DNA of 64,000 bases from the NCBI GenBank assembly GCA_020137815.1, contig CM035352.1, positions 7,812,001-7,876,000 of the forward strand. The letters are read 5' to 3'. The notes under the pieces are model-generated. The model made no database searches, was not told the DNA's origin, and saw only the letters and a list, made by a program, of their open reading frames with translations. Shown here piece by piece: positions 1 to 64,000 of the stretch. The DNA is from Hormiphora californensis. Lineage: Eukaryota; Animalia; Ctenophora. The first letter of the stretch is position 1. Every line of letters begins with the position of its first letter. A program made the translations under genes and the position numbers.

Positions 1-789
1 ATGAGATAATATATAATTTGATGCGATTGCTAACAGTTAGAAGTTTGAACTAAATACAGTGTAGTAAAATTAGGCAATATAAGAGAAGGGATCAGTTTTA
101 GAAGATGACCAGGATGTTATGTGAAGCAGAAATACGAAAACAAATGTGGAGGAGGGCTTGTTGAGTAAGGGGGTTAGGAGGGGCCATTTGTAGGAAACGT
201 GACCACAGGTCATTGTCCTTCAATGAATAGTGATGACACTGGCAAAACATAGAGAGTTGCCTGACACTGTATCTGCACTACCCAGTACCCACGGTTTAAA
301 AAAAGTAGAGTATAAACAAGCTTTGTGTGACTTGTACTGTGAGCGTTTGGTAAAAGAAATCAAGCTAAACAACTAACTAACATCCCTGCAGAGCTATGTA
401 ATAAAACACAAAGGGGGGGGGGGGCAGCTGTGTGTCTCGGCATCTTAAACAGTGTGTGTGAGCTACATTGCCGAGTAAGAAAACGTAAAGGCTGCGTAGA
501 GGAACAAAGAAAAAACTATAAAGGACGGGGTAGAGAGGAATATATAGCTGTGAAAGTAAGTGCACAGAGCTCTAAGCGGCGGGTATGGGATAAAGACTTT
601 TGAAATGGCCTATAGACGTAGAAAACGAGAAGGCGAGAGGAACCAGAAAAAAATGGAGGACCAGGAGAGAAGGAAAAGCGGAAGAGAGCAGGCTGAGAGG
701 CGGATGGAGAAAGGAGAGAGAGAGAGATTGATAAGAGAGCGAGAAGAGAGAGCCAGAGAATCGTAAAAGAGTAGGAGCGAGAGCTGCGT

Positions 790-792
<3 letters not shown>

Positions 793-850
<58 letters not shown>
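793..850. repeat. (CT)n microsatellite
   Basis: Pure dinucleotide run; explains the RE/SL ORFs here. Confidence 0.95.
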
Positions 851-852
<2 letters not shown>

Positions 853-995
853 ATTCACCTATAGTCTGTAATATCAACATAATATTAATGTGTTTTGCAG
901 GTCTTCTATGATTGAACAGGTTCCACGATTAATGATGACATCAAACAGTTATTATATTGTTGTAGAATTAGAAATATAAATACATAATTTTTGAA

Positions 996-1070
996 CTGTC
1001 AGACCATTGGCATGTCCCTATTCTCAATTCTTTCGGAGTGAGAACTGTGGCCAGAGCATTGGCATGACAG
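996..1070. mobile_element. ~75-bp MITE (CTGTCA...TGACAG termini, 8-bp TSD)
   Basis: Inverted termini; TTTTTGAA directly repeated on both sides; related copies at 2425-2501 and 26397-26437. Confidence 0.8.
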
Positions 1071-1385
1071 TTTTTGAAGGTCAATTGGTTAGTAACCAAC
1101 CTTCAAGGAGAGGCAGGTATGACTCAAGGAGCAATGAGAGGTTTAGTAGGTATGACTGGAAAACGGATACCTCGAAGTAGTATTGCAGTTGAAATGGCGA
1201 TAAAAAAGAGGAACTTTGATACTTGTGGGAAAGTCGTATCACCCATTGGCCCTTACACTACATTTGGAAATTGCCGTCAGGACTGTTCCCTGTGGTCCTT
1301 TCCCGATTTTAATTCTAAACCACGCTGCAGTGCGTCATTTGAGAACGACGAGACACAAATGTCAAAGTGAAATGAATTGAAAGTA

Positions 1386-1524
1386 CAGTCGGACCCCGAT
1401 TTACCGGAACCCCGATTTACCGGGAGGATAAACTTCCCCCGATATAAGAAATTGACGATATTTTGCCCCGATATACCGGGCACCCCGATTTACCCGAGCA
1501 TCCCGGTAAATCGGGGTCCGACTG
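1386..1524. mobile_element. Tc1/mariner-pogo-type MITE (CAGTCGGACCCCGATTTA TIR, TA TSD)
   Basis: TA|CAGTCGGACCCCGATTTA...TAAATCGGGGTCCGACTG|TA; family members at 15506, 38843 and 62413. Confidence 0.85.
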
Positions 1525-1753
1525 TATATCACCCTATTACCACGCAAAAACTAAAACGTGGCTTTGTATGTGAGCGCAACGAAAGAAACGATTAAGAGAT
1601 CTCTCAAGAGCTGCTGCTCTGTACATGTTGTATACAGTTATTCAGAGAGAGAGAGAGCTGGAAAAGTATTGGATAAAAAAGGGGGCGACGGAGGAAGGGG
1701 ATGGGAGTGGGTAGTAAAAGAGTAGAGGAGAAAGGAGAGGACGTAGAGAGGGG

Positions 1754-1855
<102 letters not shown>

Positions 1856-2029
1856 CTTACAGTCATCCAGTTGATGATCAGCAACTTTATGAGAGGCACA
1901 GTGAGGCACGGTACACACAGTGAGGAGGTATAAAAGTAAAAAAGAAAGAATACGATTTTGTTATAGGAGTCAAGTTGATTCAGGCTTTAAGATAATTCAG
2001 GCTTTAAGTTAATTCAGGCTATGGAGGAG

Positions 2030-2207
2030 AATAGTCGTGGCTAGACCTCGGATTCAGCTCACGGCTATAAGCTATTTACCCCTGAGATGTGAGGCTATTC
2101 GCTGAAAATTCCCTGAAACCTCAGGGAATGCCGTCACTGACCCCTGAGACTCCAGGTCTCAGTGGTAAGTAACCGTGATCTAAACCTGAGATTCAGGCAC
2201 GACTATT
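2030..2207. mobile_element. MITE related to the 31504-31722 element
   Basis: AATAGTCGTG...GATTCAGGCACGACTATT inverted ends; shares CCTGAGATTCAGGCACGACT with ~31694-31713. Confidence 0.65.
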
Positions 2208-2424
2208 TGATCGAGGCTATAAGTTGATCGAGGCTATAATAGTGAGTCTAGTTTAGCAAGTCTCGTGAGATGAGTCTCACATGAACAATACAAATCAGCC
2301 TGCTCAATCTGGATCAGCTGTTGATACAGTTTAGATAGACTGTACAGTTTAGATAGACTGTTTGAATGATAGCCCGCCTATTTTGTTGAGTTGTTACTAC
2401 TCAACAGCTTCTATCAAAAGGACT

Positions 2425-2501
2425 CTGTCAGGCCAATGTTCTGACCACAGTTCTCGCGCACTCCGCAAAATGAGAATAGGGTCAAGCCAATGCTCTGACA
2501 G
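2425..2501. mobile_element. ~75-bp MITE, same family as 996-1070 (opposite orientation)
   Basis: CTGTCA...TGACAG termini; flanks AAAGGACT / GAAGGACT (7 of 8 match, TSD). Confidence 0.75.
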
Positions 2502-2933
2502 GAAGGACTTGTCTGTTAGGCTACAATTGAATTGCAACAAAGTGATGGATGGCAAAAGTTAAAACATCATGATGAAGATGCTTGTTATGTTCTAACCCTC
2601 CTAGGTAGGCAAGAAGCTGCTGCATGCCTTCCGTCTTCTCTCGTGTCCACTGAGTGGCTGTAAACACTGGCAAATGATACACCAAGATGCAGTTTGCGGT
2701 TTATAGGTTTATAGAAAACATATTTTTAGCCTAATTTACTCTTTTCTGAAGACATTTACAATTTGCATCTGTCCAAGATAATACTGCAGTTCCGATATGA
2801 AACTAGGCAGTACTTACAATTAAAGGGATTCACCTTGGATGAGAAATTGGGTGCCAGTTGGTCAAATGATGATGCTTGAAATTACCCCAAGTATTTAGAC
2901 GTAAAATGCGGCGTCCGAAAGCATCCCTCGAAT

Positions 2934-3115
2934 CACAGTGCTGCTTGTAGTCAAATTACCGTAATGAAAATACAGTAAGGAGACGCGCACGGTGCATAAC
3001 GCGCGGCAAAAAGTTCATGTGTCAGCACGTACTAGCGCCCTGATTGGTCACGGTTGCGCGTCGTCTTACTGTATCTTCGTTTTCCATTACCGTTTTCCCA
3101 CTACAAGCGACCGTG
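2934..3115 (+). mobile_element. Non-autonomous DNA element with CAC...GTG termini
   Basis: CACAGTGCTGCTTGTAGT...ACTACAAGCGACCGTG; inverted copy at 23250-23431, partial copy near 8269; no clear TSD. Confidence 0.7.
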
Positions 3116-3696
3116 TCAGTTTTTTACCAAGGCAAAGACGCCCAGTTTCTTACCCAGACAATGTCTGACAGACATGAATTATCCGTTGCCTAGCAACGAT
3201 TTCACAGAACACAATACCTCCAGGCCGGAATCAAATCGAAAACTCGAGTTTTAGCTTGTTCATTGAAAAATTAGAATATATGTAAAAACATTAGATCGGC
3301 AAAGAAATGACACTACATACTAATCTCTCTTAATTAACTACAATTGTATCTTCTCCTTGGCAATTATATACTCACACAGTACTCATGAGTGCACATGTTG
3401 TTGTACTCAATATACTCACACAGTACATGTTGTTGTAGTAGTAGTTGTAGTAATTATTGTTGAGCTAGTATAATACTCAACAAAGTATAGTAATGAATCA
3501 AAGTGATTGCCACACTAGCACACAGTATGATAATATCAAACACACACTCACACACACTCACACACACATACTCACACACAGACATACACTCACACACTCT
3601 CTCTCTCCCTCTCTTTCTTGACCTACTACTTAGTAAACTCAATAACACAGTACATACGCATATAAATTATATGCTGTTATAGCTCATCTTTCTCAT

Positions 3697-3744
<48 letters not shown>

Positions 3745-3754
3745 CCCCTCTCTC

Positions 3755-3800
<46 letters not shown>

Positions 3801-3923
3801 TCTCGCTCTTCCTCACTTCGTGGTTCAATCACTAAATAAGCTGTTTAACATTGCATTGTACACTAAGGGGATTAATATAATATGTGCGCTCCAGGCCTGC
3901 GTGTGTGCGTGTGGAAGTATACA

Positions 3924-5032
3924 GGGGGGGGTGACACGTAACACTTTGTAACACTTTGTAACATGTGCAGAAAACTTTTTGTGCACGTTACATGTTACAA
4001 AGTGTTACATAGTGTTACAAAGTGTTACATAGTGTTACAAAGTGTTACATAGTGTTACATAGTGTTACAAAGTGTTACATAGTGTTACAAAGTGTTACAT
4101 AGTGTTACAAAGTGTTACAAAGTGTTACATAGTGTTACAAAGTGTTACATAGTGTTACAAAGTGTTACAAATTGTTACATAGTGTTACAAAGTGTCACAA
4201 AGTGTTACATAGTGTCACAAAGTGTTACAAATTGTTACAAAGTGTTACAAATTGTTACAAAAACACAAGGATTTGTAGCGAAGCACATTTTCAATCTTTG
4301 ACCAAAAAAATTGATTTTGGAAAAATTTTATTTCTTTTTCCAACAGAAACGTCGTATATCATCTTATTAAGTACAAAGAATCGATTACCAATGAAAAAAG
4401 TCAATTGGGTCACAACTCACAGGTGACTCAGCACATTGGGGGCCTCTGAGAGGCACAATACTTCTAATATCACTCTAAAAACTTTACCGTTGTCTAAAGT
4501 TCATATTTTTCTTTACCAAATGGACTATTTCAGCCCTGATTTCCACAGTCGATGACATCGGAGGCTCAAAACATCCGCAAATTAGTAAAAAAGTGTATGT
4601 TTTAACCCTAGAAATGATTTAAAACTTTTAGATGTGTTCTAGAAAGACACCAAAGTCGTTCAAATTACTTATTCACCAACCGTTGAAAATTTGCTTCGCT
4701 ACAAATCCTTGTGTTTTGTAACAATTTGTAACACTTTGTAACAATTTGTAACAATTTGTAACACTTTGTAACAATTTGTAACAATTTGTAACACTTTGTG
4801 ACACTTTGTAACACTTTGTAACACTATGTAACACTATGTAACACTTTGTAACACTATGTAACACTTTGTAACACTTTGTAACACTTTGTAACACTATGTA
4901 ACACTTTGTAACACTATGTAACACTTTGTAACACTATGTAACACTTTGTAACACTATGTAACACTTTGTAACATGTGCAGAAAACTTTTTGTGCACGTTA
5001 CATGTTACAAAGTGTTACGTGTCACCCCCCCC
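3924..5032. mobile_element. Foldback-like element with modular TIRs of 10-bp tandem repeats
   Basis: G8-TGACACGTAACAC...GTGTTACGTGTCA-C8 termini; inverted arrays of AGTGTTACA(A/T); TATACA repeated at 3918-3923 and 5033-5038. Confidence 0.85.
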
Positions 5033-5349
5033 TATACATCTAGCTCTAACTCGATCACAATTCTCCTTTTTATCGAGCACTTTGAAACTATAAATTGTTT
5101 TTTCAATCCTTCAGTATAATATCTCTCTGACGCATTATATATGGGGCAAGGAATGCAATCGTAATGGACAGAAAGTGGCAAAAAGTTTTGAAAAATCAAA
5201 CAACTCGTTATCTCTCTCTACTTTTCTCTCTCTCGCATGCTGTAAGAGACAAACTGTATACAAGGATGATGCGTGTGTGCGTCCTCCCTCTATCGTAGCT
5301 CTCTCTCTTTCTCGCAGCTGGTTCTCCTATTATCTTCCTTCCTTCCCCC

Positions 5350-5352
<3 letters not shown>

Positions 5353-5419
<67 letters not shown>
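5353..5419. repeat. (CT)n microsatellite
   Basis: Pure dinucleotide run. Confidence 0.95.
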
Positions 5420-5423
<4 letters not shown>

Positions 5424-5520
5424 CGCCACGAGATGCCGTTCTCTCTAATCGTTGGAGCAGCAGCTGGTCGCTCATCTACAATGTACACACACACACACAA
5501 ACAGAGAAAGAGAGAGGGAT

Positions 5521-5563
<43 letters not shown>

Positions 5564-5644
5564 TAGAGTGACAGAGAAACAGAGAGAGAAAGAGTGAGAG
5601 AGAGACACAACAGAGAGAGATGGACAGAACTATGGCAAGAGTGT

Positions 5645-7713
5645 TTAGTTCCAAATCTTAAGGAGGGCATCCCAAGACCCCGTGCACAGAGCAACACCAT
5701 CATTATCCACCCCGAGACAGCTGACTTTGCCCGTGTGCTCCTGAAGAGATGTGATCACTCCTCCCAACAGGGTATCCCACAGGTGTACATGTGAATCTTC
5801 ATAACCGGCAAATATTATCCTTCCACTGAGACTAGCATCAACAGCCGCCACACCACACGCTGGGTTATCGAAACAGTACTGGGAGATTTCTTGGTCGGCC
5901 CTGATATCAAACAATCGGACCACGCCGTCATCGCTGGCTGTCACGAAGTTGTACTCGTTCTTTAGCCATTTACAGTCGACAACATCAGAGAGATGGCCCA
6001 CCAGAGTTTGGCGACACATCCCGTCTCGGAGATCCCAAAGCTTTACGGTGGCGTCCGTTGAGCCTGAAATATAGGGATGTCTGTTATAGAGCTGCAGACT
6101 TATTCAGTAAAGATATAATAGAGTTGTCGAGGAGAGCCATATCCCACTTGAAGGATTTAAAAGAGGTGCTTAATTACACTGAATCTTTTGCCAGCCGCAT
6201 GGGAAGAAATGTATATTTGTTGGAAAGACACGTCTTCCCATCTTTCAGACTGCCCTGATTAACTAATTATTTAATTGGTTCATTAACTAATTATATAACC
6301 TGAGATGAAAGTGTTGTTGTCGGGAAGAATGGAAAGACAGTCGACTTCACCGTAATGATCCTTTAAGGTTGTTATCTGCTGACCGGTATTAATATCCCAC
6401 AATATACACATCTTATCACCTGTAGGGGGCATTAGTAAGTCACATTGTTTTACAATCCCGTGCAGATAACATGAGTTTGATAGTAACATTATTAGTGACA
6501 CCAGCTCTTACTACCCTCACTCGACTCTCTAGAGGCGTTAATTTCAAATGGGTGAAAAAGGTAGGAACTGGGTGGGTGGTCTTTGAGAGAGAGAGAATAA
6601 GAAATCTGACCTGCAGCAAGCTTACAGTTACCATGACAACTAGTTATAATTAACCACTCAATGGTAAATACACTACAATTACCCTACAATTAAATTAAAC
6701 ATTACTTACCCGAGCTGGTTAGCATCTGTTGATCTGAGAGAAACTGGCACTCTCCCAGATATCCCATCGTGCCCCTGCAATACCCTGACCTGCTTTGCAC
6801 TTGCCCCACTGTTCTCGTTCAGCTCGAATATGGTACACACGTTGTCAAGGCCACCAGATGCCACGAAGTTGCCTAGCAACGGGGAGAGAGGTTAGCAGCT
6901 GTGGGTTACATCACCACCAAGCTATACCCCCTGATCCCTCACACAGACACCATCATGTATTATAGGTGGCATGATTCTGGAATGTACCCATACTTTTGGA
7001 AAAATGTAAATCTATTTTATTACAGAAGAAGAAAACAGATGGGGAGCTACACAAGTCAAAAGAGGAACACATTTTATTACAGAAGATCGGATGAAAAAAG
7101 AGGGTGGATTAATACCTTATTGATAGTTATTATAATACCTGAAGGGGAGTATGAACAACACAAGACCCATGAGCAGTTTAACTCAATGGCGTGAATCTTG
7201 TTTCCACTGTATGTGTCCCACACCAACAGTCGGGAATCCTGACTGGCGCTGAGTACGTGACGGGCATCATGACACCAATCCATGGCGTACACCTGGAGTA
7301 GGGAAATGGGATGTTAGATGGGACGAAGAGGATGGTACATCGTGGGAATTCAAATCATCAAGAGTTTCAAACTGCCCCCCCCCCCTCCCCGGTCAAATTG
7401 TTGGTGGTGGACTCAAGCTACGAATCACACCGAATTGCTAGGATCATACCTAAAATCATTATAAAATCCCTAGTGGTTTCTTTAAAAACGTTTTGTATAC
7501 CTTGGTGAGATGTCCCTTCAGATCTTTCCTTCTCCTAATTTTCACTGGGACCTGCTCCACTTCTTGTGTCTCAGCGAATAGATCGGCATCGTTCACTGCC
7601 TGTCGTTTCTCCTGAAGGGTCAGCTTGAGATCGTACACCTCCCTCTCCTCGGGGCCTAGGTCGTCTGGGTTTATCACCATCTGCCCCATGCCATCCATCC
7701 CGGGATCTTCCAT
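5645..7713 (-). CDS. GNB: Heterotrimeric G-protein beta subunit (WD40), divergent; 5 coding exons
   Basis: Exons 7713-7501, 7292-7139, 6872-6710, 6419-6300, 6063-5645 with GT-AG ends. Motifs LKGHLTKVYAMDW, SASQDSRLLVWD, YSPSGNFVASGGLDNVC, TSSGD, TASDDG..RLFDIRADQE, C-terminal TGSWDALLKIWN. One extra base at ~6763-6765 must be removed to keep frame (~355 aa). Confidence 0.95.
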
Positions 7714-8857
7714 ACCCTAGTAGTTGGGAGACACGTTAATGATAATACGAAACACGTGATTACATTAGGAAATATGTGGGGTTTTAGGGCATGTGGGGTT
7801 TTTACAAAAATGGTTTAAAGGCAAAAGGCACCAAAAACGAACGAATGTTGCTTCACGAACTAATTTTGGACGGGCAAATATCACATTTAATATTGAGAGG
7901 GTGAATAACATTAAACAATTATGTTAAGAGGATGCCATGGCGAATACTACTTGACATATATTCTCTCCTTGTTTTAAACGCAAAAGAACAGCAAGGTGTT
8001 TTTGAAACTCTAGTCACATTATAGCTGTGTGACTGGGTTATACAAAAGAAACACTATTACCCCTACACCCATCACTTGGTAACAACTATATATTACATTA
8101 ATGATTTCTATAAATAGATTTAGCAATTTGAAGCCCCAGAACACCCCCAGTACCTAATAACTATTATAATAGCAATTCAAAAGGCAACTCTTCTGAGTCA
8201 CATACCCCAGCTTGACCTCCCACTCACATACACACACTCACTACCAGGCGAGCTAAATGGTCAGGACTCACAGTGCTGCTTGTAGTCGTATTACCGTAAT
8301 AGAAATACAAAATGGTCAGGACTCAGGCCGTATTATCTACCTAGTATATCAATTTCACAAATCCCTTTATTATATACCTTTTAGTGTATTTAAGTAACCT
8401 GCTTCTATGTAATATGTCGTCATTACTACAGCTACTGTGGCATTCTGATATTACTATTCAGTGATCAGTGATCACGCTTTGGAAAGATTGAGGTACTTAG
8501 TATTTGATTTAGTTCTCCAAATGCTAAGTACCAAATGTCATTTCTAATATATGTGTATGTGTGCAATATGCCTTTAGCCTTAGTGTACATAATATATTTG
8601 TCATCCCAAGGTATTAGTACATCTCCCCCTCGATCTGTGTAGGTCTATATCATTCTAGTCCAGGTCCTCACTCTTTTAACATCACATAATTATAGATCGC
8701 CAGACATTATATATACGGACACATACACAAAGCAATGGAGCATTATCAATATACTAATATTATATTACTGCTCTAATACTGGAATATAGAGGGATGTGTC
8801 TAGAGCTTCCGCAATCCATTGCGGTCCATCCGTCAGGAAGGAGTGCAATTGAGGAGG

Positions 8858-8861
<4 letters not shown>

Positions 8862-8945
<84 letters not shown>
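8862..8945. repeat. (AG)n microsatellite
   Basis: Pure dinucleotide run. Confidence 0.95.
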
Positions 8946-8949
<4 letters not shown>

Positions 8950-9624
8950 AAGGCATCCTTGATACACACACACAAATACACACACAAACAAATACACGCA
9001 CAGTCTCAGTACATGACTCAAGCAAATCAGCCCGCTTGTCAGCACCTCTCGCTATGTGTGTATTACGACAGAAGCACAGTTGGAAGAAATTATTGAGTAA
9101 TAAGGAAGAAGTTGGACAAGGAAGAAATTGGTTGGAGTGGACGAGAGATACGTATAACGCACAAAAGTTGCTTGTTATCACCCCTTACTCAACAAATAGC
9201 TGCTGCATTTTTACAAAGTGTTTGGTGGAACGTCTGATAAAAATATAATACCCCCTCCCGTTGTAAAGCCAGTTGTGGACCATTTACAGAGTAAGTGTCG
9301 TCGACAATTAGTACCGAGGGAAACGGCCATGTGATTAATAGAGAGTTAACAAAGTGCAGCAGTACTACCGTCTACTTAGACAGCTATATTACAGTATTAG
9401 TGAGTACCTTCCCTAGTCAGAATATAATACGTATTATTTTTAACAATACGTATTAAATACACGCGCAAATATGTATTTAATACGTATTAAATACGTATTA
9501 TAAGCCGAAAATACAGAAAAGCCGCGCATTTTGCAAGTGCTACCATCGCGAGCCGCACAACTTCCGACCCAATTTTAGGTCAAAAGCGCGTTACAGATAC
9601 GACATACAGCCTCACCCTGCCACA

Positions 9625-10113
9625 TGTCCCAATACAGCTCTGCCACGAATTGCTACTGTGTTCCCCCGCCTTCTAAAACAGGTCCCTGTCCCAGTACAGC
9701 TCTGCCACGAATTGCTACTGTCTTCCCCCGCCTTCTAAAACAGGTCCCTGTCCCACTACAGCTCTGCCACGAATTGCTACTGTGTTCCCCGCCTTCTAAA
9801 ACAGGTCCCTGTCCCAGTACAGCTCTGCCACGAATTGCTACTGTCTTCCCCCGCCTTCTAAAACAGGTCCCTGTCCCAGTACAGCTCTGTCACGAATTGC
9901 TACTGTGTTCCCCGCCTTCTAAAACAGGTCCCTGTCCCAATACAGCTCTGCCACGAATTGCTACTGTCTTCCCCCGCCTTCTAAAACAGGTCCCTGTTCC
10001 AATACAGCTCTGCCACGAACTGCTACTGTGTTCCTCCGTCTTCTAAAACAGGTCCCTGTCCCAGTACAGCTCTGCCACGAATTGCTACTGTCTTCCCCGC
10101 CTTCTAAAACAGG
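9625..10113. repeat. 61-62-bp minisatellite, ~8 copies
   Basis: Unit TACAGCTCTGCCACGAATTGCTACTGT(G/C)TTCCCCCGCCTTCTAAAACAGGTCCCTGTCCCAG. Confidence 0.95.
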
Positions 10114-10986
10114 TACCTAATTGTGTGATATAGAGAACGAACATTGCTCAAGACACACCAGTTATACTCAGTAGAACAACCATGAAATCGTGCTAAAGTG
10201 AGTGTCTATAGTACTGATGTACCTCATCAATGAAAGAAATGAACCTTCGTTCAAGTGCTGTACTAATACTACAAAGAATGCACTTGATGAAACAGCTGTA
10301 CTAGAATAGGAATGAACCTAAACAGCTGAATGATGAACCTGTGCTACAAGGAATGAACGTATTATCAGGATCGCGGAATGAACCTGTTATTCTGGATGCT
10401 TTACGGACACTGATAAGTGTATATCCTACCGAGTCTTGGATGCTTGGTCGAGGGAATGGTTGGAAAACATAAGTGGACATTGTGGTATGGTGTGTTGTTA
10501 TGTTCTAACCCTCGGTCAGACAGGGTCGAGCAAGGCAAGTAGTAAGAGACGACGTGATCAAGAAAGAGAGAGAGAGAGAGCTGTGTGTGGCAAGAAGCTG
10601 AAAAGATAACAACGATGCTTTGTATGTTTGTGTAGCAACATCCACCTTGTTGTGATTTACACACACGTTTACAATGTGCTGCTGATGGGGCGCTACACAA
10701 TGCAGATCTCGAGAGAAGTTCACTGTCACACACAAGGGCAGGCTAACTTGGCTAAACTGCCATCAACATAGACTGAATTCAAATTTCAAGCACAGTTTAC
10801 AACTCCCCCTGTTTGTGTGGCAAATATAAGAATTAGAGCCAGCAAGTGCACGACAGCAGCAGTAGCGGCAGCAACACACAGATAGTGTAAAACGCTGAAA
10901 ATACGTGTGTCGTGTGTATATCTGCAGTGGTCTGAACTTGCTCAAGTTGAGCTGCCATGAGAATTGAAACAATTAACATGCAACGC

Positions 10987-10999
10987 TGTGTGTGAGTGT

Positions 11000-11070
<71 letters not shown>
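10987..11070. repeat. (GT)n microsatellite
   Basis: Near-pure dinucleotide run. Confidence 0.9.
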
Positions 11071-11072
<2 letters not shown>

Positions 11073-11477
11073 AGGGTACACACGACATGTACATGCAATG
11101 GTACATGATTAAGATATAGTTGCTAAGAGAGGTCTAGAACGTGTGAGCTGCATCATATATGTAATATAGTGTGAGTTATACAAATCACATGTGCTGCTGA
11201 CTAGGTGATTGGCTCCATGCCATGTGAAATATAGAACTTGGTCTTGAGAAGGACGACCCCCCCCCCCACTAGAATGACCTGCTGCCCCCACCCGGATCGC
11301 AACTCACTAGACACCCCCCTAGTGGTAGGAATAACGTATGAACATATGAGTTGTCCAGACTGTCAGAGTATGTGTTAAACATATATATTTCCACGAATCT
11401 GTCTTAGTTTAAATAGCTCTAGCAAATCGATATGATACATTAGCTATATTCCCTCTTTAATAGGTTTTGCCTATTTA

Positions 11478-11767
11478 GGGGAAACTCTAACTGAATGGCA
11501 TCCCATTAATGGGATCCCATCAACAGTAAAACTCTAACTGATAATGGACCACAGTGATGGTTCTTTCTCTGTATTCTCTCTGTAGGCAGTACATCTATGT
11601 ACTACCTACAGAGAGAATACAGAGAAAGAACTATAGGGCATGCCCGGGCACGGGCGCGCACACAGAGAGAATACAGAGAAAGAACCATCACTGTGGTCCA
11701 TAATCAGTTAGAGTTTTACTGTTGATGGGATCCCATTAATGGGATGCCATTCAGTTAGAGTTTCCCC
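11478..11767. mobile_element. PIF/Harbinger-type MITE
   Basis: TTA|GGGGAAACTCTAACTGAATGG...CCATTCAGTTAGAGTTTCCCC|TTA; ~105-bp inverted arms; 3-bp TTA TSD. Confidence 0.85.
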
Positions 11768-12572
11768 TTAGGCAGCATAGCCGTGAAAACTTGACATAAC
11801 GGTTTCTCGAGTGTTCTAATTATAAACAAGTCTTGGTTTAAAATTAAATTATATCTCGAAGCTGAACTTACTAAACGGCCTGCATGAAACTGCCAAGTTT
11901 TGTACAATAGATAGATTGCTTACGGTTACCGTTTTGACAGAAGACTGTTGGTGTATATCAAGGATGATTAAACGGTGTATCGTAACGGCTAATAATAGCT
12001 ATAACACGCAGCGGTAACAAATCAAAATATAACTGATATTGAGACAGCACCATCATCCTTTGTCCAAAGGAGCATGAAGGTGACAGATCCTGGAATATCG
12101 ATTAAAAAGTTCCTCACAGAAGACACAGAAGTTGAAGCTTTGTTACACACCAATCAAGATACAACTATCAATTTCACAATCAGATTCATATAGGATACCC
12201 TTGCAGCACTGAGCTTTATAATGCCGTATAGGGTAGCGATATAATATCACAAAGTGTCACCTCAAGTGATTATCTTTTATGATCACCATCAAACAATCAA
12301 GGGGTTTGGGATCACAATCAATCAACTAGGGTTTGATCTCTCTCCATCTCTTGACATTCGTGGAAAATTAACCTCCCGATATATCGGGGTTCGAATGTAC
12401 AACAAACCAGCTGGTAGTCATATTGTACAGTCAAACCTCGATAAACCGGACTTTTCAGGAGAAGGTTATAATTAGGTACTTATTTTCTCTCCGAACAAAA
12501 TAAGTTACTTCCGGACAGGTGAAAAACACCATGGATAATATCCATTGGATAATATATACAGACGTGTTTCAG

Positions 12573-12695
12573 ATGTGCACACTAACAGGCATGTCTTGCG
12601 ATGTCCATACATTGACGCTGACAAAGAGAAGGAGAGAGAGAATTTTCGGAGTCGGGTTTCAGCCTTAAAGCTGTCTCCTGATGCTCTCTATATAG
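12573..12695 (+). CDS. Candidate isolated exon, beta-propeller/WD40-like fragment
   Basis: TTTCAG acceptor, AG|GTATGA donor, 123 nt, open in phase 1/1, ending RVSALKLSPDALYI(G); partner exons not identified. Confidence 0.35.
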
Positions 12696-13419
12696 GTATG
12701 AAGGTATATCTCTCTTTATTTATCTTTCTCTCTCTCTCTATATTTCTTTCTTTCTATATCGTTTGTTAACAATAACGCGACTAAAGTTGCGTGTCTCCTT
12801 CTGATAACATACCATCATGACAGAAACATCAAAACACACAACAGAAGACAAGTTCTTAGGCAAAAAAGGGAAACTTTTAGAAAACTGAAATGCTGAATAG
12901 AGTTGGAGTGGGGGTGACATATTTGGAAACTGAATATCTACTTCAAAATCTGGTTTGGTCTTGAATTGGTCATCGGTCGAGCGAGCCCGCGGCCAAATAG
13001 TAGGTATAGAGACCTGTGAGCGCAGAGAGTGATATATATTTTCATAGAAGCTGGAGAACAAAAAGGAAGACACTTCAAGAGAGAGACGAGATGGGCCAGT
13101 ACTGATTAACTTAGTGGAATGTATATATGGGGGACTCATAAATGATATGTGTGTGTCATGTGTGTGTCGTGTGTGTGAGAGTTTGCTATGGTTACTACAC
13201 ATGTGTGAGACAAACTGTGTTATAGGACATTTTGGTAAGAATTAGGGCCATAATTATAGTCCTTATTATATAATAGGCACTTAGCTGAGTATTCATTATA
13301 GCGATACATACATGTATGTTAAGAGAAAGGAAATTGGGAAGTGAATAAACTATTATTATTTGTGTGCCACAAAATTAAATATTGCACTGACACAAATTGG
13401 GTAGTTAAAGCGACAAAAC

Positions 13420-13530
13420 ACATTAATTAGTTACATACACCCACATTAATTAGTTACATACACCCACATTAATTAGTGACATACACCCACATTAATTAGT
13501 TACATACACCCACATTAATTAGTTACATAC
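13420..13530. repeat. Short-unit (~23-bp) minisatellite
   Basis: CACATTAATTAGTTACATACACC about 5 times. Confidence 0.9.
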
Positions 13531-13534
13531 AATA

Positions 13535-15099
13535 CAAGGTGGGCCACGGATTGTTGGTAAGGGTTAGCGAGTTGTCCCGTCAAAACGGTGATAGTTGCGA
13601 GAATAAAAATCATGGGAGCACTCTGGATCAATTTCTTGGTAACTTTTTCCATAATTTTTTGTCAAAAATTTGAAAATTCATTTTTCATTCCTTCATTCAT
13701 TTCTCGTTCATTTATGATGTGAGCATCCTAATTTTCCATCATGGTGCTATTTTTCTTTGGCTTGAATTTATCTTTCCAATGAACACCATAAAAATGAAAT
13801 TGAAGCACCAGGTCACGTTGCAGTTGAGAAAATGCTCATGCATGATTTTGGCTCTTCCTGCGACTTTCAATGAGCTGTATCACGGCTCCCTTTTGTTCAA
13901 TCTTTTTCAAAATTTGGGTGAACATTGGATAAACAAAGATCTTTGCTCACAAGAAAAATCAAGGTCAAAACTCAAAGTTCATTTTTCATTTTTGGTAGTT
14001 CATTCCACTCATTCAGGAACTAACATCCCTAAAGTCATGAAAAGATTTGGGTTTTGTTTGGCCTATGCTCTGCAATGCCAGAGAGGTGTAGTAGCGTGTT
14101 TCCGGGCTAGTTTTTGGGTGTCCATGTGATCATGATGATACCTGACACCTTATTTGGGCCATAATTAAGAGATTTTCTCAAGTTGAAGCATGTGACTTGG
14201 GTTTTCTGTGATTGATATCGTGAAACAATGTTATGGGATCCCATAGCACCCCTAAAATGATGATTAATTCAACAAAATGAGTTGATTTATTATTGAAAAG
14301 ATTTAAACCGAAGACAAACTCAACTAAACGAACAATTTCGATCATAAATCAACTCATTTTGTTGAATTAATCATCATTTTAGGGGTGCTATGGGATCCCA
14401 TAACATTGTTTCACGATATCAATCACAGAAAACCCAAGTCACATGCTTCAACTTGAGAAAATCTCTTAATTATGGCCCAAATAAGGTGTCAGGTATCATC
14501 ATGATCACATGGACACCCAAAAACTAGCCCGGAAACACGCTACTACACCTCTCTGGCATTGCAGAGCATAGGCCAAACAAAACCCAAAACTTTTCATGAC
14601 TTTAGGGATGTTAGTTCCTGAATGAGTGGAATGAACTACCAAAAATGAAAAATGAACTTTGAGTTTTGACCTTGATTTTTCTTGTGAGCAAAGATCTTTG
14701 TTTATCCAATGTTCACCCAAATTTTGAAAAAGATTGAACAAAAGGGAGCCGTGATACAGCTCATTGAAAGTCGCAGGAAGAGCCAAAATCATGCATGAGC
14801 ATTTTCTCAACTGCAACGTGACCTGGTGCTTCAATTTCATTTTTATGGTGTTCATTGGAAAGATAAATTCAAGCCAAAGAAAAATAGCACCATGATGGAA
14901 AATTAGGATGCTCACATCATAAATGAACGAGAAATGAATGAAGGAATGAAAAATGAATTTTCAAATTTTTGACAAAAAATTATGGAAAAAGTTACCAAGA
15001 AATTGATCCAGAGTGCTCCCATGATTTTTATTCTCGCAACTATCGCCGTTTTGACGGGACAACTCGCTAACCCTTACCAACAATCCGTGGCCCACCTTG
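13535..15099. mobile_element. 1.56-kb near-perfect palindromic non-autonomous element, TA TSD (Tc1/mariner-like)
   Basis: TA|CAAGGTGGGCCACGG...CCGTGGCCCACCTTG|TA; arms ~756 bp, spacer ~53 bp; mirror ORFs 13719-14129(+) and 14505-14915(-) differ at one residue. Confidence 0.9.
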
Positions 15100-15182
15100 T
15101 ATATGCCGCTATGACAGGTGCTGTATAACCGATGCTAGCGATCTGAAAAAGAAGTGAGAGATTCGCCGTAGTATCAAAGAAA

Positions 15183-15187
<5 letters not shown>

Positions 15188-15261
<74 letters not shown>

Positions 15262-15290
15262 GAGAGTGAGAGAGAGAGAGAGAGAGTGAG
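15188..15290. repeat. (AG)n microsatellite
   Basis: Dinucleotide run. Confidence 0.9.
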
Positions 15291-15505
15291 AGACTGACGA
15301 CTGGAGATTGAGTGAGACTGGAGAGTAAGAGAGAGAGAAGACTATATTCCGCTCACGATCTTCAGTCATAGAGAGAATATTGGAAAGAGAGCGATATATT
15401 TAATCATGGCAGATAATTATTACCGTACATATATAATGTCACTGGATAAAGGCCGTCTACTGTCTATAGCACTACCGCAGTAGTCTCATTAAACATTTTC
15501 CAGTA

Positions 15506-15602
15506 CAGTCGGACCCCGATTTACCTTGTTGAGTATCAAGTCAACAAGATTTACCGGGAAATACCCTTCCCCTGAGTATCCCGATAAATCGAGGTCGGAC
15601 TG
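15506..15602. mobile_element. CAGTCGGACCCCGA-family MITE
   Basis: TA-flanked, same TIR as 1386-1524, degenerate right end. Confidence 0.75.
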
Positions 15603-15946
15603 TAGTAAGAAATCCTCAAAGAAAACCATTTCTAAAATGATATTTGAGAATTCCTCTCTACCTATTTATAGTGGAAATTAACTGCTCAAATTCACGCAAA
15701 AACGCAATTTCTTAACCGGTAATATCGAAAGTCTAATATGTTTTGGTGTCACGTGTCTACGTGGCGGTAAAACGATCTAACGTTAGATCGGATAGCTATA
15801 ACCGGCCTGCACACGAGTGCAAGACTAAAATCCCGCTTTTGAGTTATATGACGTCATGAAATAACTTATTTGGTTGTAAAATGTTCTAAATATGGTCAAT
15901 GTCTGAAACTAACTCTCTCCCACCACCGCAAGAAATCCCAAACCAA

Positions 15947-16158
15947 CTAAATATGGTGCATTTAACGTTCCCTGCAAGCTAAACAACAGATCAAATCGAG
16001 GTTATTTCAAAAGTAGGAACTAAGAAAGCAAAAGCAAAATGCACGTGTTGGCTAAATATGGTGCATATAACGTTCCCTGCAAGCTAAACAACAGATCAAA
16101 TCGAGGTTATTTCAAAAGTAGGAACTAAGAAAGCAAAAGCAAAATGCACGTGTTGGCT
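15947..16158. repeat. ~105-bp tandem duplication
   Basis: Two near-identical copies starting CTAAATATGGTGCAT. Confidence 0.9.
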
Positions 16159-17082
16159 TACTTGTTACAAGTAGGTAGGTAACTATTTCCCTTCCTGCCT
16201 AGCTACTACTTTTAACCCTGTTGCGATCTGCTCCTATTTTCCTAACTCCATCATTCTCTGAGCTCCCTCTCTTTACCTACTAGCGATACATGCTTTACCA
16301 AGGGCACTCATGTCTCATAGCTTTAAAGGAAAAAGAAATAGCCAATAGGTATAATAGCACTATAGCAAAGAGAAGGAGAGAGAAGAAAGAGGAAGAGAGA
16401 ATAGAGATAGAAAGATAGAGAGAGAGATAGAAAGAAAAGATATCGGATTACATATATATGTAGAGAGGAAGAAGAAATGATGGATTAGACTGACATGTGT
16501 ATATTTCTAGGGCGGAGTAGGTAAATAAACAGAAACACGATGTATACATTGAGTTTCTTGCGGTATTTAGCTAACTTAGAATTTAAGAAGGTAGCATTGC
16601 ACAAAGTAAGCAACTCAAGCTTTTCAAGAGCTTATGTAGTCACGGGAAGTCATACTTCCCATGTGTCAGTTAGATTTAACTCCGACGGCCCTAAAGCGAG
16701 AGACATGTCTAGACATGTCTAGACATGGTGTCAAGTGCTTTAAGATTTTACCATGTCCGAGCGAAAGGGTAGCCAAATGATGATCAAGGAAGGTAACCAG
16801 AGTTATTCAGATGTAATATTGTCAAGTGTAAAAGCCAGATTCGTAACTACTACATATTAACTGGGTGGTATAATTCCCATATTTCACAAGACACAGTGTG
16901 TTGTTTGTATAAGGACAGCGATCAGAGCTGCTGGGAGCTGCTACCTGCTGGAGCTGCTGAGAGAGATCAATACTATCTGGAGTTGTAAACAGTTGGTGTT
17001 GTTGAGGGGTTACTCAACAAGTAATGTGTGGGTTTCTGTGAGCAGCTGTTAAAAAAACATCAGATGGTTCTTCCTTCATCAT

Positions 17083-17445
<363 letters not shown>

Positions 17446-18009
17446 CATACAATTCTCATCTGAGTAGTAACATTCTATTCCAGGTGTACTATGTCGTGAT
17501 GTTGACGGATGTACGAGACCCTTCGAGACCCTTCTTGGGCACACATAATTTGTGGAGATTAGCCCAGACACAGGGGACACGTTTAGTAAGGTAATACATG
17601 GGGAAACTACTAAATTATAAAATCCGCCTGGAATTGATTGACATGTTCCTTGTCAGTCAGCTCTCACACCGGGCCGAAGGCCCGGTGCGAGCTTACGCGA
17701 GCCCGAAGGGCGAGCGCTTAAGTGCCGATAGACAGACTGCGTAGCATGGCAAGGAATTGATCTGGCTGTTTTTATCACTGTTCATTATTTTTGATCAACA
17801 TGATAAACTTAAGTTAAAACCAATTTCGAATACTGACAGCTCATTTTATGTATATTGATTTATGTATGCATGTATATTGATATTAAATTTAAAATTCCCA
17901 TAAAACTTAAATCGAATTTCGGAGATTCAAGATAGGTGATACCTACATCTTTTTATAATATGCCAAGTTACCCTTAAAATTCTCAAGACACTGATCGAAG
18001 ATTGATCAA

Positions 18010-19270
18010 TACGTTGAAAAAAATAAAAAATAATAAAGAAAAAACATTCTCCCTTTTTCTCCTTTTTCCTTTTTTTTTTTCCCCCTTTTTTTTTTTCCCC
18101 CCCCTTTTTTTTCCTTTTTTTTTTTTTCAATTTTTTTTTTTTTTTTAAAATTTATTTTCTTTAATTTAACCCAAAAAACCCCAAAACCCCCAAAACCAAA
18201 CCCCACAAAAACAAACCCCAAAAAAAAAAAAAAAAAAAAAAAAAAACAAAACAAAAAACCCCCAAAAAAACCCCCCAAAAAACCAAAAAAAACAAAAAAA
18301 AACCAAAAAAACAAAACAAAAACAACAATTAACCCTTTTTTAAAAAAAAAAAACCCCCCAAAAAAAAAATTTGGGGAAAACAAAATTAAAATTTGAAAAA
18401 ATTTTGTAGCTAACCGGGGAGGGGCCCAAAAGAAAAGGGGAAAACAAAAAAAACCCGGGTGGAAAAAACGGGTTTTTTTCATGTTAAATTTTTTTCTAAA
18501 AAATTTAAAAAAAAAAATTTTAAAAGGCCTTTTTTGAAGTTTTTTGGGCAGAAAAATTTAAATTTTAAAATTATAAAACAAATGAAAGGGTGAAGGAAAA
18601 ATTTTTTAAAAAAAAAAACTCAAGAAGATAAAATTTAAAACGGAAAAAAAAAAAAAAAAAAGAAAAAAAAGAAAAAAAGCAAAAGAAAGAAGTAATAACC
18701 CCGGAAAAAAAAAAAAATGAAACAAAAAGGCCCCTTTAAAAAAAAAAATTTAAAGGAAAAGAAGCTGATTTTGGGGAAAATTTTCCCCCCCAGGGGGACT
18801 GCGAAAAAACCATTACAAAAAACACAAACACAATACCTATCAAAAAAAAAATTTAGGAAAAGGTAAGAGAGGGGGGAAAAAAGGGAGAGAGAAAAGGAAG
18901 AGAAAGGGGAAAGAGAAGAGAAAAAGGGATAAAAAGAGAGAAAAGGAAGAAAAGGAGGAGAGGAAAAAAAGGGAAAGAGGAAAAAAAGGGGAAAAAAGGG
19001 GAAAGAGAAAAGGGAACAGAGGAGGAGAGAAAAGAGGAAAAAAAAAAGGTAGAGACCAAAAAAGGAAAAAAAAAGGGGAAAAGAAAAGAAAAGGAGGAAA
19101 GGAAAGGGACTGGGAAAAAAGTCAGAAATTTTTAAAAAGAAAAATCCCCACATTTTCCCCCAAAATTTTAATAAGGAGAAACGGCAAAAAGTAGAAAGGG
19201 GAAGGAAGGGGGGGAAAAAAGGGGGGGAAAGAGAGAAAAGAGAGGAGAGAGAGGAAAAAGGGAAAATCAA
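18010..19270. other. Probable low-quality sequence (homopolymer-smeared)
   Basis: Dense irregular runs of A/T/C/G; the F/K/G-rich ORFs have no recognisable motif. Confidence 0.7.
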
Positions 19271-19544
19271 GATGAGAGTAAGGTTAGATAGTCATGAAAA
19301 AGAACACCACTACCCTTTGTGAAAACTTTAGAATAAAAAGAAAGAAGAGAAGAGGACAGAGAAAGAAAGATAGAGATGAAAGAAAGAGAGACAGAGATAG
19401 GGAGTGATACAGCTTGTGTGTGTAGAAAGCTAATGTGAAACCTAGACTGAGCTGCTGTAACTGAATTACAGCACAGCCCGCGCACACACACACGTCACAC
19501 AAACTATACCATGCTCAGTATCAGACGTAGATGAAAATACCTAA

Positions 19545-19940
19545 CAGCTAGAGATTTAGGAATCCATCTAGAGATTTAGAACACCATCTAGAGATTTAGG
19601 GCACCATATAGAGATTTAGAAAAACCCTTAGAGATTTAGAAAAACCCCCTCTAGAGATTAGGAAACCATTAGAGGGTTTAGGCACTTTAGGTTTTTTGAC
19701 ACCATCTAGAGATTAGGAAAAACCCTCTAGAGATTTTGGGGACCCTCTAAGATTAGGGGAAAAAACCATCTAGAGATTTAGGAAACCATCTAGAGATTTA
19801 GGGCACCATCTAGAGATTTAGGAAACACCATCTAGGGATTTAGGAAACCATCTAGAGATTTAGGGCACCATCTAGAGATTTAGGGCACATCTGAGTTTTT
19901 GGGGCAATCTAGAGTTTTAGAACACTTTAGAGATTTCAAA
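19545..19940. repeat. Degenerate ~20-bp minisatellite
   Basis: CACCATCTAGAGATTTAGGG variants. Confidence 0.85.
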
Positions 19941-20045
19941 AAAAATTTTGGAAGTGAAAATTAAAAAAAAAAGTCACGTCACAAATCTATAGCCGGCCGT
20001 AGTCGCTTTTGACCGGCAATAACTCCCAGCCAGCAGGATAGAGGC

Positions 20046-20092
<47 letters not shown>

Positions 20093-20699
20093 AGGCGCTT
20101 AATTGAGTCTTATTATGAAGTGTGTGCACATGTGTGTGTGGGGGAGAACACACTCGCCTCTCCTTGGTGCCACGTGACTCGAGACACATGGTATTTCTTT
20201 ACCTGCCTCTCTCAGCTCAAATAAAATACACAAGCTACTAAATCTAGGGAAAGGCTTCATTTTAATAAACGGGTAACCACTAGTAACGAATCAATTGTGG
20301 TAGCACTGAATAATTTCTATAGAATTTGAAAAAAGTAGTTAAGCTGCAAAAGGCCAAATGGTTTACTCACATGACACATGCATTACTATACTGTTCAACT
20401 ACGCGAATCAAAGTGGCCATAAAATATGAGTTAGCTTTCAAACCAATAAAGCCTCTATTTAGGAACATAAAACCTATATATGTAAGACCCGGTATTGTCT
20501 AGATAGAGAGTTACGGCCCCGGCCCCTTGGTAATAACACATAGATGCTGCCCCCCCCACACATACATATAGTGAGATATGACAATCTGCAGTTTGAGTGT
20601 TCTTATACACTCACCCCGACCCCCAACCTCCTCCTCATGAGCTGGTGTGTCGTGGTGGTTCCATGTGAAACGAGAGAACTTTCTCTCTCTCTCTCTCTC

Positions 20700-21530
20700 T
20701 CTTTCTTCTTTTTGCCTCCCTTTTTCTCCTCTTCTTTCTCTCCCTCCTTTCTCTCTCCTCTCCCTTTTTCCTCTCCTTTTCTTTTCTTCCTCCTTTCTCT
20801 ATTCTTTTCCCCTTTTTTTCTTCTCTCCTTTTCTTTTCCCCTTTTTTCTTCTTTTCCCCTTTTTTTCTCTCTTCCCCCCCTTGTTTGCTCCTTTTCTTTA
20901 AAACCTTTAAAATTTTTCCCCTTTCTCCTTTGGAAAAAATTTGTGCCTTTCGATTTTTTATTTTTTTCTTTTTGAAATTTTTTTTTTTTTTTTTTTTTTT
21001 CCCCCCCCCCCCCCCCCCCCCCCCCCCTCCCCCCTCCCCCCCCCCTTTTTTCCCCCTTTTTTTTGGAATTAGGAAGGTTTGTATAGGGAAAGCAAAGGGA
21101 AGAGAAGAGGAGAAAAAGATAAAGGAAGAAGGAAGAGGGAAGAAGGGAAAAAAAGAGAAGGAGGGGAAAAAATGGGGAGGGAGGAGGAGGAGGAGAGAGA
21201 GAAAGGGGAAAAGAGAGAGAGAAAGGAGGGAAAAGGGAAAAAGCGAAAAGGGAATAAAAAGAAATGTAAAGAAAGGGGGAGGAAGGGAATTTAGAGTGGT
21301 TGGGGGGAAATGTAAAACGAGAAAAATTTCTTCCTTTTTTTTTTAAAAAAAATTTGTGGCTTGTTTCTTTTTTTTCCTCTTTCCCTCCCTCCCTTTTCTT
21401 CCTCTTTCTTTTTTTCCCCCCTTCTCTATCTCTCCCCCTTTTTTCTCCCCTTTTTCCCCTTAAAAAAAGCATTTTTTTCCAACACCCCAAAATTTTAAAA
21501 AAAACTCCTTCATGACCCCTTTGGTTATAA
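20700..21530. other. Probable low-quality sequence after a (CT)n tract
   Basis: Homopolymer-rich smear including long T and C runs at ~20977-21030. Confidence 0.7.
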
Positions 21531-22368
21531 GCTTTCAACTCTGAGCTTTGTGCACATTCTTTCTTCTCTCTCTTCTCTCTCTCCTCTCTTCCTCCTCTCT
21601 CTCCTCTCTCTCTCTCCCTCCTCTCTTCTCTCTCCCTCTCCTCTTCTCTCCTCTCTCTCTCCTCTATCTCTCCCTCTCTCCGGAATTGCGTCTTTCTATG
21701 CTTATTCTCTTTTTAATTTCAGGTAAGTCGAAGGGAACTTTTGCACACGTATTTAGCCTTGAGTCGATTGAAATAATAGAGGGTTCTATTTTAATGGGGA
21801 GGAGGGAGAGTGAGGAGCAGAGGAGAGTAAGAGAGCTAGCAGAGGAGAAGGATAAAGAGAGAAGAGAGAGAGATGAGAGGAGAGAAGATAGAGAGAATGA
21901 GAAGATAGATGCAGTAAGCTATTTTCCTCTTTCATCTCTGTTTTTCCTCTTCTCCACTCTCTCATCCCACTGCTCTTAGCTCTGCTATAATCTTCTACTC
22001 TCTCTTCTCTCCCCTATTTCTCTCTCATCTCTAAGCAAAGTTCCTAATTAATTGCTAGAGACGAGTGAAGCTAATATGAACATATAATGTCATCATGGAG
22101 TGTGTAGAAGAGTCAGGAAAAGTAAGGGAGAACAGGAGTGTGTTAATGAATTCAATTCCATGCAACGAAAGCAGGGGGAGTGTTAATTTAGAAATTTGGT
22201 GGACAGGAACTTCAGACCTATAAGGTCGCCCGGTAATTTCTAAAAATATTAATGGGTTGACTGGTGTTAAATCAATCTTGAAGGTATTAGTTCATGATGC
22301 AATATTTATATCCGTATTATAAGGTTGGATTCACTCTATATTTCCTCTCCTCTCTCGAACCCTCTCGT

Positions 22369-22412
<44 letters not shown>

Positions 22413-22445
22413 GGAAGTCCACCATCACCGAACCGGTGTTGAACT

Positions 22446-24209
22446 TCAATCACTCGAAGTGGAGCAGGTGAAGGATAGCGAAGACTGAAGGAGCTGGATG
22501 CATTCAAGGCTGCTTGTGGTGGCACAAACGGTTTTGCAACAAACTGTTTCGATGAAATACCGTAAGAAGACGCACACGCCCTAGAGATCGTTAGCGATAT
22601 AACACAGGTCACAGACGGTATTTCAAATAGTTGGAGGACCAGACAAGATCGTGAGGGGATGGTGAGGACTGGCTGATAGTCTCGTACATACACGCAGCAG
22701 CGTACCGGAGGTAGCAAGAGCAAGCAACAGCAGTAGTAATAAAATCGCAAACTGTACTTCCGGCCTGACTCGCTGCGAGGGAGGAGGAGGCATAGAGAGA
22801 AAGATAGGGAGGAGGCATATAGAGAGATAGATAGGGAGAGAGAGAAAGATATAGAGAGAGAGAAAGGTAGGAGAAGGCATAGAGAGATAGATAGAGAGGA
22901 GGCAGAGAGATAGATAGGGAGGAGGCATAGAGAGAGATAGGGAAAGAGATAGATAGGGAGAAGGAGGAGGCAGAGAGAGAAAGAAAGATAGAGAGAGAGA
23001 GGGAGAAAGATAGAAAGACATATAGGGAGGGAGAGAGAACGATAGAGAGGAAAGACAGAGAAAGAGCAAGATGGAAAAACAGAAAGTTTATTGCATGATC
23101 AATAAATCCGGGTTTATCCTGTGTGTCAATAACTTACTGATTACTGATAATGCTGTAGTTTGAATCTAAGACTATGAATTGATAGGAAATTTGCCGAGAG
23201 CCCCGAAAAAAAGCAATACGTGAGAAAAAAATTGGGTAGCGTCCAATTACACGGTCGCTTGTAGTGGGAAAACGGTAATGGAAAACGGAGATACAGTAAG
23301 ACGACACGCAACCGTCGCCAATCAGGGCGCTAGTACGTGCTGAACACATGCACTTTTTGCCGCGTGTTATGCAACGTGCGTGTCTCATTACTGTATTTCC
23401 ATTACGGTAATACGACTACAAGCAGCACTGTTAGACTGCAGAGAAAGGACCGTGGCTGCTTAAGTGCAACACTAAAGAAAGTTGTTGAGTCGTCAACAAA
23501 AAGAAAGGGGCACCAACACCACGACATAGTATTATTCAAGTAGACTTGTAAGTTATGTACATTACATATCGAGTCGATATTATCGACTCACAGGCAGAAG
23601 TAGAATCGCTGCAATCTCTCTGATCAGCTGCGAAACTTTTAAAAGAAATATCACAGAGCTCTAACGTCAGAAAATATACTGGTTAGTTACAATACACTTT
23701 GTGACAAGCAAACACACGGCATGTACAATATGTACTGACATTTTAAAGTACAAATCTCATCATATAATATGTACATAATTGAGTAATGATAATTCATTCT
23801 CTAATATGCGTGTATGTGAGAGAAAAGAGAGGATATTCAAACTATAGCCCGGTCGAGCTATAATTCTCACGAGAGACTTTCAAGTTTTCAGGGCTGAGGG
23901 CTCAATGCTCATTACTCAATACTTAATAGCGGTGACTTAAACCTGAGGTTCAAACCACATGGCAGTATGGAACCCAAGACGTAAAAATGCATGTGGTAGC
24001 TGGCCTGTACAGAGACTGACAAGAGAATAGACATGGCAGCTAGAGAGACTGAAAAGGAGAAGACTGACTGCACAAAATAAAGTTTACAGAAGATCCCCAG
24101 CCGCCACACTCTCAACTCTTGTGGTTTGTGTACACGGCGCTAATTGCATGTTACACTAACTGCACCACCCTGTCAAAATGACAAACGGCGGCCCTGAACC
24201 GTGCTGTGG

Positions 24210-24296
<87 letters not shown>

Positions 24297-27200
24297 TGAG
24301 AGTCAGAGAGAGAAAATGAGAGTCAGAGAGTCAGAGAAAGAGAGAGCTATGAGTAAAGACAAGTATTTTCTGCACTACAAGCTTCAAAGAACAGACGTGT
24401 CAAAAGTGTATCAGCCAATTAGGAAGAACCTTTGAAGTTTTTGTGAGCCATTTCGGCCTTTCACACCAAGAGCTGGTCCTAGTGAAAATGTAATGGTCGA
24501 AATTCAATATAAAACACACAGTCATTACGATTCTTAAAAAGAAGTCAAAATACATGTTCTATAAACAAATCCGCAATAATCATTTCAAAAAAAGAAATCG
24601 GATTCTCAATCACAGTTTATCACAGCTTTATTCTCCGAAATAACTAAGTGTAAACCACACATATATCACTGATGTAAAAGTCTTTGATCCTATTTTCACC
24701 GCAGATTTACTAATTTTACAATATGTAACCGCACGGATCACATACCAAAAAAGTAATGATTGTGACAAATCCAATTTTAAATCGACAGATTCTGTTCACG
24801 CGGACATCGATAGACATCTCGACACATGTTGCAGACTATTAACCCAGTTTCGGTAGATAATTTTAGAAATAAAGGTTGGATAACTCATCTCAAAAATGAA
24901 ATTTGGGTATTCTTATCGTCTCAAAAGTAAAAGTTGGGTAATTCGTGTATCATTTTAACGATGAGGAAGAGGAAGCTGATAAGGATGAGAACTAGAACAC
25001 AAGCAATGTTAACTTTGGCAGTCTTAGGAATTCCCATCACCCTGAAACAAACGGGTTAGAAATTAGTTACAAGATCTCTTATGCACACAGCTGTCAGGCT
25101 AGTGGTTAGATTCATTTTCCCAAAAATAGACTGCTGTGCTGACCCAGCCGCAGAAAGTGAGGGATTAGGGTACTCCCTCCAGCTCAAAAACAAATAAAAT
25201 GATATAAGGTCAGGAACCGATCGAATCAGGAAATACTGGTCCCTGATTGGCTGATAACCAGTCACATGACCTAAATAACGAGTTATGATTGGCTGTTTAC
25301 TTGGTTCGGTCGGTTCCTACTACAGCTCTACTTACTTGGGTGGTGTGGCAATAATGAGAACACCCACAACAAGGGTCAGAACACAAACACTGAACATGCA
25401 CCACAGGACCGCCTTGTAGTAAGAGGGAAATAACTTCTTCTCTATTACCTGTTAACATTAAGGAAGGTTTTTTTTAGTTGGCACACTCACAAATTTAATC
25501 CGAAATTACGGCTCAAAATAAGGTATTAGGAGCGCACAGAAAAACAAGCAAAAGGTAATTAGGACAATGAAGGAACATTGGTGACATATAGAAACCTGGC
25601 GCTCAATCTTGGTCACGCACGGTGTCTATGTCACCAAGAAGGAACATACCGCGAGTACTGCGAATGACTGGGAAGCTGATGAACATTCACAATGAACTAT
25701 TGGGTCAGTGGAGGATGAATCATACTTTGTCGTACACCCCTCTATCGACCATACTCCCAGATTTTCACTCGTTCCCACTGAAACGAGGTAGAGCTGTTAT
25801 AGGATGGCTGCAGTAGCACCCCGACCCCTGGTAATTCAGTTTCAATGAAATTATACTGTTAACTCTCGCTGCTGGTGGAGAGATTGACCTACATACCTGG
25901 TAACTTATTAGCGGTGCTAACAAAATCAGTATCATTGCTTCCCTGGAGAAAGTAGTTGACGGAGTTGTTAGCTTGGTAGGTCGCACAATGGTACACGATC
26001 TGGTATGTCGTCTCATCTCGATTAAAGTACTGGTTGCGGTCAGGGTAAATCTGAAATGATGTATATGTGTATAATTGTGAAACATGGAAAGGAAGATTTT
26101 AAGGCGGGGTCGAGGGGTCTAAAAGACACTTTCGTGGTTTGATCCAGCTCGAAATCACAAAACCATTCCATCTGGTCCATTTTGTCCTAGTTTTATTGTT
26201 ACCAGTTTTGAGTTCATTTTGAAGTACAGGGTAGTAGAAGTTTTCTCCTCCATCCCCTCCATGCCAACACTCACTATTATGCTGGCAACTGCCGTAGTTC
26301 CGTTAGGATCAGAGGATTCAGAACTCTCGTACACCGTCGCTAGTGTGAGATTAGTCTGTTTAGTAGGTGCCACTAGTGTGAGTTGTTGAGTAAAGTCTGT
26401 CAGAGCGAGAACTGTGGTCAGAGCATTGGCATGACAGCACAAAGTGCGAGGAGAATTTAATTTGTTAAAGTAAGAATACAATGATAGTCGTTGATTTGTT
26501 CACACTACCATAGTCCAGACCACCCAGAAGTAAAGTAAAGTAAAGTAATAGTAAAGTAATAGTGTGTTGTATTTACCATTGAATTTGTTTGAAGAGACTG
26601 TGTAGCTTGTTGGAAAGAACGCCTCCCCTTGAAAGAACATCAGAGATACGTTTATCAGTCGGTAAGTGTTTGATAAGGGCTCCAAAAATGTCTTGTCCGT
26701 TATCTGAAAACATGTGGTTTTTAGCAGTTACCCAATATCGAGTTATCATGAAAGAGCTTTGATATGAGATCTGATATGAGATCTGATATGAGATCTGATA
26801 TGAGATCTGATATGAGATCTGATCAGTATTAAAAAGGAAGGAAAATGAATAAATGAATAAGTACCTTCAAGAACTTCTTTTCATCGTTCTCACAGCCACT
26901 TATTGCGTCGTGGAAGGTACCTTGGCAGAACGAGTAGATATCTACTTTAGATACGCTCTGGGTCCAGAACACACCTGTATATTTAATTGTCTTGTTGTGA
27001 CAATGCATCCAGCTGTGCTATATCACTCAGAAATTGGTCTTTGTAACTCAACAATCCTCCTAAATCCGAGCGTGGTCTCTTTGTTACCCCCCTTCCACCT
27101 TTGTAACTCAACAAGAAACTAAATACTCAACAAGAAATCTTACCTACGATGTCTCCCATTAGTAACGTAGAGCTGTTTTTCAAGCTAAACACATAATCCT

Positions 27201-29444
27201 CTAGCAGGGTCTTGTACCAGTAGCAGGCGGGGTTACCGATACACAATCGCGTCTTGGCAAGGTATGACATGGCATTGATGATGTTAGAGAAGACATCGTA
27301 TTGGCCATCAGCTGTGAGGAGGAGGGCATCAATGATGTCGTACACCATTAGGATATCGTACGGGCCTGTACAGGACAGTGTTAAATAAGGAGTCAACAAG
27401 CAGGGCATGCAGGATATGTGAGATGTTGAAAAGAGGTATTGTACTTTAGGATGACCTATTTCTCTATAGATGTGACTTTCAAGTGAGGGGGAGTACAGTA
27501 TAAAGGTGGGGTATGAGGTGCTGTAAAAGTATATTTCTAATACCTAGATGTGATGTGGTGCCACTATTTATCAATCTGGAGAGTTCAGAAGACGCCGTGA
27601 TGACATCCAGGTCCCCATACGCTATGGAATGGAGAAGGACCTCAAGGTCATGACTTGAGAGTGTGTGAAGACACTCTGTCGTATTGGGTTCGCTCCAAGA
27701 TTGGTTCCCCCTACAGACTCGAGTTATACTCCTCTCAGGGCCTCCTTCTTCTTCGACATCGTATTCGTGAACTGAATAATATATTATGTGCATGTCGAAT
27801 AGCAGATTACATTACAGTTTTAACGTTTTCAAGAGAGGTCTTGTTTACAAGAGATCAGACTTCTAGAGACTGTACACGTTGATTCTAATTCTCCAGACTC
27901 AATGGCTCATGAGTGACTCGGTATTAGAGTTACCTATGGCTAAGAGTTACTAATCACCACACCACAACATACTCACCGTTATCACAAGGAATTGAAAGAG
28001 TCACATTATCAGTCAGGGTAGTTCCATACCATTCCTGCTCTCCAAAGACAGGGTTATGAACTATCTGATACGGACAATAGTTGATCCCGGTACAGGAGGA
28101 TGGAATGAGGTGACAGTAAGTGACATCACCACACGTGCTGGATAGGCCTGAACTCCAGGTACCTTCCGGACACATCTCACACTGGCTAGTGGTAGTGTTG
28201 ACAAAGTAGTCGTCTGAACATCGATCTGGGGAGCAGAGGGCGAATGTGTGAATCTGAGAGAATGTGAATCAAATCGTCCCATACAAGATGAAGAAGTGTT
28301 TTGATTATTCTGAAACTTTTGGGTTTCAGAATAATCAAAACTCTGTCAGCTATCCGAACAAAATGAATAATGAACATTGGTTGTGGATTTACAATTTACC
28401 TTTATAGAAGAGAGTGGTGCTGCCTGTAGTGAGGTTACTGAAATCAACTGTAACATTGCTCAGGTCTAGAGATTGTGCATCAAGTTGAAGTCCTACCAGC
28501 CCCTCAACCATCACAATAAACTGAAGATAAACAGAGCCTGGTTTTAAATCAATATAGCGATAATCAGCTGTCACTGGTTGTAAGGGATTCTCCAAAGGGG
28601 ATAAATTGGAGATTCTCTAATTTCAACCCTTACTCAGCAGTCAGGTCACTAGCTCTATAAAGTAACTCAACAATTGTCACTCATCATGACTAATATTATT
28701 TATGTTGAACTAGAAGTATAGTGGAACAAAAACATACCGTTTCATTTTGTACCGCAAAAGAAAACGAAGTAATGAAGTCGTCAAAGTCATCTAGGGGAAC
28801 ACTAATGGTTGTTTCTGTTTTTGCACTTCCGGTCACCGACAGTACTACTTCTATCCAATGATCGGACCATGTTTTAATCCACTCAACCGACCTGATAAAT
28901 GAACATTTGATAATGAACATTCGTATTTGATAGATTACAATGTCCCTAACGGGGGCCGCTGTGGGGGACAGCGGGATGTAATCTGTCATGGAGAGTGTCA
29001 AGATAAGAAACCCGCTAGGGAATGTTCAAATGACTTACAGTGTTGATCCAAAGTCTATGGTGGTCACGTGATGCCCATATATGGTGATGTGTGTCACGTG
29101 ATGCCCATATATGGTCAAATGACTTACAGAGTCGATCCAAAGTCTATGGTGGTAAAGTAGGAATCATTCCTGGAGAAAACCGGGACAACAACAATCAGAC
29201 CAGAGTTTAAATCAATCTTCTCGCACTCTGAGATTGAGCAGTTCTCTGTTGATAATATTTCCCCAGGTGAGTATACTACTGCCCCTGAAACATAATATAT
29301 ACTGATCAACAAATCGAACACAATTCAAATCGAGCACTTGATCCAAATACTTAAAAGGAAAAACAATGTCATGAAGGTGAGGTACATACCATGACAAGTT
29401 GAAAGAAGAAGTGAGGTGAAATAAAGGACATCCCATAATCTCAT
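22446..29444 (-). CDS. Adhesion-class (family B2) GPCR: signal peptide, extracellular region, HormR-like, GAIN/GPS, 7TM; multi-exon
   Basis: Signal exon 29444-29390 (MRLWDVLYFTSLLLSTCH|G). HormR-like RVCRGNQSWSEPNTTECL (~27660-27730). GAIN-like AVASIIVSVG..TTLYFKM (~26210-26300). GPS WSIEGC..VHCECSSASQSFAVLA (25751-25650). TM1 exon 25448-25336, TM2 25041-24960, TM3-4 24139-23956, TM6-like ~22770-22700, TM7-end-like GVCVFLRYF to stop at 22446. The TM4-TM7 exons are not cleanly resolved. Confidence 0.75.
23250..23431 (-). mobile_element. Inverted copy of the 2934-3115 CAC-terminated element
   Basis: Reverse complement matches 2934-3115 over ~180 bp. Confidence 0.8.
24213..24292. repeat. (AG)n microsatellite
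   Basis: Pure dinucleotide run. Confidence 0.95.
25211..25318. mobile_element. ~108-bp MITE (AGGAACCGA TIR)
   Basis: CAGGAACCGATCGAATCA...TGGTTCGGTCGGTTCCT inverted ends, two internal GATTGGCTG. Confidence 0.7.
25578..25637. mobile_element. Mutator-like MITE (TTGGTGACA TIR, 9-bp TSD)
   Basis: GAAGGAACA flanks both sides. Confidence 0.85.
26397..26437. mobile_element. Internally deleted CTGTCA-family MITE abutting an aGPCR exon
   Basis: GAGAACTGTGGTCAGAGCATTGGCATGACAG nearly identical to 1040-1070. Confidence 0.75.
26760..26823. repeat. 12-bp tandem repeat
   Basis: GATATGAGATCT x5. Confidence 0.9.
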
Positions 29445-30021
29445 GATATATCAAAGGAGCGTCCTCGTTTTTGCATAACTCTGTCTCAGCCCTTTCGCGG
29501 CACAATCTTTATCTATAAACAGAGAGCTAATAAAATAGTAATACAGTGCATCGCAGTATACGAGACTCTAACGGCTAAATGATAGATGTGGAGAGAGAAA
29601 AGAGAAACTAAGAAAGGAACGAAGGATAGTAAAGAGAAATGGATTATAAAAAGTATATGTACATGGAATCATGAAACTATCTGCCGACTGATGTTTTAAA
29701 TGTACATCTCAACGAAATGCCGACTACATCTCAAGAAAAGGATCATAAGTCACAACGTACAGGCTGGTGTCGCAACATATAGTATCATCAATATAAGCAT
29801 GTTGATATTATTAGCATTATTATACACACTCTCTATGACGTATCTGACTCCGTGGTGTGACTCTGAGTGTGAGGAAATGGTACAACCGCACAAAATCGGA
29901 TATCTAACTTTAGTAGCATACATGAGATGCAGAGCAGCATGTGGAGCATGTAGAGCCGATTATATTATTTATAAGTAATACATACTTACAGGATATTATT
30001 AGTTGTGACACTCACACTGAC

Positions 30022-30093
30022 TTGGTGACATAGACACCGTGCGCGACCAAGATTGAGCTCGATCTCGCACGCACTAGGTGTCAATGTCACCAA
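30022..30093. mobile_element. Mutator-like MITE, 72 bp, 9-bp TSD
   Basis: TTGGTGACATAGACACC...GGTGTCAATGTCACCAA flanked by CACACTGAC on both sides. Confidence 0.9.
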
Positions 30094-30386
30094 CACACTG
30101 ACATGATAATTATTACAAAATGATACAAAATGTGGGATGGGATCTTATCAACTAGTCAATAAAAACTCTGGCAAACCTCCATGGATAAAGATCCCTAACT
30201 AAACTCTATAGACCTCTAACTAGTTGCATTAGAGATTTGACTTGCGACGCTAGCTCTACAGGTGACTAAATGCATAACCGGCTCATACACTGACACAGAG
30301 AGAGAGTACACACAAGCAATGATGCTATGTTAAAGGGAGAGAGTGTGAGGGAGGAAGAGTGTTAGAGGGAGAGCCGGTCATGCAGG

Positions 30387-30960
<574 letters not shown>

Positions 30961-31503
30961 TCTCTCTCCCTCTCCTGCTTCTTCTCAGTATAGACTGCTG
31001 CAGCTCTCTCTATATTGCAGCAGTTTCATTTCAGCGTGTCTATTTCTTACCCTATACCTCTCTTTCTCTCTCCATACCAAGTCCAACAGTTTTGTTTTGG
31101 TCTACAACCCTCAGACTAAAACTCTTTTATCTGCCAATGTGCATTTTCAAGTAGAGCAATGTCCATAATTCAACAATATATCCAACATATCAAACATGTA
31201 GACTGTAGAGCCAAGTCTAACGATATGTTGAAGTTGGTTTGCATTTATATAGTCGTTTGGCATGAACGGCTATAGTAAATGCAAACTAACTATCAAATCT
31301 AGGAGATACAGCGCTGTATTTTGCCATCATGGATTCATGGACACAATAGAACATTGAGGATATAAATATAGTAATAGCTAAATATAAAGTCATTGAAGGT
31401 TGTATTTCCCTCTTCTCTCATTTTCTACCAACTTCAGAGATTGTATTTTCCTTTCTAACGAAAATTACGGGGAGACTCTCGCAGTCTTTGTGCCTGCCTC
31501 AAT

Positions 31504-31722
31504 GGGGGAAAACAGTCGTGCCTGAATCTCATGTTCAGGTCACGGTTATATTTACCCATGAGACCTCAGGTCTCAGGGCTGTTCTTGGCTATTTCCTGAA
31601 AATTTTTCTCAGGGATCACTAAAATTTTCAGTGAAAATCTTAGTGACCCCTGAGACCTTAGGTCTCAGGATTAGTAAATAGTCCTGACCTGAACCTGAGA
31701 TTCAGGCACGACTGTTTTCCCC
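31504..31722. mobile_element. MITE with GGGG...CCCC termini, possible 3-bp TSD
   Basis: GGGGAAAACAGTCGTGCCTGAATCTCA / TGAGATTCAGGCACGACTGTTTTCCCC; AAT on both sides. Confidence 0.8.
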
Positions 31723-32094
31723 AATACATCATGAGGTCCCGTAACCACGGAGCTGCCTGGCTGATGCTTCTGACAGGGTGGTCCTCCTGTTTTAGTATAT
31801 ATATTAGCACTGTCACCTCCTGTTTTAGTAGATATTAGCACTGTCACCTCCTGTTTTAGTAGATATTAGCACTGTCACCTTATCTCCTGTTTTATATTTC
31901 AGGGAGAACGTGAGAGTGTTCGACTTGTACAATGTACAATGTACAATGTACAATGTACAATGTGAAACAGTCAACTTTGGTGAACTATTGTTGACAGGAT
32001 TCTCAACCCACTTTGTTAGGTAAGTTTGGGTGAATTGTCATTTATTTCTCAGTCCAACGATGTAGACGGGAACAAGTTACACATACACTTAACA

Positions 32095-32244
32095 CTGGGA
32101 CAGGAACGATTGACACACAGGCCGGGCCCACACAGACAGACAGACAGAAAGACAGGAACTGCCATACACTGGGACAGGAACGATTGACACACAGGCCCAC
32201 ACACACAAACAGACAGACAGAAAGACAGACAGAAAGACAGACAT

Positions 32245-32277
<33 letters not shown>

Positions 32278-32451
32278 AAGACAGACAGAAAGACAGGAAC
32301 TGCCATACACTGGGACAGGAACGATTGACACACAGGCCCACACACACAAACAGACAGACAGACAGAAAGACAGACAGAAAGACAGGCAGACAGACAGACA
32401 GACAGAAAGACAGACAGAAAGACATACAGACAGACAGACAGACAGGCAGGC

Positions 32452-32528
<77 letters not shown>

Positions 32529-32533
32529 GGAAC
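32095..32533. repeat. (CAGA)n microsatellite within larger tandem duplications
   Basis: ACACTGGGACAGGAACGATTGACACACAGG x3 interleaved with GACA runs. Confidence 0.9.
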
Positions 32534-33073
32534 AACTACAAGTGAGATTGCAGCAGTAGTAAGCACATTGAAATGGTCAAGGTTAACAGCTTCAGCTAGA
32601 GAACTATTCAAGAGAGATTTGCTGCAATTCAATGTGCTTACGTTTTGACAAAGGAAAATGGTGCTAATTTTAAGTCGGAATTTTCAAAGTTGGGAGAGGG
32701 ATTGTGGTATATTTACACGATATACTATATATAATTATATATATGTGTGATAATAAATAAGAAAACGTGATTATCTCTCATGCCGTATATATATAATAGT
32801 GTAGCCCATCCCTATAGTTGTGACTCCTTTCTCATCTCTCTCAATAAGATCCCCGATCTTGAGTCGCCTGACACTGTGTCCACGACACTTATAAAAAATA
32901 AAAGTATGAAAAATTCAAGATCCCTCCCACTTTTGAGTCTTTCTAATACCCCGGTCACAAAGGAAAGTGTCTTTAAAAAAGCTAAGGCGTCCTCCGAAAC
33001 GTCCCTGTATAATAATAGCTGAGTGCAAGTTGAGTTGACCCCTTACTCAACAAGTGTGATGAATTGTATTTAT

Positions 33074-36000
33074 CTAGGCGCAGGCGTTGCATGGCCTCTC
33101 TGAACCAGTCGTCTCCACGTCCAGGAACTTTTGTATAGGGTCATCACCGCAATCCAATGTCTGACGAGGGGAGAGATGGTTAGTTTCTGAAGTGGAGAGA
33201 AGGGGGAGAAGGATACTGGCATGGTTCAACCACATGTGTCATTTCAGTTATACAGTGGGGTTACGGTTATCGAGCCTGTTACTAAATTGACAAATTGTAT
33301 ACAAACAGTATTGACCGGGTACCTCCTCCCCTCTCGGGGACCTACCTTAGTAAATGAGCTGTAATCCCCCACGTCTGCCTGTACTTGATATTGAACATCG
33401 TAAATAAACCCGTCACAGGATCCCTCATTATCGGGCAGACACTTCTTCTCCCAACCCGTAGGAACACAACCAACTGGGAAGAAGGGTGGTTAAAATGGAG
33501 CGGGGGTAGTGGTTAAATGGGCAAGGATAAAAGGGTGGGAATGTGATCGATAGAGAAACTGAGGGGTATTTTGTCACGTAAAATGAGAGCCGGGGAAATG
33601 TTTCCACTCATCTAGCACTATACATTGTCAACTTGATGCGGATGTTGATAGGGACCCCTAAAACATCGTCATAGTGTAAATTTTGATCATGCTACTTCTC
33701 GCTCCTTAGAGAGTGCATTGACCTTGTAAGAGATCGTGATTGTTACATGCAAAACACATGGTCAGAGCAACCGGGATTTAGTAGGGTGACATTGACACTC
33801 TGGGAGAGAGGGGCGATGTTTTACAGTCAAAACGACCCATTTTAAAATCCATGTAGAGAAAAAACTTTTCATAAAATTGGGGTGTTTTTTTACAGTTTTC
33901 CACTCCAAATACCTATCTGAAGACCCTAGTGAAGTCCGCTTAGTGTACATTTTTCATCCGAGGTTAAACTTTGTTCAGGCACGGGGTGGGGAGGAGAGGA
34001 GAGGGGGTTGTTTAGGGGAGAGGGGAGAGGGGAGGGTTGTTTAGAAGGGAGGGGAAGGGGGATTAATTGACAAACTAATTACACAACTAATCAACTAATT
34101 AACTAATTAACTCACGTTCATCATCAGCCCAGATATCATCTGACTCAGTCACAATGACTCCATACTCATTACAATCACAAGCCTGGCAACCCCGGGAACT
34201 GATACCCCACGTCCCCTCTCTACATCTGTCACACCTTGTACCCTGGACATTTGGAGCACACGTGCACCTTCCCCTGTTGTCACACTCCCCATCAACCGCT
34301 CCCGCACCGCAGTTGCAATCTGTAAAGATATGAGAGTGGGGGATTGGGATAATAAAATGAGAGAAAGAATTAGAATTGAAATCTGTCGAATTGAGAGGAG
34401 GATTTAGAATGAGACTCTCATTGAGAGGAGCACAGATCTGATCATGCTGAACGAGAGGTGTGCAGCTCTCCATAGTTAACACATACCGATACACCGGCCG
34501 CTCCTCTGGTAGGTACCACTGGGGCAACTGTAACAAGTCCGGGGGTCCAGATAACCAGACCCGGTACAGGGGCACTGCCCAGTTCGCTTGTTGCACACTT
34601 CCGAGGCACTACCAATGGGGTCACACTCGCACGGCACACATTCAGAACCACTGTAGTAATAGCCATCCATACACTGGTCGCAGTACACACCTGGGAGTGG
34701 TGATATGGTTAGTTATGTGGTAAAGAAAGGGTTTATAGGTTGAAGAAAATAACTGAACTTTAGTTGTAAATATTCGGGCTAAAATTTAAACAAAAAAGGG
34801 GTATTGTTCTGAGATCGACCTACCTTCGTACCCTTCCTTACAGTCGCATTGCCCACTCATATTATCACACACTCCACTGTGAGATCCACTATTAGAACAC
34901 CTGCAGGGTTCACAGAGCCCATCCCTAAAGTAGGTTCCATCCCCACACTCCTCACACCTCCTGCCCTCTACCACCTGGCCCTCTGGGCACGTCTCACAGG
35001 TAGCGGGGTCCACAAAGTCTAACCCACTCTTACACAGACAGTGCCCGTTACTGTCACATCTGTCAGTGTAGCCCATAGTGTTTTCTAGCACGCAGTTACA
35101 GGGTTGACACTCGTCAGATCCGACTGGCATGTAGTAGGATTCAACGCAGTTCTGACACTTGACACCCACGTGTTGCGGGTCACATTCACATTCACCAGTG
35201 AAGGGGTCACATATCAGGGAGAGAGAGCCACGTGGGTTACACTTACAGTCTGGAGAGGGAAATAAGGGGGTTACACTTACTGCGACTAATTACTACTACT
35301 AATTACTGCCACTAACTACTACTAGTTACTACTAATTACTACTACTAATTACTACTACTAATTACTGCTACTAATTACTACATGCCGCTACTCACCCTCG
35401 CATTGTCCCAGTTCATAATAAGTCCCCTCTTCACAGCTGACACACTTGTTATTTTGGGAGATGTACCCCTCGTCGCATGGGGCACACCGTCCCCTCTCTA
35501 AGATGTGGTTGTCAGGACACTGTTCACACGTCCTTTCATCCAGCAGGTATCTAGAAGAGAGATGTGTGATGTGAACCGGCTCCTTCATAAAACTATTCAA
35601 AATTTCTATACCCGCACTCACAGATATATGTGCTCCTTTATAAAACCAAACAATATCTCCTTCATAAAATCAACCAATACCCTCCTTCACTCACAGATAT
35701 GTGATACAATCACACTGTCCACTGATCCCATCACAGGGGTAATCCATATAGGAGTTGAGAGGATCGCAGGCACATTCCTGGCACGTCTCCCCAAAGTAGC
35801 CCTCGATACACTTTTCACAGGCGCCCCCCTCGTACAGAGTCCTGCACTCACAGGAGCCGGTAACCCTGTTACATGTGGCCGTACCCGCTTCAGAGCAGCC
35901 ACAATCTGAGGGGAGGGGTATAGGAGAGTTAGAGGGTACGATTATACGACAGGGGTAATGTTTGATGATGACGAGTTGTTTTTGTTGATGTCAAATAGAG

Positions 36001-39000
36001 ATAAAATACAGGACATCAGATATTACACTAACCTACACAGACTCCCTGCCACTCATAACTCCCCTCAGGACATGGTTGACAGATATTGCCCTGTAGAACA
36101 GTACCCGGTTCACACTGAACACAGCGACCTCTCTCCAACCTGTGTAGTGAGAATGAAAGTTGTCATCACGCGTGAAATATGACGTCACGCGTGAGATATG
36201 ACGTCACGTGGTATCACATGTCACGTGGTATCACGTGTCACGTCTCCACCAACCTGTGCTGGTCAGGACACCTCTCACAGGTCCTGGGGTCCAGGTAGAA
36301 TGAGAAGGAGGGACAATCACACTGACCACTCTCCTTATCACACACTGGATCTGATCCAACACACTGACAAGCATCACAGTTGTCACCATAGTAACCATCA
36401 GCACAGACAGTACATTGTCGGTCCTCGTAGTTGTCGGGACAGTCACACTGTCCCGTAATGACGTCACAGGTTCCGTCATATGCAGCAGGACCACAGTTAC
36501 ATCTTGTACATTCTCTACCGTAGTAACCCTCCTGTGGGGGGGGGGCGGTGTTAACATTACCCTGGTAACCATGGTAACTAAATCTAGTAACCAAGAAATA
36601 TGGTAACCATTGTATGGTATGTATTTAACTTTAGTAACCAAGAAACATGGTTACCTTGGTGACCAAGAAACATGGTAACCCTGGTAACTAAGATCCCTTA
36701 CCGCACACTCAGTACAGGCATCCCCGGTAAACCCTGTAGCACAGGTGCAGTCTCCAGTCCTCACGTCACATGATGTAGTTCCCGCGTCTTCAGGGTTACA
36801 CTGGCACTCTAGTGGGGTGGTAATTTGTTAGGAGAGGAGGTTAGGGTTTACACTGGTCACTGACACTCCATTGGAGGGATCTCGAGGGTCATTACCCCAA
36901 TACCCTATAATTATCAATTAGGGTAATTACTAAGTATTAATTAGGGTAATTACTAAGTATTAATTAATTACCTGTACACTGATAGTTATCAAAGAAGGTT
37001 CCCTCCAGACAGTATCTACAGGTACTACCTGTGATGACCTGATACTCAGGACAAACCTTACATGTCCTCTCGTCAACATAGGGCCTGTCACCTGGAGAGA
37101 GAGAGAGAGGATATCAGGGATATGAATAGTCACTGGAACTACCGAGAGCATAAAACTATGATAACCATATCTGTTACCATTGAAACAGGAGCAACAAGAA
37201 CTCACCCCTGCAGGGACACTGCCCATAGGAATCACACCGGCCATGTCGACTGTGGTCTGGATCACACCCACATTCAACACACAACCTTCCCTTCTTGTAG
37301 TACCCTGCCTGATAGAGAGAGAGATTGTTATCAAGTTTGTTACAACTTACAGAAGTGTGGTTACCATGGTTACTATTTATTACAGAAGGGTGTCACGGTA
37401 AATACCATTTATAATCGGTAAAAACCTTCTCACTTTGACCAACCTAATCTCTAAAAACTTTCCCATTTGGACCCAACTAATCTCTAAGAAAATTTCCCAC
37501 CTTAACCCTCCTAATCTCTAAGAAACTTTTCCACTTTGACCCACCTAATCTCTAAGAAACTTTGTCACTTTGATCTACCTTATCTCTAAGAAACTTTCCC
37601 ACTTTTACCCACCTAATCTCTAAGAAAATTTCCCACTTTGACCCACCTAATCTCTTAGAAACATTCCCATTCTGACCCACCTAATCTCTAAGAAACTTTC
37701 TCACTTTGACCCACCTTATCTCTAAGAAACCTTCTCACTTTGACCCACCTTATCTCTAAGAAACCTTCTCACTTTGACCCACCTTATCTCTAAGAAACCT
37801 TCTCACTTTGACCCACCTTATCTCTAAGAAACCTTCTCACTTTGACCCACCTTATCTCTAAGAAACCTTCTCACTTTGACCCACCTTATCTCTAAGAAAC
37901 CTTCTCACTTTGACCCACCTTATCTCTAAGAAACCTTCTCACTTTGACCCACCTTATCTCTAAGAAACCTTCTCACTTTGACCCACCTTATCTCTAAGAA
38001 ACCTTCTCACTTTGACCCACCTTATCTTTAAGAAACCGTCTCACTTTGACCCACCTTATCTCTAAGAAACCTTCTCACTTTGACCCACCTTATCTCTAAG
38101 GAACCTTCTCACTTTGACCCACCTTATCTCTAAGAAACCTTCTCACTTTGACCCACCTTATCTCTAAGAAACCTTCTCACTTTGACCCACCTTATCTTTA
38201 AGAAACCGTCTCACTTTGACCCACCTTATCTCTAAGAAACCTTCTCACTTTGACCCACCTTATCTCTAAGAAACCTTCTCACTTTGACCCACCTTATCTC
38301 TAAGAAACCTTCTCACTTTGACCCACCTTATCTCTAAGAAACCTTCTCACTTTGACCCACCTTATCTCTAAGAAACCTTCTCACTTTGACCCACCTTATC
38401 TCTAAGAAACCTTCTCACTTTGACCCACCTTATCTCTAAGAAACCTTCTCACTTTGACCCACCTTATCTCTAAGAAACTTTCTCACTTTGACCCACCTTA
38501 TCTCTAAGAAACCTTCTCACTTTGACCCACCTTATCTCTAAGAAACCTTCTCACTTTGACCCACCTTATCTCTAAGAAACCTTCTCACTTTGACCCACCT
38601 TATCTCTAAGAAAATTTCCCATTTTAACCCACCTAATCTCTAAGAAACTATGGTAACATTTACCTCACAAGAGTCACATTTATCGCCGGTGTAACCCGCT
38701 TCACAGTCGCACACTCCAGTAATACTGTCACAGGTCTGGTCAACAGATCCCACTACACTACACTCACAACCTGGGGGAGGGGGACATGTCATTTCAACGA
38801 ATCTAAATAACTGGTTTAGATAATGTTGATGATATAATGGTACAGTCGGACCCCGATTTAGTGGCCCCCGATTTAGTGGCACCCCGATTTAGTGGCAGGA
38901 TTTTTTTCCCCCAAAAATTTTTTTTGATTTTTTTTGAAAATTTTTCAAAGGAATACCAGCCACGTCCGAATCGTGTTTCGAATCAGTGAATCTTATCACA

Positions 39001-42000
39001 TGTCCTGCTGCTAATTAGACGGTTTGGAACGAACCGATATATGATCCCCATGGGGGCCATTGAATCATAAGTTCACCAAGCGTCAAAATTTCGATTCGAT
39101 GGGGATCACGTTTCGATTCGTTCCGAACCGTCTAATTAGCAGCAGGAAATGCGATAAGATGCACCGATTCGAAACACGATTCGGACGTGGCTGGTATACC
39201 TTTAAAAAATTTAAAACTTTTTTTGCAAAATTTTACAGTACGATTGTCAATGCTTTGATCAGTGCTCCCCATAAATTTTGAGAGAAAAAGTTATTTTGAA
39301 ATTTTGATACTTCCTCACCCGCTTAGGGTGCCCCGATTTGGCATGGTATCACGTATCGGTTCGTTTCGAACCGTCTAATTAGCAACAGGACATGCGATAA
39401 GATGCACTGATTCGAAAAACGATTCGGACGGGCTGGTATAACTTAGAAAATTTTTCACAATTTTTTTGAAAAATTTATTTGATAGTTTTCTATTTCTAAT
39501 CAGAAATGATCATGTAATCAATACATAAATATTGCATATAACAGTTAGAGGTGTCTTTAGTCTTAGTATAGCATTTTGGGCATAAAATAGGTTTTTATGG
39601 GCCAAATATGGCTCGCCCCGATTTAGTGGCACCCCGATTTAGTGGCAGGATTTCTTTCCCCCGAGGATGCCACTAAATCGGGGTCCGACTGTAGTTGATA
39701 GGCCATTACAACACTGAGTCATTGTTGCTGGAACAACAAAATGTTGGTATTCCCAAAGGGAAGAACAGGAAATCTGTCACTTACTAGCACAAACACCATC
39801 TCTCAGGTAGGATTCATCTGGACAGTAGTTGCACTGGTTGTTCTCAATGAATGACCCTTCTGGACACTTTTCGCACTGCCCGTCTCTTACCACCTGACCA
39901 AGACAGGGTGGGTTGAACGGGGGGACGGTGGTGGGATGTATAGCAAGACAGGATCGGTTTTATATCAAGGGGAGAGGGATGTATACTTTGTATAGTAAGG
40001 CGACGTGCTTTAACAAACAAATCAGGAGAAACTGTCATGTATAACTGAGATAGTTAGATATGGTGATGACCATAAAAACACAGGCCTACCTCTGGGCTTG
40101 CCAGCACAGTAATTACCACCCATGACTTACAAGGTTTTCAGGGCAGGTATCGCACGTTCTGGGATCCTTGTAGTAGGCAATGGATGTATCACAAGGGCAC
40201 TGTCCTGTCCTCTCATCACATTGACTATCCTGACTAGTCTCAGGATTACAGTTACATGCCTCACACTCTCCAGAGGCAGAGGAACGGTAGAAGTTCTCCT
40301 GGGAATGGGAGGGGGAGAGGGGGTGAAGTTAGGGAGACTGAAAGATAGAGAGGGGAAGACTGAAAGGGACTCCCGGGAGGGAGGTATAGTTCATTGTTGA
40401 TCAAGGATCATGTTGATAAAATGACGGTTTAGTGTCTGTCATCCAAATGAGGGTGCAGTAGTGTTTGACAGTGGGTAAGTTGCAAATAAGGGTAGTCTGA
40501 CAGTGTCCTTCAAATGAGGGTGCTGCAGTATTCACCTGGCAGTGCTCACAGCGGGGTCCCCTGTAGTTATCGAGACAGGCACACTCTCCAGATACAGGAT
40601 TACACACATTATCCACGGACCCAACCCCGTCACACTCGCATTCTGAAAGGAATTCAGGGTTTGTAAGAGTTCTAGAGAGCTCTCCGAACTCTTCCTCCCT
40701 GCCTCCGATAATGATCTGTAGGGACTGCAACGCTTTACCGAATTCCAATGGAGCTACGTACAAGTAGGGCAGTAACAATTCTAAACGAGGTACCTTGGCA
40801 AGAACCGTCCCTGAACCAGGTTCCATCTTGACAGTAGGTACATCTGTTGTCCTCAACAAAGGATCCTGCAGGACACCGTCTACACTCCCCATTAACCAAC
40901 ACCTGTAGAAAGTATAGTAGAGGTACCACTGTCTGAACATTGGCCTGACAGGGTTACCATGGAAACATGGGGTTACATCAGCTGTGGTTCGTAACCACTG
41001 GTTACACATTCAAGCATCCATGTGCCCCCATCCTAACCCCTGTGCCCCCTCCCTAGCCGCTATGTCCCCACCCCTGTGCCCCCTTCCAGCCCCCCATGTG
41101 TTCCCCCTTTCTTACACTGTCATCCCCCCATGTGTTCCCCCTTTCTTACACTGTCATCCCCCCATGTGTTCCCCCTTTCTTACACTGTCATCCCCCCATG
41201 TGTTCCCCCTTTCTTACACTGTCATCCCCCCATGTGTTCCCCATTTCTTACACTGTCATCCCCCCATCTGTTCCCCCTTTCTTACACTGTCACCCCCCAT
41301 GTGTTCCCCATTTCTTACACTGTCATCCCCCCATCTGTTCCCCCTTTCTTACACTGTCATCCCCCCATGTGTTCCCCCTTTCTTACACTGTCATCCCCCC
41401 ATGTGTTCCCCCTTTCTTACACTGTCAGCCCCCCATGTGTTCCCCATGTGTTCCCCCTTTCTTACACTGTCATCCCCCCATGTGTTCCCCCTTTCTTACA
41501 CTGTCATCCCCCCATGTGTTCCCTATTTCTTACACTGTCATCCCCACATGTGTTCCCCCTTTCTTACACTGTCATCCCCCCATGTGTTCCCCATTTCTTA
41601 CACTGTCATCCCCCCATGTGTTCCCCCTTTCTTACACTGTCATCCCCCCATGTGTTCCCCCTTTCTTACACTGTCATCCCCCCATGTGTTCCCTATTTCT
41701 TACACTGTCATCCCCACATGTGTTCCCCCTTTCTTACACTGTCATCCCCCCATGTGTTCCCCATTTCTTACACTGTCATCCCCCCATGTGTCCCCCTTTC
41801 TTACACTGTCATCCCCCCATGTGTTCCCCCTTTCTTACACTGTCATCCCCCCATGTGTTCCCCCTTTCTTACACTGTCATCCCCCATGTGTTCCCCCTTT
41901 CTTACACTGTCATCCCCCCATGTGTTCCCCCTTTCTTACACTGTCATCCCCCCATGTGTTCCCCCTTTCTTACACTGTCATCCCCCCATGTGTTCCCCCT

Positions 42001-45000
42001 TTCTTACACTGTCATCCCCCCATGTGTTCCCTATTTCTTACACTGTCATCCCCCCATGTGTTCCCCCTTTCTTACACTGTCATCCCCCCATGTGTTCCCC
42101 CTTTCTTACACTGTCATCCCCCCATGTGTTCCCCCTTTCTTACACTGTCATCCCCCCCATGTGTTCCCCCTTTCTTACACTGTCATCCCCCCATGTGTTC
42201 CCCCTTTCTTACACTGTCATCCCCCATGTGTTCCCCCTTTCTTACACTGTCATCCCCCCATGTGTTCCCCCTTTCTTACACTGTCATCCCCCCATGTGTT
42301 CCCCCTTTCTTACACTGTCATCCCCCCATGTGTTCCCCCTTTCTTACACTGTCATCCCCCCATGTGTACCCCCTTTCTTACACTGTCATCCCCCCATGTG
42401 TTCCCCCTTTCTTACACTGTCATCCCCCCATGTGTTCCCTATTTCTTACAATGTCATCCCCCCATGTGTTCCCCCTTTCTTACACTGTCATCCCCCCATG
42501 TGTTCCCCATTTCTTACACTGTCATCCCCCCATGTGTTCCCCCTTTCTTACACTGTCATCCCCCCATGTGTTCCCTATTTCTTACACTGTCACCCCCCCA
42601 TGTGTTCCCCCCCTTTCTTACACTGTCATCCCCCCATGTGTTCCCTATTTCTTACACTGTCATCCCCCCATGTGTTCCCCCTTTCTTACACTGTCATCCC
42701 CCATGTGTTCCCCATTTCTTACACTGTCATCCCCCCATGTGTTCCCTATTTCTTACACTGTCATCCCCCCATGTGTTCCCCCTTTCTTACACTGTCATCC
42801 CCCCATGTGTTCCCCCTTTCTTACACTGTCATCCCCCCATGTGTTCCCCCTTTCTTACACTGTCATCCCCCCATGTGTTCCCCAATTTCTTACACTGTCA
42901 TCCCCCCATGTGTTCCCCCTTTCTTACACTGTCATCCCCCCATGTGTTCCCTATTTCTTACACTGTCATCCCTCCCATGTGTTCCCCCTTTCTTACACTG
43001 TCATCCCCCCATGTGTTCCCCATTTCTTACACTGTCATCCCCCCATGTGTTCCCCCTTTCTTACACTGTCATCCCCCATGTGTTCCCCATTTCTTACACT
43101 GTCATCCCCCCATGTGTTCCCCCTTTCTTACACTGTCATCCCCCCATGTGTTCCCCCTTTCTTACACTGTCATCCCCCCATGTGTTCCCCATATCTTACA
43201 CTGTCATCCCCCCATGTGTTCCCCATTTCTTACAATGTCATCCCCCCATGTGTTCCCCCTTTCTTACACTGTCATCCCCCCATGTGTTCCCCATTTCTTA
43301 CACTGTCATCCCCCCATGTGTTCCCCCTTTCTTACACTGTCATCCCCCCATGTGTTCCCTGGCACTGATGTTATCAAAGGTTGTCCCCCCACCAAGTCTT
43401 GTACGCTATTCCACCCCAAGATTTGCAAGTACAACCGGAGAGGAGAGGCCTGCCCAGATTTTGTTGCTGACAAGCGGAGCTGCACCCATTCTCATGTTAC
43501 CTCCGTGCAGCAAAAACCTCCCGTTAAAACTGCAGAAAGTCGCGTGGTCCAGCACAGCGTACCCCAAACAGATCCCCTTTTTCGGAACCGCAGCTTAGAA
43601 GAGTCCATCAGGGATATCCCTCACCTTATGAGGGGATCACGCAACTGCCACCAATCTGCTCCCATCAACTCCAGGGTGCCCCCTCCCCAGCAAACCAATC
43701 CCATAATTGCACCTCCCCATCGGGACGACTCCATGGCGCCCCCTCCCCAGCAATTCAACCCCATGGCGCCCCCTACCCAGCAGTTCAAACCCACCAAGCC
43801 CCCTCCCCAGCAGTACAACCCCACAGCTGCATCTCCCCATTGGGACGACTCCATGGCGCCCCCTACCCAACAATTAAACCCCATGGCGCCCCCTCCTCAA
43901 CAACTCAACCCCATGGCGCCCCCTACCCAGCAGTTCAAGTCCACCATGCCCCCTCCTCAACAGTTCAACAACATAGCGCCCCCTCCTCAGCAGTTCAACA
44001 CCATGGCACCCCCTACGCAGCAGTTCATCCCCACGGTACCTCCTCCTCAACAGTTCATCCCCACGGTACCCCCTCCTCAACTGACCTATCACACGGTGCC
44101 CCTTCAGCAGACCTGCCCAACGGCACCACAGCGGTACAATACCACATTTCCCCCTCCTCAACTGAACTGCCCCCTTGCACCACCTCCTCCAGAGTATACC
44201 ACGGTGCCCTACCCCCCACAGTTCCATACCACAGTGCCCCCGACCCATCAATACAGCCCTATGATACCTCCTCCCCAGCAGTACTGCAACCCACAACAGT
44301 ACGACGCCATGGTACCTCCTTCTCAACTGTACAGCACCATGGTACCCTCCCAACCTGCTTGTTACCCACTTCCGACTTCGGTCCAGCCAGGGGAAATAAC
44401 AACATATCATCAGGTCATAGCAATTCCGAGGACGTCTCCCTTCTTCCAAACACCATCAATGTTCGGTCTACAACCCCCAACCAACCCTATTCATCCTTAC
44501 TATTGTTAAATGCTGGGACTGGAGGCTTGAACACGGCTGCAGGAAGCAAAAATGAATGGAAGATGGAAGCGCTTCGTATGATGGTAGAGGACGAGGCGGC
44601 ATCCAATCACTCCATTCCCTTCATTCTTGTCTCCGAATCATGGTTCAAGTCCTACAACAGAGGGTCCTCTGTCGCTATTCCGGGATACTCTCTTTACAGG
44701 GCAGACCGTGACAGAAGGATCGGTGGCGGCGTTGCCCTCTTTGCCCATGAAAACCTCCCGGCTACATCCACCTTACAGTTTGACAATTCTGTTTGTCAGG
44801 GAGTAATTTGCTATTTCCAAACTATCAAATGGTGTGTGGCTGTCTTCTACAGGCCTCCTAGTGCTACTCTGCAGGAGTTTACCGAACTAATAGATTTTGC
44901 TCGGAGCTCCTTAGCTGACCTGCCAGATGATTCAACCATCGTTTTTGGAGGTGACCTTAATTTCCCTGAAATCGACTGGGATTCTCTCTCACTGAATTTC

Positions 45001-48000
45001 AACAATCGTGGAAACTCAGGCGCTGCTAGTATTCTGTTTGAGCTCATGTCAGAGTTCTTCCTGACCCAGGTGATTGATACGGCGACTAGAGGTAACAACA
45101 TTCTGGACATACTCTTGACTAATCGCCCCACGCTAGCGACTAGAATATCAGCTACCGACACTCGCATGTCTGATCACCGGTTGGTTGATGTTGCTCTCTC
45201 AGTGTCTCCGTCACTATCAGACAGGGAACACCAGTATCCTCCCATCATTGGATTCCGAGCTCTAGATTTTAATCGTGGTGACTTAGACAAACTCAAGAAA
45301 CCAATCTCTGACTTTGACTGGGCTGGACTTCAATCGTCCACGTCACCTGAATCCTTCCCCGAACACTTCACCAGAGCGCTCCTTCAGATCTGCCAAGATC
45401 ACCTCCCCCTCAGACGCCCTACATCTGGAAGACCTAAAGTGTGCAATGGTATTCGCCGGAGAAAAGGACGCGTCAAAGCAAAGATAGCTGCTCTCATGTC
45501 CCTCCCTACTTCTAACCAAGCTGCTCTCAGTTCAGCCCAGAGAAAACTCGTTGCCCTAGAGGAAGAAATGGCCCAGGCAATCGTGAACAGAATTGAGTCT
45601 CGTGAACAGAAGGTGATCGGAAACTTAAAACTAAATCCCAAAGTTTTCTTTAATTACGCTAAATCACTTAACCGGCTCGATTCATCCATCAAGCTACTCT
45701 TTGACCCTGATGGCTCTGCAGTCACTGACCCTGTAGGCTATGGCAGACCTCCTCCAGTCTAAATTCTCTTCCTCCTTCAGTGATCCTAATGCTGAAGGCC
45801 TTCAGTGGACTGCCCCGGAAACAGTACCTCAGTTCCCTTTCCCTGACATGTTACAGACTGACATTCATGCCGATATCATAACTGTCCTGAAAGACCTGAA
45901 ACCCTAGTTCCGGATCTGGCCCTGATGGTATACCTGCTCTACTACTTAAACACTGCTGTGTATGAACTCGCTACTCCCCTATCAATAATTTGGAAAACGT
46001 CACTTGAAATTAAGAATAGTCCCTAGTGTTCTACAAACGGGCCACGATATTACCTCTCCACAAGAAGGGTCCCACATCTGACCCTGGTAACTATCGGCCT
46101 ATTTCCCTGACGTCACATGTTGTCAAATGCTTTGAAAGGGTCGTCAGAAAGCATTTTGTGGACTATGTCGAGAATAACAACCTACTTTCCCCTAACCAGC
46201 ACGGTTTCCGTAGTGGGAAAAGTTGTCTGACACAACTTCTAGACCATCTAGGTGATGTTACAGATGGTCTTATAGAAGGTGTAGCTACAGACACCATCTA
46301 CCTGGACTATCAAAAAGCTTTTGATTCCATAGACCATAACCTTCTGCTGAAGAAACTTCATGCTTATGGATTCCCACCATTAATTGTTGACTGGATATCA
46401 TCTTTCCTTTCCGGTAGAACACAAACTGTTACTGTCCAAGGAGCTAGTTCCAGACCTATTACTATCATCAGCGGTGTTCCCCAAGGGACCGTTCTGGCTC
46501 CTATTCTTTTCATCCTTTTTGTGAACGACCTGGATTTGGCGATATCTCATTCAAAGGTTGGTCGCTTTGCTGACGATACCCGACTTAGCAAGAGGATCAG
46601 TTGCCAGCAGGATGTCCTGGATCTTCAGGAGGACCTCGATGCTACTTTAACATGGTCCTCATTCAACAACATGAAACTACACCCGAATAAATTCGATCTA
46701 CTCATCTCAGAGCCCTTCAATGAAAATCGGTCACTCCTTCGTCATCTCCCTTTCATCGACAATTTTAGGAAGTACGTCCTCCCTGATGATGGCCTGTTAG
46801 AGGAGAAGGAATTTGTCAAGGACCTGGGTTTCACTGTTCAATCCGGCCTTTCTGGTTCTCAGCATATATCCAATCTGGCTAGCCAGGGCAAGAAGATGGC
46901 AAGCTGGGCTCTTAGTGTTTTCCGGGCCAGGGATAAGACAACTATGCTTACCCTTTACAAAGCCCTCGTCAGAAGCCACTTAGAATATGTGTGTCCTCTC
47001 TGGGATCCTTACACCCTTGCAGACATTAGGACTCTTGAAAGTGTTCAGCGCTCCTTCGTTGCCAAAATTGAATCAGCTGGCACCGACTACTGGGATCGGC
47101 TTTCGAACCTTGGTATAATGTCTCTACAGAGACGCCGAGAGCGATACTCAATTATCCATTGCTGGAAGATTCTTCACGGCCTAGCTCCTGGCTCCATAAA
47201 GTTCAATCCTACCTCTCCAAGAGGCATCCGTGCGGTGTATCCCCCTCCTCCTGATCGTAACACTTCTACTAAACGCTCTCGTACGCTTTACGAAAACAGC
47301 TTCTCGGTGAAGGCCCCTAAGCTATGGAACACTCTACCTGCACGTGTTACATTAGCGTATCCTCTAACATCGTTCAAGACTGCACTCCAAAGACACCTCG
47401 ATACAATTCCTGATCGTCCACCTATCGATGGTTATACTGCAGTAAACAATAATTCCTTACTTGATTGGTGGCGTATGGGTGGTTCTATGCAAAGGATGGC
47501 CTAGTGGATCTAGAGGATCTACTAAAACTCTCAAAGTAACCAAAGTAAGTAACCTTTCTTACACTGTCATCCCCCCATGTGTTCCCCATTTCTTACACTG
47601 TCATCCCCCCATGTGTTCCCCCTTTCTTACACTGTCATCCCCCCATGTGTTCCCCCTTTCTTACACTGTCATCCCCCCATGTGTTCCCTATTTCTTACAC
47701 TGTCATCCCCCATGTGTTCCCCCTTTCTTACACTGTCATCCCCCCATGTGTTCCCCATTTCTTACACTGTCATCCCCCCATGTGTTCCCCATTTCTTACA
47801 CTGTCATCCCCCCATGTGTTCCCTATTTCTTACACTGTCATCCCCCCACGTGTTCCCCCATTTCTTACACTGTCATCCCCCATGTGTTCCCCCTTTCTTA
47901 CACTGTCATCCCCCCATGTGTTCCCCCTTTCTTACACTGTCATCCCCCCATGTGTTCCCCCTTTCTTACACTGTCATCCCCCATGTGTTCCCCATTTCTT

Positions 48001-51000
48001 ACACTGTCATCCCCCCATGTGTTCCCCCTTTCTTACACTGTCATCCCCCCATGTGTTCCCCTTTCTTACACTGTCATCCCCCCATGTGTTCCCCATTTCT
48101 TACACTGTCATCCCCCCATGTGTTCCCCCTTTCTTACACTGTCATCCCCCCATGTGTTCCCCCTTTCTTACACTGTCATCCCCCCATGTGTTCCCCCTTT
48201 CTTACACTGTCATCCCCCCATGTGTTCCCCCTTTCTTACACTGTCATCCCCCCATGTGTTCCCCCTTTCTTACACTGTCATCCCCCCATGTGTTCCCCTA
48301 TTTCTTACACTGTCATCCCCCCATGTGTTCCCCCTTTCTTACACTGTCATCCCCCATGTGTTCCCCCTTTCTTACACTGTCATCCCCCATGTGTTCCCCC
48401 TTTCTTACACTGTCATCCCCCCATGTGTTCCCCCTTTCTTACACTGTCATCCCCCCATGTGTTCCCCCTTCTTACACTGTCATCCCCCCATGTGTTCCCC
48501 ATTTCTTACACTGTCATCCCCCCATGTGATTCCCCCTTTCTTACACTGTCATCCCCCCATGTGTTCCCCCTTTCTTACACTGTCATCCCCCCATGTGTTC
48601 CCCATTTCTTACACTGTCATCCCCCCACGTGTTCCCCCCTTTCTTACACTGTCATCCCCCCATGTGTTCCCCCTTTCTTACACTGTCATCCCCCCATGTG
48701 TTCCCCCATTTCTTACACTGTCATCCACACCCCACCCCTGTGTCCCCTTCCAGCCCCCCATGTGCCCCCATCCTAGCCCCTATGTCCCCAACCCTGTGCC
48801 CCCATCCTAGCCCCCATGTGCCCCCATCCTAACCCCTGTGTCCCCTTCTAGCCCCCCATGTGTTCCCCCTCCTGTGTCCCCTTCTAGCCCCCCCCCATGT
48901 GTTCCCCCTCCTGTGTCCCCTTCCAGCCCCCCATGTGTTCCCCATTTCTTACACTGTCATCCCCCCATGTGTTCCCCCTTTCTTACACTGTCATCCCCCC
49001 ATGTGTTCCCCATTTCTTACACTGTCATCCCCCCATGTGTTCCCCCTTTCTTACACTGTCATCCCCCCATGTGTTCCCCCTTTCTTACACTGTCATCCCC
49101 CCATGTGTTCCCCCTTTCTTACACTGTCATCCCCCCATGTGTTCCCCCTTTCTTACACTGTCATCCCCCCATGTGTTCCCTATTTCTTACACTGTCATCC
49201 CCCCATGTGTTCCCCCTTTCTTACACTGTCATCCCCCCATGTGTTCCCCCTTTCTTACACTGTCATCCCCCCATGTGTTCCCTATTTCTTACACTGTCAT
49301 CCCCCCATGTGTTCCCCCTTTCTTACACTGTCATCCCCCCATGTGTTCCCCCTTTCTTACACTGTCATCCCCCCATGTGTTCCCCCTTTCTTACACTGTC
49401 ATCCCCCCATGTGTTCCCCCTTTCTTACACTGTCATCCCCCCATGTGTTCCCCATTTCTTACACTGTCATCCCCCCATGTGTTCCCCCTTTCTTACACTG
49501 TCATCCCCCCATGTGTTCCCTATTTCTTACACTGTCATCCCCCCATGTGTTCCCCCTTTCTTACACTGTCATCCCCCATGTGTTCCCTATTTCTTACACT
49601 GTCATCCCCCCATGTGTTCCCTATTTCTTACACTGTCATCCCCCCATGTGTTCCCCCTTTCTTACACTGTCATCCCCCATGTGTTCCCCCTTTCTTACAC
49701 TGTCATCCCCCCATGTGTTCCCCCTTTCTTACACTGTCACCCCCCATGTGTTTCCCCCTTTCTTACACTGTCATCCCCCCATGTGTTCCCCCTTTCTTAC
49801 ACTGTCATCCCCCCATGTGTTCCCCCTTTCTTACACTGTCATCCCCCCATGTGTTCCCCCTTTCTTACACTGTCATCCCCCCATGTGTTCCCCCTTTCTT
49901 ACACTGTCATCCCCCCATGTGTTCCCCCTTTCTTACACTGTCATCCCCCCATGTGTTCCCCCTTTCTTACACTGTCATCCCCCCATGTGTTCCCCCTTTC
50001 TTACACTGTCATCCCCCCATGTGTTCCCCCTTTCTTACACTGTCATCCCCCCATGTGTTCCCCCTTTCTTACACTGTCATCCCCCCATGTGTTCCCCCTT
50101 TCTTACACTGTCATCCCCCCATGTGTTCCCCCTTTCTTACACTGTCATCCCCCATGTGTTCCCTATTTCTTACACTGTCATCCCCCCATGTGTTCCCCTA
50201 TTTCTTACACTGTCATCCCCCCATGTGTTCCCCCTTTCTTACACTGTCATCCCCACAGGCACCACACCGGACTGGATCCACAAAGGGTCCATTGTCCCGG
50301 ATACAGGGGCACTGTCCGGTGACCTTATCACACACGTTACTCTCAGAGTTGTCCGGATCACAATTACAAGTTAGACACCCCTCATCAACATTATAGAATC
50401 CATCCTGGAGTGGGGATGTGCAATGTTAGGGAATTATGGAGAAGGGAGGTGCAACATTTCAGACAACTTGGGACTTTGATTCTCCCCGAAATAGAGGATA
50501 TATCGGGGGCGGATACCATACCTTACAAGATCCACACTTGATACCCTCGTGACGTTCCTTACAGACACATTGACCAGATAGGGCGTCACACTGGGGGCTA
50601 CTGGACCCAATACGGAAACAACCACAATCTGAAACACACAGGGGCTACTCAATATGACACATTAGGAAATGGGTATGGGTTGGCTGATTTAGGATCAGTT
50701 CACCCAACAAGTAGCACACCAGCTCCCCCTCCACACAGTCAACCTCCCTCCCCTCCCCTATTCCCCATATTACCTCCCCCTCATCCCTTCTTACCTGTAC
50801 ACTCTCCATTAGCCAGGTATGTTGAGGGGGGACAAGTTGCACACCTCCTCCCTCCACACCTCCTCCTTCCCTCCCCTCCCCTATTCCCCATATTACCTCC
50901 CCCTCCTCCCTCCTTACCTGTACACTCTCCATTAGCCAGGTATGTTGAGGGGGGACAGGTCGCACACCTCCCCCTCCACACCTCCTCCTTCCCTCCCCTC

Positions 51001-53306
51001 CCCTATTCCCCATATTACCTCCCCCTCATCCCTTCTTACCTGTACACTCTCCATTAGCCAGGTATGTTGAGGGGGGACAGGTCGCACACCTCCCCCTCCA
51101 CACCTCCTCCTTCCCTCCCCTCCCCTATTCCCCATATTACCTCCCCCTCATCCCTTCTTACCTGTGCACTCTCCATTAGCCAGGTATGTTGAGGGGGGAC
51201 AGGTCGCACACCTCCCCCTCCACACCTCCTCCTTCCCTCCCCTCCCCTATTCCCCATATTACCTCCCCCTCATCCCTCCTTACCTGTACACTCTCCATTA
51301 GCCAGGTATGTTGAGTGGGGACAGGTAGCACACCTCCTCTCATCCACATACACCTCCCCCTCCACACAATCGCACTGACCACTATTGTCACATGCTGCTG
51401 ACTCGTCATATGTATTTTTAGTGACACACCCACACGGTACACACCGCCCTCCTGATAGATACTGGTCATCTGGACACTTCTCACAACTGAAATTGAGGGG
51501 GGGGGGGAGGTATAGAGATTACTAAATTAGGATCAGTGGAATATGCGAGTGGCAAGGTAATTGTCTGTTCTGCTAGTGTTTCTGTAGTGACTAATTATGT
51601 AGGCTGTAGGGACATATCAATGGGGACTATCACAAAGGGAGGTTATCAAGACTCACGTTCGTTCGTTAAGGTATTCCAGGCCTGGCTGGCAGTTACACTG
51701 TCCTGTTTCCTTATCACATACATCAGATAACGAATAGGTGGGATTACAGGCGCACTTTCTACACCCAGCACTCACATCATAATATCCATCCTGATGGATA
51801 TAGAGTTGTTACGACTTACGAAGTCACCCCTATTATTGCTAGCGCAGAGGGGGAATTTCATTACCAAAGATAAAGAAGGGCTTGTTACTCAACCCACTAC
51901 TCAACGAAGGACCGGTTTAGTTGCAGCAATTTACGACTAACTGTATAAACGCTGGTAGCTGTAGGACGGATCACGACAATTGGGACATTAGTGGTGGGTA
52001 TAGTAACCCGTTTTATCTATTTATCGTTTACCTGGCATTGGTCACATTGAGGTCCAGTAAATTTGCTCCTACAGTCACACTCTTGGGTGACTGGGTCACA
52101 TTGCTGACTCTTTGAACCCTCCAAACTACACGCACAATCTGCAGAAGGAGGTGTGTCAGGAGGTCTGTATACTATACAGACCTGTATAGTTTGGGAGGGT
52201 GCAGCTGTGTTATGAGTTCTTTGGGAGGGCGGTAATGATAATTTTGAAACTTTCTAGAGGGGATCCAAGATCTATAAGTCTAGTCCCAAATCATTAAAAA
52301 CTACAGTATAATAGAAGTTGTATTACAACGAAAAATAAAAGTTACCGTAGACGCTGATTACTGCGAATTTCCGGATAATGATCCCCATGTATCTGATATT
52401 AGCGGAGTATTTTAGAGTTCCCGTCACCTCGCCAACAAAGATCTCAGAGATAAGTTCATACTGCTCATCAACCGGCTCCCTGCGGAGGCATTATGAGGGG
52501 GTGTTGAACACACGTGATCTGAGTAACGCATATGATCTGAGTAACGCGTGATCTGAGTAACGCGTGATCTCAGTAACGCATGATCTGAGTAACGCGTGAT
52601 GAGTAACGCGTAGTTAGTGACGCGTGATGGGTAACGCGTGATAAGTAACCGCGAAACATTGCACTTACAAGGTATCAGTTACTGAGTGTCCGTCAATTTT
52701 ACATTTCCTAGCAGTACAGGGTGTCCCCTTGTACCTCCAGTCCACACCCCTGCTGGGTTTTTGTTGCAAACCGTAGAGGAAGGCAGTGAGGGTTACAATG
52801 TCCCCCCTCTGTACAGAGATGGAGGGTACATCGAATGCTGCAGAGGGTAGGAGGATATGTTTTAGTAAATCAGACAATCATAGTCCTATAATTCTCCTGA
52901 TGTAACCTAGGAGGTTCTTGCTCGTGGCAGGCCCTCTTTTCAGGCCAGATAACACATGTACTAATTGGTGATCTAGTGTGTGGGGCATGTACTTGAGTGG
53001 CATTCATCTAGAGTGGCATGCCGCATGATCCACCCTGTACTTACAGATGACCTCAACGTTAGCCACCGTATCCTGTATCACGTCCCCAAAGACCATCCTA
53101 CAGGTGTATTCAGTGTCCTCCCGGGGTTGGATGGTGAGGGAGAGGAAGGTTTGTTCCTCAATAACATTAGACCCACATTCCTCACTCACACACCCATCAG
53201 GTCCTAACCAGTAGACTTTGTCAGGTAGGATGGAGGGGTTGTCAAGGGCACATGTCACTGTTCCTGTCTCCCCTTCTTCAACTACTATGTCATTAGCCTC
53301 AGCCAC
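33074..53306 (-). CDS. Cysteine-rich extracellular protein B: two Ig-like domains, many laminin-EGF-like repeats, C-terminal TSP1-like domain; ~25 exons
   Basis: Ig-like exons ~53306-53044 (VTCALD..VYW..LSLTI...DTEYTC) and ~52836-52345. LE exons such as CECDPIGSASEVCNKRTGQCPC and CECSVVGSVDQTCDSITGVCDCEAGYTGDKCDSC with GT-AG borders. Last exons ~33473-33346 and 33160-33074 end ...ERPCNACA*. Start codon not located; the region 33480-34110 is not resolved. Confidence 0.8.
37435..38648. repeat. 34-bp intronic minisatellite, ~35 copies
   Basis: Unit TTTGACCCACCTTATCTCTAAGAAACCTTCTCAC, homogeneous core and degenerate edges. Confidence 0.97.
38843..39691. mobile_element. Longer (~850 bp) CAGTCGGACCCCGA-family non-autonomous element
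   Basis: TA-flanked TIRs, subterminal CCCCGATTTAGTGG repeats, internal inverted segment ~38950-39200. Confidence 0.85.
41090..43359. repeat. 34-bp satellite, left block (~67 copies)
   Basis: Unit CATGTGTTCCCCCTTTCTTACACTGTCATCCCCC. Confidence 0.98.
43360..44509 (+). CDS. LINE ORF1, C-terminal part (Cys/His zinc-finger-like plus Pro/Gln-rich repeats)
   Basis: C..FHPKIC..G..C..C..H motif followed by MAPPPQQFNP repeats; 5' end missing. Confidence 0.75.
44490..47504 (+). CDS. LINE ORF2: AP endonuclease plus reverse transcriptase, frameshifted at ~45735-46025
   Basis: APE motifs SESW, GYSLYRADR..GGGV, YRPP, GDLNFP, TRGNNILD, SDH; RT motifs NYRPISLTS, QHGFR, YLDYQKAFD, GVPQGTVLAP, FADDT, YKALVRSHLEY. 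Confidence 0.93.
47553..50254. repeat. 34-bp satellite, right blocks (~70 copies), interrupted at ~48725-48930
   Basis: Same unit as 41090-43359; runs directly into the exon end at 50243-50254. Confidence 0.98.
50730..51345. repeat. 122-bp tandem repeat (~5 copies) containing exon end and splice donor
   Basis: Repeated ORF starts 122 nt apart; unit includes ..TYLANGECT(G)|GTAAG on the minus strand. Confidence 0.95.
52511..52650. repeat. ~16-bp degenerate tandem repeat
   Basis: GTGATCTGAGTAACGC variants. Confidence 0.85.
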
Positions 53307-54011
53307 TGAGTGAAATGAGGGTGTTAGTTAGTTTCATGTCTACTTGGAAGGAGTGGTGAATTGTTCCTCTGTTTTAGTGTATTGGTTCAACAGCCACTGA
53401 GGGTGAAATGAGGGTGTTACTAACACTTTTAGCTACCCGGGAGGAGGAGTGTGGTGTGTACTGCGTGAAGTGTCCTTGAAATGAGTCATGTATTTCATCA
53501 CCAAAGTCATGTAGGACTGTTTAGGTCCGTGATTGTTTGATTGTATGTGAGCTACGTTTAGTATTGGTCCGTTCCATACATGAGTAAAACAAGATATGTC
53601 AACCATAACAAAATATTTTAATTAAGGTTTTATGGAAATTAAAAATAAAATCACAAACACAAAATATCTACATTATATTTAACAAATAAACTAACATAAT
53701 GAAACTATAACTACGTATCACTCATCACACAATTTAGACTAGCTATAAACATATTATTTTCCGATATCTCGACTAGCGATTAGCGGTATTTGGCCATCTC
53801 TTACTAAACTCTGCATTTCTCTCACTGCAATCTGTCAACTCCATTCACTACTCTACGTACAGTCAAACCTCGATTTAGTTTACCGGTCCTCGATATACTG
53901 CGTACACCTCGATATACAACTTTGTATTCCCTGAGAGTCCACAAAATCTAGATTTGACTGTTCACGATATCCTACTATCTTATAGCTCTGATGATACAGC
54001 TCTCCCAGTCC

Positions 54012-57000
54012 CTAACCGAATCCAACCAGTCCCAAACTCTTCTTAAGTCGTCTACTAAAGTTATCACACTCTCCCCCAGTACATTCCTCCGTCTGGATAT
54101 TGGGGTTGGAGCAGTCTTCAGTGTTGGGGATGGTGTTGTGGTCACCGGTAGCTGGTTCTATCTTGTATTGGTACCGCATCTTGATACATCTACCTTCCCT
54201 GATCTGGCAGTCAGACCATTCCGTCCAGGGTTCTAGCCTACAGGCTCCTGGTACAATATGGGTTAGATATTGGAGAAATACTGGGCTCGAGATGCTGCAC
54301 TTTAAATACCACGGGTAGAGTTGTTAATTGAGTTACTCAACAAGGGGTGGAGTAGAGTTGGTATCACCATGTCGTAGAAACAGAAACACATCACGGTATG
54401 AAGACAATTCCCCAAGCAGCGGCTTTAGCAAACAACGAGGAACTCCACGCGGAGTATACGGGCAGCAACTATAAAAACAAGAAGGCTTCACAAACCAGGG
54501 AAAAGGCAGCTTCATGAAACTTCACAAACAAAGCAAACCCAAACGAAAACGGACAGAAATCTATATTATGTCCCCCAAAACAACACCACTTTGTACACAG
54601 CTTTCACACACTTTTAGCTTATCACTCAGCTTTAAATCACACCACATTTCACTCACAGATGTTCACGCATCACACACAGCTCTGTTCACACTGTACTTAC
54701 TTGTGTCACACTTGGTGCCGACAATACCAGGATTACAGTCACATTTTCCCTCGTAGGTTGAACAGTTGTAACGCTGCGAACCGGTCTCGTGGCATCCACA
54801 ATCTGGGGGGGGGGGGATGTAACATGGTAATCATGGTAACTTACCAACACACTCCCTAGTAACCATGGTAACTTACCAACACACTCCCTAGTAACCATGG
54901 TAACTTACCAACACACTCCCTAGTAACCATGGTAACCATGGTAACTTACCAACACATTCTCTAGAAACCATGGTAACTTACCAACACACTCCCTAGTAAC
55001 CATGGTAACTTACCAACACACTCCCTAGTAACCATGGTAACACTTACCAACACACTCCCTAGTAACCATGGTAACACTTACCAACACATTCCCTAGTAAC
55101 CATGGTAACTTACCAACACACTCCCTAGTAACCATGGTAACACTTACCAACACATTCCCTAGTAACCATGATAACTTACCAACACACTCCCTAGTAACAA
55201 TGGTAACCATGGTAACACTTACCAACACACTCCCTAGTAACCATGGTAACTCACCAACACACTCCCTAGTAACGGGATCCAGATATTCATGGAACATAAA
55301 GTTATCCCTGCACCCGTCACACGTTCTCCCCTCGTATCGTGTCCTTCCGGGGATACACTCACACTGTCCAGTAATCTAGAGGGATGGGGTTCATGTAGAG
55401 CTGTCACACAAACAAAGTGGGTAACGCACTACACCAGTACACCACGCGTGATAAGTAATGCGTGACACCACGTGTGATAACTAACGCGTGATTAGTAACG
55501 CGTTAAATGAGGTATACCTGGTCACATTTCTTGCTCTTGTTGATTGTTCCCCATGGGTTGCAGTTACACGGCTTACATCCCTCACCACTGTTGATGCCAT
55601 AGGTATCACCCTGACAAAGAATAAGGTTGTTAGGCTCTCACTGTAATATCGCAAACGGTGCTCCAATTTGAGAGCTATTTATACCACTATGTATATACCA
55701 CTAGGTAGGATCCGAAAAACAGAAACAGATCAAATGTTATCCTCCTCCTACTTGCAGCTATACCTCGCATTGAGAACAGTCCCGCCCAGTAACACCGTCC
55801 AGACAGAAGCACTGTCCGGTCAGGTTATCACATGTTGAGTTAACACTTCCACCCTCATTGCAACCACATGCTGCAAGATAGATAGTGTGTTACAGGGTGT
55901 TGCTTAGTAATTGAACCACCTCATTATTTGCATCAGGAACCTCCAAATAATCACAGCATGAACAGCGCTATAAAATCACCCTGTACATCAACATGTGGTT
56001 ACCACCCCGGCTAACCATGATGTCATACTTTACACATGTATTGTCATATTGTCACTCAACAAGGCTAGCTGCTGACGTCATTACTCACGTATGCACTGTC
56101 CATTATACTGGTAAGTTCCCTCCTCACAGGTGGTACATGTCCTGGGATCACTGTAGATAACTCCACTCTTACAGAAGCACTGCCCACTATCATCACACGT
56201 AGCTAGACCACCCAGAGTGTACATTGTGTTACAATTACACGGCTGACACCCGCTGATCAGATCGTAATATCCGTCCTGTAAAGGGGGGGGGGTAGTAGTA
56301 TTCGTCCTAAAATAATGGGGGGGGGGTAGTAACATTCGTCCTAGAAGTAAAAAAGCGGGGGTGAGTGGGTTGGTTTAGTAAAATCCAGTGGGTATAGAGA
56401 AAGGGCCAATGGGTGAGAGAAGAAGACGATTCGTGTAATATGTGAGGAACAGAAAGAATAACATTATTTAAATACGATCCCTGTTTCGTACCTGGCATTC
56501 ATCGCATTTGATTCCCATTGCCCCCACCCTGCAGTCACACGCCCCATCCATGAAACAGAGGTCTGATTCTGAGCCGTACGGGTTACATCCACAATCTAGA
56601 AAGGGGGACGGTGGTGGTTCGGTAAAATAGCCAATAGGGGGTGAGCGATTTTAAATTCATCCATGGGTTGGTTAAGCGGTTTTCAACAGATAATCACTTA
56701 CCCCAACACTCCCGGTTATAAGGGTACTGATAAGGTCCACAAGGTTCACATCTCCTAGGGTCCAGGAAATAGAAGTTGCTCTCCTCGATACAGTTGCACT
56801 GTCCAGTTGTAACATCACACCACCCATCGGCCTGGTAGGTGCCACTACCGTCACAGCCACATGGGATACAACCAATGGCACCGGCATCACCGAACCAGTT
56901 ACCGTTCTGGGGTGGGGGAGTGAGTTATTAGGGTTCTAGGGCGGGCGGGAAGTGGGTGGGGAGGGGGTTAGAAACTAGTTACCGTTCTGTGAGGGAGGGG

Positions 57001-60000
57001 AGGATTGGGTTAGAAACCAGTTACCGTTCTAGGGGAGGGGGGGTTAGAAACCAGTTATTAGGGTTCTAGGGCGGGCGGGAGGTGGGTGGGGAGGGGGTTA
57101 GAAACCAGTTACCGTTCTGGGGAGGAGAGGAGTGGGTTAGAAACCAGGGGGCCGGGGGAATCCTAGCTGGGGGGGGGGGGGACTAGCCGCTAGATTCAAT
57201 TTTACTAATTTATTTCAAAATACCTCGCATTGGTCGCACTTCTTCCCGGAGACTCCATCAGCACAGTAACAGCTACCATCGGCAGTGCACAGATTAGAGG
57301 TAGATCCACGGGGATCACAGCCACAAGCTAGGTAGAGGGAATTAGGTTAGAAACAGCCAGAGTTGGTGAACTATTTCGGTGCCAAAATATATTTGGAGCT
57401 CTGATGGAGGGTTTTAATTTGTATCAGCTATATCAACTCACGTGTACACTGTCCATTAAGTGAGTACATGCCATCAGGGCAGCCAGTACAAGTCCTGGGA
57501 TCGATAGTTCCATATCCTGGTTTACATTGGCACTGCCCGAACATGTCACACACCGCAGAGACTGAGCCATCAGGATCACATTGACAGGGAATACACTCCT
57601 GGATCCCCACAATGTTCAGTCCATAGAAACCAGGCTGAAATATGAGGGAGTGTTACCATGGTGACATAGTGGCCGTTAGGGTTGGTTACCATGGTTGCAC
57701 GATAATACCAAAACACCTCGATATACCATAACCTGTCCTCGGTAAATCAATAAGAAGTATGAACGCAACACATGGACGGTGTTCATGTTCTCAGTTATGT
57801 TCTGTGTTCATTGGACCCAACTCACCTCACATTCGTCACAGCTATCTCCCATGACATTGGGTCCACAGTCACACTTCCCAGTGTACAGGTCACACTTCTT
57901 AGCGTCGATAGATCCCCAGGGATGGCACGGACACGCTGGGGAGAGGGTGGGGTTAGGGGTGGTGGGGAGACGATAGGGATCAGGGTAGGAGACGTTAGAG
58001 AGGGTGGGCACGGTGTCCCTTAAGGAGGTGAAACCTCGGCTAGATAAAGTATTTTGGAGACCGGACCTAGGTTACGTATTTTTGACCGAGGAATCCGAAA
58101 AACATAAAATTAAAATCGAAAACGTAGCGGTTTTTGCGTAAAACGGCAAAAACTGTCATTTTTCAGCGATTTTCGACTTTTTACGCTTTCTAGAGATTTT
58201 AAAAATATTTCCTTTCAAGATATGATCTTGTGCTTCTAGACTAATAAAATACAATCGATTTGCTACAAATTGGTCCCGGGTTTGTGTGATTTGGTCAAAA
58301 GGTCTCTTTACTGTGGCCCATCAAAGATGGCCACTCTGCAAATACGTTTTTGGCTCCTGTGGCCGCAGTTGTGGACCAAACGAAGATTTTTTATACACCA
58401 AAATTTGCGTCTTCTCAAGGCGAACAACCTGGTTTTTACGACATTCCATTTCATGCAGGCGTTCAAAAATTACAGCAGAAAAACTGGCACAGTGGATTTC
58501 GGAAATACCCCTACTTCAACAAACCCTAATCCAGATGAGATTTCAAAAAACATACATCTTCATACATGAAAATGAAGCTCAGACAAATGCCAACGTGATG
58601 CAAAAAACGGGAAGTGTCTAACTTATTTCGTTTAGAAGCTATAGCCAAAATAAAAGTACTTATATTTGCCTTGAAAACACCTTCTAAAAGCCCTGAAAAA
58701 CAGCAAATCTGTCTAAAAATGCAATACGAATAAAATGTCACCTCCAGTACACCAACTTAGTCCCCTGTGGACAGAATTTGATTGAAATTGTCAGAAATTG
58801 TCTAAAAGTATGGTTTTTAGAGGGTGTTTTCAAGGCAAATATAAGCACTTTTACTTTGGCTATAGCTTTTAAACGAAATAAGTTAGACACTTCCCGTTTT
58901 TTGCATCACGTTGACATTTGTCTGAGCTTCATTTTCATGTATGAAGATGTATGTTTTTTGAAATCTTATCTGGATTAGGGTTTGTTGAAGTAGGGGTATT
59001 TCCGAAATCCACTGTGCCAGTTTTTCTGCTGTAATTTTTGAACGCCTGCATGAAATGGAATGTCGTAAAAACCAGGTTGTTCGCCTTGAGAAGACGCAAA
59101 TTTTGGTGTATAATAAATCTTATTTTGGTTTACATCTGCGGCCACAGGAGCCAAATACGTATTTGCAGAGTGGCCATCTTTGATTGGCCACAGCAAAGAG
59201 AGCTTTCGACCAAATCACACAAACCCGGGACCAATTTGTAGCAAATCGATTGTATTTTATTAGTCTAGAAGCACAAGATCATATCTTGTAAGAAAATATT
59301 TTTAAAATCTCTAGAAAGCGTAAAAAGTCGAAAATCGCTGAAAAATGACAGTTTTTGCCGTTTTACGCAAAAACCGCTACGTTTTCGATTTTAATTTTAT
59401 GTTTTTCGGATTCCTCGGTCAAAAATACGTAACCTAGGTCCGGTCTCCAAAATACTTTATCTAGCCGAGGTTTCACCTCCTTAAGGGACACCGTGTGGGG
59501 AGACGTTAGGGAGGATGGGAGACGTTAGAGATCGGAGGGTGGGTACTGGGTAATACCACTGGGTATTAGAGAAACATGGTTGAATTCAACCAGCTCCAAC
59601 CAGTGGTACTCTCCTATGTACTACTTACATGTGCAGCCGATGGGGTTGGATGAGGTCTGATAGAATCCGGGGGGACACCCATCACACGTTCTAGAGTTGA
59701 CCTCAGTGAAACCAGTTGAACAGTCACACTGGCCCGTTACAGAGTCACAGGGTTCTGGGTCTGCGGGCATTCCGTAGGCGTTACAGTTACAGGGCTCACA
59801 ACCACCGGGCTGGAAGTTGTAATAGCCAGGCTGAAAGAGGGAGGGGGTTACAGTTACAGGGCTGGAAGTTGTAGTAGCCAGGCTGAAAAGGGCGTTTAGG
59901 GTTTTAGAGTTAGGGGAAAGATGGGGTTAAAGGGGAGGGGCAAAAAGTACCCGGGGGCCGGGTATGTTTATCATAACGATATTCAATAATTAGAGAAACC

Positions 60001-62218
60001 CAAAAGAGAGGCAAAAGTCAACACGTTCCTACCTTGCAGGTATCACACTTGAGACCCTTGACGGTAGGTTGACACATGCACTGACCAGTAGCATCACACT
60101 GTACCGAGATAGATCCCCATGTGTTACAGTTACAGGCTGAAATTAGAATCTGTGCAGTTACTGGGGCTGGTAAAATTATTAATGCTTACATAAATGGGGT
60201 ATAACTTGGTATCGAACTAAATTATTTAGCACTGATATTACAGTCCGAAAAATCTTGCATAAATTGGTATAATATGCAGCTATCATAAATCCTGTCTAGG
60301 TGCTAATTAACTGCACGTGTGGTGCACAATGAACTGTGTTGGCGATGTGCCAGACTCACGTGTACACGTTCCTGGGATGTCGCTATACCATCCCATCTGA
60401 CAGCCACTACATGTTCTGGAGTCTGTGAAGATGACATTGCTCCTACAGGGGCACTGTCCTGACTCCAGATCACACTGGAGACTTAGAGAGTTCTGGGGGT
60501 CACAGTTACACGGGAGACACTGTCCGAGGGTGGAGAGTCCGTAGGTACCAGGCTGAAATATAGTCAGTTTTAGTAGTTGAAACACCATGTAATCACTGCG
60601 CTGGCAAGCGCAGAGGTGGCTCCATTATTATAATATGAGGTTTTGCTTTTGTGTAGCCCTTTGAGTTTCACCATGCATGGAATGAAAATGTGATATTCCA
60701 TCACTAGGAACATGTTCAATATTATGTCCCCTAAGTACTCGGAATGTCATGCTTTGGTGGTCATGACCCATGTGTGTGTTGAAAAGAGAATTACAGACGG
60801 AAATAACCCAGTAAAAAATCCATTAGGAATTGGGTTGTGATAAGAATTCAATGAATTGAAAGTATTTATAGAAACCAAGAAATGTGATTCTAAGTGGGTC
60901 GGCGGGGTGATGTACCTGGCATTTGTCGCACTTGGCTCCGTATACATTGGGCCCACAGTCACACTGTCCAGTGTACAGATCACACTGCTTAGAAAGTGAT
61001 CCATCGGGGTCACAATTACAATCTGGGAGGAAGGGAAGGGTTAGCTACTGCAGGGGATGTACCATGGTAACTACAGGGGTGTGTTACCATGGTTACCATT
61101 AGTATAGTTACCTTCACAATCAGATTCCCCATCATTCAGGTTGATGACCAGGTTCATTGAGAGAGTCTGTCCCTCTGGACACCCGTCACACTTCCTGGGA
61201 GTAAAAACACAATAATCTTTGGTATATAAACCCGGCTCAGATATAACCCGGATAACCAGTATCTTGTCATAAAATAACTCAAACCCGGAAAAAGATACCC
61301 TGAGAAAGAAACCCGGATATTGATACCCGGATATAACACTGCGAGAGATCAGTATCTTACTTGTAGTTGCCTTGTTTGTGGGTACTCTTACAGGGACAAT
61401 AACCGTTCTGATCGCACTGTGTGGCTCCACCAATGGTTCCATAAGGGTTACAGTTACACGGCTCACAGTACCCTTGTAGTAGACCGTAGTGGTCGGGCTG
61501 GGGTGGATGAGGGGTTAGATCGGGCTGGGGTCGGGTGGGGCTAGATCGGGTTAGGGGTGGGGTTAGATCGGGCTGGGGTTGGTATAGGGGCCGGGGTTAG
61601 AAATTTCTCTCTATCTACCTCGAACATCACCCCACTCCCCATCCCAGTAGTCAGTACCTACCTCAAACCACCCTCTCCAATCCCCATCCCAGTTATACCT
61701 ACCTCACACTCATTGCACTTGATGCCAGTGAAGTTTTCTTTGCACTCGCACTCCCCCTGACTGTTGCACCGTTCCGTTCCCTGACTATCACAACCACATG
61801 GTTCACATTGACCCGTGAAGGCGTCAAAGAAGGTGTTATCTGGGCACGCCGCACACGTCCTGCTGTCCGTGTAGTCGAGATTCTTCTTACAGTTACACTG
61901 ACCTGCGAGAGAGAGGGTGGGGTTGTTTCAGTAATACCGCTACGGAGCTAGGGTTTTTCCTAGAATTGAATGACGTTTCTTATTGTTCTAGAATTGCTTT
62001 CCGTTCTATGCCGGATATCTAAGTGAAATTGAATGAGTAAAAGGGCTAGAATCGTTGTTGTCAAGGTGATAGTCAATGATTGAATCGGTTGTCAGGGACA
62101 GTTCATGGTAGCCTTTAGTCTAGGAAAATGATACTGCAGAGAAGCTGTGTAAAATGATGAATTGAGAATTTTAGTCCAGACAGGGGCGGAAGGTGCAAAA
62201 GGAAGAGAGAAAAAGAAA

Positions 62219-62272
<54 letters not shown>

Positions 62273-64000
62273 TGGGTGGAGCTGCAGCAGTTGAATCTGG
62301 AGCTAGCAGCTACACACCTCTTCGTGTAGGTGTGCAGCATATAACTAAATTAAGTGATACCCCCTCCCAACTTTTAATGGGTATATCATCTCTTACTATC
62401 ACCCCTCCTATAGAGTCAGACACCGATTTACCGGGATATATCGGGGTGAAATATCACTGTAAACTCCCTATATCGGGGTCCGGTAAATCGGGGTCCGACT
62501 GTGGATCTAGTAGCTCTATTCGTACCTGTGACTGAGTCACACCGATCGTCGTAGTAAAGGGTGTTCTCTCTTACACAATCACAAGGTTTACACCCATCTC
62601 TCCTGCCGTAGAAACCATCCTGAAAACAACACAAACATTAGATCTCTGTTAAAAGATATATGTAACCGTAGTAACCAATGGTTACTAACTATCCTGAAAA
62701 CACAAAATCTTCTGTACAATTTGTGGACAATGTACGATATTCCGGAGGGATAATTTGTTGAGTAAGGGTAGGTTAGTAACCAGTGTTTGCTCAACAATTG
62801 GGATAACCCAGATCAGTAGGTTTTCAGTTGGTGACATAGACACCGTGCGCGACCAAGATTGAGCTCACACACAGGTGTCTGCTCCGCCCCAAAAAGGGTC
62901 GTTTCTTTCAAGGGATGTTGCACGCGATCCACTGGACCGATTTGCATCCGGTTTGTCGCAAAAGACTACAAATTATCCTAATATACTGGAAAATACCCGA
63001 GAAGTTTGTCTGTCAACAGGAAGTGGGTCAAAATTGACACTGAAGTCAAATCTATATTCTGGCTTCCGAGAGTTTCTGCTACTACGCCCATGCGATTTAG
63101 AAGATATTGGGAGATATGTTAATGCAATTAGCATCAGCTATTAATGCCGGGTATTTTCCAGTACTCACAAGAGTTCAACCTATCTTCTGATACCCTCAGA
63201 TTCATTCTAAACCGTCTGGGAGTGGTGCAAAAAGGCTCGGAAGCCAGATTATAGATTTGACTTCAGTGTCAATTTTGACCCACTTCCTGTTGTAGTCTTT
63301 TGCGACAAACCGGATACAAATCGGTCCAGTGGATCACGTGCAATTTGGCTTGAAAGACACGACCCTTTTTTAGGGGGCGGAGCGGACACCTATGTGCGAG
63401 CGGTAGGCGGTAAATGTTAACCAGATCTGTGAGAATTTCGCACGTTTTTGCCCATAACTCAGCCATTTCTTGACCAATTTGCAAAATCTTTGGCTCATTG
63501 GAAAGAGGACATCGAGATCTCTCAAATGAGCTCAAGAAAATGAAAATTGGCGCAAATTGCGCGGCGTGGTGGCGAAAACGCGCATTTTGCGCCATGACGC
63601 CGCGCATTTTGCGCCGATTTTATTTTTATTGGGCTCATTTAAAAGATCTCAATGTCCTCTTTCCAACGCACCTAAGATTTTGCAAATTGGTCAAGAAATG
63701 ACTGAGTTATGGACAAAAACGTGGTTTTGCACGTACGTTTTCTCTCAGATCTGGTTAACATTTACCGCCTACCTGTGCGAGCTCGATCTCGCACGCACTA
63801 AAGTCGGATTTTTTGAAGTTGTCACCCCAAAATGACCGCGCATGTGAAATTTATCAATTTTGACGCGCACACCACACGTTAACATGTGATGTGACGCGCA
63901 AAAACATTCCGCGCACGAAAAGGGGGGTGACAACTTCAAAAAATCCGACTTTAGGTGTCAATGTCACCAAGGTTTTCAGAATGTCTACCTCGCAGGTTGC
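54012..64000 (-). CDS. Cysteine-rich extracellular protein A (5' end outside window): laminin-EGF-like repeats, C-terminal TSP1 domain
   Basis: ~20 GT-AG exons, e.g. [27 protein letters not shown] and [35 protein letters not shown]. Exon 54232-54012 encodes [23 protein letters not shown] then TAG. It could instead be continuous with gene B. Confidence 0.8.
54820..55272. repeat. ~32-34-bp minisatellite containing exon end and splice donor
   Basis: Minus-strand unit CATGGTTACTAGGGAGTGTGTTG|GTAAGTTAC. Confidence 0.95.
58009..59495. mobile_element. 1.49-kb palindromic non-autonomous element, CACGG termini and 4-bp TSD (Chapaev-like)
   Basis: TGGG|CACGGTGTCCCTTAAGGAGG...CCTCCTTAAGGGACACCGTG|TGGG; arms ~680 bp with scattered mismatches. 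Confidence 0.88.
62413..62501. mobile_element. Degenerate CAGTCGGACCCCGA-family MITE
   Basis: Right TIR TAAATCGGGGTCCGACTG intact, left decayed. Confidence 0.65.
62828..63970. mobile_element. Mutator-like MITE carrying nested palindromic inserts
   Basis: Same termini as 30022-30093; 9-bp TSD GGTTTTCAG; inserts at 62867-63778 and 63801-63951. Confidence 0.88.

Follow-up and report, generated by a model that had tools for sequence, protein, structure and literature searches.

The analysed window, a 64-kb stretch of DNA, carries a laminin-EGF receptor-like gene of a probable ctenophore (pleurobrachiid), and we focused our attention on a single intron of this gene. The coding exon upstream of it (50243..50404, minus strand; phase 0/0) has an open reading frame over its 162 nt, encodes a laminin-EGF module (PF00053, E 1.3e-4), and ends AGT/GTAAGA, where the slash marks the exon/intron border; the GT of the authentic donor lies at 50242-50241 on the minus strand. 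The downstream coding exon (40794..40902, minus strand; 109 nt, phase 0/1) is preceded by a CAG acceptor. A sequence-only reading had joined the two in phase 0, and this agrees with a stop-free chain of 21 exons across the junction (1118 aa), with an internal paralogous exon pair whose phases match those at the junction (exon 39893-39785 is identical to exon 40902-40794 in length and phases), and with L001, an intronless orthologue from another species (998-aa frame; 49.7% over 1002 columns) that aligns without a gap at 50243, as does P0133. At the sequence level, the 50243/40902 junction is supported by exon chain, paralogue, and orthologue. The intron so predicted (40903-50242) is 9,340 nt long, ~45 times the local median intron length.

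The intron harbors a minisatellite with a 34-bp unit that consists, as the same reading had described, of the end of the exon, the donor, and the start of the intron. Unit 1 takes in the last ~12 bases of exon 50243..50404 and holds the authentic donor, hence spanning the exon/intron border, and the later units are near-identical to it, an arrangement that characterizes mirage and F7-type arrays. A direct count in the assembled sequence gave 140 GTAAGA donors in the array, including the authentic one at 50242; the earlier figure of ~140 tandem copies of the intron's own 5' splice site was therefore right, with 139 of them downstream. They are distributed over a 5' block (47553..50254, minus strand; 74 donors including the authentic one) and a 3' block (41090..43359, minus strand; 66 donors), with zero between the two (43360-47552) by direct count. 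The exact 11-mer ACAGT/GTAAGA is found at 138 of the 140 donors and never on the plus strand, while AGT/GTAAGAAA is the reading of 136. Seventy-two of the 137 complete units are identical to the consensus (mean identity, 97.8%), and many unit variants are altered G-run lengths; three substitution variants are intermingled, each present in all three sub-blocks, as in minisatellites whose turnover homogenizes the units. An interruption within the 5' block (~48952-48716, minus strand; 236 nt donor to donor) repeats, in rearranged form, the G-rich sequence that flanks the array on its 3' side. None of the unit's 16-mers occurs elsewhere in the window on either strand. The mean G4Hunter score of the array is 1.32; the threshold for this score is 1.2, and G4s can drive instability. 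The last donor copy and the unique 3' part of the intron make up the final 213 nt (40903..41115, minus strand), which, judged from sequence and from a size typical for introns here, are likely the ancestral intron.

A non-LTR retrotransposon of 4,193 nt (43360..47552, plus strand, antisense to the gene) accounts for 45% of the intron. It has the order of a LINE, i.e., a Cys/His-rich then Pro/Gln-rich 5' frame, an APE endonuclease, a reverse transcriptase, and a short tandem 3' tail, with domain matches to PF14529 (E 2.8e-10) and PF00078 (E 1.7e-33) and with APE and RT in separate reading frames. The element is inserted in register, inside one repeat unit, and divides the array. Because 43360-47552 is an antisense LINE, the intron is only about half satellite. 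The earlier description of a 9.3-kb intron with a satellite stands for the length and the array; it leaves out the LINE portion and the interruption of the 5' block.

We considered whether the assembly inflates or distorts the copy number, such that the real array is far shorter. A noisy homopolymer stretch elsewhere in the window (~18050-21260) and the G-run length changes that make up many of the unit variants point in this direction. Nevertheless, the three substitution variants are interspersed; the longest run shared across the LINE is equalled in 187 of 200 shuffles and so does not exceed the shuffled expectation, giving no indication that blocks were pasted; both halves, which measure <2.8 kb each, are anchored by a LINE that is unique and 4.2 kb long; and the 38 modelled exons contain 0 stops or frameshifts. 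An assembly artefact is therefore very unlikely.

Reading through donor 1 reaches a TGA after 9 codons, upstream of donor 2, and all of the downstream donors (139/139) include that stop, with 44 of the 139 in frame. This confirms the claim that a TGA is met within one unit and that only the first donor gives full-length protein. The authentic donor is among the weakest of the window (rank 39/40; 6/11 U1 consensus matches), and this weakness may leave it more open to competition by the 139 equivalent sites. Orthologue spacing at the 50243/40902 junction fits the use of donor 1. By analogy with the systems discussed below, the best-supported reading is that the most upstream donor would be chosen, strictly or nearly so. 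Recursive-splicing (ratchet) sites were considered and rejected: the units read AGT/GT in a G-rich context, and the best AG in the array scores -6.3, versus at least 2.6 for real acceptors.

Similar arrays are known from human and lancelet genes. In the portion of Borensztajn et al. (2006; PMC1557585) used here, only the most upstream donor of the 37-bp VNTR in F7 intron 7 is used, and ≤12 added units brought no change. F7 resembles our case in that unit 1 lies across the exon/intron border and is followed by identical pseudo-donors, and in its similar unit length and G-runs. It differs in having 5-9 copies rather than 140 and no LINE, and first-donor use is experimental there and inferred here; the F7 tests covered up to 12 units in mammalian cells, and the enrichment described below comes from a single window with 40 introns. 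A role of G-runs in enforcing use of the upstream donor was rejected and is not relied on, because mutated G triplets had no effect in F7 (same portion of PMC1557585). Among the pseudo-sites cited there are those of IFI6 (25), CBS (15-20), LMNB2 (10-15), and PDGF (16-18). IFI6, CBS, and ABCA7 do show leak to the second or third donor, which speaks against strict first-donor use.

ABCA7 intron 18 carries a 25-bp VNTR of ~12 to ~427 units (10.7 kb), according to the sections used of De Roeck et al. (2018; PMC5954066) and PMC13747324. There, as here, the array begins at the authentic donor and a donor-like GT opens each unit; in ABCA7, splicing from the donor of the second unit introduces an NMD-sensitive premature termination codon (PMC5954066, in part). 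The unit here also copies ~12 exon bases, unlike that of ABCA7, where the GT is the start of the array, and the measured length effects (expression and exon 19 skipping) are those of ABCA7. Since ABCA7 alleles reach ~427 donor-led units, the scale of our array is not new, and the sequence-only statement that no example on this scale was known has to be withdrawn. In the lancelet, the mirages of the Adh3, TnC, globin, and PGBD5 genes are minisatellite-like tandem duplications of donor and acceptor borders that reportedly leave splicing undisturbed (PMC3087553 and PMC3902484, in the parts used). They share with our case a marine invertebrate host, recurrence across genes, and the involvement of both borders (here, among 40 introns, the donor in 5 cases and the acceptor in 3), whereas the globin arrays have 3-6 units of 150-160 bp and ours has 140 of 34 bp, split by a retrotransposon, in a ctenophore. 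A literature search on ctenophores found no paper on exon/intron-junction repeats; the parts used of the pleurobrachiid paper PMC8527503 do not mention junction repeats, and those of PMC10078293 hold no junction-spanning example. The array is a large but ordinary case of a known oddity, not a new kind of element.

We next compared the locus with its relatives. In read-through ORFs from genomic contigs (P0136 and P0191-P0193), similarity ends at the very residue of this junction, the last of exon 50243..50404, and in a relative's read-through ORF the intron start differs in sequence from the 34-bp array. From these comparisons, the intron position appears to be common to a relative and the internal paralogue. 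Intron gain by duplication of an AGGT proto-splice site was rejected on this ground and because the unit has no acceptor. The orthologues compared are from other species and probably lack the array. No near-identical DNA was present among 28 metagenome loci (blastn matches came from L003 only, at 73-81%), and word-indexed protein searches returned no candidate with the exon query (96-2000 aa) or with the exon plus read-through query (34-111 aa), hence no same-species transcript or second allele. Alternatively, the array and the LINE may largely block correct splicing and persist as a heterozygous low-function variant. An intron of such excess length and a weak donor would suit a damaged allele, as would the high heterozygosity and non-coding indels of a pleurobrachiid described in the portion of PMC8527503 used. 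This is highly improbable, however, given that the coding exons are intact, that the array had time to diversify, with variants on both sides of the LINE, and that lancelet mirages reportedly leave splicing intact.

The junction-overlap test proposed by the sequence-only reading was run on 40 introns of the window, comprising 16 and 20 from two exon blocks whose models are confident, plus the G-beta gene with 4; the regions from 54700 to 52139 and 3' of 33346, where the gene models are less certain, lie outside this set. Seven of the 40 introns in the window carry duplicates of the splice sites that bound them (5 cases on the donor side and 3 on the acceptor side), against cross-intron chance matches in 6/1560 and 3/1560 pairs, respectively. 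Chance is excluded, since a donor 14-mer recurs in another intron in just 6 of 1560 pairs. On the other hand, donor-side intron-internal anchors were duplicated in 4-11 of 40 introns versus 5 of 40 at the junction, while exon-internal anchors at -20 to -60 were duplicated in 0-1 of 40. Overlap is thus far above cross-intron chance but not above plain intronic duplication, a pattern that fits a high local duplication rate with coding constraint as the only filter. Removal of the copies and the LINE would leave an intron of normal size (213 nt; the 20th and 21st of the 40 intron lengths are 202 and 205 nt).

Could the array have a function? If it were a length-dependent drag or dial on expression, a measurable fraction of the transcripts would end in NMD because splicing leaks to copies close by, passes over the following exon, or includes a predicted 131-nt pseudo-exon (43336..43466, minus strand). 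The latter, frameshifting and containing a stop, would be bounded by an acceptor-like site within the 5' end of the antisense LINE and by donor 43335, with which the 3' block opens. With a window-trained 40-site matrix, this acceptor-like site (43466) scores 8.42 versus 8.35 for the real acceptor (left-out score), and 5 of the 787 AGs in intron 40903-50242 reach the lower quartile. The premature stop from all 139 downstream donors and the weak authentic donor also favor a dial, as does ABCA7, where transcripts that retain one unit are sensitive to NMD and skipping of exon 19 grows with length (PMC5954066, sections used). Yet array length was without effect on NMD in those same sections, extra F7 units altered nothing in the portion of PMC1557585 used, the acceptor score derives from a matrix of 40 sites, and AG sites that go unused are plentiful in antisense LINEs; we consider a dial unlikely. 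Quite unlikely, too, is a model in which the LINE reset scanning mid-array, so that the antisense-LINE acceptor and the 3' block's first donor would form a 131-nt poison exon, an NMD-coupled switch built from a neutral minisatellite and a transposon. In its broader form, comb-jelly genes would carry donor and acceptor mirages in ~1/6 of introns under a first-donor/last-acceptor rule common to ctenophores and mammals.

Selection of the array as a decoy or loading platform for U1 snRNP, which might for example shield a long intron from premature polyadenylation, is exceedingly unlikely. All 140 GTAAGA motifs are intact and none is lost, but the match to U1 is poor, and 0 of 11 distinct substitution types falling in GTAAGA is not significant (P=0.118) and gives a weak hint of constraint; no detectable difference in conservation separates the donor letters from the other positions of the unit. 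Moreover, the relative's read-through ORF has a different intron start, and the gene strand of the intron has no AATAAA and two ATTAAA only, both in the LINE. Without array and LINE the intron is 213 nt, so no protection is needed. Telescripting was rejected for the lack of AATAAA, the poor U1 match, and the non-significant donor conservation. Of the options put forward from sequence, first-donor selection is favored by F7 behavior and orthologue spacing, whereas the U1 platform and the NMD dial are left without support by the weak donor, the P value above, junction duplications no commoner than intronic ones, and NMD in ABCA7 that does not scale with array length (sections used).

We suggest, with a probability of roughly three in four, that the 34-bp minisatellite, now split by a LINE, was born by slippage, grew unselected, and is likely tolerated since commitment of the spliceosome to donor 1 makes the later copies harmless. 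Microhomology between G-runs spaced 34 nt from each other (exon TGTGGGGAT versus intron TGGGGGGCT, 7/9 matching) may have allowed a ~213-nt intron to duplicate its junction. The G-rich unit would then have been amplified by unequal exchange or slippage, yielding the three interspersed variants; the LINE would have landed mid-array, and a copy of the flank would have been captured. The exon and first donor are intact and every later donor lies past a stop; by analogy with F7, ABCA7, and the lancelet, the most upstream donor, beside a defined exon, would be used. Any transcripts that leak to donor 2 or 3 would be removed by NMD, which would keep the cost small.

The locus is a natural minigene that sets 139 equal competitors against a weak donor, in a lineage remote from the mammals where 5'-to-3' selection was tested. 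Junction arrays may also mislead gene finders, a warning for annotators. In a neighboring intron, a 122-bp × 5 repeat (50723..51337, minus strand) takes in the exon end and donor 51283 and adds 4 extra donors, all past a stop. A 32-bp × 13 repeat (54827..55273, minus strand) takes in the exon end and donor 55254 and adds 12, of which 3 are in frame and stop-free; four scored copies are slightly above the first. Donor 55254 is the sharper test, since use of these three stop-free in-frame copies would not be hidden by NMD.

Tandem Repeats Finder resolved two 34-bp arrays in the window (41090-43359 and 47553-50254), and a direct count of GTAAGA donors on the minus strand gave exactly 140, including the authentic donor at 50242, in agreement with the ~140 copies estimated in the sequence-only reading. 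The 5' block holds 74 of these donors and the 3' block 66, with none between the blocks. Complete units equal the consensus in 72 of 137 cases, at a mean identity of 97.8%, and on the RNA strand the unit is rich in G (G4Hunter 1.32), a property that has been linked to instability. The array of the intron's own donor is thus real, but only about half of the 9,340-nt intron (40903-50242, minus strand) is satellite; a 4,193-nt non-LTR retrotransposon with APE (PF14529) and RT (PF00078) frames, antisense to the gene, fills 43360-47552, inserted in register within one array unit. Between the donors at 48952 and 48716 lies a copy of the array's own 3' flank in rearranged form.

Manual modelling of the host gene joined 21 exons between 52138 and 33346 into a stop-free chain (1118 residues) and yielded another block, of 17 exons (783 residues). 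Pfam found laminin-EGF modules, a GPS motif and, below cut-off, an Ig-like exon, which identify the gene as laminin-EGF-rich and receptor-like. The exon pair 40298-40131 and 39893-39785 is an internal paralogue of the array-flanking pair, with matching phases and a second exon likewise of 109 nt. An orthologue from another species (L001, a 2,996-nt metagenome-collection contig with an open frame of 998 residues) aligns collinearly with the gene model (49.7% over 1002 columns); it spans 18 modelled junctions, with a gap within 8 residues at four, and is gap-free at the 50243 junction, as is the alignment of the database protein P0133. In read-through ORFs from genomic contigs (P0136 and P0191-P0193), similarity ends at the junction residue and the frame runs on as V-R or V-S, as expected of an intron starting GT-A-A/G. 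These comparisons, which concern orthologues and read-through ORFs rather than this animal's own splicing, show that the protein needs the first donor. Read-through reaches a TGA nine codons past the exon, ahead of donor 2, so that all 139 downstream donors (44 of them in frame) include a stop, as had been argued.

We consider a tolerated minisatellite with first-donor use the most likely reading, at a probability of roughly three in four. The first donor could instead leak to its 139 equals, since it is weak (rank 39 of 40). A further point against this reading is that the antisense LINE has an acceptor-like site (43466) 131 nt ahead of the first 3'-block donor, with which it would form a predicted frameshifting pseudo-exon. 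Nothing favoured the proposed U1 decoy or loading platform as a selected function: besides the donor's low rank, the unit has no acceptor, AATAAA is absent from the gene strand of the intron, and the finding that none of 11 substitution types across array units falls in GTAAGA is not significant (P=0.118).

Both layout and scale have precedents in print. In the 37-bp VNTR of F7, as in this 34-bp array, the first unit spans the exon/intron border; IFI6, CBS, LMNB2 and PDGF are cited there as further cases, of which IFI6 and CBS leak to the second or third site (Borensztajn et al. 2006, PMC1557585). Lancelet "mirages" are described as duplicating donor or acceptor borders with splicing undisturbed (PMC3087553, PMC3902484). 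The earlier statement that no example on this scale was known gives way to human ABCA7 intron 18, reported to have up to ~427 copies of a 25-bp unit beginning at the donor; retention of one unit yields an NMD-sensitive PTC, NMD is independent of array length, and exon 19 skipping scales with length (PMC5954066, PMC13747324). A literature search returned no report of such arrays in ctenophores, nor of one split by a LINE; this is weak evidence of absence. The array is real, and a large addition to a known class of border minisatellites.

We compared 40 modelled introns in the window, with cross-intron pairs as the control. Seven introns carried copies of their own junction (own-donor in 5/40, own-acceptor in 3/40), against 6/1560 and 3/1560 cross-intron pairs, respectively. 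Such duplication was not particular to the junction: of anchors 10-80 nt into the intron, those on the donor side were duplicated as often or more often (4-11 of 40) and those on the acceptor side about as often (1-6 of 40), whereas anchors 20-60 nt into exons were duplicated in 0-1 of 40. Hence, junction copies represent the tolerated edge of frequent local duplication, and in that distribution the 34-bp array is the extreme.

With only its last copy kept, the array intron measures 213 nt, in line with the local median of ~203 nt. A G-run at the exon end has a match (7 of 9 bases) in the original intron at a distance of exactly 34 nt, which could plausibly have set the register for slippage. 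Three unit variants are interspersed through all three sub-blocks, and the longest block common to both sides of the LINE is no longer than chance (reached in 187 of 200 shuffles); genuine minisatellite turnover fits these observations better than pasted assembly blocks. The array length is assembly-based and its exact value provisional, because sequence elsewhere in the window is noisy. Ragged homopolymer runs at ~18050-21260 have the look of uncorrected long-read noise.

Several other introns carry smaller duplications. The intron at 54803-55254 (minus strand) has 12 copies of its own donor, three of them in frame and stop-free, which makes it an NMD-blind test of first-donor choice; the four scored copies (GTAAGT) are slightly stronger than the first donor (GTGAGT). 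Tandem copies of an intron's own acceptor and first exon bases lie upstream of the functional acceptor at 61498-61573, 59831-59883 and 56907-57117 and, by eye, similarly at 56275-56340; in all of these the last copy keeps the frame. On the minus strand, single extra own-donor copies occur at 61661 and 35621 and, by eye, at ~29038. Minisatellites at 37422-38648 (34 bp x 36) and 9625-10118 (62 bp x 8) have no modelled splice site. Long inverted-repeat inserts, MITE- or foldback-like by eye, lie at ~58010-59490, 38840-39690, 13530-15140 and 11480-11720, two of them in introns of the laminin-EGF gene.

An exon-like stretch at ~54250-53040 (minus), thrombospondin-like by eye, ends in a stop followed by Ig-like exons; two tandem paralogues may meet here, or it may be an alternative 3' end. 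At 25775-24920 (minus), the GPS motif (PF01825) is followed, by eye, by only some two hydrophobic segments before a stop rather than by a full 7TM domain. A five-exon G-protein beta subunit gene occupies 7714-5645 (minus) and points to a pleurobrachiid ctenophore as the source: one exon has 99% identity to P0001, a database entry that shares a cluster with a protein labelled Pleurobrachia bachei, and 76% to a protein of Mnemiopsis.
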